DNA from: Minisyncoccota bacterium
GTDB taxonomy: Bacteria; Patescibacteriota; Minisyncoccia; Phycocordibacterales; UBA9973
Length of the DNA: 64,000 nucleotides
Direction of reading: 5' to 3'
Assembly (NCBI GenBank): GCA_041663005.1
Contig: JBAZRK010000001.1
Location: 93,360-157,359 of the forward strand
Part shown: piece by piece, positions 1 through 64,000 of the stretch
Position numbering within the stretch: position 1 is the stretch's first letter
How the letters are laid out: every line of letters starts with the position of its first letter
Translations under genes and position numbers: made by a program
Notes under the pieces: model-generated
The model's input: the letters and a program-made list of their open reading frames with translations, nothing else
Told to the model about the DNA's origin: nothing
Database searches by the model: none

Positions 1-262
1 TCCCAAAGGAGAAGTATGGAAAATAGAGGAAATGCTCCCCAAGCTTTTAATGCAAGTGAGAAAAGTTCTAAGCGATAAGCCTATTTTTGTAATTCTAACT
101 TCGTATGCCATTGATTCTTCAGCCCTGTCTCTCGGCTACGCGCTTTCGAGTGCGATGCAGGATTGCGAAGGTAGCGTCGAAGCAGGGGAATTGTGTGTGC
201 TAGAAAAATCAAACGGAAGGATGATACCGCTTGCAAACACTGCAGTGTGGGAGGCGAAATAA
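1..262 (+). CDS. 3' end of a gene running in from upstream of the window (C-terminal fragment; possibly a SAM-dependent methyltransferase C-terminus)
   Basis: Frame is open from position 2 to the stop at 260-262. The tail ...IFVILTSYAID... resembles methyltransferase C-termini, which is weak evidence. Confidence 0.3.
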   Translation, partial: PKGEVWKIEEMLPKLLMQVRKVLSDKPIFVILTSYAIDSSALSLGYALSSAMQDCEGSVEAGELCVLEKSNGRMIPLANTAVWEAK

Positions 263-268
263 TTTTGT

Positions 269-631
269 TTACTGTGAAGCTTCTGGATCCTCTTCGTCTA
301 TAATTTCTCCCTGAATATCTTCGACATCTTCTTGAATTTCATCAACGTCTTTTTGGATTTCATCGACATCCTCCTGAATTTCGCCGATATCTTCAGAAAC
401 CTCCTCAAGTTCTTCAGCGTGTTGGTTCACTGTCATTTGTATAAAAATCGAAAGGTAGATTGCTTCGAGGGAGACCACCGTAGTTAGTATCAAGAGTACA
501 TCTTCGGAAGAAATTCCAAAAATTCGCAATCCTAACATTCCGACGAAGAAAAGGGTATGTACAATAATAGACTGGGGAGACCCAATCCATCGAGTAAGTT
601 TTCTAGAAAAATTCTCAAACTTTTTTCGCAT
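269..631 (-). CDS. small membrane protein (DUF1003-like) with a C-terminal acidic tandem-repeat tail
   Basis: Two predicted TM helices (HTLFFVGMLGL..., LLILTTVVSLEAIYLSIF). The C-terminus carries EIQEDVDEIQKDVDEIQEDVEDIQ repeats, visible as a roughly 24-nt DNA repeat at about 290-400. Confidence 0.5.
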   Translation of the reverse strand: MRKKFENFSRKLTRWIGSPQSIIVHTLFFVGMLGLRIFGISSEDVLLILTTVVSLEAIYLSIFIQMTVNQHAEELEEVSEDIGEIQEDVDEIQKDVDEIQEDVEDIQGEIIDEEDPEASQ

Positions 632-729
632 TGCTTTGACTGGACATTACGCTAACGACTATGTATATGATACAATAGGATTTAAGGGAATACAAGTCGC
701 CCTTGCTAATTTAGTCAATTGTAAATCAT

Positions 730-1323
730 ATGAAAGAGTTTATAAAGAAAAACTTTGCCATACTGCTCGCTTTTATTTTACCGGTATTGCTCATAGTGGT
801 TGTGGTTCTGGTTACTTACATACCCTCATTTTTTGTGGATACAAATTATAACTTCATTTATGTGTCTTGTGGTGACGGCAATAATTATTATTCGTACAAT
901 TATGAATGCGCCGGCCTTGCAAGGCAAAGGTATTCAGTGGAGAATAACAGACTTGTAATAAACCCCGTTAGCCCACAGGAAGATATAGACACAAATAAAA
1001 TAACAAACCTTTCTGCCACCTTAAACAACGCACGTATTTTTTTACACAATACTGAAAAGAACGAAAGTCGAGAAATTACCTTGGCTGAAGCACAGATGCT
1101 AACTTTGAATGGTCTTATCACTGCGCCCGATGGTGTGACTATCTCAAGTTATTATCAACAAGGAGATTACATATTTCCCTTCGGTGGAAGTTCTTCCTCG
1201 TATGGATATTACCTGACCAAAGGCAAAGGTAAGCAAAAGCTGAACCTCGTAAATACTTCTGATCGGTATTATTATCGTGACAACTTCGAATTCATTGGAT
1301 GGGTTTTGCCAGGCAGAAATTAA
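730..1323 (+). CDS. hypothetical membrane-anchored/secreted protein
   Basis: N-terminal hydrophobic helix ILLAFILPVLLIVVVVLV followed by an N/Y/S-rich extracytoplasmic region. No recognisable catalytic motif. Confidence 0.45.
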   Translation: MKEFIKKNFAILLAFILPVLLIVVVVLVTYIPSFFVDTNYNFIYVSCGDGNNYYSYNYECAGLARQRYSVENNRLVINPVSPQEDIDTNKITNLSATLNNARIFLHNTEKNESREITLAEAQMLTLNGLITAPDGVTISSYYQQGDYIFPFGGSSSSYGYYLTKGKGKQKLNLVNTSDRYYYRDNFEFIGWVLPGRN

Positions 1324-1344
1324 TTATCAATTTTAGCTATTTTT

Positions 1345-2322
1345 ATGACTAAAGAAGAATTATTGCAAGAGCTTTCAAGTAAAATAAGTTCTGGAGAATT
1401 AAACAAAAGTGAAATTATGACTCGGCTGAATATAGCTGTAACTTCAGGAGAGAGTGCAGTAGTTCATAACGAACCTTCTCGTTTTTCTCCAACAAAAATG
1501 CTTTATGTTTTAGGAGCGGCGATAGCGTTAATCGGCATTATAATTTTTGTTGGGCAGATCTGGGACCAACTAGGATCCTTTGGGCATATTGCTGTTACTT
1601 TGGGCATGGGATTAATTCTCGCTATTATGGGCGCGGTGTTGCTACGACAAAAACCAGCAGACAAAATAGGCGCAGTATTTCACTCTCTTGGCGGGCTCCT
1701 TATTCCAGGTGGCGCTGTTGTGTTGTTGAATGAGATGAACTTGGTGACAGCTTGGCCCTTGGCTCTGACATTCGGAGTGATTTTCCTTTTCTATTTAATG
1801 CTCTGTATGGTTCAAAAGAGTGCGGTGCTAACTTTCTTCGCAATAGCCAATGGCACGGTATTTATATATTTGATTGTGCAGGCAATACTCGGGGGAGCAT
1901 TTTACCAACACGGAGATGTGTATGCTTACTTAACAATGGCAATCGGGGTAAGTTATCTTTTGTTGGCCCACGCTTTTCGCTCGGGGTGGAACCAGCCAGT
2001 TGTTTCAGCGCTGTCATTTTTTGGTAGTGTTGGATTTTTTGGAGCTGCATTCACCAGAGTGTTCGATTCAACGCCGTGGCAGATGTTTTATTTTCTTCTT
2101 GTAATAGGTGGCCTCTTCCTGTCCGCCCACCTTAGAAGTCGAAGTCTCTTGATTGTTAGTACGATGTTCTTGATTGCTCATGTTTCGTATATTACAGGAG
2201 AGTATTTTGCGGATTCCATCGGGTGGCCGGTGGCGCTCATCCTCTTGGGATTTATTTTTATCGGACTGGGATATGTGTCTATAACTATAAACAAGAAGTA
2301 CATTAAATCAGTGGTCGCGTAA
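1345..2322 (+). CDS. polytopic integral membrane protein of unknown function
   Basis: A roughly 45-aa soluble N-terminus followed by at least 7 hydrophobic helices. Long ORF in a coding-dense region. Confidence 0.5.
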   Translation: MTKEELLQELSSKISSGELNKSEIMTRLNIAVTSGESAVVHNEPSRFSPTKMLYVLGAAIALIGIIIFVGQIWDQLGSFGHIAVTLGMGLILAIMGAVLLRQKPADKIGAVFHSLGGLLIPGGAVVLLNEMNLVTAWPLALTFGVIFLFYLMLCMVQKSAVLTFFAIANGTVFIYLIVQAILGGAFYQHGDVYAYLTMAIGVSYLLLAHAFRSGWNQPVVSALSFFGSVGFFGAAFTRVFDSTPWQMFYFLLVIGGLFLSAHLRSRSLLIVSTMFLIAHVSYITGEYFADSIGWPVALILLGFIFIGLGYVSITINKKYIKSVVA

Positions 2323-2365
2323 ATCGTTTTGCAAAAGCTTATATTTTAGGTATTATTAAGAGCAT

Positions 2366-5200
2366 ATGAAAGAATATGAGCACTTAAAGCTGGAAAAAAA
2401 GTGGCAGAATGAATGGGAGAAAAAGAGGATTTACCACGCTCAAAACAAATCTAAAAAACCAAAGTATTACAGTTTGATTGAATTTCCGTATCCCTCAGGC
2501 GATGGTCTCCATGTCGGGCATCCTCGCCCATACATAGGAATGGATGTGATTTCTAGGAAACGCCGATTAGAAGGCTATAATGTTTTATACCCAATAGGCT
2601 GGGATGCGTTTGGTTTGCCGACGGAAAACTTTGCCATAAAAACAGGGAAAGATCCGCGAATAGTTACTAAGAAAAATAGTGAAAATTTCAAACGCCAAAT
2701 AAAATCTCTTGGGATTTCTTTTGATTGGTCTAGGGAAATAAATACCACCGATCCGAAATATTATAAATGGACGCAGTGGATATTTTTACAATTTTTGAAA
2801 AAAGGTTTAGCCTACAAGGCGAAGATTGCGATAAATTGGTGCCCGAAAGATAAAATTGGTTTAGCCAATGAAGAAGTCGTCGGAGGAAATTGCGAACGAT
2901 GCGGAACGCCCGTTGAAAAAAGAGAGAAAGAGCAATGGATGCTTGCTATTACAAAATACGCAGAGCGCCTAGATAAAGATTTAGATGATGTGGATTATTT
3001 ACCACAAATAAAATTAGCCCAAAGAAACTGGATAGGTAAATCCGAAGGGGCAGAGATTGATTTTCCAGTTGCACATCCGAGGGTCAAAAGATTCGTTATT
3101 CTGCACGGCAGGTCCAGTAGGCCCGGCGACAATTCATATCCATGGCTAAAAAAGGAATTAGAATCACGGGGATATAAAGTCGAAGTACCTGAAATGCCTA
3201 ATTCGGGGGAACCGAACGATTTAGAGCAAGCGGATTTTGTAAAGAAACATTGCCAATTAGACGAGGGTACAGTTGTGGTGGGACACTCTATGGGAGGCAT
3301 TGTTGCACTTAGACTGCTTGAACAAGGTGCCAAAGTTCACGGAGTAGTCTTGGTGGCTACTCCTTCAACAGGGTTATTCTTAGACAAAAAACCTAGACCC
3401 ACAGTTACCCAAGCTGCGCAAAGAGGATTTAAATATGGGGAAATAAAACAGAACGCAGACTATTTTAGACTTTTGTATGATTCAGGCGATACCGTTGTTC
3501 CTGCCTCTGACGGCGAATTGTTTGCAAAAAAATTAAATTCCTATTGTCAATTTTCAACTGGAGAAAAACCTCATTTTCAGGGCAAAGAAGAACCAGCCAT
3601 TTTAGATTTACTGTTGCCGCATATTAAAGTTTTCACAACTCGACCTGATACTATTTTCGGAGCGACGTTTTTAGCGATTGCACCGGAGCTTGCTAAAAAA
3701 TTGACTGGTAAAAATTTCGGTATTAAAGTTGACACGGAAAGGGAGAACAGGGAAAAGCTGGGTGCAGATACCGGACTTAAAGCAAAAAATCCTGCAACCG
3801 GTCAAGAAATTCCAGTTTGGGTAGTTAATTATGTGTCGGCAGATTATGGCACGGGGGCAATTATGGGTGTGCCTGCTGATGACGAGCGAGACAACGAATT
3901 TGCAAAGAAGTTTAATTTGCCAATAGTTGAGAATTATAAAAAGGCAGGATTTGAAGATTTCGGGAAAAGGATTACAAAGTTTAAGCTTCGCGATTGGGTG
4001 TTTTCTCGCCAGCGATATTGGGGAGAGCCGATACCCGTGATTCTTTGTGAGAAATGTGGCATTGTTCCTGTTCCAGAGCGTGATTTACCGGTAGAACTTC
4101 CTAAAGTTAAAAATTACCAGCCGACGGATAGCGGGGAAAGCCCTCTTGCTAATATTTCCAAATGGGTAAATACCAAATGTCCAAAATGCAAAGGTACAGC
4201 AAAAAGAGAAACAGACACTATGCCAAACTGGGCTGGCTCTAGCTGGTATTACCTCCGTTATACAGACCCGAAGAATGCAAAAGCTTTTGCCGATAAAAAG
4301 GCATTAAAATATTGGACACCGGTGGACTGGTACAACGGCGGGAATGAGCATACCACTCTTCACTTACTATATTCGCGTTTTTGGCATAAATTTTTGTATG
4401 ATTTAAAACTAGTGCCGACACCAGAACCCTATAAAAAACGCACTTCGCACGGTATGATCTTGGGCGAAGGGGGAGTAAAGATGTCTAAATCTTTAGGCAA
4501 CGTCATAAATCCAGACGAAATTGTGAAAACTTATGGAGCGGATACTTTGCGAGTCTATGAGATGTTTATGGGGCCTTTTAATCAGTCCGTGGCTTGGTCT
4601 ACGGAAAGTATTATCGGAGCGAGGAGATTTATTGAAAAAGTTTGGAGGATAGGGGAGAAAGTTGCCTCGCCTAACGCTTCTGCTCAGGACTTCCTGCAGA
4701 GCAACGTCAGCCATTCGCAAAAGCATTTAGGCTCGAATTCTTCTTTACCAAAACTTCTGAACAAGACAATTAAAAAAGTTTCCGAAGATATTGAAACGAT
4801 GAGTTTCAATACAGCAATATCTTCTCTGATGATTTTAGCGACAGAGATGGAGAAAGCTCCAAGCATTTCAAAAGATGATTATAAAAAATTCTTACAGATA
4901 CTTTCTCCATTCGCTCCCCACATTGCCGAAGAGGTGTGGGCATCTTTAGCTGAGAAAAAGTCTATCAACCTTTCCGTGTGGCCGGAATGGGACGAAGCCT
5001 TGGTAAAAGACGATGAGATAAAAATTGCAGTCCAAATAAACGGCAAAGTGAGGGCCGAGATAATGATAGAAATACAAGACAACGAAGAAAAAATCAAAAA
5101 ACAGGCCTTGGGAGACCCTGCAGTTTTAAGGCACGTAGCCGGTCAGGAAGTTAGAAAAATAATTTATGTCAAAAACCGCCTTATTAACATTGTTTTATAA
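2366..5200 (+). CDS. leuS: leucyl-tRNA synthetase carrying an inserted alpha/beta-hydrolase domain
   Basis: Contains the HIGH motif (HVGHP), NWIGKSEG, the editing-domain motifs TTRPDT and GTGAIMGVPADDERD, and KMSKS. Between EIDF and TTRPDT lies a roughly 185-aa segment with HG...GHSMGG (GxSxG nucleophile elbow) that looks foreign to LeuRS. Confidence 0.9.
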   Translation: MKEYEHLKLEKKWQNEWEKKRIYHAQNKSKKPKYYSLIEFPYPSGDGLHVGHPRPYIGMDVISRKRRLEGYNVLYPIGWDAFGLPTENFAIKTGKDPRIVTKKNSENFKRQIKSLGISFDWSREINTTDPKYYKWTQWIFLQFLKKGLAYKAKIAINWCPKDKIGLANEEVVGGNCERCGTPVEKREKEQWMLAITKYAERLDKDLDDVDYLPQIKLAQRNWIGKSEGAEIDFPVAHPRVKRFVILHGRSSRPGDNSYPWLKKELESRGYKVEVPEMPNSGEPNDLEQADFVKKHCQLDEGTVVVGHSMGGIVALRLLEQGAKVHGVVLVATPSTGLFLDKKPRPTVTQAAQRGFKYGEIKQNADYFRLLYDSGDTVVPASDGELFAKKLNSYCQFSTGEKPHFQGKEEPAILDLLLPHIKVFTTRPDTIFGATFLAIAPELAKKLTGKNFGIKVDTERENREKLGADTGLKAKNPATGQEIPVWVVNYVSADYGTGAIMGVPADDERDNEFAKKFNLPIVENYKKAGFEDFGKRITKFKLRDWVFSRQRYWGEPIPVILCEKCGIVPVPERDLPVELPKVKNYQPTDSGESPLANISKWVNTKCPKCKGTAKRETDTMPNWAGSSWYYLRYTDPKNAKAFADKKALKYWTPVDWYNGGNEHTTLHLLYSRFWHKFLYDLKLVPTPEPYKKRTSHGMILGEGGVKMSKSLGNVINPDEIVKTYGADTLRVYEMFMGPFNQSVAWSTESIIGARRFIEKVWRIGEKVASPNASAQDFLQSNVSHSQKHLGSNSSLPKLLNKTIKKVSEDIETMSFNTAISSLMILATEMEKAPSISKDDYKKFLQILSPFAPHIAEEVWASLAEKKSINLSVWPEWDEALVKDDEIKIAVQINGKVRAEIMIEIQDNEEKIKKQALGDPAVLRHVAGQEVRKIIYVKNRLINIVL

Positions 5201-5226
5201 AGTCGTTTTATAGTATAATTAACGTT

Positions 5227-7212
5227 ATGCGTACAAACACATTCGACAAGCTTTCTTTATTATCATTATTTTTTGTAGCGGTTTTGCTCCCTATTTTCTG
5301 TTTACCCTTCACTAGTGTCTCGACAGAAATCTCTAAAGGTCTTCTTCTGGTGGTTGGGCTTACGATAAGTGTAGTTTTGTGGGCCGTGGGTAGATTTTTT
5401 GACGGCAAAATCACGATTCCTAAATCTTGGCTCTTAGCTACTGGGGGAGTCATAGTTTTAATAACACTTATCTCGGCCTTGTTCTCTCAGGCGCCAAAGG
5501 CCTCTCTTTTTGGTGTAATGTTTGACCTGCAAAGCTTCTTTATGATTTTGGCGGGATTTGTTTTGATGTTTATGTTCTCGGTTTTTTTCCGCACCCAGAA
5601 ACATGCCCGGATGCTTTTATTCGGCATAATCTTATCTTCGGCAATTGTTTTAATATTCCAGAGTGCGCGTTTGTTTATGCCTGGTATTTTATCTCTTGGA
5701 ATTTTCAGTGTCACGGACAAAACTGCTAATGTTATTGGCACCTGGAACAGCTTAGGCCTTTTCGCTGGATTTTCCGCGCTGATGTTCCTTTTAGTTATTG
5801 AATTTTTTTCAATTTCAAAATTGACCAAAATATTACTGCAGGTCTTTATACTGCTTGCGGTGTTGCTTGCTGCTGCAGTTAACTTTACACTTGTCTGGAT
5901 GTTGCTCGGACTATCGAGTTTGATTATCTTCGTATATAAAGCTTCCGCATCATTCCAACGTAAACCGGAAGAAGAAACGACACAGAAGCATTTCCCAGTT
6001 GTCGCATTTGTGGTTGTTATGGTTTCCCTTGTTTTTCTTACCGCAGGACCAGCATTTCGGGCTTACGCACCTGAGAAACTAAAAATAACAAATAATATCG
6101 AAGTTGGACCCTCACTCTCAGCTACTTTAGCAGTAGGAAAGAACGTTATTGTTCGAGATCCGATTTTAGGTATTGGTCCAAATAAATTTAGTCAAGCTTG
6201 GTCTCAATATAAACCTCTTGAAGTTAATTCCACCGTTTTGTGGGACGTGCCATTCGACGCAGGTTCAGGATTATTGCCCACAATTTTCGCTACTAATGGT
6301 ATCTTAGGATTGCTACCGTGGCTTGCATTCTTGGGATTATTTCTGTTTGTGGGAGGAAAATCCGTATTCTCGAATATTAAGAACGGTGTTAATTGGGAGA
6401 TGATGGCATTTTTCGTGCTGTCTCTATATCTATTCATAACTTTGTTCTTGTATGCTACGGGGGTTGTTATGTTGCTTTTATTCCTAGCCTTCACTGGAGT
6501 ATTTGTCGGGCTTGCCACGGGGAGTAAAGATCAAGAAATTTCAATTTTATTCTTAAACGACCATCGCAAGAGTTTCTTTTCTATCCTCGCGCTTATTCTT
6601 GTTGTTATTGCTTCTATCGCGGGTACTTTCAGATATTTCGAACGCTTTGCCTCGGTGCCTGTTTTCAGGAGAGCACTTATGGCCACAGAGTTACCGGTAG
6701 CAGAAACTGCAATAAAGAAAGCCATCTCGATGAATTATAATGATTTATATTTGCGTTCTTACGCACAAGTTTATTTTGCAAAATTTAACTCAATATTAGG
6801 CTCGAAGAGTTCTCTGACTGACAAAGAGAAAGCAGACCTAGAAACAGCCTTACAGCAAGCAATAGGCGCCGCTCGGGAGGCAGTAGACTATAATCCTGGT
6901 GAATATCAGAACTATCGTTTACTCGGTTCCATATATGAGACTGCTGGCCTGGTTGGATATCCAGGAGCTTATGCCCAAGCTGTGGCTACTTACCAAACCG
7001 CATCAGAGTTGAATCCATTTAACCCAATCCTTAAGTTAGGACAATCACGTGCGTCATTGGCAGATGGGAAGAGGGAAGATGCTATCAAATATGCCGAAGA
7101 AGCTCTTACACTGGCGCCCTTAGACAAAGGAATTATAGATTATGTTAATTCTCTAAAAACAAAAACTTCCACCACCACTCCGCCACCCGTCACACCGGAA
7201 GCCAATAACTGA
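5227..7212 (+). CDS. O-antigen ligase / Wzy-like polytopic membrane protein with C-terminal TPR-like repeats and a Thr/Pro-rich tail
   Basis: At least 10 TM helices over about 440 aa. The C-terminal soluble region has TPR-like repeats (YRLLGSIYETAG..., AIKYAEEALTLAP). The protein ends in TTTPPPVTPEANN. Confidence 0.6.
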   Translation: MRTNTFDKLSLLSLFFVAVLLPIFCLPFTSVSTEISKGLLLVVGLTISVVLWAVGRFFDGKITIPKSWLLATGGVIVLITLISALFSQAPKASLFGVMFDLQSFFMILAGFVLMFMFSVFFRTQKHARMLLFGIILSSAIVLIFQSARLFMPGILSLGIFSVTDKTANVIGTWNSLGLFAGFSALMFLLVIEFFSISKLTKILLQVFILLAVLLAAAVNFTLVWMLLGLSSLIIFVYKASASFQRKPEEETTQKHFPVVAFVVVMVSLVFLTAGPAFRAYAPEKLKITNNIEVGPSLSATLAVGKNVIVRDPILGIGPNKFSQAWSQYKPLEVNSTVLWDVPFDAGSGLLPTIFATNGILGLLPWLAFLGLFLFVGGKSVFSNIKNGVNWEMMAFFVLSLYLFITLFLYATGVVMLLLFLAFTGVFVGLATGSKDQEISILFLNDHRKSFFSILALILVVIASIAGTFRYFERFASVPVFRRALMATELPVAETAIKKAISMNYNDLYLRSYAQVYFAKFNSILGSKSSLTDKEKADLETALQQAIGAAREAVDYNPGEYQNYRLLGSIYETAGLVGYPGAYAQAVATYQTASELNPFNPILKLGQSRASLADGKREDAIKYAEEALTLAPLDKGIIDYVNSLKTKTSTTTPPPVTPEANN

Positions 7213-7227
7213 TAAATTAATTCAAGA

Positions 7228-8907
7228 ATGGAGAAGATACTGAGAATTTTTACGAAAGAATCGGGGAACATAAACCAGGCAGCATTACTTTTAGGCTCCT
7301 TCACATTTCTTTCTCAAGTTCTCGCTCTTTTCCGCGATCGCGCTATTGCACACTACGTTGGTCCGTCTCCATCACTTGATGCGTATTATGCAGCATTCCG
7401 GGTGCCCGACCTAATTTTTATTAGCATTGCTTCTCTGGCTTCCATCACTGTTCTGATCCCGTTTTTGGTTGCAAAAATGGATGGAGAAAAAGTCACCAAT
7501 GAAGCTCGGAAATTTTTAAACGATGTTTTCACTGTGTTTTTCAGTTTAGTTGTTGTAGTTTCAGCTTTTGCGTTTTTGTTAATGCCACACTTAGTTTTCT
7601 TTATAGCTCCGGGATTTGCACCCGCGAACCAGGCGCAAGTGGTGTTGTTATCCCGTATTATGCTCCTGTCTCCAATTTTAATTGGGTTATCCAATCTATT
7701 TGGCACCGTTACTCAACTTTTTCGTAAATTTTTCATTTATTCCTTAAGCCCCATTTTTTATAACTTTGGTATTATTGCTGGAGTTGTTTTCCTTTATCCA
7801 AAATTCGGCATTTATGGAATGGCTTTTGGGGTCGCTTTGGGTGCATTGTTACATTTTTCAATTCAGGTTTTCGCGGCACACAATTCTGGATTTTCTCCGC
7901 GATTTTCGCTTTCTGTGAATTTCAAAGATATCAAACGGGCTGCCCAGACGTCTTTACCGCGAACACTTGGCTTAGCTTTCAACAACATAGCCCTCATAGT
8001 TATTATCGCGCTTGCGTCTTTCCTGAAAGGCGGCTCTATCTCGATATTTAATTTTTCGTATAACCTACAGTCGGTACCACTCAATATTATTGGAATTTCT
8101 TATGCCGTGGCGGCTTTTCCAATTCTCGCCAAATCTTTCGGTGCTGGCAAACAAGATGAATTCAAGCAGCACCTGAAAGAAGCTTCACGAGCAATAGTTT
8201 TCTGGTCGTTGCCGGTGATTTTCCTTTTTATCGTGCTTCGAGCGCAGATTGTCAGAGTTATTCTTGGTTCCGGATCTTTTTCTTGGGATAATACACGACT
8301 CGTAGCTGCTTGTCTGGCTATTTTTTCTGTTTCGATTCTGGCTCAAGGGATGATTACGCTTTTATCTAGATCATATTATGCTACGGGCAACACGAGGCGC
8401 CCACTCTTGATGAATTTTTCGTGTTCGGTTCTGATTATAATTTTGTCCTACGTTTTAATTCATTTATTCCAAAACGTGCCTCTCTTTCGTTACTTTATCG
8501 AATCCCTTTTGAAGGTTAGTGGTGTGGAGGGAACTGAAGTTTTAATGTTGCCACTTGCGTATTCACTTGGCACGATACTCAATTTCATTTTACAAGCCGT
8601 GTATATTAAGCGTGATTTTTTACCCACGGAGCATTTCGTCAGCAAAACTTTTTTTCAGAGTTTGGGTGCCTCTTTCTTCTTGGGTCTAGTTGCTTATTTA
8701 AGTTTAAACGCGCTTTCTCCCGTATTCGGAACTACGACTTTCTGGGGTGTTTTACTGCAGGGATTGATCTCCGGAGTGCTGGGCATTCTTGCTGGTGGGG
8801 CCGTACTTTATCTTTTGGGCAGCGAAGAATTACGGGCCTTAATGCAAACACTGACTTCGAAATTCTGGAAAGCAAAAGTTATTGCCCCTTCCACAGAAGA
8901 ACTCTAA
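7228..8907 (+). CDS. murJ: lipid II flippase MurJ (MviN family)
   Basis: About 560 aa with 14 TM helices. The N-terminus (LLLGSFTFLSQVLALFRDRAIAHYVG) is typical of MurJ/MviN. Confidence 0.8.
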   Translation: MEKILRIFTKESGNINQAALLLGSFTFLSQVLALFRDRAIAHYVGPSPSLDAYYAAFRVPDLIFISIASLASITVLIPFLVAKMDGEKVTNEARKFLNDVFTVFFSLVVVVSAFAFLLMPHLVFFIAPGFAPANQAQVVLLSRIMLLSPILIGLSNLFGTVTQLFRKFFIYSLSPIFYNFGIIAGVVFLYPKFGIYGMAFGVALGALLHFSIQVFAAHNSGFSPRFSLSVNFKDIKRAAQTSLPRTLGLAFNNIALIVIIALASFLKGGSISIFNFSYNLQSVPLNIIGISYAVAAFPILAKSFGAGKQDEFKQHLKEASRAIVFWSLPVIFLFIVLRAQIVRVILGSGSFSWDNTRLVAACLAIFSVSILAQGMITLLSRSYYATGNTRRPLLMNFSCSVLIIILSYVLIHLFQNVPLFRYFIESLLKVSGVEGTEVLMLPLAYSLGTILNFILQAVYIKRDFLPTEHFVSKTFFQSLGASFFLGLVAYLSLNALSPVFGTTTFWGVLLQGLISGVLGILAGGAVLYLLGSEELRALMQTLTSKFWKAKVIAPSTEEL

Positions 8908-8968
8908 TCTGGAACTGATTTTCTTTTTTAGCTTTGAAATAAAGGGTATTTTGTGATACCATGAGCAG

Positions 8969-10729
8969 ATGTTTTCTTTCAAGAAAATATTCAAATATTA
9001 CCTCATACTGATGAAGCCGTACTGGCTGCCATTTAGCCTGCTTTTTGTGCTTGTTTCTTTAAGAATTTTATTTACTCTGGCGCTTGCCCCTTTTGTCTAC
9101 AAAAACATAATCGATGTTTTAAGCTTGACCGGTCTTAGTGTGACGGAACGATCCGAAGTAGCTTTCTTGTTTCTAATTCCATTTGCGGCTGGTCTTGTTT
9201 CATCGGGAGCAGTGAATAGGTATCGGGAATTTATAAGTTTTAAAATTTTAAGTAATGTTACGAAAGATATTTATGATTTCTCTTTTTCCAAATTAGCTAA
9301 TCATTCATATACATTTTATTCCAACCGTTTTTCCGGCGGCTTGGTGGCCAAGGTGAAGCGTTTCGCGCGTTCATTCGAAGTGATAAATAAAATAATAGTC
9401 GGAAGCTTTTGGTTCGTGATGGTTCTCATAATTGCGGCAACCATCATACTCTACAGTCAGTCAAAGATTATTGCTTTATATTTATCTGTCTGGTCTCTTG
9501 GCTTTGCATTAATCACTCTTTTTTTTGTTAAACAAAAAATCAAACTTGACGTAGTCGAGGCCGAGGCCGATTCGCGCATCACGGCGGTTTTAGCAGATTC
9601 CATTACCAATATATTAAACGTTAAAGTATTCTCTGCTTTTCAGAAGGAGCTAGACTATTTCAAAAAATTTAGCGAATTCTTACGAGAGCGTATTTATGCC
9701 AGTGCTAAGTTTAGTATGCTGCGCTCCATTATCCAGACCGTACTGATGGTTGCTTTTCAGGTTTATATTTTACATACAATGTTATCTCTCTGGAGAGCTG
9801 GAGAAATCAGTCTGGGTGTATTTACCTTGACATACGTCTATGTTTTCTTGATATTCGAGCGTATTTGGGATTTGTCGGAGGACACAGCGACATTTATGAA
9901 AGCGGTAGCCGACATGAAAGAGATGGTGGATATCTTTGAAGTGCCGTCTGATATTGTTGACCCCGTAGACCCAGAGCTGGTTAAAATTAAGGAAGGCCAC
10001 ATTGTTTTTAAAGATGTTTCCTTTAAGTATGAGCTCGGAGAGAATGTGCTTGCCAATTTTAATTTGGATATACAACCGGGCGAGCGCGTAGGGTTGGTGG
10101 GCCATTCGGGGACAGGTAAATCGACTCTTACGAAATTACTTCTGCGGTTTAATGAAGTGACTTCTGGGACCATTGTCATCGATGGTCAAAATATTCGCAA
10201 CATTACCCAAGACGATTTACGTCGCTCGATTTCATATGTCTCACAAGAACCCATTTTATTTCACAGGCCAATTGCTGAAAACATAAATTATGGTAAACCT
10301 TCCGCTACTCTCGAGGAGACAATGGAAGTTGCAAAAAAGGCTCATGCGCATGAATTTATCTCCAAGCTTTCGCGCGGGTATGCTACGCTAGTAGGCGAGC
10401 GTGGCGTTAAGCTTTCCGGCGGTGAACGGCAGCGTATAGCCATAGCTCGTGCAATGCTCAAAGATGCTCCCATCATAGTGTTAGATGAGGCCACGAGTTC
10501 ACTCGATAGTGTAAGCGAATTTTACATTCAGGATGCCTTCGGAGAACTTATGAAAGGCAAAACGGCGATTGTTATTGCGCACCGTTTGTCGACTATCCAG
10601 AAAATGGACAGAATTGTAGTGCTCGATCAGGGTCAAATAGTGGAAGAAGGTACGCACAAGCAGCTACTTGCTAAAGGTGGTATTTATGCCGACCTATGGG
10701 AACATCAAACCGGCGGATTTTTGGAATAA
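8969..10729 (+). CDS. ABC transporter, fused permease/ATP-binding protein (MsbA-like exporter)
   Basis: Six-helix TM domain, then Walker A (GHSGTGKST), signature LSGGERQR and Walker B (IIVLDEATSSLD). Confidence 0.85.
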   Translation: MFSFKKIFKYYLILMKPYWLPFSLLFVLVSLRILFTLALAPFVYKNIIDVLSLTGLSVTERSEVAFLFLIPFAAGLVSSGAVNRYREFISFKILSNVTKDIYDFSFSKLANHSYTFYSNRFSGGLVAKVKRFARSFEVINKIIVGSFWFVMVLIIAATIILYSQSKIIALYLSVWSLGFALITLFFVKQKIKLDVVEAEADSRITAVLADSITNILNVKVFSAFQKELDYFKKFSEFLRERIYASAKFSMLRSIIQTVLMVAFQVYILHTMLSLWRAGEISLGVFTLTYVYVFLIFERIWDLSEDTATFMKAVADMKEMVDIFEVPSDIVDPVDPELVKIKEGHIVFKDVSFKYELGENVLANFNLDIQPGERVGLVGHSGTGKSTLTKLLLRFNEVTSGTIVIDGQNIRNITQDDLRRSISYVSQEPILFHRPIAENINYGKPSATLEETMEVAKKAHAHEFISKLSRGYATLVGERGVKLSGGERQRIAIARAMLKDAPIIVLDEATSSLDSVSEFYIQDAFGELMKGKTAIVIAHRLSTIQKMDRIVVLDQGQIVEEGTHKQLLAKGGIYADLWEHQTGGFLE

Positions 10730-10734
10730 AAGTT

Positions 10735-12537
10735 ATGGACCTCAAACACATAAGAAATTTCAGCATCATTGCCCACATTGACCATGGTAAATCTACCTTG
10801 GCTGACAGGATGCTTGAAATCACACATACCATAGAAAAGAGAAAAATGCGCGAGCAGGTGCTTGATTCTATGGAGCTCGAACGAGAGCGGGGCATAACCA
10901 TAAAAATGCAACCGGTACGAATGCATTATGCTCTTAATAATGAAAAATATATTTTAAATTTGATTGATACACCTGGGCACATAGACTTTTCCTACGAGGT
11001 CTCCCGTGCGCTTAAGGCCGTAGAAGGTTCAATTCTGCTTGTCGATTCTACGCAGGGAGTGCAGGCGCAGACCCTGACGACCTTGGCGATGGCTCGGGAA
11101 GGGGGGTTGAAAATTATCCCGGTGTTGTCGAAAATAGACTCTCCGCTTTCACGAGTCGAAGAAGTAAAAGAAGAAGTTGTCGAGCTTTTGGGCTGCAGAG
11201 AAGAAGAAATACTTCTGGTGTCCGGACGTACCGGCGAAGGAGTGGAAGATTTACTTCACGCAGTGATAAAGATTATTCCCGAGCCTAGGTCTATGCATCG
11301 CGAAGACAATATGCTAAGGGCGCTCGTTTTCGATTTCAAATATTCGAACCATCGGGGAGTAATTGTTTTCGTTCGAGTGCTGGACGGCAAGGTTGCCAAA
11401 GGGGATACCTTACTTTTCGCTGTCTCTGGAGAGAAATTTACAGCTTTAGAGGTCGGCACTTTTTCTCCAGAAGAAACCTCGGCGGAATTCCTCTCGCAGG
11501 GAGAGATAGGCTATATCGTTACCGGAATCAAGAAGCCCGGGATTGCTTCGGTTGGAGATACTATTACGATGTTTAAAAACCCACTACCGGCTTTTCCTGG
11601 CTATATGCAGCCTTTGCCTGTTGTTTGGGCTTCAGTCTTCCCTGAAGATGCAGACGATTTCCCTGAGTTGAAACTTGCACTTGGTAAACTAAAGCTTTCC
11701 GATTCTGCTTTTTCTTATGAAGAGGAGGCATCGGGTTCACTAGGAAAAGGTTTTCGTTGCGGATTTCTCGGGATGCTGCACCTGGAAATTATCACAGAAC
11801 GACTGAAGCGGGAATTTAATTTGAAACTAGTTATTACCACACCCTCGATTACTTACGAGGTGCTACTCAAAAACGGCAAGGTTGAAAAAATTTACTCGCC
11901 TTACTTTTTCCCAGATGATGGTCTCGTTGAAACAGTCTACGAACCGTGGGTGAAATTGAAAATCATAACCCCAGCCGCTTATTTGGGGGGGATTATGCAG
12001 CTTCTTTTCGACCACGAAGGAGAAATAGGAGAAACGGATAACTTCGGAGACAATCGTTCATCTGTTTCGGTGACTATGCCCCTCCGAGAGCTTATGCGGA
12101 ATTTTTTCGATGAATTAAAAAGTGCCTCCTCCGGATATGGCTCTATTTCCTATGAGATAGGAGAAATGCGCGAGGCGAACGTTACCAGGCTCGACCTTTT
12201 GGTTGCCGATGAAGTTGTGCCCGCATTCTCGCGAGTTGTTTCAAGGAAACGCGCCGAGGAAGAAGCGGAAGATGCCGTGGAGAAGCTGGCGAATCTACTG
12301 CCAAGGCAGATGTTCACTTTGAAAGTTCAAGGCAAGGCCTTAGGGCGCATAATCTCATCCCGCACATTGTCCGGTATGAAGAAGGATGTCACTCAGCATA
12401 TGTACGGAGGGGATATTACTCGTAAAATGAAGCTCCGCGAGAAACAAAAAAAGGGTAAGAAAAAAATGAAAGAAAGAGGGAAGGTAAATATTCCCCAAGA
12501 CGTCTTTCTCAAGATGATGCGTTCCAAGGACCGCTAG
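10735..12537 (+). CDS. lepA: elongation factor 4 (LepA)
   Basis: Start reassigned to MDLKHIRNFSIIAHIDHGKSTL, the GTP-binding G1 motif. DTPGHIDF and the LepA-specific C-terminal domain are present. Ends in a basic tail. Confidence 0.9.
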   Translation: MDLKHIRNFSIIAHIDHGKSTLADRMLEITHTIEKRKMREQVLDSMELERERGITIKMQPVRMHYALNNEKYILNLIDTPGHIDFSYEVSRALKAVEGSILLVDSTQGVQAQTLTTLAMAREGGLKIIPVLSKIDSPLSRVEEVKEEVVELLGCREEEILLVSGRTGEGVEDLLHAVIKIIPEPRSMHREDNMLRALVFDFKYSNHRGVIVFVRVLDGKVAKGDTLLFAVSGEKFTALEVGTFSPEETSAEFLSQGEIGYIVTGIKKPGIASVGDTITMFKNPLPAFPGYMQPLPVVWASVFPEDADDFPELKLALGKLKLSDSAFSYEEEASGSLGKGFRCGFLGMLHLEIITERLKREFNLKLVITTPSITYEVLLKNGKVEKIYSPYFFPDDGLVETVYEPWVKLKIITPAAYLGGIMQLLFDHEGEIGETDNFGDNRSSVSVTMPLRELMRNFFDELKSASSGYGSISYEIGEMREANVTRLDLLVADEVVPAFSRVVSRKRAEEEAEDAVEKLANLLPRQMFTLKVQGKALGRIISSRTLSGMKKDVTQHMYGGDITRKMKLREKQKKGKKKMKERGKVNIPQDVFLKMMRSKDR

Positions 12538-12645
12538 CGGAAAATCGGTGCGTAGAGAAGTATCATCGAGATGATGATAAGAACGCTCACAACGGCCCAA
12601 GCTGTCTGTATTTTCTTTTGATGTTTTTTATTGAAAAGCATACAA

Positions 12646-12653
12646 TGTATAAT
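12646..12653 (+). promoter_or_regulatory. extended -10 promoter element (TGTATAAT) upstream of the ftsB-like gene
   Basis: TGnTATAAT match lies about 50 nt upstream of ATG 12706. Confidence 0.3.
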
Positions 12654-12705
12654 AGCACATATAAAGATTATGAGAAACTACGAACACAGTGGCGGGAAAA
12701 GAAAT

Positions 12706-13047
12706 ATGCTGGAATCCAAGCCGGTGCTCATCTTGCTTGGCATGGTTATACTTATTTTCACCTGGAGCGTGTTGCGTTTTTGGATAAAAATGTCGGAAAC
12801 CGGTAAAAACAAGGCTTTAGTTCAGGAAAAAACTGAGGCTCTACGCGAACAGAAAGAAACTCTGGTAACGGATATTAACAAACTCAAAACAGATCGCGGG
12901 AAGGAAGAATTTGTGCGAGAAAACTTCGGCTTGGCAAAGGAAGGGGAGGACGTGATTATAATCGTCGAGGACGAAGCTGTCAAAACCGAACCTAAAAGGG
13001 GCAAGATTTCGGGCTTCTTCGCCTTCTTTGCGGATCTATTTAAATAA
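12706..13047 (+). CDS. ftsB: septum formation initiator (FtsB/DivIC family)
   Basis: Start reassigned to MLESKP. Single TM helix followed by a coiled coil and then RENFGLAKEGE, which is typical of FtsB/DivIC. Confidence 0.6.
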   Translation: MLESKPVLILLGMVILIFTWSVLRFWIKMSETGKNKALVQEKTEALREQKETLVTDINKLKTDRGKEEFVRENFGLAKEGEDVIIIVEDEAVKTEPKRGKISGFFAFFADLFK

Positions 13048-13061
13048 GTTATAATGTCTGT

Positions 13062-14033
13062 ATGAAAATTGCATTTTTTAGTGTGGAAAAAGGGAAGCAG
13101 GCACCCTTTGTCGGGGCTTTTCCGGAGTCGGAAATCGTTTTTATAGAAGAAACACTAAATGAAGACACTGCCAGAAAGGGTAGCGATGCGGACATTGCTT
13201 GCCTCTTCGTGGATTCAAGCGTAAGCAAAAGCGTTATTGACGCTATGCCAAATTTGAAATTTATTGCCACTCGTTCCACGGGTTACAACCATATTGATGT
13301 AGAATATGCCAAGAGCAAAGGAATCCCGGTTGCCAATGTTCCTGCCTACGGTTCGTACACAGTTGCCGAATTCAGCTTCGGGCTTCTGCTCAACCTTTCT
13401 CGTAAAATTATCGAAGCAAGCAACTATGTGAAAAATTCAATGGATTTTCATTACAACAACTCGATGGAAGGTTTTGACCTGCAAGGCAAAACTCTGGGAG
13501 TTGTGGGCACCGGTAGAATCGGGAAAAATATGGTGAAAATAGCGAAGGGTTTCGGTATGAAAATTATCGCCTGCGACCTTTATCCAGACCTAGATTTTGC
13601 AAAAGAATATGGTTTTGAATATAAAACTCTAGATCAGGTACTCGAAGAGTCCGACATAGTGTCCCTCCATACTCCTTACAGCATAGACAATCATCATATC
13701 CTAGCCAGGGAAAATATTTCCCGAATGAAACGCGGGGCTTATGTTGTTAACACGGCTCGAGGCGAGCTTATAGACACCGAGGCTCTAGTTTGGGGGCTTA
13801 AGGAGGGCATCATTGCCGGCGCTGGACTCGATGTTCTCGAAGAAGAAAAAAGTTTAAAGAAAGGAGAGGCAACTAAAATATGTGACCTTAATCGTGAGTT
13901 AATGAAAATGCCTAACGTAATAATTACTCCACACTCGGCATTTTTCACAGTGGAAGCTGTTGATGAAATTTCTAAAGTTACGGTTGAAAATATAAAGAGT
14001 TTTCTTGCCGGAAAGCCGGAAAATTTAGTTTAA
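13062..14033 (+). CDS. D-isomer-specific 2-hydroxyacid dehydrogenase (glycerate/hydroxypyruvate or lactate dehydrogenase-like)
   Basis: NAD-binding motif GVVGTGRIGKNMVKIAKGFGMKI and the catalytic R/E/H context (NTARGELID). Confidence 0.8.
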   Translation: MKIAFFSVEKGKQAPFVGAFPESEIVFIEETLNEDTARKGSDADIACLFVDSSVSKSVIDAMPNLKFIATRSTGYNHIDVEYAKSKGIPVANVPAYGSYTVAEFSFGLLLNLSRKIIEASNYVKNSMDFHYNNSMEGFDLQGKTLGVVGTGRIGKNMVKIAKGFGMKIIACDLYPDLDFAKEYGFEYKTLDQVLEESDIVSLHTPYSIDNHHILARENISRMKRGAYVVNTARGELIDTEALVWGLKEGIIAGAGLDVLEEEKSLKKGEATKICDLNRELMKMPNVIITPHSAFFTVEAVDEISKVTVENIKSFLAGKPENLV

Positions 14034-14038
14034 ATACT

Positions 14039-15313
14039 ATGGACCAAAAACGAATAAAGAACTTTGAGAACTTGGCAACGACCGAAAATCGCAAATTGGC
14101 TTTACTCGTGGCGGAGGCGGGGCTCGACGCTCTGGATACCGGTCGGGTTATTGCAAGCTCAGTTACTCTAAATGGTAATATTTTACAAATACAAGGAGAA
14201 AGTTTTGATTTGTCTAAGTTTAAAAATATTAAAGTTGTAGGTTTCGGCAAGGCATCTTGTACAGCTGCGCTTGCCCTAGAGAAGATTCTAGGTTCACGGA
14301 TAGGCGGCGGGGCGGTTATCGGTTTAGAAAAAAATAAATGTGAATACGTTGAAACTTTTGCTGGAACGCATCCGAAACCTTCTGCTCCAAACATACTGGC
14401 GGGGCAGAAGATTTTCGAATTGGTTAAAAATTCTACAATAGACGATTTGATTATTGCGCTTGTGTCTGGGGGTGGGTCCGCGCTTCTTTGTAGCTCTGCC
14501 AAGGAGAGCGAGCAGGGTATAAAGCTGTATGAATCCTTTTTAAAGACAGGTAAAACTATCAGTGTTTTGAATACTGTCAGGAAGCACTTATCTATCCTTA
14601 AGGGTGGAGGATTGGCCGAGATTGCTTACCCAGCAACAGTTATCGGTCTAATTTTCTCAGATGTACCTGGAGATAATTTTGGTGATGTTGCTTCCGGTCC
14701 TACCTATAAAGATGTCTCTACCGTAGCGGATGCGGAAAAAATAATAGCCGATAATAACCTTGGGGATTTTGATTTAATGGAAACACCAAAGGACGATAAA
14801 TATTTTGAAAAAGTTCATAATTTCGTTTTGGTTTCTAATAAAACCGCCTCAGATGTTATGGTGCTGAAGGCGCGCGAGCTGGGGCTCGACGCAGAAATTA
14901 TTTCCACAGAACTTTACGAAGAGACTCACTTAGCGCTCGATAAGATATTTTCAGCGGAGAAGGAAAATACAGTAATTATCGCTGCAGGAGAACCCAAAAT
15001 GAAGGTAGCAGAACGCCATGGTAAAGGTGGGCGTAGTCTGCATATGGCTTTAATGGCGCTCAATAATAAAAAAATAAATGCAGACTCTGTTTTCATAACA
15101 CTTGCGTCGGACGGCCTAGACAACAGCGATGCTGCGGGGGCAATAGTGGATGCAACTACATTTGAAAAAATGAAAAAGCTAGACCTAGAGTGCGAGAACT
15201 ACCTAAACGGATTTAACTCTTATCCGTTTTTTGCAAAAACTGGAGATATGATAATGACTGGTCCAACAGGCGCAAACGTTGCCGACCTGATGATTCTTTT
15301 AAATAAAAAATAA
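14039..15313 (+). CDS. glycerate 2-kinase (MOFRL/GckA family)
   Basis: VGFGKAS ... ALVSGGGSALL ... GEPKMKV pattern typical of the MOFRL-family glycerate kinases that I recall. Confidence 0.6.
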   Translation: MDQKRIKNFENLATTENRKLALLVAEAGLDALDTGRVIASSVTLNGNILQIQGESFDLSKFKNIKVVGFGKASCTAALALEKILGSRIGGGAVIGLEKNKCEYVETFAGTHPKPSAPNILAGQKIFELVKNSTIDDLIIALVSGGGSALLCSSAKESEQGIKLYESFLKTGKTISVLNTVRKHLSILKGGGLAEIAYPATVIGLIFSDVPGDNFGDVASGPTYKDVSTVADAEKIIADNNLGDFDLMETPKDDKYFEKVHNFVLVSNKTASDVMVLKARELGLDAEIISTELYEETHLALDKIFSAEKENTVIIAAGEPKMKVAERHGKGGRSLHMALMALNNKKINADSVFITLASDGLDNSDAAGAIVDATTFEKMKKLDLECENYLNGFNSYPFFAKTGDMIMTGPTGANVADLMILLNKK

Positions 15314-15320
15314 GCGAAAT

Positions 15321-16433
15321 TTACTCTTTCCCTACAGCTTCCGATATATTTTTATAACCTTCTTGTTTTAAGAGTTCTACTAACCCCAGATTAATGTCGC
15401 TTTGGAGTTGCGGTCCATCGAATATCATACCCGTCATAAGCTGTACAAGGCTCGCCCCAGCTTTTATTTTACGATACGCATCATGGGCGCTAAATATTCC
15501 TCCGACCCCTATAATCACATATTTACCCCTGGTGTTTTTATATACGTATCTGATTAGGTCGTCTGATAATTGGCCTACAACCTTGCCAGAGATGCCACCA
15601 TTTTGGGGTATGTTGTCGTCGAGAATTTCCTTGCTTTGACGATGCTTAGTAAGGTTGGTGCACACGAAGCCGTCTACTTGGAAGTTCGCGCTAACTGCAA
15701 GGATCTCGTCAACTTGGGCAGGACTCAAGTCGGGGGATAATTTTAAGAAAACGGGTTTAGTTTTAGTAATAGAAAAAATTTTCCGGAGTAACTTCTCAAG
15801 TTTATTTTTGTCAGTGAAAGGTTGTCCGCCGAAGGCGTTCGGACAACTTATATTTATTGTTGTGTAGTCACCGATACCCTCGAAAGTTTTATAGGATTTA
15901 AAGTAATCATTTACACCGCCTTCGTCGTTAACAGTATTTGGGTTGTTGGTTTTGGCAATATTGATACCGAGAACCAGTGGAAACTTCTTCCCAGTCAATT
16001 TTTTAGCGATTTTCTCGCAGCCGATGTTTTTAAGTCCGTAATAAACAACGAGTGATTTTGATTTTTTCAAACGCCACAGTCGCGGTTTCGGGTTACCCTC
16101 ACAGGGTTCACCGGTTATAGAACCCACTTCGGTGAAGCCGAAACCGAGCGAAGGCATTATGTCTACCATCTTCGCGTCCTTGTCGAAGCCTGCCGAAAGC
16201 CCCACTGGATTTTTAAATTTTATACCTAGAATGTTTTGTTCTAATGCCGGGTGAGAATATCCCCAGAGACAGTAAGACATTTTTCGCGTCAGGGAAAATT
16301 TCCCCAGAAAATGCAAAGCGACGGACATAATATCGTGGATTTTTTCCGGGTCAATCTGGAAAAATATCGGTTTTACTAGCCACTGGTACTTTTTCCGCAT
16401 TATTAAATTTCGTAGCCAGACTAGGTTTTCCAC
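15321..16433 (-). CDS. pyrD: dihydroorotate dehydrogenase (quinone), class 2
   Basis: N-terminal membrane-association extension, then FKNPVGLSAGFDKD and the C-terminal IIGVGGI FMN-binding signature. Confidence 0.8.
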   Translation of the reverse strand: MENLVWLRNLIMRKKYQWLVKPIFFQIDPEKIHDIMSVALHFLGKFSLTRKMSYCLWGYSHPALEQNILGIKFKNPVGLSAGFDKDAKMVDIMPSLGFGFTEVGSITGEPCEGNPKPRLWRLKKSKSLVVYYGLKNIGCEKIAKKLTGKKFPLVLGINIAKTNNPNTVNDEGGVNDYFKSYKTFEGIGDYTTINISCPNAFGGQPFTDKNKLEKLLRKIFSITKTKPVFLKLSPDLSPAQVDEILAVSANFQVDGFVCTNLTKHRQSKEILDDNIPQNGGISGKVVGQLSDDLIRYVYKNTRGKYVIIGVGGIFSAHDAYRKIKAGASLVQLMTGMIFDGPQLQSDINLGLVELLKQEGYKNISEAVGKE

Positions 16434-16474
16434 GTATGTAATACTATCAAAAATATGGTAAAATAAGAAGTATA

Positions 16475-17695
16475 ATGGATTCGAGTAAAATTATTACCAA
16501 AATTACCGCGGAAGAGATTAAAGATTCGCGAGGTAACCCCACGCTTAAAGTGGTGGTAAATGTCGACGGCCAGTCGGGAAGTTTCTCTGTACCTTCTGGT
16601 GCTTCTACGGGAGCCTATGAAGCCTTAGAGCTCCGTGACGATGACGGCAAAGGCGTAAAAACAGCTGCTGGAAAAGTGAACACGATCATTGCTCCGGCGT
16701 TAGTAGGGAAGAATATTTTTAGCCAAAAAGAAATAGATGAAACAATGCTTGCGCTTGACGGAACGGACAACAAGAGTAACCTAGGCGGCAACGCAATGAT
16801 TGGGGTCAGTATCGCGTGCGCCCGGGCAGGAGCCGTAGTCACTGGTAAAGAAGTCTTTGAATATCTGCGCACATTGGCTGAAGTAAAACCATCACGAGAA
16901 ACCCCGCACTTGTATATGAATGTGGTGAACGGTGGCAAGCACGCAAAAAACGGCCTAGCCTTTCAGGAGTACATGATTGTACCCGACACTCTGAATGCAG
17001 AGGAAGCGCTTGAGATAGGAATTAGTATACAGAATACTCTTAAAGAAAATATAATGAAGAAGCTTGGGCCAGATTCGGTTGTCTTCGGGGACGAAGGAGG
17101 ATTTGCTCCGAAGATTAACGACATCCGAGAGCCGTTATATTTTCTTCATGAAGCAATAAAGCAGAACGGACTGGAAGGTAAGATTCGCTTGGCGCTTGAT
17201 GTTGCCGCCACCTCTTTTTATACGGATGGTCAATATGAAGTCGGCGGACAAAAAATTTCAAAAGAAGAACTTTTGGAAATATACAAATCAATCCAGAAAG
17301 AATTTAATTTGCTGTCTATTGAAGACCCGTTCGAAGAAACAGATTTTGCGAGTTTCCGAGCCCTTACGGGAGAGCACGGTGCCCTGGTGGTTGGCGACGA
17401 CCTTACAGTCACGAACGTTAAACTTTTAAAACAAGCGATAGAGAATAAAAGTATAAGTGCTATGATAATCAAGCCGAACCAAATAGGTACGCTTTCGGAA
17501 ACCCTCGACACTATGAAGCTCGCTAGGGAAAACGACATCGAACTTATCGTGAGTCATAGAAGCGGAGAAACGGATGACGATTTTATTGCGGATTTAGCAT
17601 ATGCGTTCGGTTGTTTCGGATTAAAGGCAGGTGCGCCGTCACGTCCAGAGCGACTGGTGAAATATAGAAGATTAGTGAAGATTACAAATTTATAA
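16475..17695 (+). CDS. eno: enolase
   Basis: SGASTGAYEALELRD, the IKPNQIGTLSET signature and SHRSGETED are all present. Confidence 0.9.
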   Translation: MDSSKIITKITAEEIKDSRGNPTLKVVVNVDGQSGSFSVPSGASTGAYEALELRDDDGKGVKTAAGKVNTIIAPALVGKNIFSQKEIDETMLALDGTDNKSNLGGNAMIGVSIACARAGAVVTGKEVFEYLRTLAEVKPSRETPHLYMNVVNGGKHAKNGLAFQEYMIVPDTLNAEEALEIGISIQNTLKENIMKKLGPDSVVFGDEGGFAPKINDIREPLYFLHEAIKQNGLEGKIRLALDVAATSFYTDGQYEVGGQKISKEELLEIYKSIQKEFNLLSIEDPFEETDFASFRALTGEHGALVVGDDLTVTNVKLLKQAIENKSISAMIIKPNQIGTLSETLDTMKLARENDIELIVSHRSGETDDDFIADLAYAFGCFGLKAGAPSRPERLVKYRRLVKITNL

Positions 17696-17710
17696 GTTTA
17701 ACAATAAATT

Positions 17711-20128
17711 ATGGCAGACCAAGAAGGCAATGTTTTCGTGAAGTGGTATAGCGAGGTAGGAATTGAGGATGTCCCTTTTGTAGGGGGGAAAAATGCAGCA
17801 CTAGGAGAAATGTATTCAAACTTGGTGCCACTTGGCGTAAACGTTCCGGACGGTTTTGCTCTTACGGCAGATGCGTATAGACACTTTTTTAAGGAAACCG
17901 GATTAGATGAAAGGATAAAAGAAATTTTAGCTGATTTAGATACTCGAAGCATAAAGAATTTGCAAGTTCGCGGAAAAAAGGTGCGAGAGACGATTTTAAA
18001 AGCTACCTTACCGCAAGATTTGAAAGATGCTGTTACCGAATCTTACGTCAAGCTTTGTGAAAAATATGGCAAGAATACTGACGTGGCTGTGCGTTCTTCG
18101 GCTACAGCTGAAGACTTGCCAGGAGCTTCTTTTGCCGGACAACAGGAAACATATTTGAATATTCACGGCATTGAAAATATTTTAGTTGCTACCAAGAAAT
18201 GCATCGCGTCGCTCTTTACCGACCGAGCAATATCTTACCGAGCCGATAAAGGGTTTTCGCATTTCGATGCAGCACTTTCCGTCGGTATTCAGAGAATGGT
18301 GCGCTCAGACCTCTCTTCTTCGGGCGTAGCCTTCACAATAGACACTGAAACCGGTTTTGATAAAGTCATAGTCATAAACGGTATTTATGGATTGGGAGAA
18401 TATATAGTGCAAGGTATGGTGATACCGGATGAATTTATTGTTTACAAACCCACACTTGAAGGCGGAGTAAAAAATCCAATCATTGGCAAACACTTAGGAA
18501 AAAAGAGCATTAAGCTGGTGTACGCGAAGGATGGAACCAAAAAAGAAAACGTAAAAGAAAAAGATCAAATACAATATTCTCTAACTGATGATGAAGTCAA
18601 GAAGCTGGCGGGCTGGTGTTTGCAAATAGAAAAATATTTCTCAAAAAAGCATAATAGATATCAACCGATGGATATAGAATGGGCGAAAGATGGAAAAACG
18701 GGGGAGCTGTTTATCGTGCAAGCGCGCCCCGAGACTGTGCGTTCTGCTGAAGATAAAAATGTTTTGAAAGAATATCATTTGGAAAAAACCGGCAAGGTGA
18801 TAGTGAACGGGATTTCTGTGGGGGCCAAGATGGGGAGTGGAAAAGTCCGAATACTAAAAAGCGCCAAAAATATTTCTCAATTCCAAAAAGGGGAGGTGTT
18901 GGTTACTGAAATTACCGATCCGGATTGGGAGCCGATAATGAAGATAGCCAGCGCGATCATAACCGACAAAGGAGGCCGAACTTCGCATGCAGCTATAGTT
19001 TCCCGCGAATTGGGGATTCCTTGCATTGTGGGGTCAAATAACGCCACTAAAACGCTTAAAAATGGGCAGGAGGTGACTGTGGATGCTTCTACGGGACAAG
19101 TGTATGAAGGTATATTGCCGTTTAAGGTTACTGAGCATCATCTGGATAAAGTTGCCAAGCCACCGGTAAAAATAATGGTAAATATTGGTTCGCCGAACGA
19201 CGCTTTTGCTAATCATCACTTACCAGCAGAAGGCGTGGGCCTCGGCAGGCTCGAGTTTATAATCGCTTCATTTGTGCGAGCACACCCAAATGCATTGCTT
19301 CAATACGAAAATCTCAAAAAGGGAAAACAAACTCCTTATATTAAAAATGTTCTAAAAGAAATTGACCGCTTAACTCCGCTTTATAAAAACAAAGCGCAAT
19401 TTTATGTGGATGAGCTGGCGCTCGGGATTGCTAAAATTGCGGCTACATTTGCTCCCCATGATGTGATAATTCGTTTTTCTGATTTCAAGACTAACGAGTA
19501 CCGCACACTTTTAGGTGGAGAGTTGTATGAACCCAAAGAAGAAAACCCGATGCTCGGATGGAGAGGTGCATCACGATATTATGATCCGAAATTTAAAGAT
19601 GCTTTTGCTTTGGAATGCCAAGCGATGAAAAAAGTTCGCGAAGAAATGGGATTCACAAATGTCGTGCCGATGATTCCTTTCTGCCGAACTCCAGAAGAAG
19701 GCAAGCAAGTTATCGAAGTTATGAAATCAAATGGCCTGGATAGAGCCACTGACCCTACTCTTCGAGTGTATGTAATGTGTGAAATTCCTTCAAATATTTT
19801 ACTTGCCGACGAGTTCCTAGAAATATTCGATGGTATGTCTATCGGTTCGAACGATCTGACTCAGCTTACTTTAGGACTTGATAGAGATTCTGGAATCGTC
19901 ACTCATATTGCCAATGAAAATAATCCAGCAGTCAAGAAAATGGTGGCAGAGATAATTCACAAATGCCGAGCGAAAAATAAATACATAGGTATTTGTGGAC
20001 AGGCTCCTTCGGACTATCCTGAGTTTGCAAAATTCTTGATGGAAGAGGGAATAGAAAGTATGTCGCTTAACCCCGACACAGTGTTTAAGATTATAATGGC
20101 GCTTGGCAATTCCACAAAAAGCGGTTAA
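17711..20128 (+). CDS. ppsA: phosphoenolpyruvate synthase (pyruvate, water dikinase)
   Basis: N-terminal VGGKNAALGEM, the phospho-histidine motif GGRTSHAAIVSRELGIPCIVG and the C-terminal PEP-utilising domain. Confidence 0.85.
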   Translation: MADQEGNVFVKWYSEVGIEDVPFVGGKNAALGEMYSNLVPLGVNVPDGFALTADAYRHFFKETGLDERIKEILADLDTRSIKNLQVRGKKVRETILKATLPQDLKDAVTESYVKLCEKYGKNTDVAVRSSATAEDLPGASFAGQQETYLNIHGIENILVATKKCIASLFTDRAISYRADKGFSHFDAALSVGIQRMVRSDLSSSGVAFTIDTETGFDKVIVINGIYGLGEYIVQGMVIPDEFIVYKPTLEGGVKNPIIGKHLGKKSIKLVYAKDGTKKENVKEKDQIQYSLTDDEVKKLAGWCLQIEKYFSKKHNRYQPMDIEWAKDGKTGELFIVQARPETVRSAEDKNVLKEYHLEKTGKVIVNGISVGAKMGSGKVRILKSAKNISQFQKGEVLVTEITDPDWEPIMKIASAIITDKGGRTSHAAIVSRELGIPCIVGSNNATKTLKNGQEVTVDASTGQVYEGILPFKVTEHHLDKVAKPPVKIMVNIGSPNDAFANHHLPAEGVGLGRLEFIIASFVRAHPNALLQYENLKKGKQTPYIKNVLKEIDRLTPLYKNKAQFYVDELALGIAKIAATFAPHDVIIRFSDFKTNEYRTLLGGELYEPKEENPMLGWRGASRYYDPKFKDAFALECQAMKKVREEMGFTNVVPMIPFCRTPEEGKQVIEVMKSNGLDRATDPTLRVYVMCEIPSNILLADEFLEIFDGMSIGSNDLTQLTLGLDRDSGIVTHIANENNPAVKKMVAEIIHKCRAKNKYIGICGQAPSDYPEFAKFLMEEGIESMSLNPDTVFKIIMALGNSTKSG

Positions 20129-20140
20129 TATACCGCTTAA

Positions 20141-20211
20141 GCGGGATTAGTTTAGTGGTAAAATGAGTCCTTCCCAAGGATTAGACGCGGGTTCGATTCC
20201 CGCATCCCGCA
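20141..20211 (+). tRNA. tRNA-Gly (anticodon CCC)
   Basis: Hand-folded. Acceptor GCGGGAT/ATCCCGC, anticodon stem AGTCC/GGATT, loop TTCCCAA, T-arm GCGGG-TTCGATT-CCCGC, discriminator A. Confidence 0.85.
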
Positions 20212-20274
20212 CAAAAAGGGCACGCTTGACAGGTATGCTATAATTAAAATATTAGAAGTTAACAGAGAAAAATT

Positions 20275-20511
20275 ATGCAAAACGTAACCATTTATTCGAC
20301 TCCGACCTGCCACTTCTGCCATATGGCTAAAGAGTTTTTCAAAGAAAACAATGTGGCCTATACCGACTATGACGTTGCGGCAGATTTGGAAAAAAGACAA
20401 GAAATGATGCAAAAAAGTGGACAGCTAGGTGTACCCGTAATCGTTATTGGTAATGACATAACTGTAGGTTTCGATCGCCCAAAGCTCGCTAAGCTTCTAA
20501 ACTTGGCCTAG
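20275..20511 (+). CDS. glutaredoxin-like protein (NrdH/Grx family)
   Basis: 78 aa with a CHFC redox motif after beta1 (YSTPTCHFCHMAK) and a thioredoxin-fold length. Confidence 0.7.
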   Translation: MQNVTIYSTPTCHFCHMAKEFFKENNVAYTDYDVAADLEKRQEMMQKSGQLGVPVIVIGNDITVGFDRPKLAKLLNLA

Positions 20512-21745
20512 TTTTCTTCAGCGGCAAAGTTACGATAAAAGTGCTTCCTTTCCCAAGGGAGCTTTTTACGTCTATTTTGCCTTTATGTAGGTCTATGACC
20601 CACTTTGCTATGGGAAGACCGAGTCCAGAATGGCCACCTTCGCGGTTGTGAGATTTATCCGCACGGAAAAAACGTTCAAATATGTGTGGCAAGTCTTCTT
20701 TGGAAATGCCCACGCCGTCGTCTTTAACATGTATGGCCACGGATGTTTTGTTTGTTTCAATAGCAACCTCAATTTTAGTTCCGCCGTAAGTTATTGCGTT
20801 TCTTACCAAGTTTAGGAAGACCCGTTCTAAGTATTTCTCGTCTCCTAAGATAACAGCATTTTTTGCGCCGCGTTTTTTCAGAATGGTTATGCCTTTTTCT
20901 TTGGCCAGATTTTTTAATTTATCGGCCGCGCGGTGCGCAATATCAGCCACATTTACTGGGACGGAGGTTATTGATCGGCGGACCTTACCCGAGGTTATAA
21001 GTACAAGGTCTGAAAGTAATTCAGACAAGTTCACGATCTCCTCATCTATGTCCTTAAGTGCATTTTTAGCGGACTTCAAATCGTTTTTCTTATTAGCTAG
21101 ATAAATGTGCCCGCGCATAATAGTAAGGGGAGTCCGAAATTCGTGGGTAGTATTTGCGATAAATTCACTTTTCAATTTTTCCTGTATCAGAAGAATGTTT
21201 GTGGCCTTTTCCCTTTCTTTCATAGCTGTGGCTTCTTTTTCTTGCGCAACCAGTTTATGTATCGTTATTGCCTGTGCGGCGGTGCTACCTATTGCTTGCG
21301 CAAAAACCAATTCATTTTTTGTGAAATTATGTGGCTTTTTATTGCAAAACATTAAACTGCCGTAAATATGATTGCCGTGATAAATCGGGATAATGACATA
21401 ACTCTTCATGTAATGATTTATGTCGTCTATGTCTAGTGATTTGTAGTTTTTGTTCTTTACCTGGCTGTCGGAAAAAGGTTTTTTAGTTTTTATAGCTATA
21501 TAATTGCCGCCTTCGGGTCTTGGTAGAGGGGGGTCAAAAGGAACATTGGGGCACTTATACGCTAGCCTGAAACCTTCGCCGTCTTTCCACCACGCCCAAC
21601 CGAAGTCAGCTTCCAGGATTTTAATACCGCTCAATATGAAATTTTTGATTATCACCCTGTCGTCCTTTTCCACCATAGAGTCTAGTGTGGTTTGGTTGAG
21701 CAAAGTTATTTTTTTTGAAATTATATCAATTCTAGGTTGTGTCAT
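20489..21745 (-). CDS. cytoplasmic sensor histidine kinase (GAF-like N-terminal domain plus HisKA plus HATPase_c), with no response regulator adjacent
   Basis: H-box HEFRTPLTIMRG. N/G boxes LVRNAITYG, DDGVGIS and GLGLPIAK. No TM segment. Confidence 0.8.
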   Translation of the reverse strand: MTQPRIDIISKKITLLNQTTLDSMVEKDDRVIIKNFILSGIKILEADFGWAWWKDGEGFRLAYKCPNVPFDPPLPRPEGGNYIAIKTKKPFSDSQVKNKNYKSLDIDDINHYMKSYVIIPIYHGNHIYGSLMFCNKKPHNFTKNELVFAQAIGSTAAQAITIHKLVAQEKEATAMKEREKATNILLIQEKLKSEFIANTTHEFRTPLTIMRGHIYLANKKNDLKSAKNALKDIDEEIVNLSELLSDLVLITSGKVRRSITSVPVNVADIAHRAADKLKNLAKEKGITILKKRGAKNAVILGDEKYLERVFLNLVRNAITYGGTKIEVAIETNKTSVAIHVKDDGVGISKEDLPHIFERFFRADKSHNREGGHSGLGLPIAKWVIDLHKGKIDVKSSLGKGSTFIVTLPLKKTRPSLEA

Positions 21746-21806
21746 AAATTTTTAGAACTGTGCGGGGGAGAGGAAGCATCGCTTCTCTCCACCCGCCAGT
21801 ACTTGA

Positions 21807-22349
21807 TCATGCTAACTTCACACCCCCCATGTAGAATGCGCTCATGTCCCTGAGGCCGGCTCGACCTCCCGTGAATTGAGAATAGTCTCGTACGAGGAAC
21901 GATTCCTGCTTCTGGTTCCACCAGAAGAGCAGGGCGTAGGCATACCGTCCACCAACCAGCATTTGCAGACCGCTGGGATACTGTTTGGCGAAGTTCGGAT
22001 CTTGCAAACACAGCGCAAGCTGGGCCTGAAAGTCCGCACGGAGCCCGTAACGCCTGTACTGTAGGAACAACTCATACGACGAGGTAAACCTCGGGAGGAA
22101 GAAGAAGAAAAGTTCGACTTCCTCTATTCCCGTCCCATACCGACAGAACCGGAGGACTTCCGGGTCTATGTGTTTTCTACCGGAGAGATCCTCTATCTGT
22201 TGCTGGATCGCGTCCCTGTCCACCAAAACTTTTCGAGAAAAAAGTTTTGGTGCGGGATTGTTTAGTTCAGGGCTGTGGACCGAGAGTCGGGCGGACGATA
22301 TTACAAACTCATCCGTTTCGTCTCCCCTCAACACGAGTTTCGATATCAT
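21807..22349 (-). CDS. hypothetical protein encoded in a locally GC-rich patch with a strong Shine-Dalgarno site
   Basis: AAAGGAGGGGAA precedes the ATG on the - strand. Composition is GC-rich relative to neighbours, and several overlapping frames are open, so frame choice rests on the SD site. Confidence 0.4.
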   Translation of the reverse strand: MISKLVLRGDETDEFVISSARLSVHSPELNNPAPKLFSRKVLVDRDAIQQQIEDLSGRKHIDPEVLRFCRYGTGIEEVELFFFFLPRFTSSYELFLQYRRYGLRADFQAQLALCLQDPNFAKQYPSGLQMLVGGRYAYALLFWWNQKQESFLVRDYSQFTGGRAGLRDMSAFYMGGVKLA

Positions 22350-22598
22350 TTCCCCTCCTTTCAGGGGTGTTTTGCGACCCCTTAAGAACGGGGGTGAGGT
22401 TAGAGCATTGTTAATGGAAAGAACAACACTGATGTATTTTTACCACAAAACCGAGTAATCCACAAGAAAATTTAATCTGAATTTAATAGATGAGCTTGAG
22501 CTTATGCGGCTACAAATAATTTTTCGCCATCGCTCAAAATTTTCGCAGTCCACCCCTCGTGGTTTTGCGTGCTCGTAAAACATTGCTGCGGTTGACCC

Positions 22599-22628
22599 AG
22601 AACGAAAAAAAGCGCAACAGTGCGCTTT
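22599..22628 (-). terminator. intrinsic terminator downstream of tRNA-Arg (- strand)
   Basis: Hairpin AGCGCAC-TGTT-GCGCT followed on the - strand by TTTTTTT. Confidence 0.5.
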
Positions 22629-22640
22629 CCTTCGTTTCTG

Positions 22641-22712
22641 TGTCCTCGGCAGGAATCGAACCTGCAATTACTCCTTAGGACGGAGTCGTTATATCCATTT
22701 AACTACGAAGAC
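22641..22712 (-). tRNA. tRNA-Arg (anticodon CCT)
   Basis: Reverse complement folds as acceptor GTCTTCG/CGAGGAC, D-stem GTTA/TAAC, anticodon stem ACTCC/GGAGT with loop GTCCTAA, T-arm GCAGG-TTCGATT-CCTGC. Confidence 0.8.
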
Positions 22713-22788
22713 TTACACCTTATAATTTAGCACACAAAGCGGGGATTAGGAATTGGATTTTTTATATTATTTTTGCTAGTATTTAGCC

Positions 22789-23043
22789 ATGTCGCCCGAA
22801 GAAAGAGAGATGCTTTTGAAATGTGTCACTCTCGCTGAGGAGAACAATAAAATATTGCATGCGATGAAGCGTTCTATGATGTGGACGCGGGTTACACGAA
22901 TTGTGTATTGGACCTTGATAATAGGCTCTACTGTCGGGGCTTATTATTTCATCCAGCCGTATTTAGAGCAGATTATCGGAGTGTACGGCGGTACCAAATC
23001 GAGTATCGACAACGTTAACTCCCTTTTTGAAAATTTTAGATAG
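22789..23043 (+). CDS. small hypothetical protein with one TM helix
   Basis: 84 aa. VTRIVYWTLIIGSTVGAYYFI is a hydrophobic span. Confidence 0.4.
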   Translation: MSPEEREMLLKCVTLAEENNKILHAMKRSMMWTRVTRIVYWTLIIGSTVGAYYFIQPYLEQIIGVYGGTKSSIDNVNSLFENFR

Positions 23044-23048
23044 CAAAT

Positions 23049-23121
23049 GCCTGGGTAGCTCAGTTGGTAGAGCATTCCCCTGAAGAGGGAAGGGTCCGCA
23101 GTTCGATCCTGCGCCCAGGCA
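23049..23121 (+). tRNA. tRNA-Phe (anticodon GAA)
   Basis: Acceptor GCCTGGG/CCCAGGC, D-arm GCTCAGTTGGTAGAGC, anticodon stem TTCCC/GGGAA with loop CTGAAGA, T-arm CGCAG-TTCGATC-CTGCG. Confidence 0.9.
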
Positions 23122-23163
23122 CACAAAACAAAACAGCGCCGCGGCGCTGTTTTGTTTTGTGTG
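23122..23163. terminator. bidirectional terminator (perfect 20-bp palindrome) between tRNA-Phe and the converging hsp20
   Basis: CACAAAACAAAACAGCGCC-GC-GGCGCTGTTTTGTTTTGTG. The U-rich arms can serve either strand. Confidence 0.7.
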
Positions 23164-23652
23164 CTAAATAGATTTAACTCGAATATTTGATTTCTTTTCT
23201 TTGTCTACCTTCTTTATTTTTATAGTGAGTAGACCGTGCCTTTCAGTTGCCTCAACTTCTTCCGGTTCAACTTCTGCAGGAAGAGAAATAGTTCTCGAAA
23301 ACTTGCCCCAGTAAAGCTCCTTTGTGAAATAGTTATCTTCATCGATAGTGCGAGATTCTTCGCGCTTGCCTCGTACGGTGACCACATCGCGGGCGACGGA
23401 AATCTCCAAGTCCTCCGGCTTAACGCCAGCCACCATTGTTTGAATTACCATATCGGTCGGCGTTTGATAGACGTCTACGGTGAGTTCCGCTTCGTCGTTC
23501 TCTTCTTCTATCCAGCTTGCCACGCCTTTCTTATCATTCTTTTCTGATTTGCCATTGCGACCCGCATACGCATTATTTTCTTGTTCGTCTTCTTCCTCCA
23601 GACTCAAGCTGCCGGTTAATCTTTCAAAAAAACTTCTCTTTTTCTTTTCCAT
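23164..23652 (-). CDS. small heat-shock protein (Hsp20/alpha-crystallin family)
   Basis: Alpha-crystallin domain pattern (LTVDVYQT...GVKPEDLEISV...LTIKIKKV). Confidence 0.85.
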   Translation of the reverse strand: MEKKKRSFFERLTGSLSLEEEDEQENNAYAGRNGKSEKNDKKGVASWIEEENDEAELTVDVYQTPTDMVIQTMVAGVKPEDLEISVARDVVTVRGKREESRTIDEDNYFTKELYWGKFSRTISLPAEVEPEEVEATERHGLLTIKIKKVDKEKKSNIRVKSI

Positions 23653-23679
23653 AAATATTTTTTATTAATTATAATTTTT

Positions 23680-24378
23680 TTATTTACTTATTCGACGAAC
23701 TTTTTCAAAAAGTAGCAGAATTAAAATAGTCGCTACCCAGAGAAACGCGAAAACTTTCATAAAATCATTGCCGCTGTTCCTTATTATAAAGAAATTAAAA
23801 GCGCTGTGCAAGGCGATGGCTACAATAAAACCTAAAATTGTCGAGAACGTCCTGGTTAACCTCCCTGAATGCATCGACATTCCTATCGCGATGCCCAAAC
23901 TTCCGCTCGCAACAGTGTGGAGGAGAGTAGAGCCTACGAACCTGAGCTGTCCAGTTAGAAGCGCAACAGTGGCGCCGGAAAGGGCGATAGGTTTTATTAA
24001 AAATAAAGTATTTTCCAGCGTAGCGAAGCCCAATGCCGCCGTAATCATGTATATCGGCCAGTCTATCGGATGGTCCGCGTTGTTGGTTCGGTAAAGCACA
24101 GCTAGGACCGCGAGGTATTTGAGAACTTCCTCCGCACTGGCCCAGAGCGCAAGCTTGCCCTCGTAGGAGCCGATGTGCGCATCAATAAATTTCTGTACCG
24201 GAAGAACTAGCACCACCGTAGCTATGCCCATAGCGAAAACAATAGCGAGTAGAACTGCGGGTTCCGGGTGCTCTTCGTCTTCTTTTAGCCAGAACCATAA
24301 CCAAAAGAGAGAGGGTATAAGCCCGCCGAAAACGAACGCAAGAGCGAAAATTTTTATATCTCCTCCTGGGATGGCCAT
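23680..24378 (-). CDS. PrsW-family intramembrane protease
   Basis: Motifs EEVLKY (EExxK), FATLEN and HSAFNF sit within a 5-6 TM scaffold. Confidence 0.6.
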   Translation of the reverse strand: MAIPGGDIKIFALAFVFGGLIPSLFWLWFWLKEDEEHPEPAVLLAIVFAMGIATVVLVLPVQKFIDAHIGSYEGKLALWASAEEVLKYLAVLAVLYRTNNADHPIDWPIYMITAALGFATLENTLFLIKPIALSGATVALLTGQLRFVGSTLLHTVASGSLGIAIGMSMHSGRLTRTFSTILGFIVAIALHSAFNFFIIRNSGNDFMKVFAFLWVATILILLLFEKVRRISK

Positions 24379-26537
24379 TTTTCTGTCATTAATAAAGTTC
24401 TATTGTGCATCGACCATATTTCTTCGGTAACAAAAGGCATAAAGGGATGCAGGGCTTTGAGTAGGGTGTTGAGTTGTGTCAGGAGCAGAGCTCGCGCCGA
24501 GTCGACGTTGGTATTATTTTTTTCACTTTCGATAATTTTCTTTTTAGAGCGTTCGATTATGATGTCGGCGAAGGTGTGCCAGAAATAATGATACAATTTT
24601 TCAGCGACGATGTAGAACTTGTATTCATCCATTTCATTTGTAATTTCGGCTATGAGGGCGCGCAACTCTTCATCGGATTTCTTATCATCTTCGTCATACT
24701 TAAGTTCTTTGGGATTTTCTGAAAGTGTGAAATCTTGGGTGTTATCGTAGACAAATCGCGCTGCGTTCCAGATTTTATTTGAAAACTTGCTATAAGCTTT
24801 AACTTTTTGAATATCAAATTTGCCGTCGGCACCCGGACCTATGCCTACAATCATAGACATCCGTAAAGCGTCCGCTCCGTGCTCCTTGATAACTTCTAGA
24901 GGGTCTACGCCGTTGTTGAGTGACTTACTAAATTTCTGACCCTTAGCATCACGCAATATGCCGTGGAGATATACTGTTTCAAAAGGTATAGTGCCTATCA
25001 AGTATTGTGACATCAGAATCATTCGCGCCACCCAGAAGAAAAGAATTTCGTAGCCGGGATTAATCACGTTAGTTGGATGAAAGTTTTTCAGGTCTTCGGT
25101 GTTTTCCGGCCATCCGAGTGTTGAGAAAGTCCATAATCCGGAAGAAAACCAGGTATCGAGAGTATCTTCGTCCTGCACCCACCCTGAGCCTTCTGGAGCC
25201 TTAATCCCGCAATAAATCTCTTCGTCCTTGTACCACACTGGTATTCTGTGTCCGTACCAAATTTGACGGGAAATGCACCAATCGCGCAGATTTTCTATCC
25301 AGTTGAAATACACCCGTTTGAAGTGGTCAGGAATTATCTTTATCTTTTTCTCACGAACCGGCTCCAGCATCAGTTCTTTCAGAGACTTGTTTCCCCGAGC
25401 CGGGATTTTTTTATTTACATCCACGAACCATTGGAGCATTATTTGCGGTTCGATAAGCCCACCAGTGCGTTCTGCGGTCGCCACTCTGTTTACGTAATTT
25501 TCATCAACCGAGACCAGAAGCCCTTTATCTTTCAATTTTTCAACAATTTTTTCTCTGGCGTCGGTGATTTTCATACCGACAAATTCTTGGGCAACAGGTA
25601 GAAGTTTACCGTACGGGTCTATTATTTGCTCCTTGTCCAGTTTATATTTTTCCGCTAGAGCGAAGTCTTCGTGTGAATGCCAGGGAGTTATTGTCATAAC
25701 TCCGGTGCCGAATTCCATATCAATCATCTCGTCTTTAATGACCGTAGCTTCTACCGGGCCATTAATCCACTCAAGAGATAGTTTCTGACCGTGAGTATAA
25801 TCTTGGTAGCGTTTGTCGTCCGGATGCATCACTACATACTTGTCGCCAAATTTTGTTTCTGGCCTGGCAGTCCCTATTTCAAAAGGTCCATATTTAAAAG
25901 TATAAAATTTCCCCTTTCTTTCTTCGTACACGAGCTCATCGTCGGAAATAACAGTTTGGCCCTTCGGATCCCAGTTGACGATGCGATGTCCGCGATAAAT
26001 CAGTCCGTCGTCATACATCTGCTTGAAGGCGGTGCGAACCGCAAAGTTGCGCTTCTCGTCGAAAGTGAAAGCTTCTCTGGACCAGTCGAGTGATGCGCCC
26101 ATTTTGCGAAGTTGGCTGACGATAGTTTTCCTGCTACCCTCGACAAATTCGTTGACGCGCTCCAAGAATTTTTCTCGGCCGATATCTTTTTTCTTGATGC
26201 CTTCCTTCTCAAGCATTTTTGTTACCTTTGAATCTGTGGCTATGGCGGCGTGATCCGTACCCGGAATCCATACTGTTTGTTTCCCTTGCATTCGCTGGTA
26301 CCGTATCATCGTGTCTTGCATTGAGTCCTCAAGTGTGTGACCCAAGTGTAAAACACCAGTTGCGTTGGGAGGTGGGAGAACAATAGAGAACCTTTTACCG
26401 AAATTAGCGTTGGTTTTAGAATTTTTTGCCCATTCGGGTCGTACTTCTGGCGCAAAAAAACCGCTCTCTTCCCAAAGCTTATAAATTCTGTCCTCGGTAT
26501 TTTGCGGGTCGTAGGGCTTTTTCAGACGGTCGTCCAT
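24354..26537 (-). CDS. valS: valyl-tRNA synthetase (compact form without a long C-terminal coiled coil)
   Basis: PPPNATGVLHLGH (HIGH), the editing-domain TARPETKFGD...HPDD and KFSKS (KMSKS). 727 aa, ending shortly after the anticodon-binding domain. Confidence 0.85.
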   Translation of the reverse strand: MDDRLKKPYDPQNTEDRIYKLWEESGFFAPEVRPEWAKNSKTNANFGKRFSIVLPPPNATGVLHLGHTLEDSMQDTMIRYQRMQGKQTVWIPGTDHAAIATDSKVTKMLEKEGIKKKDIGREKFLERVNEFVEGSRKTIVSQLRKMGASLDWSREAFTFDEKRNFAVRTAFKQMYDDGLIYRGHRIVNWDPKGQTVISDDELVYEERKGKFYTFKYGPFEIGTARPETKFGDKYVVMHPDDKRYQDYTHGQKLSLEWINGPVEATVIKDEMIDMEFGTGVMTITPWHSHEDFALAEKYKLDKEQIIDPYGKLLPVAQEFVGMKITDAREKIVEKLKDKGLLVSVDENYVNRVATAERTGGLIEPQIMLQWFVDVNKKIPARGNKSLKELMLEPVREKKIKIIPDHFKRVYFNWIENLRDWCISRQIWYGHRIPVWYKDEEIYCGIKAPEGSGWVQDEDTLDTWFSSGLWTFSTLGWPENTEDLKNFHPTNVINPGYEILFFWVARMILMSQYLIGTIPFETVYLHGILRDAKGQKFSKSLNNGVDPLEVIKEHGADALRMSMIVGIGPGADGKFDIQKVKAYSKFSNKIWNAARFVYDNTQDFTLSENPKELKYDEDDKKSDEELRALIAEITNEMDEYKFYIVAEKLYHYFWHTFADIIIERSKKKIIESEKNNTNVDSARALLLTQLNTLLKALHPFMPFVTEEIWSMHNRTLLMTEKWPSQEEI

Positions 26538-26575
26538 TTCGTAATAATATCATACCTACCGGGCCTGAGCGAGGA

Positions 26576-27745
26576 TTACAGGCTTAAATTTCCTGAGGCT
26601 TTAATGCTTTCTGGTTTAGGCACTCGTTTCTTGTTTTTGATAAATTGCAGGTATCCGGCGATGCCTATCATCAGTCCGTTGTCTCCAGTAAGTTCCCTGG
26701 GAGGGAAATATAGTTCGCAGGTTTTCTTAACAATTTTATTTATCTCTTTATTTAAATGTTTGTTCGCCGAAACGCCGCCAGCAACAATTAGTGTTTTAAT
26801 TCTATATTGCTCTATTGCCTTAGCAGTTTTGTAGGTCAGGCATTCTATGGCAGCATTTTCGAATTCGAGGGCTATCTGTGCCTTAGTCTCATCACTTATT
26901 TCTTCTGCACCGCCTAAGTCGCGAACTAAATAGAGCACTGCTGTTTTGAGCCCAGAGAACGAGAATTTAAAATCTTTAGTTCGTAGCATCGGCCGAGGGA
27001 GTGAAAACGGCAGAGCTTGCTTTTCCGAAGCACGAATATTTTTCTGCTGAAAAATTCCTCGTGCTCGCGCCGTCGCGCTCGCAAGTCTTCGCAAAAGCAA
27101 GCTCTGCCTCACGCGCTCTTCTTCCGCAAGCTTTGAAATTTGCGGACCGCCTGGGTAGGGCAGACCGAGCATCCGTGCCACCTTGTCGAAAGCTTCACCC
27201 ACAGCGTCATCAAGCGTTTCGCCTATAATTTCGTACTGCATCCATTTTTTCGAAAATACCAACTGTGTGTGTCCACCGGAAACGAGGAGCGCCAGGAGCG
27301 GAGTTTTAATTTTAGGAATTTTGAAAGTCCCGGTATTTTTCCCAAAGGCTGAGAGCAGGTGCCCCTCCATATGGTTTACGGGGATGAGCGGTATGCCCCA
27401 CTTCTTCGCCAAGTCCTGGGCGAAGACAATTCCAGTCCAAAGTGCTGGTTCAAGCCCCGGTCCATAGGTGACAGCAATGGCGTCCACCGGCACTTTCTTT
27501 TTCGCAAGTTTTGCTTTTTTTAGCGCTTGATCTAGGACCAAGGGCAAATTTTTTATATGTTCTCGCTTGGCGAGAGCAGGGAAGACGCCACCATAAGGAA
27601 TGTGGACATCAATTTGTGACGATATGTGGTGCGCGAGAACCTTTCCGCTTACCGTGGAATTCCCACGAGTTGAGAAAGATCCTTTCATTTCTAGGATTGC
27701 GATACTCGTCTCATCGCAACTCGTTTCAATTGAAAGTATTTTCAT
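26576..27745 (-). CDS. tsaD: tRNA N6-adenosine threonylcarbamoyltransferase TsaD (Kae1/Gcp family)
   Basis: N-terminal MKILSIETSCDETSIAIL, plus HMEGH and GGVSAN motifs. Contains a roughly 45-aa R/A-rich insertion. Confidence 0.85.
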   Translation of the reverse strand: MKILSIETSCDETSIAILEMKGSFSTRGNSTVSGKVLAHHISSQIDVHIPYGGVFPALAKREHIKNLPLVLDQALKKAKLAKKKVPVDAIAVTYGPGLEPALWTGIVFAQDLAKKWGIPLIPVNHMEGHLLSAFGKNTGTFKIPKIKTPLLALLVSGGHTQLVFSKKWMQYEIIGETLDDAVGEAFDKVARMLGLPYPGGPQISKLAEEERVRQSLLLRRLASATARARGIFQQKNIRASEKQALPFSLPRPMLRTKDFKFSFSGLKTAVLYLVRDLGGAEEISDETKAQIALEFENAAIECLTYKTAKAIEQYRIKTLIVAGGVSANKHLNKEINKIVKKTCELYFPPRELTGDNGLMIGIAGYLQFIKNKKRVPKPESIKASGNLSL

Positions 27746-27766
27746 AAGTGGTAATATAAAACGAAT

Positions 27767-27839
27767 GCGCGGTTAGCTCAGTTGGTAGAGCGACCCCTTG
27801 ACGTGGGGTAGGCCACAGGTTCGAATCCTGTATCGCGCA
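27767..27839 (+). tRNA. tRNA-Val (anticodon GAC)
   Basis: Acceptor GCGCGGT/ATCGCGC, anticodon stem ACCCC/GGGGT with loop TTGACGT, T-arm ACAGG-TTCGAAT-CCTGT. Confidence 0.9.
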
Positions 27840-27848
27840 CTAGTTTTA

Positions 27849-29078
27849 TTACATCTTCGCCTTAATTCTTTCAAGCGCTAGGATGAAAGCTGCGGCGCGC
27901 ATATTCGTTTTGAGTTCTTGAGATTTTTCAAATATTTTTTTCGCTGAGTCGTCGAGTATTGGCTGTAGTTTCGCGTTAACTTCCGCTTCAGTCCAGTGTT
28001 CACCTTTGAGATTTTGCTCCCATTCGAAACAAGAAACAGTGACTCCGCCGGAGTTCGCCAAAACATCCGGGATTACGGGGATATTTCTCTTGAACAATAT
28101 TTCATCAGCTTCCGGAGTGGTCGGCCCGTTGGCGAGTTCGAGTATTACTTTTGTCTTCACTTTCTCTACACTAGTTTCGGTGATTTGGTTTTCGAGTGCG
28201 GCGGGGATTAAGAGATCGCATTCTGTTGCCAAGAGCTCAGCGTTGCTTATGTCCTTGGCTCCTGGGAAGCTTGTGAGTAACCCTGTCTTTTTCTTATGTT
28301 CGAATAATGCTTCGATGTCGAGCCCCTCAGGGTTATAAATTGCTCCATCGGAATTTGAAACAGCAATAACTTTATGCCCTTCCTTGTGCCAAATTTTAGC
28401 AGCGAAGCCACCGACGTTGCCGAAGCCTTGCACGACCACACTGCACTTTTCTGGAAGATTTAATTCCTTTCGGAGAGATTCGAATACATAGTATCCACCC
28501 TGGGCAGTTGCTGGTCCGCGTCCTTCTGAGCCACCTTGTTCAATAGGCTTGCCGGTAAATGTTGCGCGAGTTTTATCCCCAGTGATTTTCTCAAATTCAT
28601 CCGCCATCCAGGCCATTATTTCGGGAGTGGTGTTAACGTCAGGCGCTGGCACGTCCTTCTTCGGCCCCAAGACATCGGCGAGCTTCTTAACCCAGCCACG
28701 TGAGAGTCTTTCAAGTTCACCTTTAGACAGTTTCGACGGGTCGACAGTTATGCCACCCTTGCCTCCGCCCATGGGGATTCCGGCTACGGCGCACTTGATA
28801 GCCATCCAGAAGGCGAGAGCCTTCACTTCATTTATTTCCGTGTCATGGTGGTAACGGATGCCGCCTTTGTAGGGCCCGAGAGCGTTGTTGAATTCGACTC
28901 GATAACCTTCGAAAATTCGGAGAGAGCCGTCATCCATCTTGACCGGAATAGAAATCCGGATATCTCTATCCGGTTGTCGCATACGAGAAACGAATTCGTC
29001 TCCGAAGCTGGCAAGCTTGGAGGCTTTGTCTAGCTGCGCCATCGCGTTCTCAAAAGGATTCTTCATATTTTTTATCAA
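27849..29078 (-). CDS. gdhA: glutamate dehydrogenase (Glu/Leu/Phe/Val dehydrogenase family)
   Basis: Catalytic motif IPMGGGKGG and NAD(P)-binding motif GFGNVG. Confidence 0.85.
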   Translation of the reverse strand: MIKNMKNPFENAMAQLDKASKLASFGDEFVSRMRQPDRDIRISIPVKMDDGSLRIFEGYRVEFNNALGPYKGGIRYHHDTEINEVKALAFWMAIKCAVAGIPMGGGKGGITVDPSKLSKGELERLSRGWVKKLADVLGPKKDVPAPDVNTTPEIMAWMADEFEKITGDKTRATFTGKPIEQGGSEGRGPATAQGGYYVFESLRKELNLPEKCSVVVQGFGNVGGFAAKIWHKEGHKVIAVSNSDGAIYNPEGLDIEALFEHKKKTGLLTSFPGAKDISNAELLATECDLLIPAALENQITETSVEKVKTKVILELANGPTTPEADEILFKRNIPVIPDVLANSGGVTVSCFEWEQNLKGEHWTEAEVNAKLQPILDDSAKKIFEKSQELKTNMRAAAFILALERIKAKM

Positions 29079-29127
29079 AAAAATAAAATTGTAATGTCCG
29101 AATTATAGCACAACGGCAAGTCGCCAC

Positions 29128-29880
29128 TTAAATACGACCCACTTTCTCTAAAATTTCAAGTTCTTCTTTTGAGTTGGCGCCCAGCGCTTCCCGGGGGTTT
29201 ACTTCAATACTCCCAATTTTCTCATTCGTGGCGGAAGTCTCTTCCCAGAGGTCGGTGAGGTAGTACTCATTCTGGACATTTTTCTCTCTATCGATCTTTT
29301 GCAAGTTTTCCCAGAGCCAGGAAGCCTTGAAAGCAAAGCAGGAGACATTCACTTCTTTAATTTTTTTCTCTTCCTCTGTCGCGTCGCGATATTCGCGGTC
29401 GATAATTTTGTCCCCTTGGCGGAGGATTCGCCCGTACATTGTGAAGCCCTTGCGCCAGTCTTCGAAGTCTGGCAAGACGGCTGTGGTTATGGTGAGTGTG
29501 GCATTAGACTCAATGTGCTTGCGCAATAAATTTTTAATAGTGTCGGGTGTTATGAAAGGCTGGTCGCCGGAAATTACTATAATGTTCTCCGCATCTCCGC
29601 AAGCCTCCTTCGCGGCGAGGACTGCGTGCCCGGTGCCCAGCTGTTCTTCCTGAACAGCGTACTCATATTTATCTCCGAGCTCTTGCATCACCAAGTCGCG
29701 GCGGTAGCCTACGACCACGATTGGCCTTTCATCTATTCCAGCTTGGTCGACGGAGTCGAGTAAATGCTTAACCAAGGGTTTGCCGTGAAGAGAGGCGAGC
29801 GCCTTCGGCAATTCGCTTTTCATCCGAGTGCCCTTGCCTCCGGCCAAGACAACAATCCTCGTTTTCGATGAATTTTCCAT
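29128..29880 (-). CDS. sugar-phosphate nucleotidyltransferase (GlmU N-terminal-domain-like, stand-alone)
   Basis: VVLAGGKGTRM signature. About 250 aa with no left-handed beta-helix acetyltransferase domain. Confidence 0.7.
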   Translation of the reverse strand: MENSSKTRIVVLAGGKGTRMKSELPKALASLHGKPLVKHLLDSVDQAGIDERPIVVVGYRRDLVMQELGDKYEYAVQEEQLGTGHAVLAAKEACGDAENIIVISGDQPFITPDTIKNLLRKHIESNATLTITTAVLPDFEDWRKGFTMYGRILRQGDKIIDREYRDATEEEKKIKEVNVSCFAFKASWLWENLQKIDREKNVQNEYYLTDLWEETSATNEKIGSIEVNPREALGANSKEELEILEKVGRI

Positions 29881-29904
29881 GTTTGTTGATTATACTAAGA
29901 GTTA

Positions 29905-29933
29905 TTGCCAAATGTCCAGTTTAATGTTATAAA
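29905..29933 (+). promoter_or_regulatory. candidate sigma70-type promoter (TTGCCA-17-TATAAA) for the first GC-rich ORF
   Basis: -35-like and -10-like hexamers 17 nt apart, about 50 nt upstream of GGAGGAG-ATG at 29984. Confidence 0.35.
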
Positions 29934-29983
29934 AATGTCGGAACTCGCCACGCAGAGTGGTGAGTCAACGGAGGAGAGAAACA

Positions 29984-30544
29984 ATGAGACGACGCATCAT
30001 TGTGATTCACAACTGCGATTACAAGTCAGCGGAAATCCAGGATGTCCTCTGGCGCGCGGACGCCGATGCGCGCTGGATCACGAGTAAATATGCCGAGGAG
30101 GTGGGGTTCTGGAAGGGAAGGACACCTCCTACTGGACACAAGGCTCTCGCGGTCGTCGTGTTCCTCGTCGACGATGTCATCGTCGACCAGTTCGTCAGCC
30201 CGCGGAGGCAGGAGCTCGAGGTCTTCGTCCGTAGCTGGGTCAACCCCGACTACGGAAAGGACGACGAGCGCAGCACCGCGGCTCCGAGCGCCGAACATCT
30301 CGAGAGGATGCGCCAGATCGAGGCGTCGCCTGTTCGCTCGAACCACGTGCCGCACCTGAGCGCCACGGAGATGGCCACGGACCACGACGGCATCGCGACT
30401 GTCGTCCACCCGTCGACGCGCATCGAAGTGCCGCCCCCGCCGCGCCCCGACCGGCGGGAGATGTCCGTCCACACCTGGGAGGAGGATGCGAGACAGGAAG
30501 CGCCCGTCCGCATCAACTCTGACGCCCGTAAGATCACCGGCTAG
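29984..30544 (+). CDS. hypothetical protein, GC-rich cassette 1
   Basis: GGAGGAG RBS 6 nt before the ATG. Strong G/C bias at third codon positions in this frame only. The protein is R/D/E/P-rich and unlike neighbouring host proteins. Confidence 0.55.
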   Translation: MRRRIIVIHNCDYKSAEIQDVLWRADADARWITSKYAEEVGFWKGRTPPTGHKALAVVVFLVDDVIVDQFVSPRRQELEVFVRSWVNPDYGKDDERSTAAPSAEHLERMRQIEASPVRSNHVPHLSATEMATDHDGIATVVHPSTRIEVPPPPRPDRREMSVHTWEEDARQEAPVRINSDARKITG

Positions 30545-30560
30545 CGGTCGCGCCAGAGAA

Positions 30561-30712
30561 CCCCGCCGTGACGTTTGTTAGGTCACGGCGGGGGAGGCCA
30601 AGTTCCTTTTCACAATTTTTTTCGTTTTACTTCTCTCGAGCCGCTGGCTCGTAATTATCGAGCCTTTGCGGACTAGAGACTGCACTGGCTCTTTTTCGTA
30701 ATAGTAGCGTGA
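30561..30712. repeat. cassette-end module copy 1: identical 33-nt perfect palindrome plus two downstream hairpins and a T-run
   Basis: CCCCGCCGTGAC-GTTTGTTAG-GTCACGGCGGGG followed by GAGGCCAAGTT. Then hairpin CGAGCC-GCTG-GGCTCG, then GAGCC...GGCTC followed by TTTTT. Confidence 0.6.
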
Positions 30713-30723
30713 TTTTTTAGTAG

Positions 30724-30732
30724 TGCTATAAT
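30724..30732 (+). promoter_or_regulatory. extended -10 element TGCTATAAT upstream of ORF 30785
   Basis: TGnTATAAT match lies about 50 nt upstream of an AAGGAGAT RBS and the ATG. Confidence 0.35.
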
Positions 30733-30784
30733 TTAAATATTAACAATAAATAAAAAATTTATGCCCTCAGAAGGAGATAACCCA

Positions 30785-31051
30785 ATGACAGCTCGCCAAC
30801 CGGAACATAAAAAGCTATTGCCGCAGCGTGGGCAATTGCTACAGCTAAGCAGCGGGTTTGACAGTCGACGGACTGATTTAGCAACCTACGGCAGAGACCC
30901 CTATTTGGTCTTGGAAGTTGTCGGCGACAAAGTCCACGTACGCAATGCTGATGGCCAGGAAGTGGATATACCCTTATCAAAGGTATCTTTACACTCATTA
31001 ACAGACAGCGAGCATTATATAAAGACGCACTTCCCAGATTTTAAGAAATAA
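30785..31051 (+). CDS. hypothetical small protein (88 aa), cassette 2
   Basis: AAGGAGATAACCCA-ATG RBS. Moderate-GC codon usage that differs from the host. Confidence 0.5.
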   Translation: MTARQPEHKKLLPQRGQLLQLSSGFDSRRTDLATYGRDPYLVLEVVGDKVHVRNADGQEVDIPLSKVSLHSLTDSEHYIKTHFPDFKK

Positions 31052-31064
31052 TTTTGAGTTATTG

Positions 31065-31098
31065 AAACGGCTCAACACTGTTGAGCCGTTTCTCGTTT
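31065..31098 (+). terminator. hairpin terminator after ORF 30785
   Basis: AAACGGCTCAACA-CTG-TTGAGCCGTTT followed by CTCGTTTG. Confidence 0.5.
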
Positions 31099-31156
31099 GC
31101 GGCAGCAGAACCTCGCGGAACATAAAAAGTCTTCGAGGCTTTTTCATTTTCCCAAG

Positions 31157-31185
31157 TTGACAGAACGCCCTAAAGTAGGTAATTT
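31157..31185 (+). promoter_or_regulatory. promoter module TTGACAGAAC-N-TAATTT (copy 1)
   Basis: TTGACA, 17-nt spacer, TAATTT. The module sits 17 nt upstream of CAGGAGGAAGCG-ATG. Confidence 0.5.
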
Positions 31186-31202
31186 ATGTGCAGGAGGAAG
31201 CG

Positions 31203-31418
31203 ATGGACAGCCACATTCGAATTACGCTGCCGGAATGGAATCACCGCGGTGTGGTCGAGCAGGTTGCCAAGCTCCTCGACCGACCCGTTGTCATCGTGAC
31301 ATGGGACGTAAAGTCCCTCACGATTAAGTCTAACGAAGCCCCCTTCAGTGGGAAAGACGTGGTGCGGGTTCAGAAAGATCTCGGTTTCACCGCCGAGATG
31401 CTCTACGAGCCCATCTAG
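31203..31418 (+). CDS. hypothetical small protein (71 aa), first gene of a 3-gene GC-rich operon
   Basis: AGGAGG RBS and GC3-biased codons. Confidence 0.5.
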   Translation: MDSHIRITLPEWNHRGVVEQVAKLLDRPVVIVTWDVKSLTIKSNEAPFSGKDVVRVQKDLGFTAEMLYEPI

Positions 31419-31432
31419 GAGGAGAGAGAAGC

Positions 31433-31708
31433 ATGAAAGCTCTGATGAAGGTCGGGATGATTCCCGACAAAACCCCGTTTGAGACCGCGGAAGCAGTTCG
31501 CGATCTCTTCGGTCGCAGTACTCGCCTCGTCTCGACCGACGAGGAAAAGAGGGAGGTTGTCTTGCAGTCGCTGACAATTCCCTTCTGCAAGGAGGATGCG
31601 GCGTCGGTGCGCCGCAATCTCAAGGTGGCCGCCGAGATGCTCGGAAAGCCGGAGGTGCCGGCCGCCGAAGCCAATGATGAACCCCACGTTCACCCGTGGG
31701 TCGACTAA
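31433..31708 (+). CDS. hypothetical small protein (91 aa), operon gene 2
   Basis: GGAGGAGAGAGAAGC-ATG RBS, 14 nt after the previous stop. Confidence 0.5.
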   Translation: MKALMKVGMIPDKTPFETAEAVRDLFGRSTRLVSTDEEKREVVLQSLTIPFCKEDAASVRRNLKVAAEMLGKPEVPAAEANDEPHVHPWVD

Positions 31709-31719
31709 GGAGGAGAAAG

Positions 31720-31977
31720 ATGTACATCACAGTTCGGAGTAACAGTGCAGAAATCGCTGAGGCTCGTCTTCTTCAGTCAGCCGTTTCCCGGCGGCTGGGG
31801 AAAGCGCTCATCTGGGCGCGTCTCGGCAGGGCAATCGTCATTTTCGGGCACAAGCAGGAGGACCAGCTCACCCCCGGAGACGTGCAGCTCCTCAACGGCG
31901 ACAAGAGGTTTGTCGCCCATGAGAGCACTGAGGAGGAGCTGAGCCGTTCGGGGCTGAGGATCCCGCAGGCTTCGTAG
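31720..31977 (+). CDS. hypothetical small protein (85 aa), operon gene 3
   Basis: TAAGGAGGAGAAAG-ATG RBS. Start reassigned to MYITVRS. Confidence 0.5.
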   Translation: MYITVRSNSAEIAEARLLQSAVSRRLGKALIWARLGRAIVIFGHKQEDQLTPGDVQLLNGDKRFVAHESTEEELSRSGLRIPQAS

Positions 31978-31993
31978 TCCTCCTTCCAGAGCA

Positions 31994-32127
31994 CCCCGCC
32001 GTGACGTTTGTTAGGTCACGGCGGGGGAGGCCAAGTTCTTTCAACAACAAGAAATTTTTTTCTCGAGCCACTCGGCTCGAACATCGAGCCTTGTGGACCG
32101 GAAACGCTTCACGAGGCTTTTCTTATT
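31994..32127. repeat. cassette-end module copy 2
   Basis: The 33-nt palindrome and GAGGCCAAGTTC are identical to copy 1. Then hairpin CGAGCC-ACTC-GGCTCG, then AGCCT...AGGCT followed by TTTTCTT. Confidence 0.6.
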
Positions 32128-32128
32128 T

Positions 32129-32560
32129 TTAGACCATAGTTAACTTCGCGCCCTTTTTCAAATACCAAATCGAAAGAATAAAAAGCAAAATATAAAAAAC
32201 GAGGCCATAAGCGCACGTAGGCAGACCCAAGCTATACTCCGTCCCGCCTGCAAGGAGTTTCCCAATTTCCGGTACAGTAAAATATCCGGCAAAGAGAATT
32301 CCAAGCCCAGATACTGTGCCAATAATTTTCAACATAGATTTTTCTTCAATCGTCTTCACCAGACCCAAGAGAGCGGTAAGGAAAATAATTAGAAACATTC
32401 CAAAGCCGAAATAACAAGCTGGGTAACCTAGGAAATAAGGGCAAGGTTCAGATAGCGCACAAGTGGATGTGAAAAATTTGACCCCACTAAGATAACCCGA
32501 AAACAATAACCCCGCGAGCCCGAGCCAAAACATAGTTTTAGCATAATTTAAGGTTTTCAT
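32129..32560 (-). CDS. small polytopic membrane protein (VKOR/DsbB-like thiol-oxidoreductase candidate), with host-like composition
   Basis: Four to five TM helices. Cys pair TSTCALSEPC in a loop. AT-rich codon usage like the flanking host genes. Confidence 0.5.
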   Translation of the reverse strand: MKTLNYAKTMFWLGLAGLLFSGYLSGVKFFTSTCALSEPCPYFLGYPACYFGFGMFLIIFLTALLGLVKTIEEKSMLKIIGTVSGLGILFAGYFTVPEIGKLLAGGTEYSLGLPTCAYGLVFYILLFILSIWYLKKGAKLTMV

Positions 32561-32621
32561 AAGCGTATTATATCACGTAAAGTCCACAGAAATTTGCTAG
32601 CTTTATGTGATTTTTATCAAT

Positions 32622-32650
32622 TTGACAGAACCGTTTTTGTGATGTAATTT
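32622..32650 (+). promoter_or_regulatory. promoter module TTGACAGAAC-N-TAATTT (copy 2)
   Basis: Same architecture as 31157: TTGACAGAAC, 17-nt spacer, TAATTT, then AAGTGCGGGAGG...ATG. Confidence 0.5.
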
Positions 32651-32669
32651 AAGTGCGGGAGGATTCGGC

Positions 32670-32975
32670 ATGATCATTTTGGTCTTGAGGGGGGAAGTGG
32701 CGATGTCTCGCACGGTCGTGGAAATTCTGCAGGGGGTGGATATCCGCCTCTCTATTTCAGGGGATTGGTTGGACAGAATGCATCACCAGGATGCGCTCAT
32801 CAACCAAAAAATCGTCGTGAGCCCCAACAACATAGCTTACCCCCGCCTGTTTGTGGCACAGGGAGGGGTTACGGAGTTTGCCGCGTATGCGGTAACCGAC
32901 ACGATGGCCCGGCAGGCCATCGAGCTCAACAGTGCCCTCGCCAAGCGAGCGAGGTTGCAGGAGGCAGAGAGATGA
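32670..32975 (+). CDS. hypothetical protein (101 aa), cassette 3 gene 1
   Basis: GGGAGG RBS and GC3-biased codons. Confidence 0.45.
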   Translation: MIILVLRGEVAMSRTVVEILQGVDIRLSISGDWLDRMHHQDALINQKIVVSPNNIAYPRLFVAQGGVTEFAAYAVTDTMARQAIELNSALAKRARLQEAER

Positions 32976-33229
32976 AGAAGGTCACCATCAGCGGAGTTTC
33001 CCGGCAGCTTGCCATCGGCGCGCTCGAGCTCATCCTTGACCTCGTCCCCGGCGCAACGTCCGTCGCGTGGGGGGACGACAAGGTCGTCGTCGTCACCGAC
33101 GACGTCGAAGTCGAGGCTCTGGCAACCCTCGCCGTGGCATACGGTGAGGACGAGGGGCTCTCCATCGAAGAGATCGAAGAGATCCTCCCGCCGCGGCCGT
33201 ATGTGCCCTCCGACGCCCCGCACTGCTAG
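32972..33229 (+). CDS. hypothetical acidic protein (85 aa), translationally coupled to 32670
   Basis: ATGA start/stop overlap at 32972-32975. The product has D/E/V-rich tracts (VVVVTDDVEVEAL). Confidence 0.45.
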   Translation: MKKVTISGVSRQLAIGALELILDLVPGATSVAWGDDKVVVVTDDVEVEALATLAVAYGEDEGLSIEEIEEILPPRPYVPSDAPHC

Positions 33230-33244
33230 TGCGGGGCCGCGGAA

Positions 33245-33385
33245 CCCCGCCGTGACGTTTGTTAGGTCACGGCGGGGGAGGCCAAGTTCTTTCAACAAAT
33301 TTTTTTTCTTTTCCCCGAACCCGGTTTCCGAGGTTCGTATCAAGAGCCTCAATGGAAATCCTTTGCGGCTCTTTTCAATTCTAAT
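33245..33385. repeat. cassette-end module copy 3
   Basis: Identical 33-nt palindrome plus GAGGCCAAGTTC. Then hairpin CGAACC-...-GGTTCG, then AGAGCC...GGCTCT followed by TTTC. Confidence 0.6.
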
Positions 33386-33471
33386 TTCTTTTCTTATTGA
33401 TTTAAATTAAAAATTTTGTATTATGAAATCGGCTAGTACCCTCGCAAGAGGCTAAGCCGGGAGGGCATTCG

Positions 33472-33690
33472 ATGACCAAGACGGTTGAAGTAGCTCCCGA
33501 GCAGTTTCCCGACCCGCACAATGTGCGGGAAAACGCGCTGAACGCGCTGTCGGCTTCGCCGACACCTCAGGCCGTGCGTGGCCACCTGCCTCGCCGGGAG
33601 AGGAGGGCGGTTCATCGGGAACTCGTCTACACGAGTGACCGGCAGCAGCCCCACCCGGATCTCCACGATCCGGGAAGACTCCCGAAGTAG
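33472..33690 (+). CDS. hypothetical small protein (72 aa)
   Basis: GGGAGGG RBS before the ATG, GC-rich. Confidence 0.35.
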   Translation: MTKTVEVAPEQFPDPHNVRENALNALSASPTPQAVRGHLPRRERRAVHRELVYTSDRQQPHPDLHDPGRLPK

Positions 33691-33743
33691 AGACCATCGC
33701 GGCGAGAGTCCTAACCTCTCGTCGCACCCTTAACACCGAAACA

Positions 33744-33772
33744 AAAGACGCCCAGTTAGGGCGTCTTTTGCA
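33744..33772 (+). terminator. intrinsic terminator
   Basis: AAAGACGCCC-AGTTA-GGGCGTCTTTTG. Confidence 0.5.
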
Positions 33773-33805
33773 TTTAAGCTTAAAAATGTTATGATATTTT
33801 CCATT

Positions 33806-33877
33806 GGCCCTATCGTCTAACGGTTAGGACATCGGCTTTTCAAGCCGGTAATCCGGGTTCGATTCCCGGTAGGGTCA
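33806..33877 (+). tRNA. tRNA-Glu (anticodon TTC)
   Basis: Acceptor GGCCCTA/TAGGGTC, anticodon stem TCGGC/GCCGG with loop TTTTCAA, T-arm CCGGG-TTCGATT-CCCGG. Confidence 0.85.
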
Positions 33878-35528
33878 CAGACAAGGATTTTTTATCCTGA
33901 AATTCGTCATATAGCTTGTAAGGTATAGATAGTTTTGGTGTTCCATTAAGTAATTCAGTATATGTTGGCAACTCATCAAAAACCAACCCATAAAATGCTC
34001 TTAAAAGAGTAAGATTCTTTTGTTTTATAAGGTATTCTTCTGGGTGTGCCATTAAGTTTTTTACATATCCTACAAAAGAGTGGACATCGTTCTCCTGAAC
34101 CTCAATTCCGTTTCTTTGCTCTCTGGTTTCTTCTATGCGTTGATGAAGTTTATTAATCTCTTTTTCAAGTTCTGCTCGTATAATTTCATTTGTTGTAGAA
34201 GTAAACGCATTAATCTTTTGTGTTTTCTCAAAATCAAGTTCTGCTACAGTTGTTCCCACTTTAACAGAAAACTCACCAAGTTCTTTTTCTTTCTCTCTAA
34301 ATTTATTTATCAGTGTTGCTTCAAGGGCTTTCAAAAAGCTTTTGTCTACGTGCTTTAATTTTTCTATGCAGACAGCAAGACCATCTTCAAATTCTTTCTT
34401 TGAAACTCTATATTGCTTGTGATTCCTAGCACAATGATATGCTGGAAAACTCTTGCCAGATTTACCAGTAGATGCACTACCTAAAAATGGTTTTTGACAT
34501 TCAGGGCACAACACAACTTCTTTAAAAGGATATAGGGGATTATCTTTCATTCGTTTTAACTGATGTGGGTTATAATCTTTATGTATCAAAATAGTTCCAT
34601 CCTTTTTCTCTTCAATAAAAAAATTGCCTTTATTTGCTCTGTTGTATTCGTCTATGCTCACCAACCCCTTGTAGTTAGTCCTAATAGGCGTTTTTAGCCA
34701 CTTTTCAGTATTAATTCCTGCATAGATGGGTCTTTGTATTATTTTCTGTAATTGCTTCACTGTAAGCTTTACACCGCCTCTCGAACCCAATATTTTATCT
34801 TTTGACCTTGACCACCTGTTTTGTTTCTTCGAACGATATCCAATAGCATTTATGTGGTCAACAATCTGCTGGTCTGTGTAAATGCCCGAAGCTCTCATTT
34901 CAAACATAGTAATAAAAAAGTGGGCTCGTTTAGGGTCTGAAACTTGAATCATTTTTTTCTTACCCTCAACGTAAATTCTTTCATTTACGAAACCATCATT
35001 TTCTTGCCTAACTTTATACCCTTCTCTTACTAAAGTTGCTTCTGCTCCAATCATTCTAGTAAGAATTTGATTAACTTCAATTTTACCTTGTTGAGCCATA
35101 ACAAGTTCTGTAATTTCACTAGGGCGTGTGATACTCCAGTCATATTCGAGACCAAGGTGTTCAAGAGTATTTTTTGTGGGCTGTATGATACCGTTAGAAT
35201 CAATTAATTGAACACCGTAATCAGCTAGTCGCTTTTTTAGACTTTCATACCCAAGAGTTCCATTTCTTGTAAAACGGTCTATGGAACGAAATATAATAAC
35301 ATCAACTTTTTTGGGAGACTTTTTTATAAAAGAAATAATGTCTTCAATAACAGGTCTGTCGTCTTTTCTACCAGAAAGTTGTTCCTTGAATGTTTTTAAA
35401 ACATCGAGTTTAAATTTTTCAGCAACACCGAGACAGATTTTTTCTTGCACTTCAAGACTTTCACCTTCTTGGGCTTGCTTTGCGGAACTAACTCGGCAAT
35501 AAATAATACAATTCTTATTTTCTTTCAT
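33840..35528 (-). CDS. large serine recombinase (resolvase/invertase catalytic domain plus recombinase domain plus zinc-ribbon/coiled-coil)
   Basis: N-terminal CIIYCRVSSAKQ contains the catalytic Ser motif. DRFTRN is present. 562 aa with C-terminal CPEC...C...HC. The last 38 nt are antisense to the tRNA-Glu 3' half. Confidence 0.85.
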   Translation of the reverse strand: MKENKNCIIYCRVSSAKQAQEGESLEVQEKICLGVAEKFKLDVLKTFKEQLSGRKDDRPVIEDIISFIKKSPKKVDVIIFRSIDRFTRNGTLGYESLKKRLADYGVQLIDSNGIIQPTKNTLEHLGLEYDWSITRPSEITELVMAQQGKIEVNQILTRMIGAEATLVREGYKVRQENDGFVNERIYVEGKKKMIQVSDPKRAHFFITMFEMRASGIYTDQQIVDHINAIGYRSKKQNRWSRSKDKILGSRGGVKLTVKQLQKIIQRPIYAGINTEKWLKTPIRTNYKGLVSIDEYNRANKGNFFIEEKKDGTILIHKDYNPHQLKRMKDNPLYPFKEVVLCPECQKPFLGSASTGKSGKSFPAYHCARNHKQYRVSKKEFEDGLAVCIEKLKHVDKSFLKALEATLINKFREKEKELGEFSVKVGTTVAELDFEKTQKINAFTSTTNEIIRAELEKEINKLHQRIEETREQRNGIEVQENDVHSFVGYVKNLMAHPEEYLIKQKNLTLLRAFYGLVFDELPTYTELLNGTPKLSIPYKLYDEFQDKKSLSVTLPGIEPGLPA

Positions 35529-35814
35529 ATACCAATTTATTGTTGAATGGGCTAATTATAACATTTTTTTCCTCAATTTTTTCACGCCACATAACATAAA
35601 ATGCTTCAGCTAAATCATCTTGTATTTGTCTAGCTTTAATAATCTCTTCTTCTGATAAACCAATATCATCTACATCTCCTAATGCTTTTTTATATTCTTC
35701 AAGTCCTATCATCCAATACTTTATTCTAATAAAAACCTTGCAAATAAGCTTCAGCTCTATTGTTAAAATTAATAAAAAAACCTTTTCCAGAAGAAAAAGA
35801 TTTACGACAAGCAT
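35515..35814 (-). CDS. small hypothetical protein upstream of the recombinase, overlapping it by 14 nt (possible regulator or directionality factor)
   Basis: The ORF overlaps the recombinase start. The acidic product has no recognisable HTH. Confidence 0.3.
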   Translation of the reverse strand: MLVVNLFLLEKVFLLILTIELKLICKVFIRIKYWMIGLEEYKKALGDVDDIGLSEEEIIKARQIQDDLAEAFYVMWREKIEEKNVIISPFNNKLVYERK

Positions 35815-35959
35815 CCTTCCCTTTAGGGGTTTTGGCTAGCACCGTTGCCACTCGACTGGCTGGTTGCTGGGCGGATTAACGAGCCAAAACTCTACCGCCT
35901 CTCCTGATACTGATATTTAATTTTACTTACCTAATAAGGATAGCACGGTTCTAAAACTG

Positions 35960-36165
35960 ACCCTGTAAAACTGTGGACAACTTTTTTAAGCTATATAATA
36001 CAAGGTTCTCAAAGAGTCGGAAAATTACCCCTATGAGTGCAAAAACCCCTAAGGATATATGCCCGCTAAAGAGTGCGAAAAGTCCTTTCCTCCTACTATC
36101 GTAGTTGTCTATAAACTCCTTCAAAGAGTGTAAAAACTCCCTCCCAAGGCGTGTAAAAACTCCAA
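35960..36165. repeat. iteron-like direct repeat array (consensus GAGTGYRAAAASYCC, plus two TAAAACTG units)
   Basis: Copies at about 36014, 36035, 36071, 36126 and 36149, with TAAAACTG at 35966 and 35981. Spacings are irregular (21-55 nt). Confidence 0.5.
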
Positions 36166-36649
36166 ATTTGCCTTTTAACGGTGATTTGTTATAAACTCTA
36201 CTTACAACTGAATAGTGAGCGTATCCAGAGCGAGGCGAGAGATTGGACTCAATGACCCTCCAACAACCTACCCAAAGGGCAAGGTGCTATCCACCAAGAT
36301 GACAGAAATGTTGTCGGGAAAGATGCAAAGGTCGAACATTTTTCCTCATTATTAGAGGAAATTTTTATTTTATGGAAGTAGTTAAATTAAGTATTAGACT
36401 TGGTCGTGATTCTTTCCAATATAATTCGGAAGTTCTTAGAAAGAATGGAAAATTTTACTATCGTGCAAATGGTGCAATCATAAAAATAACACCAATTGAG
36501 GCAAGATGTGTTATAAGAAACCCACGTCTTTACTATTTCTCTATTGCCTTGAAACTACACTTATTGATTAACAAAAAGCTTAAATCTTGATAGTATTAGC
36601 TTACAAGTAAATAAGAGACCTAACTCTTAAAGATTTTCTTTAAGATATG

Positions 36650-36795
36650 GTCGAAAGACCCATAGAAGATACTGAACCCCACGTGTTCAGCAACCTTCTA
36701 TGGGCTATACAGGGAAACTTGTATAGGGTCGCAAGACCTAGCTGGCGTGGGGTTCTGTGTTTATACCACGCTAGCTATTATCAGCTAGCTTTTTA
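36650..36795 (+). ncRNA. candidate structured RNA or cis-regulatory leader (uncharacterised)
   Basis: Nested perfect helices: CCCATAGAAG/CTTCTATGGG, CTGAAC/GTTCAG, CTATACA/TGTATAG, GNRA-capped GGTC-GAAA-GACC and GGTC-GCAA-GACC. A long-range 10-bp pairing GAACCCCACG/CGTGGGGTTC suggests a pseudoknot. Confidence 0.3.
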
Positions 36796-36799
36796 TTTT

Positions 36800-37033
36800 A
36801 TGAAAAAAGAAACAATAATGAGTCAGGTAATAATACTAGTTTTGGGGCTTACTTTAATTTTTATTCTGAGAGAGTTTCTAACAGATAAAATTATAGTGGA
36901 AGCTATGAGAGTTCAAGTAGAAACAATGGCAAGTAGAGCTGGATGTTTTGCTAACGCAAGAGAAAAAAATATTAATGATGGCGATTGCACGAGCATAGAT
37001 ATAACTGCTTACAAACTTTATCCTAAATATTAA
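36800..37033 (+). CDS. small membrane protein (77 aa)
   Basis: Start reassigned to MKKETIM. One TM helix (VIILVLGLTLIFIL). Sits immediately downstream of the structured region. Confidence 0.4.
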   Translation: MKKETIMSQVIILVLGLTLIFILREFLTDKIIVEAMRVQVETMASRAGCFANAREKNINDGDCTSIDITAYKLYPKY

Positions 37034-37043
37034 TTATAAATTT

Positions 37044-37688
37044 ATGAAAAAACATCTCACAATTTTGTTTCTCACAGTATTAATAATACCTTCTATCGCT
37101 TCTGCAACTTGGTGGAATCCACTTAGCTGGTCAAAAAATTCCAAGCAAATAGATACCATTGAACCAACATCAACTAAGCCAGTTGAAAAATCTATTCCTG
37201 TATCTGAAACTAAAACCACTGAATCAAAAGTTGTTGAAAGAATAGTAGAAAAACCAACAATCCAAACAATAACCGTGCAAGACCCCGCACTTCAAGCGAG
37301 GGTAAATATTCTTGTGGCGGAAAATGAATCTTTAAAAGCCCAAGTTGGTAGACTCCTTGAATCCAACAAATCACTCAATAAAGAATTATTGGCTTGTGAA
37401 GATACCCCAGCATCTACTTTTTCTGCTGATGACCAATGTGAGTATGCCCAAGATTCTCTAAAAGATTTTCTTGAACAGTATACCGAGTTAAGTGCTGAAA
37501 TAAGTAAGGAGCGAGAGAAAATAAAGAAAAACCCTGAAAGTGCCGAGAAACCTTACATAGATATTTATCATCGTTCTGGATTGAATGCTATGCTCAGTAG
37601 TTTCAATATTTCATCAAGTCAAAAACTCAAACCCCTTATTAAGGGAAAGGAATCTGCTGAATCAGCAGTAGCACTCTATTGCAACTAA
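37044..37688 (+). CDS. secreted coiled-coil protein of unknown function
   Basis: Signal peptide MKKHLTILFLTVLIIPSIASA, then a T/K/E-rich linker, then a coiled coil (LVAENESLKAQVGRLLESNKSLNKELL). Confidence 0.55.
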   Translation: MKKHLTILFLTVLIIPSIASATWWNPLSWSKNSKQIDTIEPTSTKPVEKSIPVSETKTTESKVVERIVEKPTIQTITVQDPALQARVNILVAENESLKAQVGRLLESNKSLNKELLACEDTPASTFSADDQCEYAQDSLKDFLEQYTELSAEISKEREKIKKNPESAEKPYIDIYHRSGLNAMLSSFNISSSQKLKPLIKGKESAESAVALYCN

Positions 37689-37869
37689 AGACCTAGAACT
37701 CTCTTCCTGTGGCATCGTAGAGCTTCCAGAACCTTGTCAGAATCTTGCCATCCGTTTTTTAAAGTATCCTAATTTTCAACGTTTTGGTTTTTGAGGACTG
37801 ATAAGGTAGTGTTAATAGTAAAGTGTCGGAAAATTCTCGTAAACCGTGTAGAAGTATTATACTTAAGTA

Positions 37870-39471
37870 ATGTTTAAAAACGAGAAAGGAGAAACAACTC
37901 TTCATATTGATACAAGGCTTGGAGAACTTACCACAGGTGAACCAAACGTGAACGAAGAAAAACTCAAGCAAGCTTTAAAGGCATACAATTTAAAAGAAGC
38001 CCTTTTAACTTTGTCTGAACTATCAAAAAACATTTTCAACGAAAACATTCCTGAACCATTTCAAAAGATGGGGAAAACTGGGATGCGTCATCCCGCAGGT
38101 TTAATTATTGCACAATTTGCTATTGAATATTTAGCTAGTGTTTTTATTATTTCAGGAGCTAACGATTATAAAAAAGAGAGCGTAAAAACAAAAGACAACA
38201 TATTGGGTCTTTTTAATATATATAATAATTCTCTTATACAACCTGTTTTTTTAGGCAATCATTTATCAACTTTACTTATACCGATGTATTTTGTTCAACT
38301 TAGAAGCCAATTTAGCCCCCAAGACCTTTTCACTAGGCAATGGATGATTTTTAGTGAAATGAGAAAAAAGACTAATAATATTTTTGAAGATATAAACAAA
38401 ATTATTTTTGACAACACAAATCTTACCATTGAAGAAATATCAGGGATTTCTTTTTCAATTTTTGCTTACTTAATACAAAATCCACTATTTAATATAGGAA
38501 ACTTAGAAGGACATACGGTTGAAAGCTTTAAAAATCTTTTAACTAAAGAAAAAATTGATTCATTTTTAAACTTATATACAGCTACTTATTCACAAATTCG
38601 TGAGTTAGACCAAAAGTTAAATCCGATAGACCTTAAAGAATATACAAAAGCCCGATTTAACCCCTTATGGAAAAAGCCAATAATAAAATTAGATGAAAAT
38701 TTATTTTTAGCACCTAGTTTAACAGCTTACACAACCGCAAGCTTTTATGGATTATTCTGGTGGTTTGACGATTACTATCGAGAGCAATCACAGAAGAAGC
38801 AAATGGATTTTAGGAAATATTTTGGAATTTTATTTGAAAATTACGCTGGAGAAGTTCTTTCAGATTTGTATGGAGAAAGTTCACTCAGAAAACAAATAAA
38901 GTATGGATTAAAGGGTAAAAAAATTGATTTTACAGATTGGGTAGTAATTAAAAACGATAAAGCGTATCTTTTTGAAGTTAAGGCATATCAATTTCCTCTA
39001 GAGGTTCTTCAAAAAGGAAAATCTGATGATGTTAGGAAACAGGTAATAAAAAAAATTGTTGAATCAATAAAACAGATATATCAAAGGTCTCAAGACATAC
39101 CTAAGCACAAGGAACTATCAGAGTTCAATAAAAAAGTAATAATCCCAATTGTGGTTTTTTATGATTTGCCTTTTATCTCTACTTCTCCTTCTTTGTATAA
39201 AGACGATATACTCAAAGCTCTTAACGGTTTAGATTCTAAATATAATGGGATTAAAGATTTTAAATATTACCTAATGAATATTGATGAATTGGAAGATTTT
39301 TATTATTGCTCTGATAATATTGAGATAGAGGATATCTTTGAGAATATTAAAGATAACCCAGCCAAAGGGGTTAATTCTGAAATTATTATCCATATAAAAG
39401 ACAAGAGTCGAAAGAATTTTCTCGATAGACAATTTAATAAATATTTAGATGACTTAGTGCCTGAATTATAA
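37870..39471 (+). CDS. hypothetical protein with a C-terminal PD-(D/E)xK-like nuclease motif (operon gene A)
   Basis: 533 aa. KKIDFTDWVVIKNDKAYLFEVKAY matches a D...(D/E)xK arrangement. No other domain recognised. Confidence 0.55.
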   Translation: MFKNEKGETTLHIDTRLGELTTGEPNVNEEKLKQALKAYNLKEALLTLSELSKNIFNENIPEPFQKMGKTGMRHPAGLIIAQFAIEYLASVFIISGANDYKKESVKTKDNILGLFNIYNNSLIQPVFLGNHLSTLLIPMYFVQLRSQFSPQDLFTRQWMIFSEMRKKTNNIFEDINKIIFDNTNLTIEEISGISFSIFAYLIQNPLFNIGNLEGHTVESFKNLLTKEKIDSFLNLYTATYSQIRELDQKLNPIDLKEYTKARFNPLWKKPIIKLDENLFLAPSLTAYTTASFYGLFWWFDDYYREQSQKKQMDFRKYFGILFENYAGEVLSDLYGESSLRKQIKYGLKGKKIDFTDWVVIKNDKAYLFEVKAYQFPLEVLQKGKSDDVRKQVIKKIVESIKQIYQRSQDIPKHKELSEFNKKVIIPIVVFYDLPFISTSPSLYKDDILKALNGLDSKYNGIKDFKYYLMNIDELEDFYYCSDNIEIEDIFENIKDNPAKGVNSEIIIHIKDKSRKNFLDRQFNKYLDDLVPEL

Positions 39472-39479
39472 TAATTTAT

Positions 39480-40628
39480 ATGAATATTAGCGAAATAATG
39501 AAAAGTGCTCCCAGATATCTTGCGATGCGGTATGGCTCATTGTATACCTATGTTTGGCAAAGTTTATTTCCCAAGGAATATATAAACAAAGTTCTTTACA
39601 GAATTGACAACCCAAAAGAAAAAAAGGAAAAGTTTTTCCGAATGAAAACAATAGCAGAGGAGGCATCTGTGTTAGTTTTCCTTTTCTATACCAAAAAAAT
39701 GTTAATTGAAGGGGCTAATGCCACAAAGAACACGGTTGATATCCTAAAGGAACTAGATATTAAAGAATTTCGCTTGGGGAAAACAAGGTTTGCTGGAAGA
39801 AACAATAACGTCATATTGGGAGATAGGCTTGCGGAAAGACTTCTACGTTTACTTGATGATGATGTAAAAAGACTTCTTTCAAGAACTGAATATATGTCTC
39901 AAATTATTGACCACTACAGAAGGTTAAGAAACGAGGAACGCACATATAATTATTTATTCGACAAAAAAGAAGCGGAAGTAAAATTAAAAAGATTTTTTGC
40001 AAATGAAAAACCACGCCTACGGACTTTCGGAAATGTTGTAAATCAAGTGTTTGAAGCCTACACTTTTGCCTCTACCATAAAATGGTATCAAAGTAATGAG
40101 TGGTTAGTTCACATAATTAATCCAAAAGTAAAAAGCAAGGGTATTTTTCGGTTGAAATTTTCAACTATGGGTGCACCAAATAAATACAGTTATGCAATAT
40201 GTGAAAAAGGAGAAAAAAAATGCCAAATAAGACACCAGTTAAGAGTAACTACAGAATCCTATCGAGATAAGAATAACTATAGAGCTAATATATGCTGTGA
40301 TATTTCGGTCATAAATAATTTAGATTTGAACCTTTATTCAACTGCTATGGCTATCCCAAACAAGGAATTGATTTCATTTGGTGAAGTTAAACATATGTCT
40401 GCTTTTGCGGAGCTTTTAGCGAACTTTGTTGGATTAGTTCACGAACTACAACCACGTAGATTAAGAACAATTAGAACCAGAAGATGGGCGAGAAATGAAC
40501 ATATTTCACCATTTCTAAACGTCAGTGGGTTTTTGCAACCTACTGCAAAAGGCTTGAATGAAACAATTGAAAAGAGAAAATATGACATTGATGTATACCA
40601 TTATGAAAATAAAATGGTAAATATCTGA
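39480..40628 (+). CDS. hypothetical protein (operon gene B)
   Basis: 382 aa, starting 8 nt after gene A. No recognisable motif. Confidence 0.5.
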   Translation: MNISEIMKSAPRYLAMRYGSLYTYVWQSLFPKEYINKVLYRIDNPKEKKEKFFRMKTIAEEASVLVFLFYTKKMLIEGANATKNTVDILKELDIKEFRLGKTRFAGRNNNVILGDRLAERLLRLLDDDVKRLLSRTEYMSQIIDHYRRLRNEERTYNYLFDKKEAEVKLKRFFANEKPRLRTFGNVVNQVFEAYTFASTIKWYQSNEWLVHIINPKVKSKGIFRLKFSTMGAPNKYSYAICEKGEKKCQIRHQLRVTTESYRDKNNYRANICCDISVINNLDLNLYSTAMAIPNKELISFGEVKHMSAFAELLANFVGLVHELQPRRLRTIRTRRWARNEHISPFLNVSGFLQPTAKGLNETIEKRKYDIDVYHYENKMVNI

Positions 40629-40679
40629 AAGAAATTAAATATATGTTAAAATAGGATAATTTCTAAAAAACAAATTAAA

Positions 40680-41642
40680 ATGATAAAAATTACACTTGAT
40701 ACAAATTGCGTTATAAACCTACTTAACTTTAATGCTGAAACACCTACTTCTGTAGATGAACTTTCCGAAATTATAAAATATGGGCTTGATAGTAATGCTA
40801 ATATCGCTATTACAACCAGAGTTGAAAGCGAATGTGAAGGAGACAAAAATAAAGAACGCAGTAAGGAAATGATACGTAAGATACAAATGTTGCCTGTAAT
40901 TGGCACAGTTGCACGTTGGAATACCTCAAAATGGGATGGCGGTGATGTTTGGGGAGGTCAGGAACACGAAAAGTTGTCTGATGAACTTACAAAAATAATT
41001 TTTCCAGCTCTAAAAAAAGAAGATGCTCACTATAAAAATAAGATAAATGATATTGACCATCTCGTAGGGCACATTATTAATAAAAGAGACATATTTGTAA
41101 CCGATGATGCACAGATTCTTAAAAAATCTGAGACACTTAAAGCAAGTCTCAATTTAACAGTGATGAGTCCAAAACAAGCCCTAGAGTATCTAAATTCTAG
41201 AGGTGATAAAACAATCCTAGTCCAAGATTTTTATGATAAGTTTCTAGAACAGAAAAAATTAATCTTAAAATTTCTCACATCTGAAAAAGATTTGGAACTG
41301 CTCGATAAGTATGAAGAAAATCGTCAATGGTTAATCCGTAAATACCCCAACATTAAAGATGGATTGGGAGATTTTAAAGTGCAACAGATGTCAGTTCCAA
41401 TGGGCGGACAAAGAGCCTTTACTCAAATTGATATTGTTTCTTTGCAGTTCTTTAATAAAAAACTAAATGCCTTGTTGGTGGAAAGAAATCCTCTGAATAT
41501 TCCAGATATTATATCTAATAATCCCGATAGCTACGCTGTCGTTTATTTAAGTGAAGAAGAGAAACTAGGTAAAACCATCAGTTTCTTAAATAAAATAGAG
41601 GATTTACTACTTGGATACTTAGGAAAATTAGAAGGAAAATAA
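40680..41642 (+). CDS. PIN-domain protein with a roughly 150-aa C-terminal extension (operon gene C)
   Basis: N-terminal IKITLDTNCVINLL contains the first PIN Asp. RDIFVTDDAQIL matches the fourth acidic motif. Confidence 0.6.
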   Translation: MIKITLDTNCVINLLNFNAETPTSVDELSEIIKYGLDSNANIAITTRVESECEGDKNKERSKEMIRKIQMLPVIGTVARWNTSKWDGGDVWGGQEHEKLSDELTKIIFPALKKEDAHYKNKINDIDHLVGHIINKRDIFVTDDAQILKKSETLKASLNLTVMSPKQALEYLNSRGDKTILVQDFYDKFLEQKKLILKFLTSEKDLELLDKYEENRQWLIRKYPNIKDGLGDFKVQQMSVPMGGQRAFTQIDIVSLQFFNKKLNALLVERNPLNIPDIISNNPDSYAVVYLSEEEKLGKTISFLNKIEDLLLGYLGKLEGK

Positions 41643-42271
41643 TGACCTCAATTAAAGTCTTAAAGAAAAGGTTCGAAGAAGTTACCAATGCTGTCTCTCG
41701 GTTGGTTGATGATAGATATTTTTTCCTTGAATATAAGAAATACCTCGAAGAACACCCGAATATTGATAAAAATAACGAATTTTTATATTTTATAGGTTTA
41801 AATTATGTAGAAACCACTTGTTTGGGGATATTCCGTCAGGTTGACCGCAATCCAAAATCTCAAAGCCTATTAAACATACTAAAGACTATACAAAAAGAAC
41901 ACGAATCTTTTACTCTTGGATTCTTTTGTAGAAAATACAGAAGAAGTAATGCAGGCTTAGGTAATGGAATAAAAGATTTTTCTCAGTTTGCTCTTAAAGA
42001 TGGTAAAAAAATAAGTCCTAAAAAAGTTAAATCCGATATATTGGCTCTTATAAAAATAACCAAACCCATTGTTAAATATAGACACAAATTTGTAGCTCAC
42101 AGAAATATAAGGAAGGTCACAATAAACGTGAAAATGAATGACTTATACACGGTAATTGATTTTTTAGAGAAAATGGTGAGTAAATATCAGCTCCTTATCA
42201 ATCAAGCAGGAATGCCTTCGTTACGTGCAGGAAATTCGCATCCTAATCTGCAAGCCGTCTTTAAAGAATAA
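41642..42271 (+). CDS. putative HEPN-like protein (operon gene D)
   Basis: TAATG overlap with gene C. YRHKFVAHRN contains an R-x5-H match. The assignment is tentative. Confidence 0.45.
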   Translation: MTSIKVLKKRFEEVTNAVSRLVDDRYFFLEYKKYLEEHPNIDKNNEFLYFIGLNYVETTCLGIFRQVDRNPKSQSLLNILKTIQKEHESFTLGFFCRKYRRSNAGLGNGIKDFSQFALKDGKKISPKKVKSDILALIKITKPIVKYRHKFVAHRNIRKVTINVKMNDLYTVIDFLEKMVSKYQLLINQAGMPSLRAGNSHPNLQAVFKE

Positions 42272-42275
42272 TTGT

Positions 42276-42788
42276 ATGAAAACTTCCGCACCTATTTCTA
42301 AAAGTCAAAATTCAGAAAGTATATTTTTTCAAAATATACTTCATTTTCTTTTATCTACTCACATAATACCGCTAAGAGAATATTCTTTGCAGTATGTTCC
42401 AAAAAATCAAGCAAAAATCGTAACTCTAAAAACGAGTTTTGGAGAAGATATATCTACTTATCTTGAAGAATTACCAACACCTTCAGACAAAGATTTTAAT
42501 CAAATTTCAGCCCGTATTTTAATTAATGGATGTTATGAAATCTTTAAAGAAAGTTCTATAAAAGAAATAACTTCTTCTGAAGTGGTTGAATTTTTTCGAC
42601 ATATACGAAACGCATCATCACATAAAGGTAAATTTATATTTAAAAAAGACGAGCCAAGGAAAAAAGCGAAATGGCGAGAGCTGGAGATTACTAGAGACTT
42701 AAACGGCTCTGACCTATTTGATTTTATAGCTATTGGCGATGTCATATTACTTTTACAAGATATTGATGATTGGGAAATCATAAAGTAA
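42276..42788 (+). CDS. HEPN-domain protein with canonical RNxxxH motif (operon gene E)
   Basis: Start reassigned to MKTSAP, 4 nt after gene D. FFRHIRNASSHKG carries R-N-x3-H near the C-terminus. Confidence 0.55.
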   Translation: MKTSAPISKSQNSESIFFQNILHFLLSTHIIPLREYSLQYVPKNQAKIVTLKTSFGEDISTYLEELPTPSDKDFNQISARILINGCYEIFKESSIKEITSSEVVEFFRHIRNASSHKGKFIFKKDEPRKKAKWRELEITRDLNGSDLFDFIAIGDVILLLQDIDDWEIIK

Positions 42789-42974
42789 AACTTTTGACTC
42801 TAGTTCTATAACTGATTGGGTAATTATTCAAATTGCTTTTACGCCATAAAACCTTTATAATAAAGGAGCTTTGAAACATTTAGGAAACAAGTTCAATGTG
42901 AGCGAAAACATTATTCCAAGTAATAATCATATTTTCAATGGAGTTCCATTGCAGATATGGTGAGCTCACTGCGA

Positions 42975-43061
42975 GGAGGCGTGGCTGAGTGGTTGAAGGC
43001 ACCGGTTTCGAAAACCGGCATTGGGGAAACTCAATCGTGAGTTCAAATCTCACCGCCTCCG
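42975..43061 (+). tRNA. tRNA-Ser (anticodon CGA)
   Basis: Acceptor GGAGGCG/CGCCTCC, anticodon stem CCGGT/ACCGG with loop TTCGAAA, long variable arm, T-arm GTGAG-TTCAAAT-CTCAC, discriminator G. Confidence 0.85.
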
Positions 43062-43107
43062 CAAAATATCTCATTACATATGTAAGGAGACGTGTAAGGA
43101 GATAAAA

Positions 43108-44034
43108 TTATTTCGTATTCAAGTAAAGATAAATATCTTCGAGAGCACGGACGGCATCACCGGCGGCGATGTTGTTCTGGTGATAGAGAATGTTCGTTGC
43201 ATCACCCGCGGCCCAGATGCCGGACACTTCGGTTTTCTGATTTGAAAAGTCTATTTTAATTCTGCCGATTTCATCAAGCGGGACAAGTTCCTTCGCAAAT
43301 CCGGTATTCGGAATCTGTCCTATTTCCACGAAGATACCGGCAACTTTGAGTGGCTTCGTTTCTCCAGTTTTAGAATCCTTATAAACAAGTCCATCCACAA
43401 ATTTATCACCTGTGATTTCTAGGATTTCCGTGTTTTTTATAACTTTCATTTTCGGATTTTTAAGAACCTTCTCTACAGTTACTTCGTCAGCCTTGAAAGT
43501 GTCGCCTCGGATGAGGAGGGTCACGGATTTGCAGTAGGCGAGGAGCTGGGCGGCAGTTTCAAAGCCAGCATTGCCGCCACCCACAACAGCCACATCCATA
43601 TCGGCGAAGAGGGGTCCATCGCAAGAAGCACAGTAGGTGAGTCCTTTGTTTTCGAGCCTGTCAGCTCCTATAGCAGTGAGCTTCCTGCGGAGGCTACCCG
43701 TGGTTATGAGGACGGTCTTCGCCTCGAATTCTTTGCCTGCGTCAGTTTTTATAGAAAAATTGGAACCCTTTTTTTCAACAACTTGGACCTTTTCACCTTC
43801 AACTACTTCCAGGCTGTCGCCGACGTTGGCCATAACGTGCTTTTTGAAATTTTCTGCAAGTTCATTTCCTGAGAGGGAAACAGTACCTATCCAGTTGTAT
43901 ATTTGTTCAGAGACCACGCTCTGTCCGCCCCATTCCGCAGTCACAAAAAGCGTTTTCATACGCTTCCTGGCTGCATATACAGCGGCTGCAGTGCCGGCAG
44001 GTCCACCTCCGATAATTATCAAATCGTAAATCAT
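43108..44034 (-). CDS. trxB: thioredoxin-disulfide reductase
   Basis: FAD motif IIGGGPAGTAAAVYAARK, redox-active CASCDG and NAD(P) motif VVGGGNAGFE. Confidence 0.85.
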   Translation of the reverse strand: MIYDLIIIGGGPAGTAAAVYAARKRMKTLFVTAEWGGQSVVSEQIYNWIGTVSLSGNELAENFKKHVMANVGDSLEVVEGEKVQVVEKKGSNFSIKTDAGKEFEAKTVLITTGSLRRKLTAIGADRLENKGLTYCASCDGPLFADMDVAVVGGGNAGFETAAQLLAYCKSVTLLIRGDTFKADEVTVEKVLKNPKMKVIKNTEILEITGDKFVDGLVYKDSKTGETKPLKVAGIFVEIGQIPNTGFAKELVPLDEIGRIKIDFSNQKTEVSGIWAAGDATNILYHQNNIAAGDAVRALEDIYLYLNTK

Positions 44035-44208
44035 ATTCGTATTATATACTAGTTTAAAATTTCGTACTATTTTTCAAACATAAATTTTTCCGGTACGGAT
44101 TTTTGATTCTGCGGAATCATGTCGCGTAAGTCCTTTAGGCGCGACCAAAAAATCCTGAAGTTCTCGGCTCGTCAGCCTCGAAACCCCTTCAAAATTTAGT
44201 TTAAAAAA

Positions 44209-45402
44209 TTATTTTTTATTTCTTCGCAAGAATGCTGGAACAGCGCTCCAGTCTCCGTCCTCATCTTCAATGATGATTTCGTCTTTCACTTCTTTCTTTT
44301 CAACCTTCTTTATGAAGTCATTGTTCGGGATAGGGTTTACATTACTGGCTATAGTGTTATGAATTTCTTTTTTAGCCTGGACTACATTGTCCTCCTTTAG
44401 CATTGTGCCAGTGGTGCCACCGAAGAGACTCTTTCTAGGCATATCTGTAGGGAAGCTTGTAGCGATAACGGTAACTTTGATTTCGCCTTTTTTGAGCTTC
44501 GGATCGTGGATGGTTCCGAATATAACCTTGGCATCCTTGTCGATAGACTCGGTGATAACCTTGGCAGCTTCTTGGATTTCATTGATAGTAAGCTCGTCTT
44601 CACCTCCGGAGATTGCGAAGAGGACACCCTTGGCACCGTGTACGGAGACTTCGAGGAGAGGAGAATTGATGGCCATAAGTGCCGCCTTTTCTGCGCGCTT
44701 TTCACCTGAAGCCGAACCGATACCCATTAAAGCGCTACCAGCGTTTGCCATCACGGCTTTAATATCGGCGAAGTCGACGTTGATGACGCCCGGAGTTGTG
44801 ATGAGGTCAGCTATTCCTTCTACCGCTTGCCTCAAGACATCGTCGCATTTCTGGAAGGCATCTCGGAAATTAATATTTTTCTCAGCGAGTTGTAAAAGTT
44901 TGTCGTTCGGGATGATGATGATAGCGTCCACTTCCTTGGCGAGTTCCTCGATGCCTTTCTCAGCTATCTTCATTCTTTGGCTACCTTCGAAGAAAAATGG
45001 TTTGGTGGTGACGGCAACAGTGAGTATGCCTTGCTCACGTGCCGCACGAGCGACTATAGGCGCCGCTCCTGTACCGGTCCCGCCACCCATTCCGCAGGCG
45101 AGGAAAATCATATCGGCTCCCTTGACCACGTCCTGAATTTCAGACTTGGTTTCTTCAGCCGCTTTTTTGCCTATTTCCGGATCCATTCCCGCGCCCAAAC
45201 CCTTCGTTAAATTTTTCCCTATATGAATTTTTTTCTCAGCGAGAGAGTGGTGCAAGTCCTGAGTGTCCGTATTCATAGCGATAAAGGACACACCCTTCAC
45301 CTTCGAATTTATCATATGATTTACTGCATTTTTTCCGGATCCGCCGATACCGACGACCATAATTCGGGCGAAACTTTCGATGACTTGGGTTACTTTTGGC
45401 AT
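44209..45402 (-). CDS. ftsZ: cell division GTPase FtsZ
   Basis: GIGGSGKNAVNHM and the tubulin signature GGGTGTGAAPIVA. Confidence 0.9.
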   Translation of the reverse strand: MPKVTQVIESFARIMVVGIGGSGKNAVNHMINSKVKGVSFIAMNTDTQDLHHSLAEKKIHIGKNLTKGLGAGMDPEIGKKAAEETKSEIQDVVKGADMIFLACGMGGGTGTGAAPIVARAAREQGILTVAVTTKPFFFEGSQRMKIAEKGIEELAKEVDAIIIIPNDKLLQLAEKNINFRDAFQKCDDVLRQAVEGIADLITTPGVINVDFADIKAVMANAGSALMGIGSASGEKRAEKAALMAINSPLLEVSVHGAKGVLFAISGGEDELTINEIQEAAKVITESIDKDAKVIFGTIHDPKLKKGEIKVTVIATSFPTDMPRKSLFGGTTGTMLKEDNVVQAKKEIHNTIASNVNPIPNNDFIKKVEKKEVKDEIIIEDEDGDWSAVPAFLRRNKK

Positions 45403-45513
45403 ATTTTTATTTGCGACTTAATAGTTATCTTATATAAGTAATAGACTAACAGAAAGCAGAAAAAAGTAAACCCCCATACTTATGCATAAGTATGGGGGAA
45501 AACGGCTAAAACT

Positions 45514-46677
45514 TTAAGGCATTAACTGCTTCAATCCGGATTTAATACTGGCTTTTAGGTCGCGGAGCAGACCGTCGAGTGTACCAGTAGAGAAATTGCC
45601 GTTGCTTTTTACTGCAGAGAGGAGGCCTATGGCCGGGAACCAGGCTGAGTCACGGAGTTTAGTTTTAGTATTGTTAAACATTTCCGTGGTTCCGAGCGAA
45701 GACGGAAGTTTCAAAATAGATTTCGATAATTCTAAAATGCCTGGGGTGCTCGAGCCACCACCGATGAAGACCACTCCAGCGGGCAGGAGTTCGGAACGTT
45801 TTAATTTTTTAAAATGATTATCTATTGATTCGAAAATGTCGCAGAGGCGAGCCTCGATTATTTCGTCCAGTTTCTTTTTCGGAAATTCTTCTGTGGCTGT
45901 TCCGAGTTTCAAATCTTCTGCTTGCTCCAGCGGAATTTTAAGTCCTAAGGCGATGTCATTGGTAATGTCCGAGGAGCCAATAGAGAAAGTATGTACCGAG
46001 ATGAGAAGACCATTCTCGAAAACGGATACCAATGACTTCTCGGCGCCTATGTCCACCAAGGCAACACCCACGATTTTCTGCTTCTCGGACAGGCACAGAT
46101 CTTGGGCAGAGACTGGCGAGGCTACTACGTCAAGCGTTTCTACTCCGGCTTCGGCCAGAACTCCCAGCAAATCTTCCAAATGAACAATGGAATATGTAAC
46201 GAAAAGGGCCTTCACCTCAAGTTTGGTGCCACGCATTCCGAGCGGACGCCCCTGGACTTCCTTGCCGTCCAGACGGTATGACACTGGGAAAGAATGAACT
46301 ATTTTCTTGTTACCGAGCGAGAGGTTGTCTTCAGCGTCCTCCATCGCCTTGCTCACATCGAGGCTAGTGACTTCACCATCCGCTTTTGAAATTATTGCCG
46401 AGCCGGAACTCGTCTCACCGCGAAGGGTTGCACCGGAGAGCGCGACGAAGGCGCGGCGAATTTTCGCCCCCGAAGACTTTTCAGCTTGCGCGATTGCGTT
46501 TTTAACCGAAGCGATGGCTTGCGCGGTGTTCACCACGTAACCGTGACGCAATCCGAAAGTGGGCGCAATACCAACGCCGATAACCTTAGGATTTTTCTCT
46601 CCTTTGACGAACTCTCCGACCACGACTCGAGTTAGCGATGAGCCGATGTCTATTCCCACCGAAATATTTTTGATCAT
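45514..46677 (-). CDS. ftsA: cell division protein FtsA
   Basis: Actin-fold N-terminus VGIDIGSSLTRVVVGE, DIGA/GGGSS motifs and a C-terminal amphipathic tail. Confidence 0.85.
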   Translation of the reverse strand: MIKNISVGIDIGSSLTRVVVGEFVKGEKNPKVIGVGIAPTFGLRHGYVVNTAQAIASVKNAIAQAEKSSGAKIRRAFVALSGATLRGETSSGSAIISKADGEVTSLDVSKAMEDAEDNLSLGNKKIVHSFPVSYRLDGKEVQGRPLGMRGTKLEVKALFVTYSIVHLEDLLGVLAEAGVETLDVVASPVSAQDLCLSEKQKIVGVALVDIGAEKSLVSVFENGLLISVHTFSIGSSDITNDIALGLKIPLEQAEDLKLGTATEEFPKKKLDEIIEARLCDIFESIDNHFKKLKRSELLPAGVVFIGGGSSTPGILELSKSILKLPSSLGTTEMFNNTKTKLRDSAWFPAIGLLSAVKSNGNFSTGTLDGLLRDLKASIKSGLKQLMP

Positions 46678-47044
46678 ATTTATTTTCCGCTTTCTCCATT
46701 CTACTACTATGTACGTTTCCTTTCAAATGAAGCATTCCGTGGATAACCAAGAATCCCACGAGCTCGCGGAAATTTTTATCAAATTTGCGTTCTTTCGCCT
46801 CGCGGGTGATGACCGCGGGGCAGAGGACTATCTCGCCGGCGCTTTTCGTCAAAGGGAATGACAATATGTTTGTAGCCTTGTCCTTGCCACGGTAGGCCTT
46901 GTTAAGCTCGCGAGATTTAGCGTTGGACACGAAAACGATAGACAGAGAATATTTCTCGCCTAGTATTTCTTGCTTTATCTCTAAAACGGGAAGACGAGGG
47001 AATGGAACCCTCGTCTTGTTAGTTATTGAAATGCCTGTCTCCAT
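46586..47044 (-). CDS. ybeY: rRNA maturation endoribonuclease YbeY
   Basis: NILSFPL and the zinc motif HGMLHLKGNVH. An R-rich C-terminal tail overlaps the ftsA start by 92 nt. Confidence 0.7.
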   Translation of the reverse strand: METGISITNKTRVPFPRLPVLEIKQEILGEKYSLSIVFVSNAKSRELNKAYRGKDKATNILSFPLTKSAGEIVLCPAVITREAKERKFDKNFRELVGFLVIHGMLHLKGNVHSSRMEKAENKYDQKYFGGNRHRLIANSSRGRRVRQRREKS

Positions 47045-47058
47045 CGGCTTTAGGTAAG

Positions 47059-47298
47059 TTATCGTGACTTGGTGACCATTTTGCCCAGCTTCTTTAATTT
47101 TTCGATTTCCTTCCTGCGCTCCATTCTCTTCAAAGCGCTCTTCTTGACCTTGAGCTTGGATTCCTTGCGCTCGTTGTAGCGAGAACCCTTAACCTTCCTA
47201 ATGATGCCGGATTCCTGAATGCGTCGTGAAAAGCGGCGCAAAACGCTTGAATTATTTTCGTTTGGATTCTTCTTGACCTCTATTACTGTTTTTGCCAT
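47059..47298 (-). CDS. rpsU: 30S ribosomal protein S21
   Basis: 79 aa, highly basic. Contains VLRRFSRRIQESGI. Confidence 0.8.
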   Translation of the reverse strand: MAKTVIEVKKNPNENNSSVLRRFSRRIQESGIIRKVKGSRYNERKESKLKVKKSALKRMERRKEIEKLKKLGKMVTKSR

Positions 47299-47464
47299 AG
47301 CCCTAAGATTATCATAAAAAGGATTTTAAGCAAGCGCCATCACTGTAGTAGGAGTAGGGCTTTGACTTTTGCTTCCAAAAAGAGTAAATTAATACTTTGA
47401 ATCCCGTTAGAAATTTTCGAAACGGGGTTTCATCGTTTTATTACCAAAATCTAAAATATTTACA

Positions 47465-47953
47465 ATGAATCAAGCGGGCAATTACATTACGGCAGAGAAA
47501 AGGAAAGCCTTGGAAGCCGAACTTAAGGATTTAAAAGGCCCTAAGAGAAAGGAAATACTCGAAGCGCTAGCGTACGCCAAGTCGCTCGGTGATTTGTCGG
47601 AAAACGCCGAATATCATCAGGCGCGCGAGGAGCAAGGCAAGCTCGAGACCCGAATTAAATGGATTGAAGAAATTCTGGAGTCTTCTCATACCGTGAAAGG
47701 AGGGGGTGGGGACATCATCGAGATAGGCTCTAAAGTAGTTGTGCAAAGACTTGATGCGAAAGGCCTGCCCGCCAACGAGGCGGGAGAGAAAAAATATGTT
47801 ATAGTAGGTTCACAGGAGGCGGATATGGCGGCTGGGAAAATCTCGAACCACTCGCCGATAGGTAGCGCCCTGTTTGGGAAGAAGAAAGGTGCGAGCGTTA
47901 CCTTCGCTACCCCCAAGGGTCCGGTGAATTACAAAATTATCGACGTCTCTTAA
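47465..47953 (+). CDS. greA: transcription elongation factor GreA
   Basis: N-terminal coiled coil with GDLSENAEYHQAREEQ and a C-terminal FKBP-like domain. Confidence 0.85.
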   Translation: MNQAGNYITAEKRKALEAELKDLKGPKRKEILEALAYAKSLGDLSENAEYHQAREEQGKLETRIKWIEEILESSHTVKGGGGDIIEIGSKVVVQRLDAKGLPANEAGEKKYVIVGSQEADMAAGKISNHSPIGSALFGKKKGASVTFATPKGPVNYKIIDVS

Positions 47954-47965
47954 TAGGAATACATT

Positions 47966-49426
47966 ATGTCTTCAATTGATGAAATTAGGGAGACAAGAAT
48001 AAAAAAATTAAAACTTCTGGAAGAGAAGGGTATTAATGCGTATCCAGCAGAGTCGAAGAGGGAGCTAAGCCTCGCGGAAGCAGCGGATAAATTCGATAGA
48101 TTTGAGGCGGGCAAAGATACCAAGTGGATAGCGGGCAGGATAATGTCTATCCGCGGACAAGGAGCCATTATTTTTATCACGCTCTACGACGGCACGGGGA
48201 CATTCCAAGGACTCCTAAAGAAGGATGTCATAGGTGAAGAGAAATTAAATTTCTGGAATGAAGTCGTGGACATCGGCGACTTCGTAGAACTACAAGGCAC
48301 GTTTTTTAAAACCAATCGTGGCGAGAAAACCCTTGAGGCGACTGACTGGCGAATGCTTTCGAAGTCTCTCCGCCCACTGCCCGAGAAATGGCACGGGCTT
48401 ACGGACGTGGAAGAGCGTTACCGCAAGCGATACTTAGACATTCTGATGAACCCGGAACTCAAAGACCTTTTCGAAAGGAAGGCCAAGTTCTGGGACGCCA
48501 CAAGAAACTTTTTGAAAAAAGAAGGATTCCTAGAAGTTGAAACTCCAACCATTGAAGTCACGACTGGCGGTGCGGAGGCGAGACCTTTCAAAACTCACCA
48601 TAACGATTTCGACCTCGATGTTTATATGCGAATTTCCGTTGGAGAGCTGTGGCAGAAGCGTTTGCTCGCGGCGGGCTTCGATCGCGTTTTCGAAATAGGG
48701 AGAGCTTATCGTAATGAAGGCTCGAGCCCAGAGCATACTCAGGAGTTTACAAATTTGGAATTTTACGCCGGGTATATGGATTACAAGCAAGGGATGGAAT
48801 TCACGGAACGAATGCTTAAAAAGGTGGCGCAAGAAACTTTCGGAACTTTAGAATTCGAAACTCACGGACAGAAAGTTGATTTATCTCAAAAATGGGAAAG
48901 GATGGCCTACGTGGATACAATTAAGAAAATGACCGGCGTGGATGTGCTTAATGCGGGCGAGAAAGAAATGACTGCAAAGCTCGATGAGCTCGGTGTGAAA
49001 TATGACGGCAACAACATAGAGCGCCTGACGGATTCCCTTTGGAAATATTGCCGAAAGCAAATAGTGGGCCCGGCTTGGCTCATCGATGTGCCGAAGCTCG
49101 TGTCGCCACTTTCGAAAGCTAAACCCGAAAATCCGTTACTCACCGAGAGGGTGCAGTTACTCCTCGCCGGGGCAGAAATGACCAACGGCTTCTCGGAATT
49201 AAATGACCCCGTAGACCAGGGCGAGCGCTTCGCTCAGCAAAAGAGATTAATCGAGGCAGGGGATGAAGAAGCCATGATGCCTGATGACGAATTCGTGGAA
49301 ATGCTCGAGCACGGAATGCCCCCAGCCTTCGGCTTCGGAATGGGAGAAAGATTTTTCTCTTTTCTGGTAGACAAACCTCTTCGCGAAATTCAACTCTTCC
49401 CGCTAATGCGCCCGAGACAGGAATAA
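47966..49426 (+). CDS. lysS: lysyl-tRNA synthetase, class II
   Basis: OB-fold N-terminal domain. Class II motifs FLEVETP, FEIGRAYRNEG, and GMGERFFSFLVDKPLREIQLFP. Confidence 0.9.
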   Translation: MSSIDEIRETRIKKLKLLEEKGINAYPAESKRELSLAEAADKFDRFEAGKDTKWIAGRIMSIRGQGAIIFITLYDGTGTFQGLLKKDVIGEEKLNFWNEVVDIGDFVELQGTFFKTNRGEKTLEATDWRMLSKSLRPLPEKWHGLTDVEERYRKRYLDILMNPELKDLFERKAKFWDATRNFLKKEGFLEVETPTIEVTTGGAEARPFKTHHNDFDLDVYMRISVGELWQKRLLAAGFDRVFEIGRAYRNEGSSPEHTQEFTNLEFYAGYMDYKQGMEFTERMLKKVAQETFGTLEFETHGQKVDLSQKWERMAYVDTIKKMTGVDVLNAGEKEMTAKLDELGVKYDGNNIERLTDSLWKYCRKQIVGPAWLIDVPKLVSPLSKAKPENPLLTERVQLLLAGAEMTNGFSELNDPVDQGERFAQQKRLIEAGDEEAMMPDDEFVEMLEHGMPPAFGFGMGERFFSFLVDKPLREIQLFPLMRPRQE

Positions 49427-49453
49427 AAAAACACCCATTGGGTGTTTTTTTAT
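49424..49453. terminator. bidirectional intrinsic terminator between lysS and the converging ORF
   Basis: AAAAAAA-ACACCC-ATT-GGGTGT-TTTTTTT. Confidence 0.7.
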
Positions 49454-49454
49454 T

Positions 49455-49859
49455 TTAGTTAAAATCTTTAGGAAGTCCGAAACGTTTGATGAGCATATCC
49501 ACTACCTGCTTGTCGGATTTGTCTGTTGGATCCCAGTCGACTTTATGATGAGGAAGTTTATTAAAAATATTTCGATAGGTCCTAGAGAGGGTTAATGCGT
49601 TGGCGTCTTCTGGAAGCACTGTGATGTCTTCTCTTATTGCGAATACGTTTTCTGCATGTTCCATAATCTCCTTAAACTCTTCGTCGTTATATTCCACGTT
49701 AGTAAAATCAGGCATTTTGCCTCCGAGATATGCGTTCAAAATAGCAATTGTTCGCTTGCGAGTGCCTTCTGGCATTTCCAATTTCTCTACTCCTCTTACT
49801 GGATTAGCTTCTGGCTCAACTTTTTTAACAAAAGTAATTGATTCGTGTTTCGTATGCAT
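49455..49859 (-). CDS. hypothetical protein (134 aa)
   Basis: Clean ORF between terminators. No recognisable motif. Confidence 0.5.
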   Translation of the reverse strand: MHTKHESITFVKKVEPEANPVRGVEKLEMPEGTRKRTIAILNAYLGGKMPDFTNVEYNDEEFKEIMEHAENVFAIREDITVLPEDANALTLSRTYRNIFNKLPHHKVDWDPTDKSDKQVVDMLIKRFGLPKDFN

Positions 49860-50102
49860 AATTTTATTATATCACAAAACGAAAAGCGCCTCGACGATGT
49901 TGTCGAAGGTCGCTTGGATACTTGGCGGTGCGAACACGCCAATTTTTAATTTTGCGAAAGAGCAGTTTACATCATATTTTATATAAAAATCAAGCGAAGC
50001 AGGGGAAGGTAAGCCCGACGCAAGTTCGGGCTCCGACCCCATAGATGAGCGTCGGAGTTATCCACACATTGGGCTTGGCGCTATTTTATGTAGTGGTTTA
50101 TA

Positions 50103-50600
50103 ATGTATATGAAGTGGGAAAAAGTGGGAAATCGGTGCAAAAGTAATTTTTATAAAAAAATGCTGATAGGAGAATACATTCACACAATAGACGAGAAGAA
50201 CCGGGTTTCTGTGCCGGCGAAATTTAGGAAAGAGCTCGGCAAGAAAATCATCATTACCCCCGGACTCGGACAATGTCTGTTTATTTTCACTACAGCAGAA
50301 TGGGCGAAAGTTTCTAAAAAGCTTTCTGACTCTGAGACCGATTTGTCATTCTTGAAAGCTGACCAGAGAAGCTTCAACAGATATATGTTTGGTCGCGCCG
50401 CCGAAGTTGAAATTGATTCTATCGGCAGGATGCTCATACCGGAATTCTTGCAGGAGGGGATTCACTTGCGAGACAAGGCAGCCATCATAGGAGTTAAAGA
50501 TCGCGTCGAAGTCTGGAACGAGAAGGCTTGGGGCGAGCAGAAGGTTAAGGTAGCGAAGGAAGCGGAGCAGTTGGCGGAAAAATTGGCACGCAATGAATAG
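50103..50600 (+). CDS. mraZ: transcriptional regulator MraZ
   Basis: Duplicated SpoVT/AbrB-like halves (IDEKNRVSVPAKFR..., IDSIGRMLIPEFL...). Confidence 0.85.
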   Translation: MYMKWEKVGNRCKSNFYKKMLIGEYIHTIDEKNRVSVPAKFRKELGKKIIITPGLGQCLFIFTTAEWAKVSKKLSDSETDLSFLKADQRSFNRYMFGRAAEVEIDSIGRMLIPEFLQEGIHLRDKAAIIGVKDRVEVWNEKAWGEQKVKVAKEAEQLAEKLARNE

Positions 50601-51486
50601 CATTCACAAGACAGTTCTTTTAAAAGAAACAATAGATGGGTTAAATTTACAGCCGAAGTCCGTCGTAGTAGATGCTACTTTCGGCGGGGGAGGACACAGC
50701 TTGGAAATCTGCAAGCAGTTCCCAGGAGTAAGGATAATAGCCATCGATCAAGACCAAGGAGCGTTCGAAAAAGCTAAAAACAAGTTTGAAGGAACGGTGT
50801 GCGACATAACTTTCGTAAAAGCAAACTTTCGAAACTTGGGCGAGGACTTACACGCTGACGTCGATGGAATTATTTTCGACCTAGGATTAAGTTCAGACCA
50901 ATTAGAGAATTCCGGACGGGGATTTTCTTTCATCCGCAATGAGCCGCTTCTCATGACGATGAAGGAAAATCCCTCTCCAGAAGATTTAACCGCTCGAGAG
51001 ATTGTGAACACTTGGGAGGAGAAATCCCTAGCCGACATCATCTACGGTTACGGAGAAGAGAGGTTTTCTCGATGGATTGCCAAGGCGATTGTGGAAGGAA
51101 GGAAGGACAAAGAAATTGTGACCACGTTCGACCTGGTGAAGATTATCGAGGAAGCAGTGCCGGGAGCATACAAGCGGGGGAGGATACACTGTGCCACCAA
51201 GACTTTTCAAGCATTGCGCATTGCAGTGAACGACGAATTGGGGAGTTTGGCGGAAGGACTTAAAGCGGGATTCGCGAAGCTTAAAGTCGGAGGGAGGATG
51301 GGGGTTATATCATTCCATAGTTTAGAGGACAGGATTGTAAAGAATTTTTATAAAGACAAGAAAGCGAACGGCGAGGCGATACTTATAAACAAGAAACCAA
51401 TTATTGCCGGAGAGACGGAAGTAAAAAGTAACCCGAGGTCACGCAGCGCCAAATTAAGGATTTTAGAAAAAACACAAGCAAATTAA
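50593..51486 (+). CDS. rsmH: 16S rRNA (cytosine1402-N4)-methyltransferase RsmH
   Basis: VLLKETIDGL...VDATFGGGGHS SAM motif. The stop of mraZ overlaps the start. Confidence 0.85.
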   Translation: MNSIHKTVLLKETIDGLNLQPKSVVVDATFGGGGHSLEICKQFPGVRIIAIDQDQGAFEKAKNKFEGTVCDITFVKANFRNLGEDLHADVDGIIFDLGLSSDQLENSGRGFSFIRNEPLLMTMKENPSPEDLTAREIVNTWEEKSLADIIYGYGEERFSRWIAKAIVEGRKDKEIVTTFDLVKIIEEAVPGAYKRGRIHCATKTFQALRIAVNDELGSLAEGLKAGFAKLKVGGRMGVISFHSLEDRIVKNFYKDKKANGEAILINKKPIIAGETEVKSNPRSRSAKLRILEKTQAN

Positions 51487-51491
51487 AAAAA

Positions 51492-51848
51492 ATGAAACAA
51501 GCAAGCTTAAAACTTTACAGGGGGATGCAAAACGTCAATATCACGGCTAACAACGTAGATATGAACCGCGTGATTTTGCGCGCGATGTTAAGTACCGTCG
51601 TATTGCTCGCGCTTACCTATGCACTCCTGGTGGGTCTTATGGTTTGGAATATTGTGGAAAGGAAAAATTTGGAAAAAGAAATGCAAACTCTATCAACTGA
51701 CGTTGGTAATCTTGAGCTTGAATACCTGGCGCTCTCAGGGAGCATTGACATCGAGCTCGGGCACGCTATGGGATTTAAAGAAACTCCTGCCAATTTTGCT
51801 ACCAAGAGGTCGCTCGGCAGTCGCGAGCTCGTAAGCAATGAAATCTAG
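51492..51848 (+). CDS. ftsL: FtsL-like cell division membrane protein
   Basis: Single TM helix plus coiled coil. Lies between rsmH and ftsI, the conserved dcw-cluster position. Confidence 0.5.
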   Translation: MKQASLKLYRGMQNVNITANNVDMNRVILRAMLSTVVLLALTYALLVGLMVWNIVERKNLEKEMQTLSTDVGNLELEYLALSGSIDIELGHAMGFKETPANFATKRSLGSRELVSNEI

Positions 51849-53541
51849 TTTTTCTCTTCGGTCCAGAATAGTGGTATTTTGTATCATACTGTTTTCGGGC
51901 GCGCTTCTAACGAAGCTTTTTTGGGTGCAGGTGGTCCACGGCGACTATTATTCCGGTGAGGCGGACAGACAGTACGTGACTCCGTCCACGGACATTTACG
52001 AAAGAGGCACGATTTATTTCCAGCGTAAAGATGGCGAGCTAATCTCGGCAGCAACGCAGGTGTCGGGCTTCAAACTGGCTGTGAATCCTGTGAAGATTGC
52101 GAATGCGGAAGATGCGTATGAGAAAATAAATAAAATATTTCCACTTGAACGCGCAGATTTTATCGCCAAGGCCGCTAAATCGAACGACCCTTACGAAGAA
52201 GTTGGTTCTCGCTTAACTAAAGAGGAAGCGGACAAAGTCTCGGGGCTCAAGATAGCAGGGGTGAGCGTTTTTAAGGAAAAGTGGCGTTTTTACGCCGGAG
52301 AAAGTTTGGCTTCGCACGTGCTGGGGTTCGTAGGCTTCAAGGGGGACGAGCTGGGCGGCCGTTATGGACTTGAGCGACAATATGATTCTCTCCTTTCACG
52401 CGGAGTGAACGAGCCGTATGTAAATTTCTTCGCGGAAGTTTTTTCAAATATTAAAAAAAGTTTAAATGAAGATAACAAGGAAGGGGATATAATAACAACG
52501 ATTGAACCTCAAGTGCAAGCCTTTCTTGAAAGCAAACTTGACGAAGTTAGATTGAAATACCCCGTTGATAGTATCGGCGGTATCATTATGAACCCTAAAG
52601 ACGGTTCCATATACGCTATGGCGGCGATGCCAGATTTTGACCCGAACAAATTTTCAGAAGCGGAAAACAATTTTGTTTTTACCAATCCGTTGGTAGAAAA
52701 TGTACTAGAATTTGGCTCCGTGGTTAAGCCTCTGGTTATGGCCGGAGCGCTAGACGCCGGAGTGGTGACCGCCAAGACAACTTACACCGACACGGGCTCG
52801 GTGATAGTGGAGAAAAAGGAAATATTCAATTTCGATAAAAAGGGTCGCGGTCCGGGTACAACGATGCAGGATGTTTTAAACCAATCCCTAAACACCGGAA
52901 TGGTTTTCGTTGAGAAAAAGTTAGGGAAGGAAAAAATGAAAAATTACCTTTTAGGTTTCGGCATCCGAGATAAAACAGACATAGACCTGCCCAATGAAAC
53001 CAGTGGACTTGTCTCAGGAATTTTAAATAGCCCTCGTGAAATAGAGTATGCGAACGCTGCTTTTGGACAGGGAATCGCTTTAACACCCATAGAGCTTGTC
53101 CGGGCGCTGGCTTCACTCGGGAACGGTGGTTTACTGGTAAAGCCTCACGTAGTGGATAAAATAAAATACAGCGATGGCACGGAGAAAAAAATGACTTATC
53201 CATCTACGGCTACTAATATTACGGCTGCTACTTCCGAGGAAATCACGCGAATGCTTGTAACCGTTATGGATAAGGGTGTTGGAAAACCGCTTGAGCATTT
53301 TAGTGTTGCAGTGAAGACGGGTACGGCGCAAGTTGCGGATAATGTTTCTGGCGGATATTATAAGGACAAGCATACGCATTCTTTTGTCGGTTACTTCCCG
53401 GCGTATGACCCACAGTTTATAATTCTCTTGTATGCAGTAAATCCAACTGGTACACCGTATGCGGTTACGACCTGGGGTGATCCATTTCTTGACACTACCA
53501 AGTTTCTCTTAAATTATTATAATATTCCGCCCGACAGATAA
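51838..53541 (+). CDS. ftsI: penicillin-binding protein transpeptidase (FtsI/PBP2 class B)
   Basis: N-terminal TM anchor. Motifs SVVKP (SxxK), SLNTG (SxN) and KTGTA (KTG). Confidence 0.8.
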   Translation: MKSSFSLRSRIVVFCIILFSGALLTKLFWVQVVHGDYYSGEADRQYVTPSTDIYERGTIYFQRKDGELISAATQVSGFKLAVNPVKIANAEDAYEKINKIFPLERADFIAKAAKSNDPYEEVGSRLTKEEADKVSGLKIAGVSVFKEKWRFYAGESLASHVLGFVGFKGDELGGRYGLERQYDSLLSRGVNEPYVNFFAEVFSNIKKSLNEDNKEGDIITTIEPQVQAFLESKLDEVRLKYPVDSIGGIIMNPKDGSIYAMAAMPDFDPNKFSEAENNFVFTNPLVENVLEFGSVVKPLVMAGALDAGVVTAKTTYTDTGSVIVEKKEIFNFDKKGRGPGTTMQDVLNQSLNTGMVFVEKKLGKEKMKNYLLGFGIRDKTDIDLPNETSGLVSGILNSPREIEYANAAFGQGIALTPIELVRALASLGNGGLLVKPHVVDKIKYSDGTEKKMTYPSTATNITAATSEEITRMLVTVMDKGVGKPLEHFSVAVKTGTAQVADNVSGGYYKDKHTHSFVGYFPAYDPQFIILLYAVNPTGTPYAVTTWGDPFLDTTKFLLNYYNIPPDR

Positions 53542-53560
53542 TTACCCACAAGTCCGACTT

Positions 53561-54877
53561 GTGGGAAGAAATATGAAAACATTTTTTAAAAAAATACTTA
53601 CATATGTTTTAAAAACAGAATCCCGCCTGGTGTTGTGGAAATACAAGCCGCGGGTTATTGCCATTACCGGTTCCGTGGGGAAAACTTCCACAAAAGATGC
53701 AGTCTATGCCGTGCTGTCGGATCTTTCCTATGTTCGGAAAAGCGAGAAGAGTTTCAATTCTGAGATTGGCTTGCCCCTCTCAGTGCTCGGTATTCCAAAT
53801 GGCTGGAACAATCCAATTTCCTGGATTCTAAATATTCTCCGCGGGTTGTGGTTATTTATTTGGCCACATAAATATCCGAAATGGCTGGTGCTTGAGGTGG
53901 GTGTCGGCAAGCCTGGGGATATGGAGAAAACGGCTCTCTGGCTTAAAACCGATGCGGTGATAATCACGACAATAGGCGAGACGCCGGTGCATATAGAATT
54001 TTTCGAATCGCGAAAACATTTGATAGAAGAAAAAGCCGCGCTAATAAAAACTTTGAAACCGGACGGCTTGCTCGTCCTAAATAGGGACGATGAAACGGTG
54101 ATAGAAATGAAAGGCAGGACCAGGAACCGCTGTGTGACTTTCGGCTTCAGCGAAGGATCTGATATTCGCGGCTCGAGCGACAACATTTCTTACAATGAAA
54201 AAAACGAGCCTGAAGGAATAATTTTCCGTGTGGATGCCGAGGGTAAAAGTTTACCCGTGGTCATTGATGGCGTCTTCGGACGGAATCATGTCTATGCTTC
54301 GCTGTCGGCCTTGGCGCTTGCTTCAGGACTTAAATTAAATATTTTATCCGCTGCCGATTCGCTAAGAAACTATGATGTACCGCCGGGTAGAATGCGACTC
54401 CTGAAAGGCATAAAAAGCTCTCTCATTGTTGACGACACCTACAATTCCTCGCCTTTTGCTTGTGAGTCGGCGCTCCGAACACTAGGGCAAGTAAAGTGCC
54501 GCATTGAAGGCTGTCGCAAGGTTGCAGTGCTCGGGGATATGCTCGAGCTTGGCAAACATACTATAGAGGCACATAAAAATGTGGGCAAACTTGCCAGAGA
54601 TAGTGCTGAGGTACTAATTGTTGTGGGGCCCCGAGCGAAAAATATTAAAGAAGGTGCACTTGAGACGGGAATGAAGGACGATCAGATCTTTGAATTTACG
54701 GACTCCAGAGAAGTGGGAGAATTCCTTAAAACTTTCATCAAGAAAAATGACATCGTGCTTATCAAAGGCTCACAAGGGATGCGAATGGAGCGCGCCGTGG
54801 AAGCAATACTCCTCGAACAAGACAGTAAAAAAATGCTCCTAGTCCGCCAAGACAAAGAATGGTTAGATAAAAAATAA
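53561..54877 (+). CDS. murF: Mur ligase family protein (probably MurF, UDP-MurNAc-tripeptide--D-Ala-D-Ala ligase)
   Basis: P-loop AITGSVGKTSTKD, which is the MurF-like GSxGKTxTK variant, plus the Mur ligase central and C-terminal domains. Confidence 0.6.
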   Translation: MGRNMKTFFKKILTYVLKTESRLVLWKYKPRVIAITGSVGKTSTKDAVYAVLSDLSYVRKSEKSFNSEIGLPLSVLGIPNGWNNPISWILNILRGLWLFIWPHKYPKWLVLEVGVGKPGDMEKTALWLKTDAVIITTIGETPVHIEFFESRKHLIEEKAALIKTLKPDGLLVLNRDDETVIEMKGRTRNRCVTFGFSEGSDIRGSSDNISYNEKNEPEGIIFRVDAEGKSLPVVIDGVFGRNHVYASLSALALASGLKLNILSAADSLRNYDVPPGRMRLLKGIKSSLIVDDTYNSSPFACESALRTLGQVKCRIEGCRKVAVLGDMLELGKHTIEAHKNVGKLARDSAEVLIVVGPRAKNIKEGALETGMKDDQIFEFTDSREVGEFLKTFIKKNDIVLIKGSQGMRMERAVEAILLEQDSKKMLLVRQDKEWLDKK

Positions 54878-54957
54878 TTCTTACTGAAATTTTACAGTAC
54901 CTGGCATTTTGACAATCCTTTTTAAAGAGTATAATTGTTGCTGGATAGAAAGGAGAC

Positions 54958-55245
54958 ATGATGATTCTCGAGATCGCAACGTACCATTCGGTTTTCAGCG
55001 TGTTCGTCAATAGTAGTAAAATCACTATGGTGTTGTCGCAAGCAGAAGTAGACAACATCCGCATGGAATACTGGAAAGGGGATTTTACTATTCACGGTAG
55101 TAGGATTACCGTGTTTGGCACAAGTCCGACGATGTGCCAGGTGAGGGCGAGTCGGATTTTCTGGGCCGTTGAAAAGGCGGCCGAGGATAAAGACAATCAC
55201 GCTGAACTGAGCCCTGTGCTCCCGGAGTTGCTGGTTACCGGATAA
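54958..55245 (+). CDS. hypothetical small protein
   Basis: 95-aa ORF with a plausible start context. No motif. Confidence 0.35.
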   Translation: MMILEIATYHSVFSVFVNSSKITMVLSQAEVDNIRMEYWKGDFTIHGSRITVFGTSPTMCQVRASRIFWAVEKAAEDKDNHAELSPVLPELLVTG

Positions 55246-55349
55246 AAACCAGCAGCACTTTCAATTTCATTTTGACACTATGCCTAAAATTTTCTTATAA
55301 ATTTAAAATTTCCGAATATTCGGACGTCCAACGTCCGAATGAGTTGATT

Positions 55350-55535
55350 TTACAAGGATATTTTGGCTTTGAGTTTTTTGAAAAGATGCGTTACCTTTCT
55401 TCTCCCGAATATCCAAACTAATCCGAGCACCACGAGAAAAGTGCTCCCAGGGATAGGGAGTATGTATGAGGCCAACCCCACAACGATCAGAAGTACACCA
55501 AGAATTGCGTGATGGTGTTCCGTTTTTATTATCAT
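55350..55535 (-). CDS. hypothetical small membrane protein (61 aa)
   Basis: Two hydrophobic helices. Confidence 0.3.
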   Translation of the reverse strand: MIIKTEHHHAILGVLLIVVGLASYILPIPGSTFLVVLGLVWIFGRRKVTHLFKKLKAKISL

Positions 55536-55594
55536 GGACCTATTTTAACACAAGTATTAATTTATAGTTGAGGTTAATGTGATAAAATAGATTT

Positions 55595-56422
55595 ATGAAA
55601 AAGACAGCCTTAGTGGAATCCGGCGGAGGTATGGCAGCTTGCTACATAGCTGGAGCTACGTACGCGATATCAAAAAATTTCAACTCTTTTAAACCCGATA
55701 TGGTCATCGGCGGGTCGGGGAGCACCGGCACGCTGTCTTACTATGTTGCCGGGCAGACAGAATCTATTAAAAATATTTGGCTCAATCTACTATGCAATAA
55801 GAAATTCATAAACCCTTTTCGGTTCTGGCGCGTCATAGACATAGACTATTTAATTGATGTGGTGTTTAAAAAAGAGGATACTTTGGCGGAAGAAAATATC
55901 TATCAATCCAATATTGAATACCTCATCTCTACTACGAATCATAAAACCCGCAAATTGGAATACTTCTCTAATAAGAAGAAAGAAAATGTTTTTGAATCAA
56001 TGCGAGCCAGTATGGCTATGCCCGTGGCATTTAATAAATATATTAGGATTAACCACAAAGAATATTGCGACACAATTGTTTCTGCTTCTGTAAAACTAAA
56101 CATAGAACAAGCGCTCAAGCTAGGCGCGGAGAAAATTATAGTTGTCAGTGTCGATGATTTACACACAAGTAAATTTACCGATTTCTTTTACAATATGTGG
56201 CTTAAGGTGCAAAGCAAGAAATTTCTTAAAAATTACCAGAAAGAAGAAGCCGAAACATATGTTATTCCGGAAAATGTGAAAATTTTACGCATTGAACCGC
56301 GCAAAAAACTAAGTATTGGAACGCTTGGGAATACGAGAGAATTATTGGCGAGAACTTTTGCCCATGGGTACAGAGATGTCCTTAGGAACGAGCTATTGCG
56401 AGAATTTTTGCTTTCGGATTAA
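55595..56422 (+). CDS. patatin-like phospholipase
   Basis: Oxyanion-hole motif ESGGGMAA and nucleophile elbow GGSGSTG, with a downstream Asp. Confidence 0.6.
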   Translation: MKKTALVESGGGMAACYIAGATYAISKNFNSFKPDMVIGGSGSTGTLSYYVAGQTESIKNIWLNLLCNKKFINPFRFWRVIDIDYLIDVVFKKEDTLAEENIYQSNIEYLISTTNHKTRKLEYFSNKKKENVFESMRASMAMPVAFNKYIRINHKEYCDTIVSASVKLNIEQALKLGAEKIIVVSVDDLHTSKFTDFFYNMWLKVQSKKFLKNYQKEEAETYVIPENVKILRIEPRKKLSIGTLGNTRELLARTFAHGYRDVLRNELLREFLLSD

Positions 56423-56428
56423 TCAGGT

Positions 56429-57634
56429 CTAGATTTGCAACAGGTCGGCGATGTAGTCTACGTCCTTATCTCCTCGGCCAGAGAGATTTACAATTATGAT
56501 TTTCTCCCTGCTTAAGGTGGGCGCAAGTTTGATTGCTTCTGCTACGGCATGTGCACTCTCGAGTGCCGGGATAATTCCTTCGACTCTCGAGAGTTCCTTG
56601 AAGGCATTGAGCGCTTCGTTGTCAGAAATTGAAGTGTATCTCACCCTAGATATATCTTTGAGGTACGAGTGTAATGGTCCGACGCCAGGGTAGTCCAAGC
56701 CCGAAGCTATCGAGTGGACGGCATCTGGTTCACCATTTTTATTTTGAAGAACCATAGTTTTCATCCCGTGTATTACCCCGAGTGTGCCGTGAGTTATAGT
56801 AGCAGCATGGTCGCCGACCTTGTGTCCTCGTCCTGCGGGTTCAACTCCTACCAACTGCACAGGGTCATCTAGAAATTCATTAAAGAGACCTATTGCGTTT
56901 GATCCGCCGCCGACGCACGCAATGGCATAGTCTGGGAGCCTATTCTCCCGAATGAGTATTTGCTTCTTAGCTTCTTTGCCGACGACTGACTGAAAGTCGC
57001 GCACTATCATCGGGTAGGGATGAGGCCCGACGACAGAACCAATGGCGAAGAAAGTATCGTGATACTCTTCCATAAACTTCGCAAAAGCGCTGTCCACAGC
57101 ATCCTTCAAGCATTTGCCTCCCGAGTTCACCTCCACAACTTTCGCCCCGAGAAGCTTCATCCGAATCACGTTCGGGTGCTGCTTGGCAATATCTATTGAC
57201 CCCATATGAATTTCGCACTCGAGGCCAACCAGTGCGGCTGCTGTGGCGAGGGCGACGCCGTGCTGGCCAGCGCCTGTCTCCGCTAGTAACTTCTTTTTAC
57301 CCATTCTTTTCGCAAGCAAGGCTTCGCCGATACAGTGATTTATTTTGTGTGCCCCGGTGTGGTTCAGATCTTCTCTCTTTAGGTAAATTTTTGCGCCACC
57401 GAGCTTTTCTGTTAGGTTCCTGGCGAAGTAGAGCGGGGAAGGCCGACCCACATAATTTTTCAGCAATTCCGTTAGCTCGTTTTTGAAGGTTGGGTCGTCC
57501 TTGGCTACTTCATACGCTTCGGCAATTTCTTTTAGTGGCTCTACCAATTGCGGAGGAATAAAGCTTCCGCCGAATTCTCCGTAGTACCCATTTTTATCCG
57601 GTAAGTTTTTTAATGATTTGGTTTGTGTTTGCAT
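56429..57634 (-). CDS. trpB: tryptophan synthase beta chain (stand-alone; no trpA adjacent)
   Basis: [12 protein letters not shown], the PLP-lysine motif [11 protein letters not shown], and GSGGSNAIG-like [10 protein letters not shown]. Confidence 0.85.
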
Positions 57635-58157
57635 ATAATTTTTCTAAATTTGTAATCTTAAAAACTCGAACGAGCTTGGTTCGCCAGAATTCAGTGCAAT
57701 GATGTTTAAAGATAAATTTGTTCATAAAATACAAAATAAAAGCCCACAACTTAAGTGGGTGCGTGTTGCTTATTCTTTAGAGTTAATTATAAATACAACA
57801 AAGGCTACCCACTTATGTGAGTGAGCCACCAAGCTGTATTAAAATAATTAACCTTTCCTAACATGCTTTTATTATATAATGTTTAAAACAATTGGCAAGA
57901 GGCATATTTTTACTTGGGCAGGGGAGTTGGTTCTTCGGTAAAGAGTTGGAAAAATATTTGCAAGGCAGCGTGGAGTAGGAATACTTCGCATGCAAAGCGC
58001 ATGTGAGCCACAATAATTTGCTTACCGTCGTAAGCAAATGTGGTCACAAGTTACTAAATTTTTTACTTCATAAAATCGTAAAAAATATAAGTACTCGCGA
58101 CCCCGGCTCGCGATTGCGTGTGCTCATGCAATATCGCTGCGCCTTCACGGCGAAAAG

Positions 58158-58187
58158 CAAAAAACTCCACGCAGGTGGAGTTTTTTG
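58158..58187. terminator. bidirectional intrinsic terminator
   Basis: AAAAAA-CTCCAC-GCAG-GTGGAG-TTTTTT. Confidence 0.6.
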
Positions 58188-58193
58188 TCGCCG

Positions 58194-58265
58194 TGACCCT
58201 ACAGAGAATCGAACTCTGATTTTATCCTTGAGAAGGATACGTCCTAACCGTTAGACGATAGGGCC
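58194..58265 (-). tRNA. tRNA-Glu (anticodon CTC)
   Basis: Reverse complement GGCCCTATCGTCTAACGGTTAGGAC... The anticodon stem is TATCC/GGATA with loop TTCTCAA, T-arm CAGAG-TTCGATT-CTCTG. The first 25 nt are identical to tRNA-Glu(TTC) at 33806. Confidence 0.85.
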
Positions 58266-58347
58266 AGTAGGGGAAATATAACATTTTATTTTTTGTTTCG
58301 CCACAGTTTTCACTCAGAAATGCCATATTTGCTAGGCATTCTAGTGC

Positions 58348-58377
58348 TTGACTTTTGCCAATAAAATATGTTATAAT
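58348..58377 (+). promoter_or_regulatory. near-consensus sigma70 promoter (TTGACT-18-TATAAT, with TG extension)
   Basis: TTGACTTTTGCCAATAAAATATGTTATAAT. No protein gene lies downstream on the + strand before the rmuC stop. Confidence 0.45.
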
Positions 58378-58515
58378 ATATATGTCTGGGGTTGAGGTGT
58401 CCCGCCTGTTAGTGGCTATGGACGAACGGAACAACGAAGAACTATACCTCATATCCACGCCTCCCCCAGACAACCCCATCACCCGACGCAAGTTGGGCAT
58501 TTTTTTATTTATTTT

Positions 58516-59508
58516 TTAATCTTCGAGTCTTGGCTTTTCGACTTCGAGAAGATTTATCTCTGGGCTAGCGCCGGCAATTTTCAAAACATCTTTATCTATC
58601 TTTTTTAATTCTTTATTCGACGCGTTGTAGTGGTTCACTACAGTGCCCAGGGCGTTTCCAAGTTTGGTGTGATATTCATCGTAGGATTTCAAATGTTTGC
58701 CGAGGTCTTCAACTTTTTTAATTATTTCTTTTGCCGACTCCTCAATTTTAAAAGCTTTAAATCCGTAGAGTACGGACTGGAGGTAGGCCATAAAGGTCGT
58801 CGGAGAAATTACTATGACTTTCTTCTCGTTGTAAGCGTAGTCTATGAGGTTCCTGGTGTTTACTTTTATTGAGCCCACTTCGTTCACCAGGAGATCGTAA
58901 TAAATAGCTTCCGCGGGAATATACATAAAGGCGAAGGGGAGAGTACCTTCTTCTGGGCGGACGTATTTTGCAGTTTCGTCGATGCGCTTTTTTAAATCGC
59001 TTTTGAATTCCTTCTCGAGTTCTTCTCTTTGCCTGTCGTCCATAGCGTGGACCACGCGGTCGTAGTTGTCGAGCGAGAACTTGGCGTCGATAGGGATGAT
59101 GCCTTCTTTGGTTATTATCGCAGCGTCCACCACTTCTTTATTCTTAAATTCATATTGCATCTTGAATTGCCCGGGCGCGAGAGTGTTCGAAAGTATGAGC
59201 TCGAGCGAAGCTTCCCCCCAGTTGCCGCGCTGTTTCTGATGTTTTAAAGTTTTTTCCAAGTCTCCCAATTTATCTGCAATAGTTATGAATTGCCTAGTGG
59301 CTTCGTTGGTCTTCGTTTGTTCACGAGCTACCTCGACTAAATTTTTATTTACTTCACGAGTAAGCTCAGCCATTTGCTGCTGGAGCATCAGGAGCGCCGG
59401 GCTGTCCTCATTCTTCGTCTCAGGTTCCTCCTTTTTTTTATTAAAAATAAAATAGGCTAAAACTCCGCCAATAACCAAACCTAGAATTATTCCTCCCAAA
59501 TTTTCCAT
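58516..59508 (-). CDS. rmuC: DNA recombination protein RmuC
   Basis: N-terminal TM helix, long coiled coil, and the conserved RmuC C-terminal domain (YIPAEAIYYDLL...). Confidence 0.8.
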   Translation of the reverse strand: MENLGGIILGLVIGGVLAYFIFNKKKEEPETKNEDSPALLMLQQQMAELTREVNKNLVEVAREQTKTNEATRQFITIADKLGDLEKTLKHQKQRGNWGEASLELILSNTLAPGQFKMQYEFKNKEVVDAAIITKEGIIPIDAKFSLDNYDRVVHAMDDRQREELEKEFKSDLKKRIDETAKYVRPEEGTLPFAFMYIPAEAIYYDLLVNEVGSIKVNTRNLIDYAYNEKKVIVISPTTFMAYLQSVLYGFKAFKIEESAKEIIKKVEDLGKHLKSYDEYHTKLGNALGTVVNHYNASNKELKKIDKDVLKIAGASPEINLLEVEKPRLED

Positions 59509-59564
59509 AAATATATTTTAGCATAAAAAGGAAAGCCACGGGTGAGCGCGGCTCCCCGTGGCGA

Positions 59565-59807
59565 TTACTTCTTTTTTCCCCCGTGTCGTGAGCGAACCCC
59601 GAACACGAGGGGCGACCACTCTGCGGAATCCAGGAGCTCGTAGCCCCTCGATTCGAGCTCGTCGGAAATGTACTTGGTCAGAGTACCATTACCGAGCCGA
59701 AGCCCCGGCTCAAGACCGAAGCTTACCACACAATGCCCACCCTTCATCAGGTGGGCTTCCGTGAAGTGGTTGTTGTTCCCCTCCACGGCCAGCCAGAATT
59801 TCTTCAT
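59565..59807 (-). CDS. hypothetical small protein (80 aa)
   Basis: Clean ORF with a plausible start. No motif. Confidence 0.4.
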   Translation of the reverse strand: MKKFWLAVEGNNNHFTEAHLMKGGHCVVSFGLEPGLRLGNGTLTKYISDELESRGYELLDSAEWSPLVFGVRSRHGGKKK

Positions 59808-59889
59808 CTGGCCCTCCCGGCGCAGTTAAGCGCCAAATTAGACTCCAATATGGTATTATACACGAAAAAGCCGTTTTGTCAATCTAGGC

Positions 59890-60648
59890 TTATTTTTCCA
59901 GGTAATGTTTGAGGGTGTAAATCCAGTCTTCTTCCATTTGGCCGCTTTCGAGCTTCTGGGCTAGGAGCCACTCCAGGTAGCCGCGGTCGGTGGCACAAAC
60001 TTCTTCGAGCGTCTTGCCGTTGTGTTTGCCGAAGTTGATGGTTCGGAAGATGGATGGGTGCGAAGATATGTCTATCATTTTTGCTATCGCATCTGCTTCT
60101 GTTAACTCTTTCCCGACGCTTGCGGTCGGGACCCCGACCTCTCCGAGCGTCGGGGCTTTTATTATTTTATTTTTAAGTCTGTCGAAAAGTTTCTCGAGCA
60201 CGAGCACATCACCCAGAGCATCGTGTGCTGTGGCTTCGACGTCTAGGTCGAGCAAGTAGCGGAGATATTGCAAATTGTAGCGTTCAATTTTGCCCTCTTT
60301 GTCGAGTTCGCGAGCTACCCGAAGCGTGCAGATGAAATTCTTAGGATTTATGTCTTCGCGGGCCATTATCATCAGGTCGAACTGGGCGTTGTGGGCTACG
60401 ACGACAGAATTTGCGTCCTCAAAAAGCTTTTTAATGATGGGTTGATCGGTGCTTTCTTTGAAGGTAGGCTTGTTCTCTACCATTTTGTTCGTGATGTGGT
60501 GGACCGCGGAAGCTTCGGGGGGAATTTTTACCGGGGGTTTATAGAGTTCGTTAAAAGATGCATCTCCGGTTTTGTAAGCGAGCTGCACTAGGAAATCTTT
60601 TTCAGTATTTCCGGTTGTTTCCGTATCGAAAAATACAAGTTTCTTCAT
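59890..60648 (-). CDS. DEDDh 3'-5' exonuclease (DnaQ-like) with a C-terminal KHNGKTL...YLEWLL domain
   Basis: Exo motifs FFDTETTG, VAHNAQFD and HDALGD. The C-terminal FGKHNGKTLEEV...YLEWLL resembles a DUF3820-type tail. Confidence 0.65.
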   Translation of the reverse strand: MKKLVFFDTETTGNTEKDFLVQLAYKTGDASFNELYKPPVKIPPEASAVHHITNKMVENKPTFKESTDQPIIKKLFEDANSVVVAHNAQFDLMIMAREDINPKNFICTLRVARELDKEGKIERYNLQYLRYLLDLDVEATAHDALGDVLVLEKLFDRLKNKIIKAPTLGEVGVPTASVGKELTEADAIAKMIDISSHPSIFRTINFGKHNGKTLEEVCATDRGYLEWLLAQKLESGQMEEDWIYTLKHYLEK

Positions 60649-60770
60649 AGTGCTATTTTAGCACATTTCTGATAGAATAAATAAATTATAAAAATCAAAC
60701 TTTGCTGCGTTAGGTCATAAGGATAATGCTCTGGCAAAGTTTATTTTAGTAATTTATTCAATTTATTTAT

Positions 60771-61220
60771 ATGATTCACGAAGAAATAAAAAACAAAATA
60801 AAAGAAGCAATGATGGCGAAGGACAGCGTAGCGCTTGAAACGTACCGGGGTATGTCCGCGGCTTTTACTAATGACCTGGTAGCTCGGGGCAAGAAGCCGA
60901 ACGAGGTGCTGGCCGACGATGAAGCTCTGGCTGTCATTACCAAGATGAGCAAACAACGCAAGGACTCTATTGAGCAATTCCAAAAGGGGAACCGCGAAGA
61001 CTTAGTGAAGGCGGAGCAGGCTCAGCTGGCCATACTTGAGACATACTTGCCGAAGCTTATGGAGCGAGGGGAAGTTGAGAAAATAGCGAAGGCCAAGAAA
61101 GAAGAGCTTGGAATTGTCGACCCGGCAAAAAAGGGGATGCTTATGTCCGGACTAATGAAAGACCTCAAGGGCAAAGCGGACGGGACACTTGTTAAGGAAG
61201 TAGTAGACTCTTTATTTTAG
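60771..61220 (+). CDS. yqeY: GatB/YqeY-domain protein
   Basis: 149 aa, ending in GKADGTLVKEVVDSLF, typical of the YqeY family. Confidence 0.7.
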   Translation: MIHEEIKNKIKEAMMAKDSVALETYRGMSAAFTNDLVARGKKPNEVLADDEALAVITKMSKQRKDSIEQFQKGNREDLVKAEQAQLAILETYLPKLMERGEVEKIAKAKKEELGIVDPAKKGMLMSGLMKDLKGKADGTLVKEVVDSLF

Positions 61221-62120
61221 ATGAACAAGAATAAGAAAAAATTAATCACTCATAATGGCTCTTTTCACGCGGACGATATTTTCGCGACTGCGGCGCTGTC
61301 TATTTATTTAGAAAGTAAAGGTGAAGAATTTGAAATCATCCGTACTCGTGACCCGGAAATAATGAAAACCGGTGACTATGTATATGACGTAGGAGGTATC
61401 TATGATGAGGCGACAAATAGATTTGACCATCACCAGGCGGAGGGAGCAGGCACAGGTGCCTACGGGATTGAATATTCTTCGCTCGGGCTAGTCTGGAAAA
61501 AATTTGGGGAAGAGATAGCGGGAGGGTCCAAGCCTGCGAAAATAATCGAGAGAAGGCTTTGCGCGCCGATAGACGCCTGGGACAACGGTTTCGACGTAGT
61601 AAAGAGCGCCCACGAAATATCGCCTTACTATATCCAAAATGTTTTCTTTGCGATGTTGCCGACATGGAAAGAGCATACAGAGGACATTGATAAAGTTTTT
61701 TTGAAATGCGTCGAGCTAGCGAAAATGATTCTCGAGAGAGAAATTATCCAAGCCCGCGATGTGGTTGAAGCCGAAGAAGCCATTCTCTCCGCGTATGAAA
61801 AGTCAGCTGACAAGAGAATTGTAGTGCTCGAGAAAAATTATCCCTTCGAATACGTCCTCTTTAATTTCCCTGAACCAATATACGCGATTTATCCGAGGAA
61901 GACCGGTGACTCCTGGGGGGTGAAGTGCATTCGCAAGGATTTGAAAACTTTTACCAATCGCAAAGACCTGCCGGAATCTTGGGCGGGGTTAAAGGATGAA
62001 GAATTACAAAAAGTTACGGGAGTCGCAGATGCAATATTCTGCCACAGGGCACGCTTCACTGCGGTCGCAAAGTCGAAAGAAGGAGCAATCAAGCTAGCTG
62101 AGCTCGCGGTCAAACAATAA
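61221..62120 (+). CDS. MYG1/UPF0160-family metal-dependent hydrolase
   Basis: N-terminal THNGSFHADD...RFDHHQ histidine-rich motif set. Confidence 0.65.
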   Translation: MNKNKKKLITHNGSFHADDIFATAALSIYLESKGEEFEIIRTRDPEIMKTGDYVYDVGGIYDEATNRFDHHQAEGAGTGAYGIEYSSLGLVWKKFGEEIAGGSKPAKIIERRLCAPIDAWDNGFDVVKSAHEISPYYIQNVFFAMLPTWKEHTEDIDKVFLKCVELAKMILEREIIQARDVVEAEEAILSAYEKSADKRIVVLEKNYPFEYVLFNFPEPIYAIYPRKTGDSWGVKCIRKDLKTFTNRKDLPESWAGLKDEELQKVTGVADAIFCHRARFTAVAKSKEGAIKLAELAVKQ

Positions 62121-62124
62121 ATAT

Positions 62125-63096
62125 ATGGCATTCATTGATGAAATTAAATTTAGTGCGGAAGCCGGTCGCGGTGGCGATGGTGTGGTGCGCTGGCGCCAGG
62201 AGAAGTTCGTGCCGAAAGGCGGGCCTGCGGGAGGTGACGGCGGTCGCGGGGGAAATTTCTACGTCGAAGCAGTTCGCGACATTCACGTTCTATCCAAGTA
62301 CAAGGCCAAGAAAGAATTCGAGGCCGGGCGCGGGGAAGACGGCGGCAAGAAAAGCTTACATGGGAAAAACGGCGAAGACTTTATTTTGAAATTACCGGTG
62401 GGTGCCATTGTTAAGAATCTGGAGACGGATGAAACTTGGGAGCTCGAGAAACCGGGGCAAAGGGTAATGATTTTGAAAGGGGGACACGGAGGCTTCGGTA
62501 ATGAGCATTTCAAAAGTTCCACCAACACGACGCCGAAAGATTTTCGTCCCGGCAAGGATGGTGAGAAAGGAGTGTTTCATGTGGAGCTCGAGCTTTTCGC
62601 AGACATTGGACTTATCGGAGAGCCGAACGCCGGGAAAACTTCACTGCTTAACTCTCTCACCAATGCGGCAGCGAAAGTCGGGGATTATGAGTTCACGACA
62701 CTAGACCCGAACTTGGGAGACTTCTACGGGTATATAATCGCCGATATTCCCGGACTAATAGAAGGTGCTTCAGAGGGCAAAGGTTTGGGTATTAAATTTC
62801 TCCGGCATATTAAACGAACTAAAATGCTCGCCCACCTTGTTTCCTTCGAGAATTCGGCGATGATTAAGCGCTACAAAGAAATAAGGAAAGAATTAAAGAA
62901 ATACGGACAGGGCTTGGATGAAAAAAAGGAAATTATAATCTTGACGAAAAGTGATGTGGTCGACAAGAAATTTGTTGATAAAAAAGTACAAGAATTTAAA
63001 AAAATAAATAGCAAAGTATTTACCCTGACTCTCTACGATGATGCCTCGGTGAAAAAGCTCAGAGACGCACTGGTAAAAATCTTAGAAAAATTGTAA
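62125..63096 (+). CDS. obg: GTPase Obg (no C-terminal TGS/OCT domain)
   Basis: Gly-rich Obg fold (GGRGGNFY), G1 GEPNAGKTS, G3 DIPGLIEGA and G4 TKSD. Confidence 0.85.
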   Translation: MAFIDEIKFSAEAGRGGDGVVRWRQEKFVPKGGPAGGDGGRGGNFYVEAVRDIHVLSKYKAKKEFEAGRGEDGGKKSLHGKNGEDFILKLPVGAIVKNLETDETWELEKPGQRVMILKGGHGGFGNEHFKSSTNTTPKDFRPGKDGEKGVFHVELELFADIGLIGEPNAGKTSLLNSLTNAAAKVGDYEFTTLDPNLGDFYGYIIADIPGLIEGASEGKGLGIKFLRHIKRTKMLAHLVSFENSAMIKRYKEIRKELKKYGQGLDEKKEIIILTKSDVVDKKFVDKKVQEFKKINSKVFTLTLYDDASVKKLRDALVKILEKL

Positions 63097-63107
63097 GATA
63101 ACTAGAT

Positions 63108-64000
63108 ATGAATAAACTTTTCGCATTATTTAAACGTAAATATGTGTACTGGGGCGCCGGAGCCGCTGTTTTACTTGTGGGTGGTTTTTTCTTATTTAGC
63201 GGCGACAACTCTTCAGCAAATACTATTATCATAAATAAGAGCGATTTCGTAAACCAAGTATCCATTTCAGGTAAAGTTGTGACGGCCAGTGAAGCGGATT
63301 TAGGATTTGCTGCTTCCGGCAGAATTGGCCGAATTTATGTTAAGAATAATAACAATGTTAGGGCCGGGCAGACTCTAGCCCAGCTTGAGATTTCCGATTT
63401 ACTGGCGGATTTGAAAATAAAAGAAATAAATTCCAAAACCTCAAGTGCCAGTCTCGACGATGCACGTGAGAATGTGGAAAAAGTAACGACACAGCAAGAC
63501 ACGAAAGTTGAAAGTGCCTATCGGAAACTCTTAGGAGAGGATTTGGATCTCATACCAGACTCAAATTCTTATACCGTAGAGACTCCGACAATTAGCGGGA
63601 TTTATGATGGACCGGAAGGCACCTATAAACTGATAATGGCGAAGGAAAATGTCACCCTTTCCGACGTTAACATGAGAACTTTCGGTTTGGAAAAAACAGA
63701 CAGAGAAATCAATGAGGAGGGTCCTACTCCGCTAGGTACCAGGGGGTTATTCATTTCATTCGAGGATGATGTAGAGACATATGATGATACGACTTGGTTC
63801 CTAAATATACCGAATAAATCCGGGGCATCATATCTTGCCAATTACAATGCCTACAATGAAGCTAAAAAAGCACGCGACCTAGCTATCAAGGACGCTGAGT
63901 TCGAATATCAAAAACTTTTGACGGAAGAGAACGGTGGAATGTCTTCTGTAGCGCAGGCTGAGATAGACAAGATTCGCGCTGACATCCGCAAGAACACTAT
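63108..64000 (+). CDS. HlyD-family periplasmic adaptor (membrane fusion protein); 5' partial ORF that runs off the window
   Basis: N-terminal TM helix, the biotinyl/lipoyl-like hairpin VTASEADLGFAASGRIGRIYVKNNNNVRAGQTLAQLE, and a coiled coil. No stop before 64000. Confidence 0.6.
   Translation, partial: MNKLFALFKRKYVYWGAGAAVLLVGGFFLFSGDNSSANTIIINKSDFVNQVSISGKVVTASEADLGFAASGRIGRIYVKNNNNVRAGQTLAQLEISDLLADLKIKEINSKTSSASLDDARENVEKVTTQQDTKVESAYRKLLGEDLDLIPDSNSYTVETPTISGIYDGPEGTYKLIMAKENVTLSDVNMRTFGLEKTDREINEEGPTPLGTRGLFISFEDDVETYDDTTWFLNIPNKSGASYLANYNAYNEAKKARDLAIKDAEFEYQKLLTEENGGMSSVAQAEIDKIRADIRKNT

Follow-up and report, generated by a model that had tools for sequence, protein, structure and literature searches.

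The analysed window, 64,000 nucleotides of a metagenome assembly from an uncultured Nomurabacteria (CPR) bacterium, contains an AT-rich island that lies between the host genes for tRNA-Glu(UUC) and tRNA-Ser(CGA) (Table 1). The element proper occupies positions 33879-42965, a length of 9,087 bp (~9.09 kb), plus a 4-bp core that is duplicated at both ends. A sequence-only reading of this DNA had placed the island at 33806-43061; the island is real, but that range also takes in the two host tRNA genes. Both of the tRNAs named as bounds were recovered by ARAGORN and Rfam, both on the forward strand, and the low GC content estimated by eye was borne out by windowed values. The GC content is 0.328 over the 9,087 bp against 0.438 for the host, the latter taken from the remainder of the window minus a GC-rich block at 29957-33770. 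All nine 1-kb windows of the island fall within 0.303-0.368, whereas those of the host have a standard deviation of 0.026 and a minimum of 0.391, and GC3 is 0.18-0.29 in the island genes compared with 0.38-0.53 in host genes. The tetranucleotide L1 distance between island and host (0.378) likewise exceeds that of every 9-kb host chunk (0.106 +/- 0.025, maximum 0.160). No housekeeping genes were found inside the island, as had been stated.

Table 1. Features of the island and its borders, in window coordinates.
Feature	Position	Strand	Basis or remark
tRNA-Glu(UUC), host	33806..33878	+	ARAGORN; Rfam tRNA 65.5 bits
Large serine recombinase, integrated form, 562 aa	33840..35528	-	Pfam, PHROG, TP901-1, motif
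attL core TCAC (GTGA in recombinase reading direction)	33875..33878	.	Common to attL, attR and homologue attP
65-aa ORF	35515..35712	-	Source gene call; overlaps recombinase start by 14 nt
Terminator-like hairpin + U-run, between aptamer and 65-aa ORF	35770..35803	-	MFE fold
SAM-I-like riboswitch aptamer, recombinase side	35803..35913 (also given 35808-35913)	-	Rfam RF00162
Array of five 19-21-nt direct repeats (AAAGAGTGyrAAAAnyCC)	36009..36163	.	Repeat search; divergent control region
SAM-I-like riboswitch aptamer, o72 side	36218..36334	+	Rfam RF00162 37.8 bits
Terminator-like hairpin + T-run	36341..36371	+	Terminator scan; directly before o72 start codon
o72, small basic protein, backbone gene	36372..36590	+	Homologue in L091/L092
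LOOT RNA (Rfam RF03000)	36617..36739	+	81.2 bits vs gathering score 46.4
Hairpin + T-run after LOOT	36770..36799	+	Terminator scan
77-aa hydrophobic (membrane) ORF	36800..37033	+	Directly 3' of LOOT
214-aa protein, backbone gene	37044..37688	+	Signal-peptide-like N-terminus (by eye), coiled-coil-like middle
533-aa distant GapS1-family relative	37870..39471	+	NCBIfam NF047931; predicted PD-(D/E)xK nuclease, anti-phage
382-aa protein (o382), restriction-endonuclease-like C-terminal domain	39480..40628	+	AF2 model, Foldseek
320-aa protein (o320), N-terminal PIN-fold nuclease + helical C-terminal domain	40680..41642	+	AF2, Foldseek
AbiU2-type HEPN protein (abortive-infection family)	41642..42271	+	Pfam PF18734
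170-aa HEPN-like protein	42276..42788	+	R-x4-H motif (RNASSH); start per source gene call
Detached native recombinase tail, SSPYLQWNSIENMIITWNNVFAHIELVS + stop	42880..42966	-	In frame once ends joined
attR core TCAC	42966..42969	.	Inside 10-bp palindrome GTGAGCTCAC at 42960-42969
tRNA-Ser(CGA), host	42975..43062	+	ARAGORN; Rfam tRNA 58 bits

The first gene encodes the serine recombinase that had been recognised at this position. The protein matches the Pfam families Resolvase (1e-16) and Recombinase (24.1 bits, cutoff 21.1), with Zn_ribbon_recom below cutoff, as well as PHROG 95 'integrase' (7.7e-36) and the catalytic domain of TP901-1 integrase (E 2.8e-4), and its translation contains the catalytic motif YCRVSS. 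The gene runs antiparallel into tRNA-Glu, such that codons 1-551, including the core codon V551, are element DNA and the last 11 codons (TLPGIEPGLPA) with the stop are tRNA-Glu antisense. The native tail of 28 codons, which starts SSPYLQWNSIENM, is detached and lies at the opposite end of the island, oriented as the recombinase is. Joining the two ends at the GTGA core generates an in-frame ORF (...KKSLSV|SSPYLQWNSIENM...), and the rebuilt junction and tail start match two unintegrated homologues whose tails are still attached, P0025 (...DLCVSSPYLQWNTIENMVIKWNSVF...) and P0099, with ~70% identity over the 28 codons.

The attL junction reads ...TCT GTG|ACC CTA CCG, where the right half is tRNA antisense, and attR reads gca GTG|AGC TCA CCA TAT CTG CAA TGG. 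GTGA is the sole sequence common to attL, attR and the homologue attP, with flank identity switching right beside it; the attP DNA of P0025 (contig L096) agrees as far as GTGA with the related integrated element L093, from the left with its attL and from the right with its attR. Crossover is therefore likely to have occurred within the attL core, and the region of the detached tail is taken to be the P' arm of attP. Long att repeats were sought at the island ends and not found, as is expected for a serine recombinase, so that the direct repeats suggested earlier as a check exist only in the form of the 4-bp core at both ends, accompanied by the split recombinase ORF. An assembly chimera, in which AT-rich foreign DNA was mis-joined to a Nomurabacteria contig, would fit a metagenome assembly with a sharp composition change at both ends, but is scarcely credible when the split ORF and shared core make both junctions biologically exact, a second contig, of 336,733 bp (NCBI, JGI, Logan), encodes identical o382 and o320 proteins and independent assemblies show the same architecture.

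The surroundings of the insertion were compared across 80 Nomurabacteria/Paceibacteria loci retrieved via the neighbouring TrxB, which keep the synteny FtsA-FtsZ-TrxB-tRNA-Ser-tRNA-Glu-...-GDH-tRNA-Val-TsaD-LeuS. Island proteins were found in none of them. In five (L011, L012, L039, L043 and L055) tRNA-Ser comes 13-36 bp after tRNA-Glu, in the same orientation, a spacing that is read as the empty site, and with this the alignment to related genomes that had been proposed gave the expected outcome. In the window, tRNA-Ser(CGA), whose usual immediate neighbour is tRNA-Glu, starts 5 nt past the attR core. The 3' end of tRNA-Glu, GGGTCAC, is identical in the window and its relatives, and the gene is intact after insertion. 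The island thus appears to be a discrete insertion between the two tRNA genes, apparently made by its own large serine recombinase.

Among the relatives, tRNA-Glu and tRNA-Ser may face either way with respect to TrxB, and each of the three intergenic gaps varies. Such variation could mean that the recombinase, instead of being an integrase, serves the tRNA region as a DNA invertase or regulatory switch, and that the AT-rich genes are a hypervariable part of the chromosome. This is very improbable, as none of the relatives with flipped tRNAs has the recombinase and the ORF body and detached tail are direct rather than inverted in five of five integrated elements, the topology of integration and excision. 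Moreover, a 562-aa enzyme with Recombinase and Zn-ribbon (below cutoff) domains is unlike the small invertases.

In four further independent integrated elements, too, the tail is detached and lies in direct orientation at the opposite end; three of them (L084, L091/L092 and L093) are inserted at tRNA-Glu and one (L095), which has a core of its own, GCGGGC, at tRNA-Trp. These sister elements are 7.5-11.3 kb long and the defence cargo differs in each, being CBASS-like, type III R-M, SIR2-HerA or helicase-nuclease. Among the 120 closest homologues of the recombinase the tail is tRNA-antisense in 90 and native in 14, and both classes recur among 50%-identity cluster representatives as distant as about 25-30% identity. 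Wherever DNA was fetched for a tRNA-type tail (L084, L085, L086, L091/L092, L093/L094, L095, L100 and L101), it overlaps a tRNA gene. The half of attB contributed by host DNA beyond the tRNA differs between insertion sites, which is unusual in comparison with other LSR attB sites. The recombinase tails have pN of 0.07-0.26 against pS of 0.32-0.73 (pN/pS about 0.15-0.45) and appear to be under purifying selection. Contigs of the unintegrated type have no terminal overlap, and one full-length homologue of this type, P0081, is located inside a 448-kb contig, so a native tail is no proof of a free circle.

The cargo consists of five predicted nucleases of kinds typical of anti-phage or abortive-infection systems, and the nuclease operon described earlier is upheld by profile and fold matches; only the AbiU2-type protein passes a curated cutoff (PF18734, 1.1e-10, 41.8 bits, cutoff 26.8), the others being weak family or fold matches. 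The 533-aa protein aligns with positions 92-443 of the 455 in the GapS1 profile NF047931 (1.4e-17, 63.7 bits against a cutoff of 320), and its residues 328-430 give weak NERD and HEC-02A matches; a D...EVK motif can be made out by eye in the protein, and a homologue of 66% identity adjoins another family recombinase in L085. The model of the 382-aa protein (AF2 pLDDT 84) finds BsoBI (E 1e-4), NucC and Bse634I as its best Foldseek PDB matches, all with low TM. Residues E302 and K304 are invariant, and the C-terminal 225 aa are common as a stand-alone protein. For the 320-aa protein (pLDDT 82) the Foldseek matches are VapC11 (TM 0.71 on target, probability 1.0), HARP RNase P and the SMG6 PIN domain; it also matches the PADLOC candidate PDC-M11A (3.6e-7), and D7, D124 and D143 are invariant. 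The 170-aa protein has a weak match to Pfam HEPN_LA2681 (E 0.054) over its R-x4-H motif region. A defence function is predicted for this cargo.

The most probable reading, at roughly 0.87, is that 33879-42965 is an integrated, non-conjugative and non-viral mobile element, a small integrative defence island, with the insertion mechanism and regulation outlined below. Searches of the element with Pfam, NCBIfam and PHROG found no transfer, replication or packaging genes. Of the possibilities raised before, an integrative element or defence island at a tRNA locus agrees with the empty site and defined junctions, whereas an integrative plasmid does not fit the missing replication gene. A degraded prophage or phage satellite would be in keeping with the PHROG 95 match and with the serine integrases that temperate phages commonly carry, yet it too is very improbable: there is no further PHROG match with known function and no relative among 2.9 million IMG/VR contigs, and the family members are all 7.5-11 kb with defence cargo only.

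For the integrative defence island, it is envisaged that the LSRs of this family insert their elements at the extreme 3' end of Patescibacteria tRNA genes. When the element is free and circular, its recombinase ORF would span 579 codons and contain attP within its 3' end. The recombination chemistry suggested by the junctions would be a crossover within the GTGA core between attP and an attB made up of the 3'-terminal bases of tRNA-Glu(UUC) together with the adjoining downstream DNA. Integration would keep the tRNA whole and give the recombinase body, at attL, an ending of 11 tRNA-antisense codons, stranding the native 28-codon tail 9 kb away at attR, beside tRNA-Ser; excision would presumably reverse this. 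It could be that the element, once inserted in this manner, has since become fixed and immobile, a relic or domesticated island whose tRNA-fused recombinase is inactive or simply retained. The integrated recombinase is without its native 28-residue tail and there are no transfer genes; this exact element was seen neither as a circular form or excised circle nor through an empty attB or empty-site allele, and the rebuilt 579-aa recombinase is absent as an exact protein from a 15-billion-protein collection. A relic is nevertheless unlikely, given that the recombinase ORF is intact, as are its 65-aa partner and the detached tail, that selection appears to maintain the tails, that the island is in 0 of 80 species-level relatives and that L093 occupies the same chromosomal hotspot. 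In addition, sister elements whose recombinases have 63-78% identity occupy sites of the same kind with wholly different cargo, which argues for recent, repeated mobility.

The remaining genes and RNAs form a backbone that appears to be common to the window element and its two closest elements. The 65-aa ORF is kept upstream of the recombinase in every family member examined (tblastn, L084-L097, 43-68% identity) and has no match in Pfam, NCBIfam or PHROG; it may act as an accessory or directionality factor. The hairpin that precedes it has an 11-bp stem followed by UUUUUUU and is kept in L092 and L101, as is the hairpin before o72. The recombinase-side aptamer scores 41.3 bits with RF00162 (E 6e-8), below the gathering score of 44.4, and the o72-side aptamer 30.9 bits (E 4e-6) with the covariance model R1 built here. 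Both window aptamers are thus below the Rfam gathering threshold, and the genes downstream of them are unrelated to sulfur or methionine metabolism; of their counterparts, those in L092 exceed that threshold with 53.5 (recombinase side) and 46.2 bits (o72 side), and those in L101 score 30.3 and 39.5 bits. Covariation, with 94.6% of cells paired against 33-41% in slid controls and eight pairs with double changes (a number reached in 0 of 500 shuffles), supports the four-way junction of the recombinase-side aptamer. Such aptamers are absent from most members of the family.

The iteron-like array reported earlier is present as five motif copies. Were it an iteron origin, the island would be an integrative plasmid capable of autonomous replication once excised, and the conservation of these intergenic repeats in L101 and the existence of unintegrated-type copies without host genes (L096 and L097) are consistent with this. 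Such a plasmid is quite improbable, in that Pfam, NCBIfam and PHROGs reveal no Rep, primase, helicase or partition protein, L092 lacks the array although it is co-linear in other respects, and the array is placed exactly between two divergent riboswitch-led units, an operator position. The repeats are more readily seen as putative protein-binding sites, possibly an operator, within the defence island. Two divergent transcription units would each open with a SAM-I-type aptamer and then a terminator, the first comprising the 65-aa protein and the recombinase and the second o72, LOOT RNA, the small membrane ORF and the secreted protein. Most likely, high SAM would terminate both units and low SAM would allow expression of the recombinase, with the array between them probably bound by a regulator encoded by the element. 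SAM sensing, like the other roles assigned to these RNAs and repeats, is presumptive.

Within the second unit, o72 has a homologue of 46% identity at the same position in L091/L092 and no family match in Pfam, NCBIfam or PHROG. The 214-aa protein is the secreted coiled-coil protein noticed before; it gives weak coiled-coil-type matches only in NCBIfam, and its homologue in L091/L092 is 31% identical with the N-terminus MKK..ASWWNP.SW in common. What had been listed as a single structured RNA candidate resolves into three RNAs, namely LOOT and the two SAM-I-like aptamers. LOOT, an orphan RNA, is found in six elements (that of the window, L085, L086, L092, L095 and L101), and in all six a small hydrophobic or secreted ORF begins 36-61 nt past it.

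The 9,087 bp that lie between tRNA-Glu(UUC) and tRNA-Ser(CGA) have a GC content of 0.328, against 0.438 for the remainder of the window, in which 1-kb stretches of host DNA have a standard deviation of 0.026 and a minimum of 0.391. GC at third codon positions (GC3) is 0.18–0.29 in the island genes and 0.38–0.53 in the host genes, and the tetranucleotide distance between island and host is 0.378, compared with 0.106 ± 0.025 for host chunks of the same size. Hence the drop in GC that had been reported from the sequence alone is real, abrupt and well beyond host variation. The flanks hold housekeeping genes, with LeuS, TsaD, GDH and a nucleotidyl-transferase on one side and TrxB, FtsZ and FtsA on the other, and Pfam and NCBIfam domain searches find none among the island genes, as had also been claimed.

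The window forms part of a 332,839-bp contig (ENA ERZ27249449, k141_962724). When 185,579 species genomes were scanned with TrxB, 80 loci were found at 66–86% identity, all from MAGs of Candidatus Nomurabacteria, Paceibacteria or Patescibacteria, and tblastn combined with ARAGORN found that they keep the gene order FtsA-FtsZ-TrxB-tRNA-Ser(cga)-tRNA-Glu(ttc)-...-NTP-transferase-GDH-tRNA-Val-TsaD-LeuS. The recombinase and every other island protein are absent from all 80. The two tRNA genes are separated by 13–200 bp in about 20 of these loci, and in five (L011, L012, L039, L043 and L055) tRNA-Glu is followed in the same orientation by tRNA-Ser after a gap of 13–36 bp, which is the unoccupied site. 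The check for an empty site in related genomes thus gave a positive answer.

The gene at the tRNA-Glu edge of the island encodes the 562-aa large serine recombinase (LSR) that the sequence-only reading had placed there. Residues 8–116 match the resolvase catalytic domain (PF00239, 1e-16, 61.8 bits against a cutoff of 23.3), the catalytic motif IIYCRVSSAKQ is present in the translation, and the catalytic domain of the TP901-1 integrase is matched at E 2.8e-4. Residues 201–300 match the Recombinase domain (PF07508, 24.1 bits, cutoff 21.1), residues 1–476 align to PHROG 95 'integrase' (E 7.7e-36), and residues 334–373 resemble a zinc ribbon (PF13408) at 17.8 bits, below the cutoff of 25.3. By eye, a CPECQ...YHCARNH Cys/His pattern and a long charged helical stretch at about residues 400–480 can be made out, and an extra C-terminal region of about 90 aa (residues ~460–551) is specific to the family. 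No match to the tyrosine-type Phage_integrase was found in the island with Pfam, NCBIfam or PHROG, the sole recombinase being of the serine type.

The recombinase has 491 homologues at E<=1e-5, with identities of up to 78%. Among the best 120 of the 491, 90 end in tRNA-antisense residues (...GIEP..., ...RIEL...) and 14 in a native tail, LxWNTIENMxIKWNxVF, these tails being similar to one another. When the C-terminal 151 family-specific residues were searched against 1.84 billion cluster representatives (50% identity), the region was found in only 281 clusters at E<=1e-3; tRNA-antisense tails form the majority and WN-type tails the minority in 42 full-length representatives. The clade as a whole comprises hundreds of clusters, and its sources are almost all uncultured Patescibacteria. 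Scanning metagenome contigs with the recombinase yielded four loci only, and most genomic contexts of homologues came from exact-protein look-ups; every tRNA-type tail for which DNA is at hand overlaps a real tRNA gene.

Features of the island and of the adjoining GC-rich block (window coordinates; oN denotes an ORF of N aa)
Feature	Position	Strand	Remarks
GC-rich block	29957-33770		5' side of tRNA-Glu; GC 0.54 vs 0.44 in host
tRNA-Glu(UUC)	33806-33878	+	ARAGORN and Rfam
Recombinase ORF, 562 aa	33840-35528	-	Resolvase, Recombinase, sub-cutoff zinc ribbon
attL core TCAC	33875-33878		GTGA in recombinase reading direction
65-aa ORF	35515-35712	-	overlaps recombinase start
SAM-I-like aptamer, recombinase side	35803-35913	-	RF00162, 41.3 bits; upstream of 65-aa ORF
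Repeat array	36009-36163		five copies of AAAGAGTGyrAAAAnyCC, between the aptamers
SAM-I-like aptamer, o72 side	36218-36334	+	RF00162, 37.8 bits; divergent
o72	36372-36590	+	
LOOT RNA	36617-36739		RF03000, 81.2 bits vs gathering 46.4, model positions 1-121/121; downstream of o72
77-aa membrane ORF	36800-37033	+	
o533	37870-39471	+	distant GapS1-family relative
o382	39480-40628	+	restriction-endonuclease-like (predicted)
o320	40680-41642	+	N-terminal PIN fold
o209	41642-42271	+	AbiU2-type HEPN
o170	42276-42788	+	HEPN-like
Detached recombinase tail	42880-42966	-	SSPYLQWNSIENMIITWNNVFAHIELVS + stop; just upstream of tRNA-Ser
attR core TCAC	42966-42969		GTGA in recombinase reading direction
tRNA-Ser(CGA)	42975-43062	+	ARAGORN and Rfam

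The 3' ends of the recombinase gene and of tRNA-Glu overlap by 39 nt on opposite strands, and because of this overlap the C-terminal residues of the enzyme, TLPGIEPGLPA, are tRNA antisense. A direct repeat of the tRNA end was sought over 29800-43400 and none occurs elsewhere in the island. The search for att repeats that had been suggested thus came out negative; only the 4-bp core is common to the two junctions, and given this core and the split ORF the lack of such a repeat no longer matters. The SSPYLQWNSIENMIITWNNVFAHIELVS tail at the far junction is of the same type as the native tails of full-length homologues. Joining the island ends at GTGA gives an in-frame ...KKSLSV-SSPYLQWNS... and a protein of 579 aa, whose junction and tail start are identical to those of the full-length homologues P0025 (...DLCVSSPYLQWNTIENM...) and P0099 (...SLSVSSPYLEWNTIENM...). 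The rebuilt attP junction reads ...AAATCCTTGTCTGTGAGCTCACCATATCTGCAATGG... and the rebuilt attB junction ...CCGGTAGGGTCACTGCGAGGAGGCGTGG..., the latter being tRNA-Glu...GGGTCAC-TGCGA-tRNA-Ser. The attP DNA of P0025 (TGTGTGAGCTCACCGTACCTGCAATGGAAC, locus L096) consists of the left side of attL and the right side of attR of a related integrated element, L093, with identity changing exactly at GTGA, which places the crossover inside those four bases. Serine recombinases make a 2-nt staggered cut, with which a crossover within GTGA is consistent.

The element comprises 33879-42965 and a single core copy, equivalent to a circle of about 9,091 bp, and its insertion keeps tRNA-Glu complete, with the 3' trailer alone altered. 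GTGA is all that attL, attR and the attP sites of homologues have in common, with GCGGGC in its place in the tRNA-Trp subfamily, and the non-tRNA half of attB is not conserved between insertion sites. The tails, whether detached or attached, have pN values of 0.07–0.26 against pS values of 0.32–0.73 and are hence conserved as protein, beyond a role as a DNA site, which implies a circular form with the full ORF in the life cycle. An exact look-up of the rebuilt 579-aa protein gave no match and no excised form of the island was detected; the terminal-overlap test for circularity was negative for the contigs of two unintegrated-type copies (L096 and L097).

A perfect 10-bp palindrome, GTGAGCTCAC, lies at 42960-42969 in the core region of attR and attP, with the GTGA crossover off-centre within it; it is kept in attP of L096/L097 and in attR of L093, and is degenerate in L084 and L091. 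Short tblastn matches (E ~1e-5) to a native tail of the type seen in another homologue, P0003 (LIIRNWNQIFNQVKGF), occur near the tRNA hotspot at L021 11749-11796 and L052 12434-12490, two relatives without any recombinase. Such matches could be attR remnants, scars left behind when elements were lost.

The same anatomy is seen in four further integrated elements: with the recombinase on the plus strand, it runs from a detached tail (+) at the far end through cargo, the 65-aa ORF and the recombinase body to an antiparallel tRNA. L084 (~11.3 kb) lies at tRNA-Glu(ctc) and carries a 1,520-aa helicase/nuclease; L091/L092 (~7.5 kb), also at tRNA-Glu(ctc), carries SMODS+AGS_C and SLATT_4 genes that are CBASS-like. 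L093 (~7.9 kb, type III R-M system) occupies the same TsaD...TrxB hotspot in another Nomurabacteria genome, at an inverted tRNA-Glu(ttc). L095 (~9.8 kb, SIR2 + DUF87/HerA) comes from the same sample as the window and lies at tRNA-Trp(cca), its core GCGGGC being common to attP of the homologue P0081. The claim of an element integrated at a tRNA locus is therefore borne out by foreign composition, an empty site, exact junctions and a split ORF, an arrangement that recurs across independent elements and tRNAs.

P0081 itself is full-length with a native tail and lies inside a 448-kb contig (L088; ENA ERZ27336873, NODE_13), with no tRNA within 10 kb. Its neighbours in region 7685-18925 are a TraG/TrwB-like coupling protein, three ArdC-like MPTase-PolyVal proteins, a second small resolvase and a 2,322-aa RHS/SpvB toxin, a gene set suggestive of an ICE-like stretch in a CPR genome.

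The backbone of the element includes small genes and structured RNAs. The 65-aa ORF, which is without family assignment, is kept in 12 of 12 loci examined. The Rfam matches of the two window aptamers span 35808-35913(-) and 36218-36312(+), and both fall below the RF00162 gathering score of 44.4 bits. A hairpin with a U-run comes after each aptamer, immediately ahead of the 65-aa ORF in one case and of o72 in the other. The same pair occupies the same places in the two closest elements, scoring 53.5/46.2 bits, above threshold, in L092 and 30.3/39.5 bits in L101. MAFFT and RNAalifold gave a poor consensus for the six aptamers, with their 3' halves misaligned, and were replaced by a hand-specified structure and a covariance model built as a SAM-I four-way junction from the three recombinase-side copies. 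In 206 kb this model recovers only the three o72-side copies (E ~1e-6), with no extra SAM-like aptamers in more distant family elements. Across the six copies 94.6% of cells are paired, against 33–41% with slid partners, and eight pairs carry compensatory double changes, a number reached by 0 of 500 shuffles, with P2 and P3 supported; as the alignment was fitted to the model and holds six related sequences only, these figures support the fold and not the identity of the ligand. By eye, the pseudoknot between the P2 loop and J3-4 also covaries. MFE z-scores of the riboswitch regions are not significant, and are uninformative for AT-rich leaders.

The iteron-like array that had been noted is present as five direct-repeat copies; it recurs in L101 and is absent from L092, and any role as an operator is speculative. 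The structured RNA that had been suspected proves to be the LOOT RNA, with a match above its gathering score, accompanied by the two sub-threshold aptamers. LOOT also occurs in L085, L086, L092, L095 and L101, and in all six elements a small hydrophobic or signal-peptide ORF (58–245 aa) starts 36–61 nt downstream; in three of the six LOOT lies downstream of a SAM-I-like aptamer and o72. The RNA was defined as a candidate sRNA, without a function being given (Weinberg et al. 2017, PMC5737381). The arrangement of LOOT and its ORF is reminiscent of a small membrane toxin with a structured leader, as in type I toxin-antitoxin or maintenance modules; alternatively, LOOT may regulate in cis and not be a free sRNA. 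A related segment follows LOOT in all six elements, being CTGGCTA[AG]GAGCTTTTTGC in four and divergent in the window and L086.

The cargo genes all lie on the plus strand and point towards tRNA-Ser. The first, o533, is a distant relative of the GapS1 family (NF047931, E 1.4e-17, profile positions 92–443/455, 63.7 bits against a cutoff of 320); an IDFTDW...LFEVKAY (D...EVK) motif can be made out by eye in a region with weak matches to NERD (E 0.08) and HEC-02A (E 0.003), and a 66% identical homologue adjoins another recombinase of the family in L085. GAPS1 itself acts against phages; it is of the PD-(D/E)xK type and is activated by a capsid protein (bioRxiv 10.1101/2023.03.28.534373). The predicted model of o382 (pLDDT 84) finds BsoBI, Bse634I and the CBASS nuclease NucC as its best solved-structure matches, at low TM-scores, and its ExK residues are invariant. 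The C-terminal 225 aa of o382 (residues ~160–382) also exist as a highly conserved stand-alone protein (50–67% identity), without a Pfam family, in Flavobacterium, Cyclobacteriaceae, Ignavibacteriales, Udaeobacter and many metagenomes. This part has a predicted restriction-endonuclease-like fold and appears to be an uncharacterised nuclease family that moves horizontally.

The N-terminal part of o320 has a PIN fold according to Foldseek, with matches to VapC11 (6a7v; probability 1.0, TM 0.71 on target), HARP and the PIN domain of SMG6, and D7, D124 and D143 are invariant in 29 homologues; at the sequence level there is no Pfam PIN match. A 62% identical homologue stands without AbiU2 at the edge of another island (L098/L099), and this stand-alone copy in L098 rules out an obligatory linkage of o320 to AbiU2. 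That other island (171-8963) has a different LSR of 531 aa, an HTH_36 protein and a 1,007-aa aminotransferase/methyltransferase fusion. The o209 product is an AbiU2 HEPN protein (PF18734, 41.8 bits against a gathering threshold of 26.8, E 1.1e-10) and o170 has an RNASSH (R-x4-H) motif and a weak HEPN match. PDB sequence searches with o533, o382 and o320 gave no match. Of the nuclease operon that had been described, the co-directional plus-strand genes with nuclease-like assignments thus stand, and an anti-phage function is what sequence and models would predict; the defence roles of the cargo are likewise predictions.

No replication, conjugation or virion genes were found in the island with Pfam, NCBIfam or PHROG, and IMG/VR holds no relative of the element. 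With no virion gene by PHROG and no IMG/VR relative, a viral origin is rejected, and with it the option of a phage remnant that the sequence-only reading had allowed; the view of the region as an integrated defence island is supported.

The recombinase shares with phiC31, Bxb1, TP901-1, A118, XisF and CcrA/B a resolvase domain with YxRVSS and a Recombinase domain; a Cys/His region resembling a zinc ribbon and what looks by eye like a long helical insert would fit the same layout. As with phage and ICE serine integrases, its simple att sites share a very short core and lack long direct repeats, and the gene lies at the edge of the element. In contrast to these, the target is a tRNA 3' end, the hosts are CPR bacteria, and the enzyme has its attP within its own ORF as well as the extra C-terminal region of ~90 aa. 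Because attP is within the ORF, its final 28 codons are swapped on integration. Use of t(m)RNA genes by serine integrases was found in 14 of 297 cases in a 2020 survey, which called it previously unreported (PMC7192596), and literature searches found no description of tRNA-targeting LSR elements in CPR bacteria.

Islands driven by tyrosine integrases at tRNA genes (P4-like, Islander-type) are similar in that an integrase gene abuts an intact tRNA, the cargo is of foreign composition and many variants occupy each hotspot. Here, however, the enzyme belongs to another superfamily, no copy of a tRNA 3' fragment is found at the far end, only the 4-bp core is common (6 bp in tRNA-Trp-type elements), and the crossover falls on the final bases of the acceptor end, whereas theirs is in the anticodon or T loop. 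The SSV1-type integrases of archaeal fuselloviruses are tyrosine recombinases with attP inside the int gene, so that the ORF is split into two large parts. The likeness is that attP lies in the integrase ORF and integration divides that ORF between the element ends beside a tRNA gene; the present element differs in having a serine recombinase, a bacterial (CPR) host and no viral genes, and only the last 28 of 579 codons are swapped, leaving the enzyme core intact.

With mobile defence islands (GMT with GAPS, bioRxiv 10.1101/2023.03.28.534373; PICI-like) the element shares a small mobility backbone and swappable anti-phage cargo, but mobility rests with one LSR and the 65-aa protein instead of the GmtY/Z/X trio, the hosts are Patescibacteria, and the backbone is riboswitch-led with a LOOT RNA. 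The aptamers have the four-way junction, conserved core nucleotides and terminator hairpin with U-run of SAM-I (S-box, RF00162); unlike typical SAM-I they form a divergent pair in a mobile element, with the window copies below threshold, and precede a recombinase operon and a small-protein/LOOT operon in place of methionine, cysteine or SAM genes. A targeted full-text literature search found no description of a SAM-I-type riboswitch before a site-specific recombinase. LOOT is matched over its full length as first described, its genomic context being added here as the backbone of tRNA-integrating LSR elements. For the family as a whole, namely tRNA-3'-end-targeting LSR elements of Patescibacteria with attP in the recombinase ORF and a backbone with riboswitch-like aptamers and LOOT, no description was found.

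From what is known of serine integrases, integration would come about by recombination of attP with attB through a cut staggered by 2 nt within GTGA, and a directionality factor would be required, for which the 65-aa protein or o72 are candidates. If the aptamers behave as SAM-I architecture suggests, the SAM-bound form favours the terminator, so that low SAM would switch on both the recombinase operon and the o72-LOOT operon. A more ambitious reading, to which we give roughly one chance in four, is that tail exchange and riboswitches together constitute a built-in state switch of a previously undescribed class of CPR mobile element. The free circle would then make the full-length recombinase, whose WN tail would favour integration, and replacement of that tail by tRNA-antisense residues would yield an excision-competent or silenced enzyme without a classical directionality factor. 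The SAM-I-type riboswitch would gate expression of the enzyme, and a drop in SAM, through starvation of the episymbiont or attack by a phage SAM-lyase, would trigger mobilisation of the defence island. On the same elements, LOOT would serve a maintenance module built on a small membrane toxin, either as its structured leader or as an antitoxin-like RNA. That tail exchange alters the directionality of the enzyme, and that LOOT and the membrane ORF form a maintenance module, are both speculative.

The insertion may also matter to the host tRNAs. tRNA-Ser and tRNA-Glu are probably co-transcribed in relatives with a spacing of 13–36 bp, and tRNA-Ser now lies 9.1 kb from tRNA-Glu (42789-43062). Since five cargo genes point to tRNA-Ser, read-through may supply its transcription; that read-through from the cargo operon now drives tRNA-Ser, cut off from tRNA-Glu, is a speculation. 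Transcription running on past tRNA-Glu would in turn yield RNA antisense to the recombinase mRNA at its 3' end.

That integrative islands occupy tRNA genes is textbook knowledge, and their driver is nearly always a tyrosine integrase. Here a whole LSR clade is tied to tRNA 3' ends with exactly definable junctions. For genome engineering, it offers natural attP/attB pairs in which the tRNA acceptor and T arm supply a highly conserved half of the target, and because integration swaps the C-terminus, a natural experiment on the extreme C-terminus of an LSR. Moreover, CBASS-like, R-M, SIR2-HerA, GapS1-like, PIN and HEPN cargo on one backbone speaks to the exchange of defence among CPR bacteria with tiny genomes. 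The orphan LOOT RNA gains a genomic home, and the placement of SAM-I-type riboswitches ahead of a site-specific recombinase may not have been described before.

Species differ in how the tRNAs are oriented and in the TrxB-Ser, Ser-Glu and Glu-NTP-transferase spacings, which makes the TrxB...TsaD interval a hotspot of recombination and insertion. Among L004-L083, the 80 loci of relatives, tRNA-Glu(ttc)/tRNA-Ser(cga) flips in orientation relative to TrxB from one Nomurabacteria species to another, and the three gaps measure anywhere between about 10 bp and 10 kb. The GC-rich block, located 5' of tRNA-Glu, is absent from the 80 relatives and from IMG/VR. The possibility that it is rRNA was ruled out, there being no Rfam match even at E<=1; the block is a distinct group of GC-rich cassettes with small ORFs. 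Its small ORFs, about eight in number and 72–195 aa long, have strong GGAGG ribosome-binding sites and match nothing in Pfam. They fall into three modules, and each module closes with the same 33-nt hairpin, CCCCGCCGTGACGTTTGTTAGGTCACGGCGGGG, after which come GGCCAAGTTC and a T-run (30561, 31994 and 33245). Within the block lies a VKOR-like gene (32129-32560, minus strand), which L012 and L066 carry natively at this position. The block as a whole has the appearance of a second foreign insertion, or of a cassette array, that is unrelated to the island and shares its hotspot.

Follow-up and report, generated by a model that had tools for sequence, protein, structure and literature searches.

The repeat array next to the serine recombinase gene of this island is made of six copies of a short site, all on one strand, which are non-random and non-coding, keep their position and orientation in several lineages and recur at a second promoter of the same island. 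Our preferred reading, in which we place about half of our confidence, is that these copies are binding sites for a putative regulator, in other words a cluster of operator or activator sites lying between two divergent promoters, each of which leads into a predicted SAM-I riboswitch. The array and the back-to-back riboswitches may act as two layers of one switch, through which the SAM level of the cell would govern excision of the island as well as expression of the small basic protein p72 and of the LOOT RNA, and we consider this more likely than a replication origin, which was among the proposals of the initial annotation of the window (the whole stretch of 64 kb that was analysed). Taken alone, the array is of modest novelty, adding one to the cis-regulatory repeat clusters of mobile elements; what surprises is its setting between paired riboswitches.

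The five copies of about 15 nt described in the initial annotation are all present, with two amendments: the first of them is a variant form, and a sixth had been missed. The 15-mer GAGTGYRAAAASYCC is matched exactly by unit 2 (GAGTGCAAAAACCCC, 36035-36049, 20.7 bits), unit 3 (GAGTGCGAAAAGTCC, 36071-36085, 21.9 bits) and unit 5 (GAGTGTAAAAACTCC, 36126-36140, 21.1 bits), and with one mismatch (GCGTG...) by the promoter-proximal unit 6 (GCGTGTAAAAACTCC, 36149-36163), which ends 4 bp before the -35 element of the right promoter. Unit 1 (GAGTCGGAAAATTACCCC, 36014-36031) needs an indel to be read as the 15-mer and fits the wider family consensus of the 15-bp units, GAGTSNRAAAAYTCC, at 17.9 bits of the family position weight matrix (PWM); its counterpart in the closest related island, L034, is GAGTCCGAAAACTCC. 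The sixth copy, unit 4 (GTTGTCTATAAACTCC, 36104-36119, 14.5 bits), is degenerate and has a direct counterpart, GTTGTCTGAAAACTCC, in L034, with the same left flank, tatcgtaGTTGTCT. All six units are on the + strand, and dyad symmetry is absent from them. The array thus holds four same-strand matches in 150 nt, against a maximum cluster of one in 300 first-order Markov simulations of the window, and outside it GAGTGYRAAAASYCC is matched at up to two mismatches only once on both strands of the 64 kb, at 15188; this PWM match was dismissed because it lies inside an ORF. The spacings had been given as an irregular 21-55 nt, from which no helical phasing was claimed. With the sixth copy counted, the start-to-start spacings are 21, 36, 34, 21 and 23 bp, and over all the arrays that we found 9 of 13 neighbouring intervals measure 21-23 bp, about two helical turns, so that the earlier judgement was too pessimistic. 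The array sits in a non-coding gap of 560 nt, and the suggestion that the region might belong to a real ORF in relatives is not borne out, as no ORF that spans the array is shared by the window and L034. With a GC content of about 40%, compared with 26-33% in the flanks, the array region is less AT-rich than the DNA around it. No Rfam family matches it on either strand, and with folding z-scores of about -1.9 for each strand, no RNA structure is detectable and a structured RNA is not supported.

Two divergent promoters, called from consensus and conservation, appear to flank the array. The right one (36168-36195, + strand) would consist of a -35 element TTGCCT, a 16 bp spacer and the extended -10 element TGtTATAAA. 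Its -10 element and leader (36183-36220) form 38 nt that are identical in L034, the leader TACAAYTRAATA is kept in all relatives, and the placement of unit 6 relative to AAATTTGCCT is also identical in L034. The left promoter (35937-35945, - strand) is recognised by an extended -10 element TGcTATCCT, whose counterparts are TGcTATGCT in L034, TGcTATGAT in L035, TGcTATAAT in L108 and TGtTATAAT in L114. About 220 bp separate the two -10 elements, and the array occupies that space. Transcription is predicted to start 10-20 nt ahead of each aptamer, which would leave the array in untranscribed space between the promoters.

Left of the array, the initial annotation had correctly noted two TAAAACTG units and an AT-rich TATATAAT. 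The former (35952-35959 and 35966-35973, + strand) are duplicated at a spacing of 14 bp within the -35/spacer zone of the left promoter, a feature specific to the window and absent from L034 and L035. The latter (35992-35999) is part of a conserved box, TAAGCTATATAAT (35987-35999, no strand assigned), which also stands left of the first unit in L034 and L115 and takes variant forms in L108 and L117. Beside them is a DnaA-box-like sequence, TTGTCCACA (35972-35980, - strand), that matches 8 of 9 positions and is replaced at the same place in L034 and L035 by a perfect TTATCCACA (9/9). Because this sequence is present in L035, which has no array, and missing from L108, L114 and L115, which have one, it seems to belong with the left promoter and not with the array. 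Elsewhere in the window, four near-consensus DnaA boxes within 400 nt (53151-53550) were considered as oriC and set aside: they lie inside a penicillin-binding-protein (FtsI-like) gene and are probably there by chance.

The relatives are labelled Saccharibacteria, Nomurabacteria and Paceibacterota, which makes a CPR (Patescibacteria) bacterium the probable host of the island. They answer the question of whether the repeats might fail to be conserved in homologous islands: they are kept in L034 and its identical counterpart from another sample (L119), in the L108 family, and in L114, L115 and L117. In L034 (recombinase 78% identical) the whole control region aligns with that of the window at 73% identity and holds both aptamers and five same-orientation units; the unit cores are kept, while the spacers have diverged and the order of units is rearranged. 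The proximal unit lies 4 bp from the -35 element there, as in the window, and 5 bp from it in L115. The same promoter is preceded by two units in the L108 family, by a clear and a degenerate one in L114, and by exactly one in L115, whose contig carries the entire inter-promoter region. L035 (recombinase 76% identical) has both aptamers about 140 nt apart and no unit at all, so that copy number across the window and its sister elements runs 6, 5, 2, 1 and 0. Four further islands, L030-L033, have recombinases that are 60-71% identical, the 65-aa ORF that adjoins the recombinase gene, LOOT in three of the four, and neither aptamers nor array. In L117 a homologous array, including a ttcctcctatatcgt spacer, is found in another divergent intergenic region, before an HTH_31-like gene. 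In every lineage all units are co-oriented with the downstream gene, and preserved cores with diverged spacers are also seen when the window is compared with L108, L114, L115 and L117.

What these elements share is limited. The array-bearing ones have only p72, the recombinase and LOOT in common, and both the one-unit L115 and the zero-unit L035 retain p72, LOOT and a SAM aptamer (L035 also the recombinase); the closest p72 loci share the order aptamer, p72, LOOT. The protein p72 itself occurs without an array in L035, L039-L044 and distant loci, and no comparable direct repeats were found upstream of the distant p72 loci. No homologue of the 84-aa and 54-aa proteins of L108/L114, or of the HTH-like protein of L117, is encoded in the window. 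Among viral and plasmid sequences, a scan of IMG/VR for two units with a variable gap gave 29 matches, all unrelated low-complexity or other repeats; neither the recombinase query nor the p72 profile retrieved a relative from viral contigs, phage and plasmid records gave no BLAST match to the control region as a whole, and tblastn with p72 was likewise negative in phage records. As a separate observation, L108 (2760-3240) and L114 (1167-1650) carry a non-coding hairpin leader of about 480 nt between the left promoter and the 84-aa gene, in which no SAM aptamer is detectable and which may hold another RNA element.

The same site is found once more within the island of the window. A solitary unit, GTGTCGGAAAATTCT (37823-37837, + strand), reaches 18.2 bits with a PWM whose training set did not include it; on the two strands of the window, no other site outside the array attains 16 bits. 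It lies between genes, with a -10-like TATTAT box 17 bp further on and the start (37870) of a 533-aa gene 32 nt further on.

Both inferred promoters lead into predicted SAM-I (S-box) aptamers, and these two matches explain the long-range inverted repeats of the region. The left aptamer (35808-35913, - strand) is a full-length match to RF00162 at 41.3 bits (E=1.5e-7). The right one (36218-36326, + strand) scores 37.8 bits; the Rfam alignment stops at 36312, and we infer that the aptamer continues to about 36326, through a long P4 (36296-36319) and the GAUGC that forms the 3' strand of P1 (36321-36325). Rfam covers its orthologues over 111-114 nt (L034, 39.5 bits over 111 nt; L035, 46.2 bits over 114 nt). 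The aptamers come from a permissive Rfam scan, and both window scores are just under the RF00162 gathering score of 44.4 bits. Orthologous aptamers score above it: L035 (53.5 left, 46.2 right), L115 (51.7), L042 (50.0), L117 (47.8) and L066 (58.2). ViennaRNA folds place a terminator hairpin with a U-run after the left aptamer (35772-35803, - strand), whose GTCGTRAATCTTTTTC is kept in L034, L035, L108, L114 and L115, and another (UUUCCUC/GAGGAAA and a U-run; 36341-36371, + strand) directly before the start codon of p72. The 5' halves of these terminators can alternatively pair with the 3' part of the aptamer as antiterminators (GGGAAGGAU/AUCUUUUUC and GGGAAAGAUG/CAUUUUUCC), a predicted layout that corresponds to the classical S-box OFF design. 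Comparison of the aptamers relied on nhmmer and Rfam; a joint MAFFT/RNAalifold model of six of them, from an alignment that is not structural, did not recover the S-box fold. The divergent SAM-I pair is confined to the window, L034/L119 and L035, the left riboswitch preceding the 65-aa ORF and the serine recombinase and the right one p72 and LOOT.

The island is of low GC content, spans about 33.8 to 43.0 kb and sits at a tRNA-Glu. Its recombinase is a large serine recombinase of 562 aa (33840-35528, - strand; Pfam Resolvase, Recombinase and Zn_ribbon_recom) whose 3' end overlaps the tRNA-Glu (33806-33878). This overlap implies that the attachment site lies within the tRNA and the end of the recombinase gene; a direct repeat of the tRNA-Glu was sought at the other end of the island and not found, as expected for a serine recombinase. 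The same overlap of a recombinase 3' end with a tRNA on the opposite strand is seen in L030, L031, L032, L035 and L108. Beside the integration site, two blocks of 60-68% GC (32670-33700) stand out in a genome of about 35-40% GC; they contain small ORFs followed by GC-rich hairpins, have no Rfam match and look like foreign DNA from a high-GC organism. Overlapping the start of the recombinase is an acidic ORF of 65 aa (35515-35712, - strand, pI 4.6), kept upstream of the recombinase in L030 and L032-L036, whose product is a candidate directionality factor or cofactor.

On the other side, the first gene behind the right promoter encodes p72 (36372-36590, + strand), a strongly basic protein of 72 aa and pI 10.3. 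The ORF is open in relatives at 51-54% identity, and a profile built on it collected 71 metagenome loci and 218 homologous proteins. Its AF2 model (pLDDT 92.8) shows a four-stranded beta-meander and two helices, with no fold match in PDB or BFVD, no sequence match in PDB and no Pfam family. LOOT (RF03000; 36617-36739, + strand) is full length at 81.2 bits, for a gathering score of 46.4, is followed by a terminator (36770-36789), and also stands after the p72 gene in L034, L035, L108, L115 and L117. It is regular in recombinase-bearing islands (the window, L030, L031, L033-L035, L042, L108, L115 and L117). A 128-aa ORF at 36647-37033 was rejected as an artefact, as its first part translates the LOOT RNA and its terminator; the same LOOT-derived pseudo-peptide starts a called 337-aa gene in L108. 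Within the 3' end of the p72 ORF lies a promoter-like TTAACA-17-TGaTAGTAT (36568-36596). LOOT is followed by a 214-aa protein with a signal-peptide-like N-terminus (37044-37688), and homologues in the same position in L115 (72%), L108, L035, L031 and L032 indicate that the conserved right-hand operon continues past LOOT. Further cargo differs between islands: a PDC-M11A-like protein and an AbiU2 HEPN protein in the window (40680-42271), SMODS/SLATT in L035, a 667-aa protein in L034 and a GP3_package terminase-like gene in L108. A conserved control module is therefore carrying variable defence-type cargo.

Under the regulator reading, a predicted sequence-specific DNA-binding protein would bind the units as monomers or head-to-tail multimers, at sites that would lie roughly on one face of the helix because most are 21-23 bp apart. 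As the last site abuts the -35 element of the right promoter, occupancy would set the initiation of RNA polymerase there, and possibly also at the left promoter, 60-90 bp away. The SAM-I riboswitch after each promoter would add a second layer, in which the terminator should form with SAM bound. The left unit under this control would comprise the 65-aa ORF and the serine recombinase, and the right unit p72, the LOOT RNA and the secreted 214-aa protein. Conserved position and orientation, recurrence as a single site at another promoter and as an array at a further one, a copy number that runs from 6 to 0 and a spacing of mostly 21-23 bp are all expected of sites for a transcription regulator. 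An operator cluster was already one of the options in the initial annotation, and it gains from the proximal unit 4 bp before the -35 element, from the constant orientation and from the extra site at 37823 before the next gene. Binding of a protein by the units, and a regulatory effect of that binding, are what we deduce from this arrangement. Several findings count against it. The island of the window encodes no recognisable DNA-binding regulator; the lack of dyad symmetry in the units would be unusual for classical dimeric repressors; the distance from unit to -10 element varies (17, 26, 26, 28, 30 and 37-40 bp); the recombinase lineage does not predict the array, which L034 (78%) has and L035 (76%) lacks; and the conserved TATAAT-containing box upstream raises the possibility that the array is transcribed. 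As to the protein, p72 is a candidate, being the only element-encoded one that accompanies every array, with a host factor just as possible; against p72 stand its lack of a known DNA-binding fold and its presence at many array-less loci.

The alternatives take up the same features in other ways. As an iteron-type origin, the array would be bound by an initiator, TATATAAT would melt, the DnaA-like box would recruit the DnaA of the host and the excised island would be an episome. The repeats do have the common orientation and the modal 21-23 bp spacing of plasmid iterons, they adjoin a 13-bp AT-rich box and the DnaA-like sequence (perfect in L034 and L035), and the island has a recombinase and is presumably excisable. 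Even so, we regard an origin as improbable. Pfam, PADLOC and PHROGs identified no Rep, primase, helicase, HTH, RHH, ParA or ParB among the island proteins, in agreement with the remark in the initial annotation that no rep gene is recognisable, nor is there a Rep among the few genes that array-bearing elements share; the units dwindle to one in L115 and none in L035 with the rest of the module kept; the DnaA-like box seems to track the left promoter; the region is GC-richer than its flanks; and a solitary unit at a second promoter, like the second-site array of L117, would make no sense in an origin. The origin reading is not supported, and neither is the proposed partition site, for which the island offers no ParA, ParB or ribbon-helix-helix family protein. 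A role at the RNA level also seems unlikely to us. It would require a third promoter, with the TAAGCNATATAAT box as its -10, to transcribe the array rightwards, so that GAGUGYRAAAACUCC repeats could function within a small RNA or a long leader, for instance as targets of an RNA-binding protein such as the basic p72. All array lineages do have a TATAAT-containing box, 8-25 nt to the left of their first unit, the units share the orientation of the downstream gene as an RNA signal would, and p72 is strongly basic and adjoins another RNA, LOOT. The box, however, has neither a -35 element nor an extended -10 TG in any lineage, the folding z-scores are unremarkable and no Rfam family matches, and about half of the units do not keep the 4-bp GAGU/ACUC self-complementarity and show no compensating changes; moreover, the 37823 site and the proximal unit are both upstream of promoters.

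We give still less credence, and indeed very little, to the idea that the units are accessory or autoregulatory sites of the neighbouring serine recombinase, as in the res sites of Tn3/gamma-delta, which are found between divergent genes and bind resolvase, even though the divergent promoter region that holds the array is upstream of the recombinase operon and a recombinase is found in every array-bearing element with a known flank. According to a published account, two short sites of about 40-50 bp suffice for large serine integrases, which require no accessory sites (PMC12286644). Here the tRNA-Glu end, 2.2 kb off, carries the attachment site; the units are direct repeats and not inverted pairs, with no res-type subsites that include a crossover site; L035, whose recombinase is equally close, has no array; and further units lie far from the recombinase gene, at 37823 and in the L117 array. 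Finally, the repeats could be functionless local duplications, or a pac-type packaging site for a helper phage, and this pair of explanations we consider quite unlikely. Duplication and loss would account for the different order of units in the window and L034 and for the varying copy number, and the L108 relative has a GP3_package small-terminase-like gene. Against duplication, the unit cores are kept while the spacers diverge, and position and orientation relative to the promoter are conserved although p72 is only 52-73% identical; against packaging, the island of the window has no terminase-like gene.

The array belongs to a compact conserved module made of a promoter pair, two S-box riboswitches, a serine recombinase, p72 and the LOOT RNA, which supplies a genomic context for LOOT. 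The association of p72 with SAM sensing extends beyond these islands. Distant p72-domain genes (L054, L059, L068, L094, L096 and L099) lie 0.2-1.7 kb downstream of SAM-I/IV riboswitches (RF01725, 52-66 bits), with DUF3293, an Enc34-type ssDNA-binding protein and a GmrSD/Schlafen nuclease as neighbours, which suggests that the link between SAM sensing and the p72 family is old and spans two riboswitch classes. That p72 stands behind SAM-I or SAM-I/IV in phage-like or defence-like neighbourhoods points to an unrecognised SAM-responsive function of mobile elements. In L122-L124 (L042 lineage), we also observed a SAM-I riboswitch and p72 after an AlwI-type restriction system with two methyltransferases. 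Our literature search found no paper on SAM riboswitches before a recombinase operon or an orphan small RNA, and none describing SAM riboswitches on elements of Patescibacteria. To our knowledge, almost no genetic tools exist for Patescibacteria. The 15-bp site could lead to the first characterised transcription regulator or promoter architecture in this group, and if the origin reading were true, CPR genetics would gain a replicon from the array. According to a 2024 review, no natural plasmids are known from the Patescibacteria phylum (PMC11665869).

Comparison with known systems places the array closest to several kinds of site. The iterons of theta plasmids (pSC101, P1, F, R6K, RK2) are direct repeats of 17-22 bp that work with a Rep protein. 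Like them, our units share one orientation, are about two helical turns apart, and stand upstream of a promoter with an AT-rich stretch and a DnaA-box-like sequence as neighbours. Unlike them, the core is 15 bp and no Rep gene is nearby, some sister elements have only 1 copy or 0, the site recurs singly elsewhere, and the DnaA-like box does not co-vary with the array. The res sites of Tn3/gamma-delta, which double as operators, likewise place multiple sites in a divergent promoter region upstream of a serine recombinase gene; their subsites are inverted pairs that include the crossover site, whereas the enzyme here belongs to the large serine integrases and its att site lies at the tRNA end. 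With LytTR/OmpR activator sites the array shares a periodicity of about 21 bp just upstream of the -35 element and a fixed orientation to the promoter, but those sites are usually paired, in contrast to the five or six units found here, their motif is unrelated, and no response regulator is encoded near the array.

Operators of mobile elements include the heptads of the omega repressor (pSM19035), the dispersed operators of P1 C1 and the direct repeats of P2 C. As in these systems, the sites of our array are non-palindromic, occur singly or in same-orientation arrays, differ in copy number between promoters of one element and lie at or upstream of the -35 element; they have no sequence similarity to them, and no ribbon-helix-helix or HTH regulator was identified in the island. 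We know of no characterised regulator of this kind in the CPR phylum. For the second layer, the comparison is with SAM-I (RF00162), whose full-length four-helix aptamer and classical OFF-type terminator/antiterminator platforms are also predicted here. What sets the present pair apart from the usual SAM-I riboswitch is its setting, as two predicted copies, scoring just below the gathering threshold, stand back to back before the recombinase and p72-LOOT operons of a mobile island rather than before genes of methionine/SAM metabolism.

Follow-up and report, generated by a model that had tools for sequence, protein, structure and literature searches.

Do five co-directional genes with nuclease-like features, packed end to end on an AT-rich island, form a single antiphage system, or do they represent separate elements that have come to lie side by side? 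The question is raised by genes A–E, at positions 37870–42788 of a 64,000-nt stretch of bacterial DNA (hereafter, the window), for which the original prediction proposed a single and possibly new system.

Gene packing and the mobile island

ORF calling on the window returns five tightly packed genes on the forward strand (Table 1), and re-reading the junctions reproduced the packing first described: 8 nt separate A from B, and 51 nt separate B from C, with no small ORF in between; at the C/D junction there is a TAATG, in which the start of D overlaps the stop codon of C by 1 nt; and E follows D after 4 nt. All five are real genes, because each has homologs elsewhere. They are probably co-transcribed. 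No terminator-like sites were found in the intergenic gaps. A promoter scan yielded 33 sites, no better than the 31.5 obtained in shuffled sequence, and transcription units therefore cannot be assigned. Spacing this tight (8 nt, a 1-nt overlap, 4 nt), together with a C+D block shared with another contig (L012), also fits functional coupling of some neighbours.

Table 1. Coordinates of the five genes, their domains and the elements that border the island (window positions)
Feature	Position	Strand	Details
tRNA-Glu(ttc)	33806-33878	+	ARAGORN; Rfam tRNA 65.5 bits; left edge of AT-rich island
Large serine recombinase	33840-35528	-	562 aa; Pfam, PHROG
Gene A	37870-39471	+	533 aa
Predicted PD-(D/E)xK core of A	38833-38982	+	E323 (FENYAGE), D356 (IDFTDW), E369-x-K371 (FEVK)
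Gene B	39480-40628	+	382 aa
B N-terminal half, aa 1-152	39480-39935	+	helical; tblastn, AF2
B C-terminal half, aa 157-382	39948-40628	+	predicted restriction-endonuclease-fold nuclease
Gene C	40680-41642	+	320 aa
C PIN (VapC-like) domain, aa 1-170	40680-41189	+	D7, E49, D124, D142/D143
C C-terminal helical domain, aa 175-320	41202-41642	+	swapped for a different domain in some PIN relatives
Gene D	41642-42271	+	209 aa
Gene E	42276-42788	+	170 aa from ATG; mechanical ORF begins at GTG 42225
tRNA-Ser(cga)	42975-43062	+	ARAGORN, Rfam; right edge of AT-rich interval

Genes A–E are best read as the cargo end of an AT-rich island of about 9 kb, which runs from tRNA-Glu(ttc) to tRNA-Ser(cga) in the genome of a Candidatus Paceibacterota (CPR) bacterium. 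The GC content of the island (33879–42974) is 0.329, compared with 0.441 and 0.451 in its flanks; it is 0.29–0.33 in genes A–E, against 44–45% for the genome, and climbs to 0.47 beyond tRNA-Ser(cga). The end of the recombinase gene overlaps the 3′ half of tRNA-Glu(ttc), and its product matches Pfam Resolvase (1e-16), Recombinase (4e-5) and Zn_ribbon_recom as well as PHROG_95 integrase (7.7e-36). This drop in GC and these profile matches confirm the AT-rich island with a serine recombinase that had been described, and the recombinase is presumed to be the integrase of the island. The overlap of tRNA-Glu and recombinase recurs in a related island (L052), where a 63%-identical recombinase adjoins an A homolog. 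Both ends of the island were searched for att-like direct repeats, and none turned up; with a serine recombinase, their absence is expected. The right boundary can therefore be placed only within the interval 42788–42975.

The five predicted proteins

Gene A is predicted to encode a distant GapS1/GAPS1-like, single-protein nuclease. It matches the NCBIfam profile antiphage_GapS1 (NF047931) with E=1.4e-17 and 63.7 bits, over aa 138–498 and profile positions 92–443 of 455. Because this score does not reach the curated cutoff of 320 bits, A represents a sister family and not GapS1 proper. Its homologs fall into 455 representative clusters at E<=1e-3, and the GapS1 profile is matched by 53 of 61 of them (best E=3.2e-32). 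The two motifs first read as a PD-(D/E)xK core, IDFTD (aa 352–356) and FEVK (aa 368–371), are present and conserved (alignment A3: D356 in 61/61, E369 in 57/61, K371 in 54/61 and E323 in 46/61), but the spacer between them is 11 residues, not 15. Residues 1–300, an uncharacterised region, are presumed to be a sensor. GAPS1 is a single-protein, capsid-triggered, dormancy-inducing system (bioRxiv 10.1101/2023.03.28.534373); on this model, recognition of a phage component by the N-terminal region of A would activate the PD-(D/E)xK nuclease at the C-terminus and so arrest growth. Only one A context outside the source population is informative. A 31%-identical homolog (L053/L054) has none of B–E nearby, and tblastn of A against plasmids gave four weak matches, to hypothetical proteins or unannotated regions.

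Gene B, which the original prediction had found unrecognisable, turns out to contain a predicted restriction-endonuclease fold with the clearest PD-(D/E)xK motif of the five. Its C-terminal half carries E192, D274 (NICCD) and E302-x-K304 (FGEVKHM), plus H252/R255, and the E...D...ExK pattern is invariant in the family. B gave no hit better than E=0.03 in Pfam, NCBIfam or PADLOC. The N-terminal half has a stand-alone counterpart in most relatives, a helical protein of 153–155 aa whose gene immediately precedes that of the nuclease: it is 33–45% identical to the upstream ORFs in L004–L011 (tblastn), and its AF2 model is mostly helical (pLDDT mostly 59–91 in 10-residue blocks). Members of the family occur either split into two proteins (153–155 aa and 226 aa) or fused. 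The family is highly conserved, with identities of 49–71% among the 120 homologs listed of 198, which come from Patescibacteria, Bacteroidota, Acidobacteriota, Verrucomicrobiota and Ignavibacteriales; tblastn of B against plasmids gave no matches. B homologs occur in four independent contexts (L003, L004–L009, L010/L011 and L056), all lacking A, C, D and E. Their neighbours include McrBC, methyltransferases and IceA and, elsewhere, type III R-M-like genes and SocA_Panacea. No cognate methyltransferase was found in the island or near the Flavobacterium microcysteis module (L010), and those near L004 and L056 are parts of other R-M units. Gene B is probably the fused version of a widespread two-gene module, in which a small helical partner accompanies a restriction-endonuclease-fold DNase without a cognate methyltransferase; the partner half would probably regulate or target the nuclease. 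A pairing of B with A across the 8-nt gap was also considered and rejected, as B relatives never have an A neighbour.

Gene C has a PIN fold with conserved acidic active-site residues, including those in ITLDTNC (aa 4–10) and FVTDD (aa 139–143), and the C-terminal extension pointed out with the PIN signature at the outset proves to be a helical domain of about 145 aa, which presumably serves in sensing or autoinhibition. Residues 3–179 match positions 2–151 of the 486-position PADLOC model PDC-M11A (E=3.6e-7), which is not a full-length match. No VapB antitoxin gene lies upstream, where the 382-aa gene B is found instead. C is probably a VapC-type PIN RNase that its fused helical domain, rather than VapB, presumably keeps inactive until triggered. 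Full-length homologs are found in about 12 contexts, many of them solitary, and CBASS genes adjoin one. A plasmid tblastn with C gave a single PIN-only match (hypothetical or unannotated), and viral contigs scanned with the C alignment contained no relatives.

Gene D belongs to the HEPN_AbiU2 family (PF18734; E=1.1e-10, 41.8 bits against a gathering score of 26.8; aa 42–190 against positions 33–176 of 193). The R-x5-H motif noted earlier, within YRHKFVAH (aa 146–153), comprises R147 and H153 (nt 42080–42100), and both residues are kept in the 72%-identical L012 protein, from the one D context outside the source population. It conforms to the Rx4-6H motif defined in a survey of HEPN domains, where AbiU2 is an active HEPN family in defence operons (PMC3710099). 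No relatives of D were found in viral contigs, or by tblastn against plasmids and phages. D would be an AbiU2-type HEPN RNase translationally coupled to C; because of this coupling, and because the two are co-inherited in one relative, C and D may cooperate.

Gene E carries FFRHIRNASSH (aa 106–116) and within it the canonical RNxxxH motif anticipated from the sequence (R111-N-x3-H116; nt 42606–42623), and E105, R108, H109, R111, N112 and H116 are invariant in nine E homologs. The recurring profile matches of the family are weak and to HEPN domains only: pEK499_p136 in 3/9, LA2681 in 3/9 and Swt1 in 1/9, with sub-threshold E-values (0.018, 0.054 and 0.048, respectively). One homolog has a weak precomputed match to PF18736. 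The invariant motif and these matches suggest that E is a small HEPN-like RNase; hhalign detects no relation between the E family and D. Sequence-profile searches of the PDB with the A, B, C and E alignments returned nothing meaningful.

E homologs occur in three contexts (L020–L024), in which A–D are absent. We weighed the possibility that E is part of the host hotspot and not of the island. The E homolog of L023 lies 145 nt past tRNA-Glu(ttc) and lacks an adjacent recombinase, and L020 keeps E plus its downstream spacer behind a different upstream gene.

One system or separable cassettes

A single multi-gene system requires conserved gene order in unrelated genomes, and this was not found: the five genes occur together only in L001 and L002, whose copies are identical, and the proposal of one system fails the synteny test elsewhere. 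Co-direction, very short gaps without terminator-like sites and the prediction of all five products as nucleases would fit a novel five-component antiphage system. However, beyond L001 and L002 no contig carries more than C and D, which recur jointly once (L012, 76% nucleotide identity). There, an unrelated OLD/AriA/AbiL-like ATPase fills the slot of A and B, and E is absent. Moreover, in blastn comparisons homology stops at every border between genes (A, from 37870 in L052; C+D, 40674–42270 in L012; C alone, 40674–41643 in L055; E, 42294–42969 in L020), and relatives of GAPS1 act as single proteins. A five-component system is thus very improbable. Genes A–E are probably separately exchangeable, autonomous nuclease defence or abortive-infection cassettes on a mobile island.

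A narrower grouping, itself unlikely, would leave A and B independent and join C with D, and perhaps E, in a single obligate multi-nuclease system. In it, a PIN RNase and one or two HEPN RNases would control or neutralise one another, as the members of a toxin–antitoxin pair do. The 1-nt TAATG overlap is found both here and in L012, where the borders of the shared block are the C start and the D stop, and an operon combining AbiU2 with a second HEPN family, Bxe_C0808, is on record (PMC3710099). L055 encodes a C homolog (74% identical) and, 3 nt beyond it, a protein other than D that weakly matches HEPN PF05168 (E=0.0027); however, this match is below the gathering score, and BLASTP shows no similarity of the two downstream L055 proteins to D or E. 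The other four genes are absent from about 11 C contexts (L013–L019, L025–L032 and L055), and in about 10 independent contexts, at 47–62% identity, C has no D-like or clear HEPN neighbour, so C is tolerated alone. As for E, its homologs never adjoin C or D, and homology breaks at the D/E junction.

The reading of A–E as separate cassettes leaves room for coupling of C with D, and it is possible, if somewhat doubtful, that the B-family module and the C–D cassette, the latter a two-RNase abortive-infection pair, are two undescribed defence families.

Defence role and relation to known systems

For four of the five proteins (all but E), the nuclease assignment comes from a profile match or predicted fold together with conserved catalytic residues. 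The nuclease-rich, defence or abortive-infection character of the locus that was originally proposed is upheld by the relatives of A, D and C (GapS1, AbiU2 and PDC-M11A), by the defence-type neighbourhoods of homologs (McrBC, R-M systems, CBASS and the OLD/AriA-like ATPase) and by the recombinase-bearing AT-rich island. No PADLOC model convincingly matches A, B, D or E. Homology and neighbourhood suggest a defence function for A–E, and we infer their nuclease activity and triggers.

Alternatively, the genes could be addiction or toxin modules that chiefly stabilise the island, through post-segregational killing or inter-element conflict, instead of protecting against phages. TA systems classically use PIN and HEPN as toxin domains (PMC3710099), the island that carries the genes also encodes a recombinase, and two genes upstream of one B homolog is a gene with a SocA_Panacea antitoxin domain. 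Yet no small antitoxin gene (VapB, MNT) is found beside C, D or E; GapS1 and AbiU2, the named families nearest to these proteins, have antiphage or abortive-infection roles; and homologs neighbour R-M, McrBC and CBASS genes rather than TA arrays, making this role improbable.

On the antiphage reading, a CPR (Paceibacterota) bacterium with a small genome appears to accumulate several immunity genes of the nuclease type on an island whose serine recombinase targets a tRNA gene; the genes are exchanged one by one, as cassettes whose breakpoints coincide with gene borders. Three candidates emerge: a sister family of GAPS1, a widespread methyltransferase-less restriction-fold module, split or fused, and a PIN-plus-helical-domain family related to a PADLOC candidate. 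A false lead is also removed, in that a five-component system is not worth seeking.

Several known systems resemble parts of the locus. GAPS1, from the VPaI-6 GMT island of Vibrio parahaemolyticus, is comparable to A, which matches the greater part of the profile, carries a PD-(D/E)xK core with conserved D, E and K in its C-terminal part, has single-polypeptide relatives of about 470–590 aa and is likewise mobile-island cargo; A, however, lies on the serine-recombinase island of a CPR bacterium and not on a GMT island. The C-terminal half of B shares the fold and the E...D...ExK active-site pattern of BsoBI, NgoMIV, NucC and Can2. It differs in that no cognate methyltransferase is present in the island or in L010, in that no cyclic-nucleotide sensor domain is detected, and in its partnership with a small helical protein, which here is part of the same polypeptide. 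C departs from VapC in lacking VapB, in an insert of about 50 residues inside the PIN domain and in its fused C-terminal helical domain, and from PDC-M11A, which is about 490 aa long with a different remainder. D passes the Pfam threshold for AbiU2, of the Lactococcus AbiU abortive-infection locus, and has the Rx4-6H motif, but no AbiU1-like partner or PADLOC match is detected, and D is coupled to a PIN protein. Finally, as in defence islands and hotspots such as GMT islands, several genes of defence type but of unrelated families stand close together, in one direction, next to an integrase gene, and related elements carry different cargo in the same slot, whereas the island described here uses a large serine recombinase, its gene overlapping the 3′ end of tRNA-Glu, in a Paceibacterota (CPR) host.

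Gene layout and genomic setting

The five genes, A-E, are co-directional and closely packed, as the original prediction had it: the ORF list and the junctions read from the sequence confirm the claimed spacings (gaps of 8 nt between A and B, 51 nt between B and C and 4 nt between D and E, with a TAATG overlap between C and D). The mechanical ORF of gene E opens at a GTG (42225). Co-transcription of A-E is plausible, as the gaps are short and a terminator scan found no terminator-like sites in them. A promoter scan gave no signal (33 sites versus 31.5 in shuffled sequence).

The predicted setting, an AT-rich island beside a serine recombinase, is also borne out. The interval 33879-42974 has a GC content of 32.9% (genes A-E 29-33%) versus 44-45% in both flanks, and at its start lies the minus-strand gene of a 562-aa large serine recombinase, the final codons of which run into the 3' half of tRNA-Glu (33840-33878). 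The locus lies on a 333-kb contig, and the MAG to which it belongs is named Candidatus Paceibacterota bacterium by NCBI; an exact-sequence look-up found identical copies of A-E on a 6.3-kb contig from a different sample.

Features of the interval and its surroundings, in window coordinates
Feature	Coordinates	Strand	Description
GC-rich segment	29950-33750		54-56% GC; directly left of tRNA-Glu
tRNA-Glu(ttc)	33806-33878	+	left bound of AT-rich interval
Small ORF	35515-35814	-	just upstream of recombinase
SAM-I-like aptamer	35808-35913	-	full-length
19-nt direct repeats	36009-36163		4 copies
16-mer	36011		related to 19-nt repeats
SAM-I-like aptamer	36218-36312	+	full-length
Terminator-like hairpin	36341-36361		after SAM-I-like aptamer
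LOOT RNA	36617-36739	+	full-length; Rfam RF03000
ORF	36647-37033		5' part overlapped by LOOT RNA
Terminator-like hairpin	36770-36789		after LOOT RNA
Coiled-coil protein gene	37044-37688	+	214 aa
16-mer	37820-37835		about 35 nt upstream of the A ATG
Gene A	37870-39471	+	533 aa
Gene B	39480-40628	+	382 aa
Gene C	40680-41642	+	320 aa
Gene D	41642-42271	+	209 aa
Gene E	42276-42788	+	170 aa, counted from ATG
tRNA-Ser(cga)	42975-43062	+	right bound of AT-rich interval

Several further elements lie between the recombinase and gene A. The two SAM-I riboswitch-like aptamers face outward and score 41.3 and 37.8 bits, just under the Rfam gathering score of 44.4 (E values 2.2e-7 and 2.3e-6, lower in a narrower scan). 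The minus-strand aptamer precedes the small ORF and the recombinase; downstream of the plus-strand one come a terminator-like hairpin and a 72-aa ORF. SAM riboswitches before a recombinase on a mobile island would, if genuine, be unusual. Between the two aptamers lie the 19-nt repeats (CAAAGAGTGTAAAAACTCC), which, with the related 16-mers (AAAGAGTCGGAAAATT / AAAGTGTCGGAAAATT), could be operator sites. The LOOT RNA scores 81 bits (gathering score 46); as it covers the 5' part of ORF 36647-37033, the true start of that ORF is probably further downstream, near 36803.

The recombinase of a related locus, L052, likewise overlaps the 3' half of a tRNA-Glu (441-513), and another serine recombinase, in L023, overlaps tRNA-Ser(cga). 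Together with the window, these overlaps suggest that Paceibacterota harbour a family of serine-integrase islands that target tRNA genes. The small ORF is conserved in L052 (2127-2351, minus strand), with the common motif EEYKK.LG...EEI.KA..IQD.LAE, and may encode a recombination directionality or accessory factor. To the left of tRNA-Glu, the GC-rich segment stands out from the 44% GC of the genome and may be a second foreign insertion; its small ORFs have no family matches, and L023 has a cation ATPase at the matching position.

Families of the five proteins

Gene A matches the NCBIfam profile antiphage_GapS1 (E = 1.4e-17; residues 138-498 on positions 92-443 of 455) with 63.7 bits, short of the curated cutoff of 320. 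An exhaustive HMMER search retrieved homologs in 455 representative clusters, mostly of 470-590 aa, and 53 of 61 aligned family members match the profile (best 3e-32). The predicted PD-(D/E)xK core stands, with D356 present in 61/61 members, E369 in 57/61, K371 in 54/61 and E323 in 46/61; its spacer, put at 15 residues, is actually 11. Gene A thus belongs to a GapS1 sister family and has an intact core.

Gene B, originally called unrecognisable, has no meaningful match in Pfam, NCBIfam, PADLOC or PHROG. It nevertheless has 198 homologs and can be recognised as a fused two-gene module with a type II restriction-enzyme fold. Only four of the matches listed are full-length; the others listed (about 190-270 aa, mostly about 225 aa) are 49-67% identical to residues 157-382. 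In the loci compared (L004-L011), these short homologs are directly preceded by an abutting or overlapping ORF of 153-155 aa with 33-45% identity to residues 1-152. By these alignments, gene B is a fusion of the two genes of such a module. The hosts include Flavobacterium, Acidobacteriota, Verrucomicrobiota, Ignavibacteriales and Magasanikbacteria.

Residues 175-320 of gene C form long helices; among its relatives, some have this C-terminal domain swapped or an N-terminal extension added. The HEPN assignment of gene D is upheld by a Pfam HEPN_AbiU2 score of 41.8 bits (gathering score 26.8) and by the motif R147-x5-H153, kept in its one retrieved ortholog. For gene E, which has eight homologs apart from itself, the RNxxxH motif is secure: E105, R108, H109, R111, N112 and H116 (EFFRHIRNASSH) are invariant across the family. 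The HEPN identity claimed for it is likely, its recurring profile matches all being weak and to HEPN families only.

Neighbourhoods of relatives and borders of homology

The genomic surroundings of A, B, C and E relatives were retrieved, and each locus was searched with all five proteins. Relatives of B adjoin copper-resistance genes (L003, 70% identity), share an island with McrBC, two methyltransferases and IceA (L004-L009), are flanked by housekeeping genes (L010) or lie downstream of type III R-M-like genes, a SocA_Panacea gene and a 125-aa ORF (L056, 59%); none of A, C, D or E was found in these loci. Full-length C relatives occur in about 12 independent contexts (L012, L013/14, L015-19, L025-L032, L055), none with A, B or E; their neighbours include methyltransferase-like genes, CBASS, SecD, an ATPase, another PIN_12 protein, and a helicase together with a HARE-HTH protein. 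In L032, a 382-aa PIN_12 protein (6978-8126; E = 1e-12) follows a 59%-identical C homolog by 17 nt, placing two different PINs in tandem. No relative of A-D lies near those of E (L020/21, L022, L023/24), and none of B-E beside a 31%-identical A relative (L053/54). In L052, a 66%-identical A relative adjoins a 63%-identical recombinase, and the contig stops within A.

Gene D relatives recurred in the fetched loci only beside C, in L012 (72% identity, with the 1-nt C/D overlap of the window). Translational coupling and this one co-inherited block would fit a cooperating C-D pair, but C is solitary in most genomes and so cannot rely on D for neutralisation; we regard the pair as possible rather than probable. 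No VapB-like gene accompanies C at the locus. A primarily addiction or toxin-antitoxin role for A-E is improbable. The two closest C relatives adjoin terminase small-subunit-like genes (Pfam GP3_package; L012 4408-4911 and L055 123-545, both minus strand), hinting that the C or C+D cassette is also carried by phage or satellite-like elements.

In blastn comparisons, the ends of homology coincide with gene borders: the match to L012 covers 40674-42270 (C+D only), that to L055 40674-41643 (C alone, with unrelated ORFs after it) and that to L020 42294-42969 (E and the spacer up to tRNA-Ser), whereas L052 matches 33802-35702 and resumes at 37870, the ATG of A. Gene E may be part of the island itself or of the tRNA-Glu/tRNA-Ser hotspot. 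An OLD/AriA/AbiL-like ATPase fills the A+B slot of L012, which retains a homolog of the secreted coiled-coil protein encoded upstream of A. These borders and the different cargo in L012 bear the signature of a cargo hotspot, apparently filled with interchangeable cassettes. In both elements the coiled-coil protein gene, with a signal-peptide-like N-terminus, heads the cargo region (54% identity; L012 288-875). The proposal that A-E form a single five-gene system fares poorly: in a synteny check set beforehand, no locus other than the contigs with identical copies carried the five-gene unit, and such a system is now highly improbable. With interchangeable cassettes, A, B and C would each be a nuclease effector under its own presumed sensor or regulator (the N-terminal 300 residues of A, the fused helical partner of B and the helical C-terminal domain of C), and D and E would be small stand-alone HEPN proteins.

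Comparison with known systems

GAPS1 is described as a single-protein system with a PD-(D/E)xK domain, found in a mobile island, with a phage capsid protein as its trigger and dormancy as the outcome (bioRxiv 10.1101/2023.03.28.534373). Gene A is GAPS1-like, yet below the family cutoff. Gene B resembles type II restriction enzymes in fold but has no methyltransferase, and gene C has the VapC fold of VapBC but lacks VapB. Gene D belongs to AbiU2, listed in a HEPN survey as an active Rx4-6H family that occurs in defence operons; the survey also records another HEPN family, Bxe_C0808, as sharing an operon with AbiU2 (PMC3710099). The locus as a whole probably functions in the manner of defence islands carried by integrative elements; less ordinary are its CPR host, the split or fused B family, apparently named by no library, and the possible PIN-HEPN pair of C and D.
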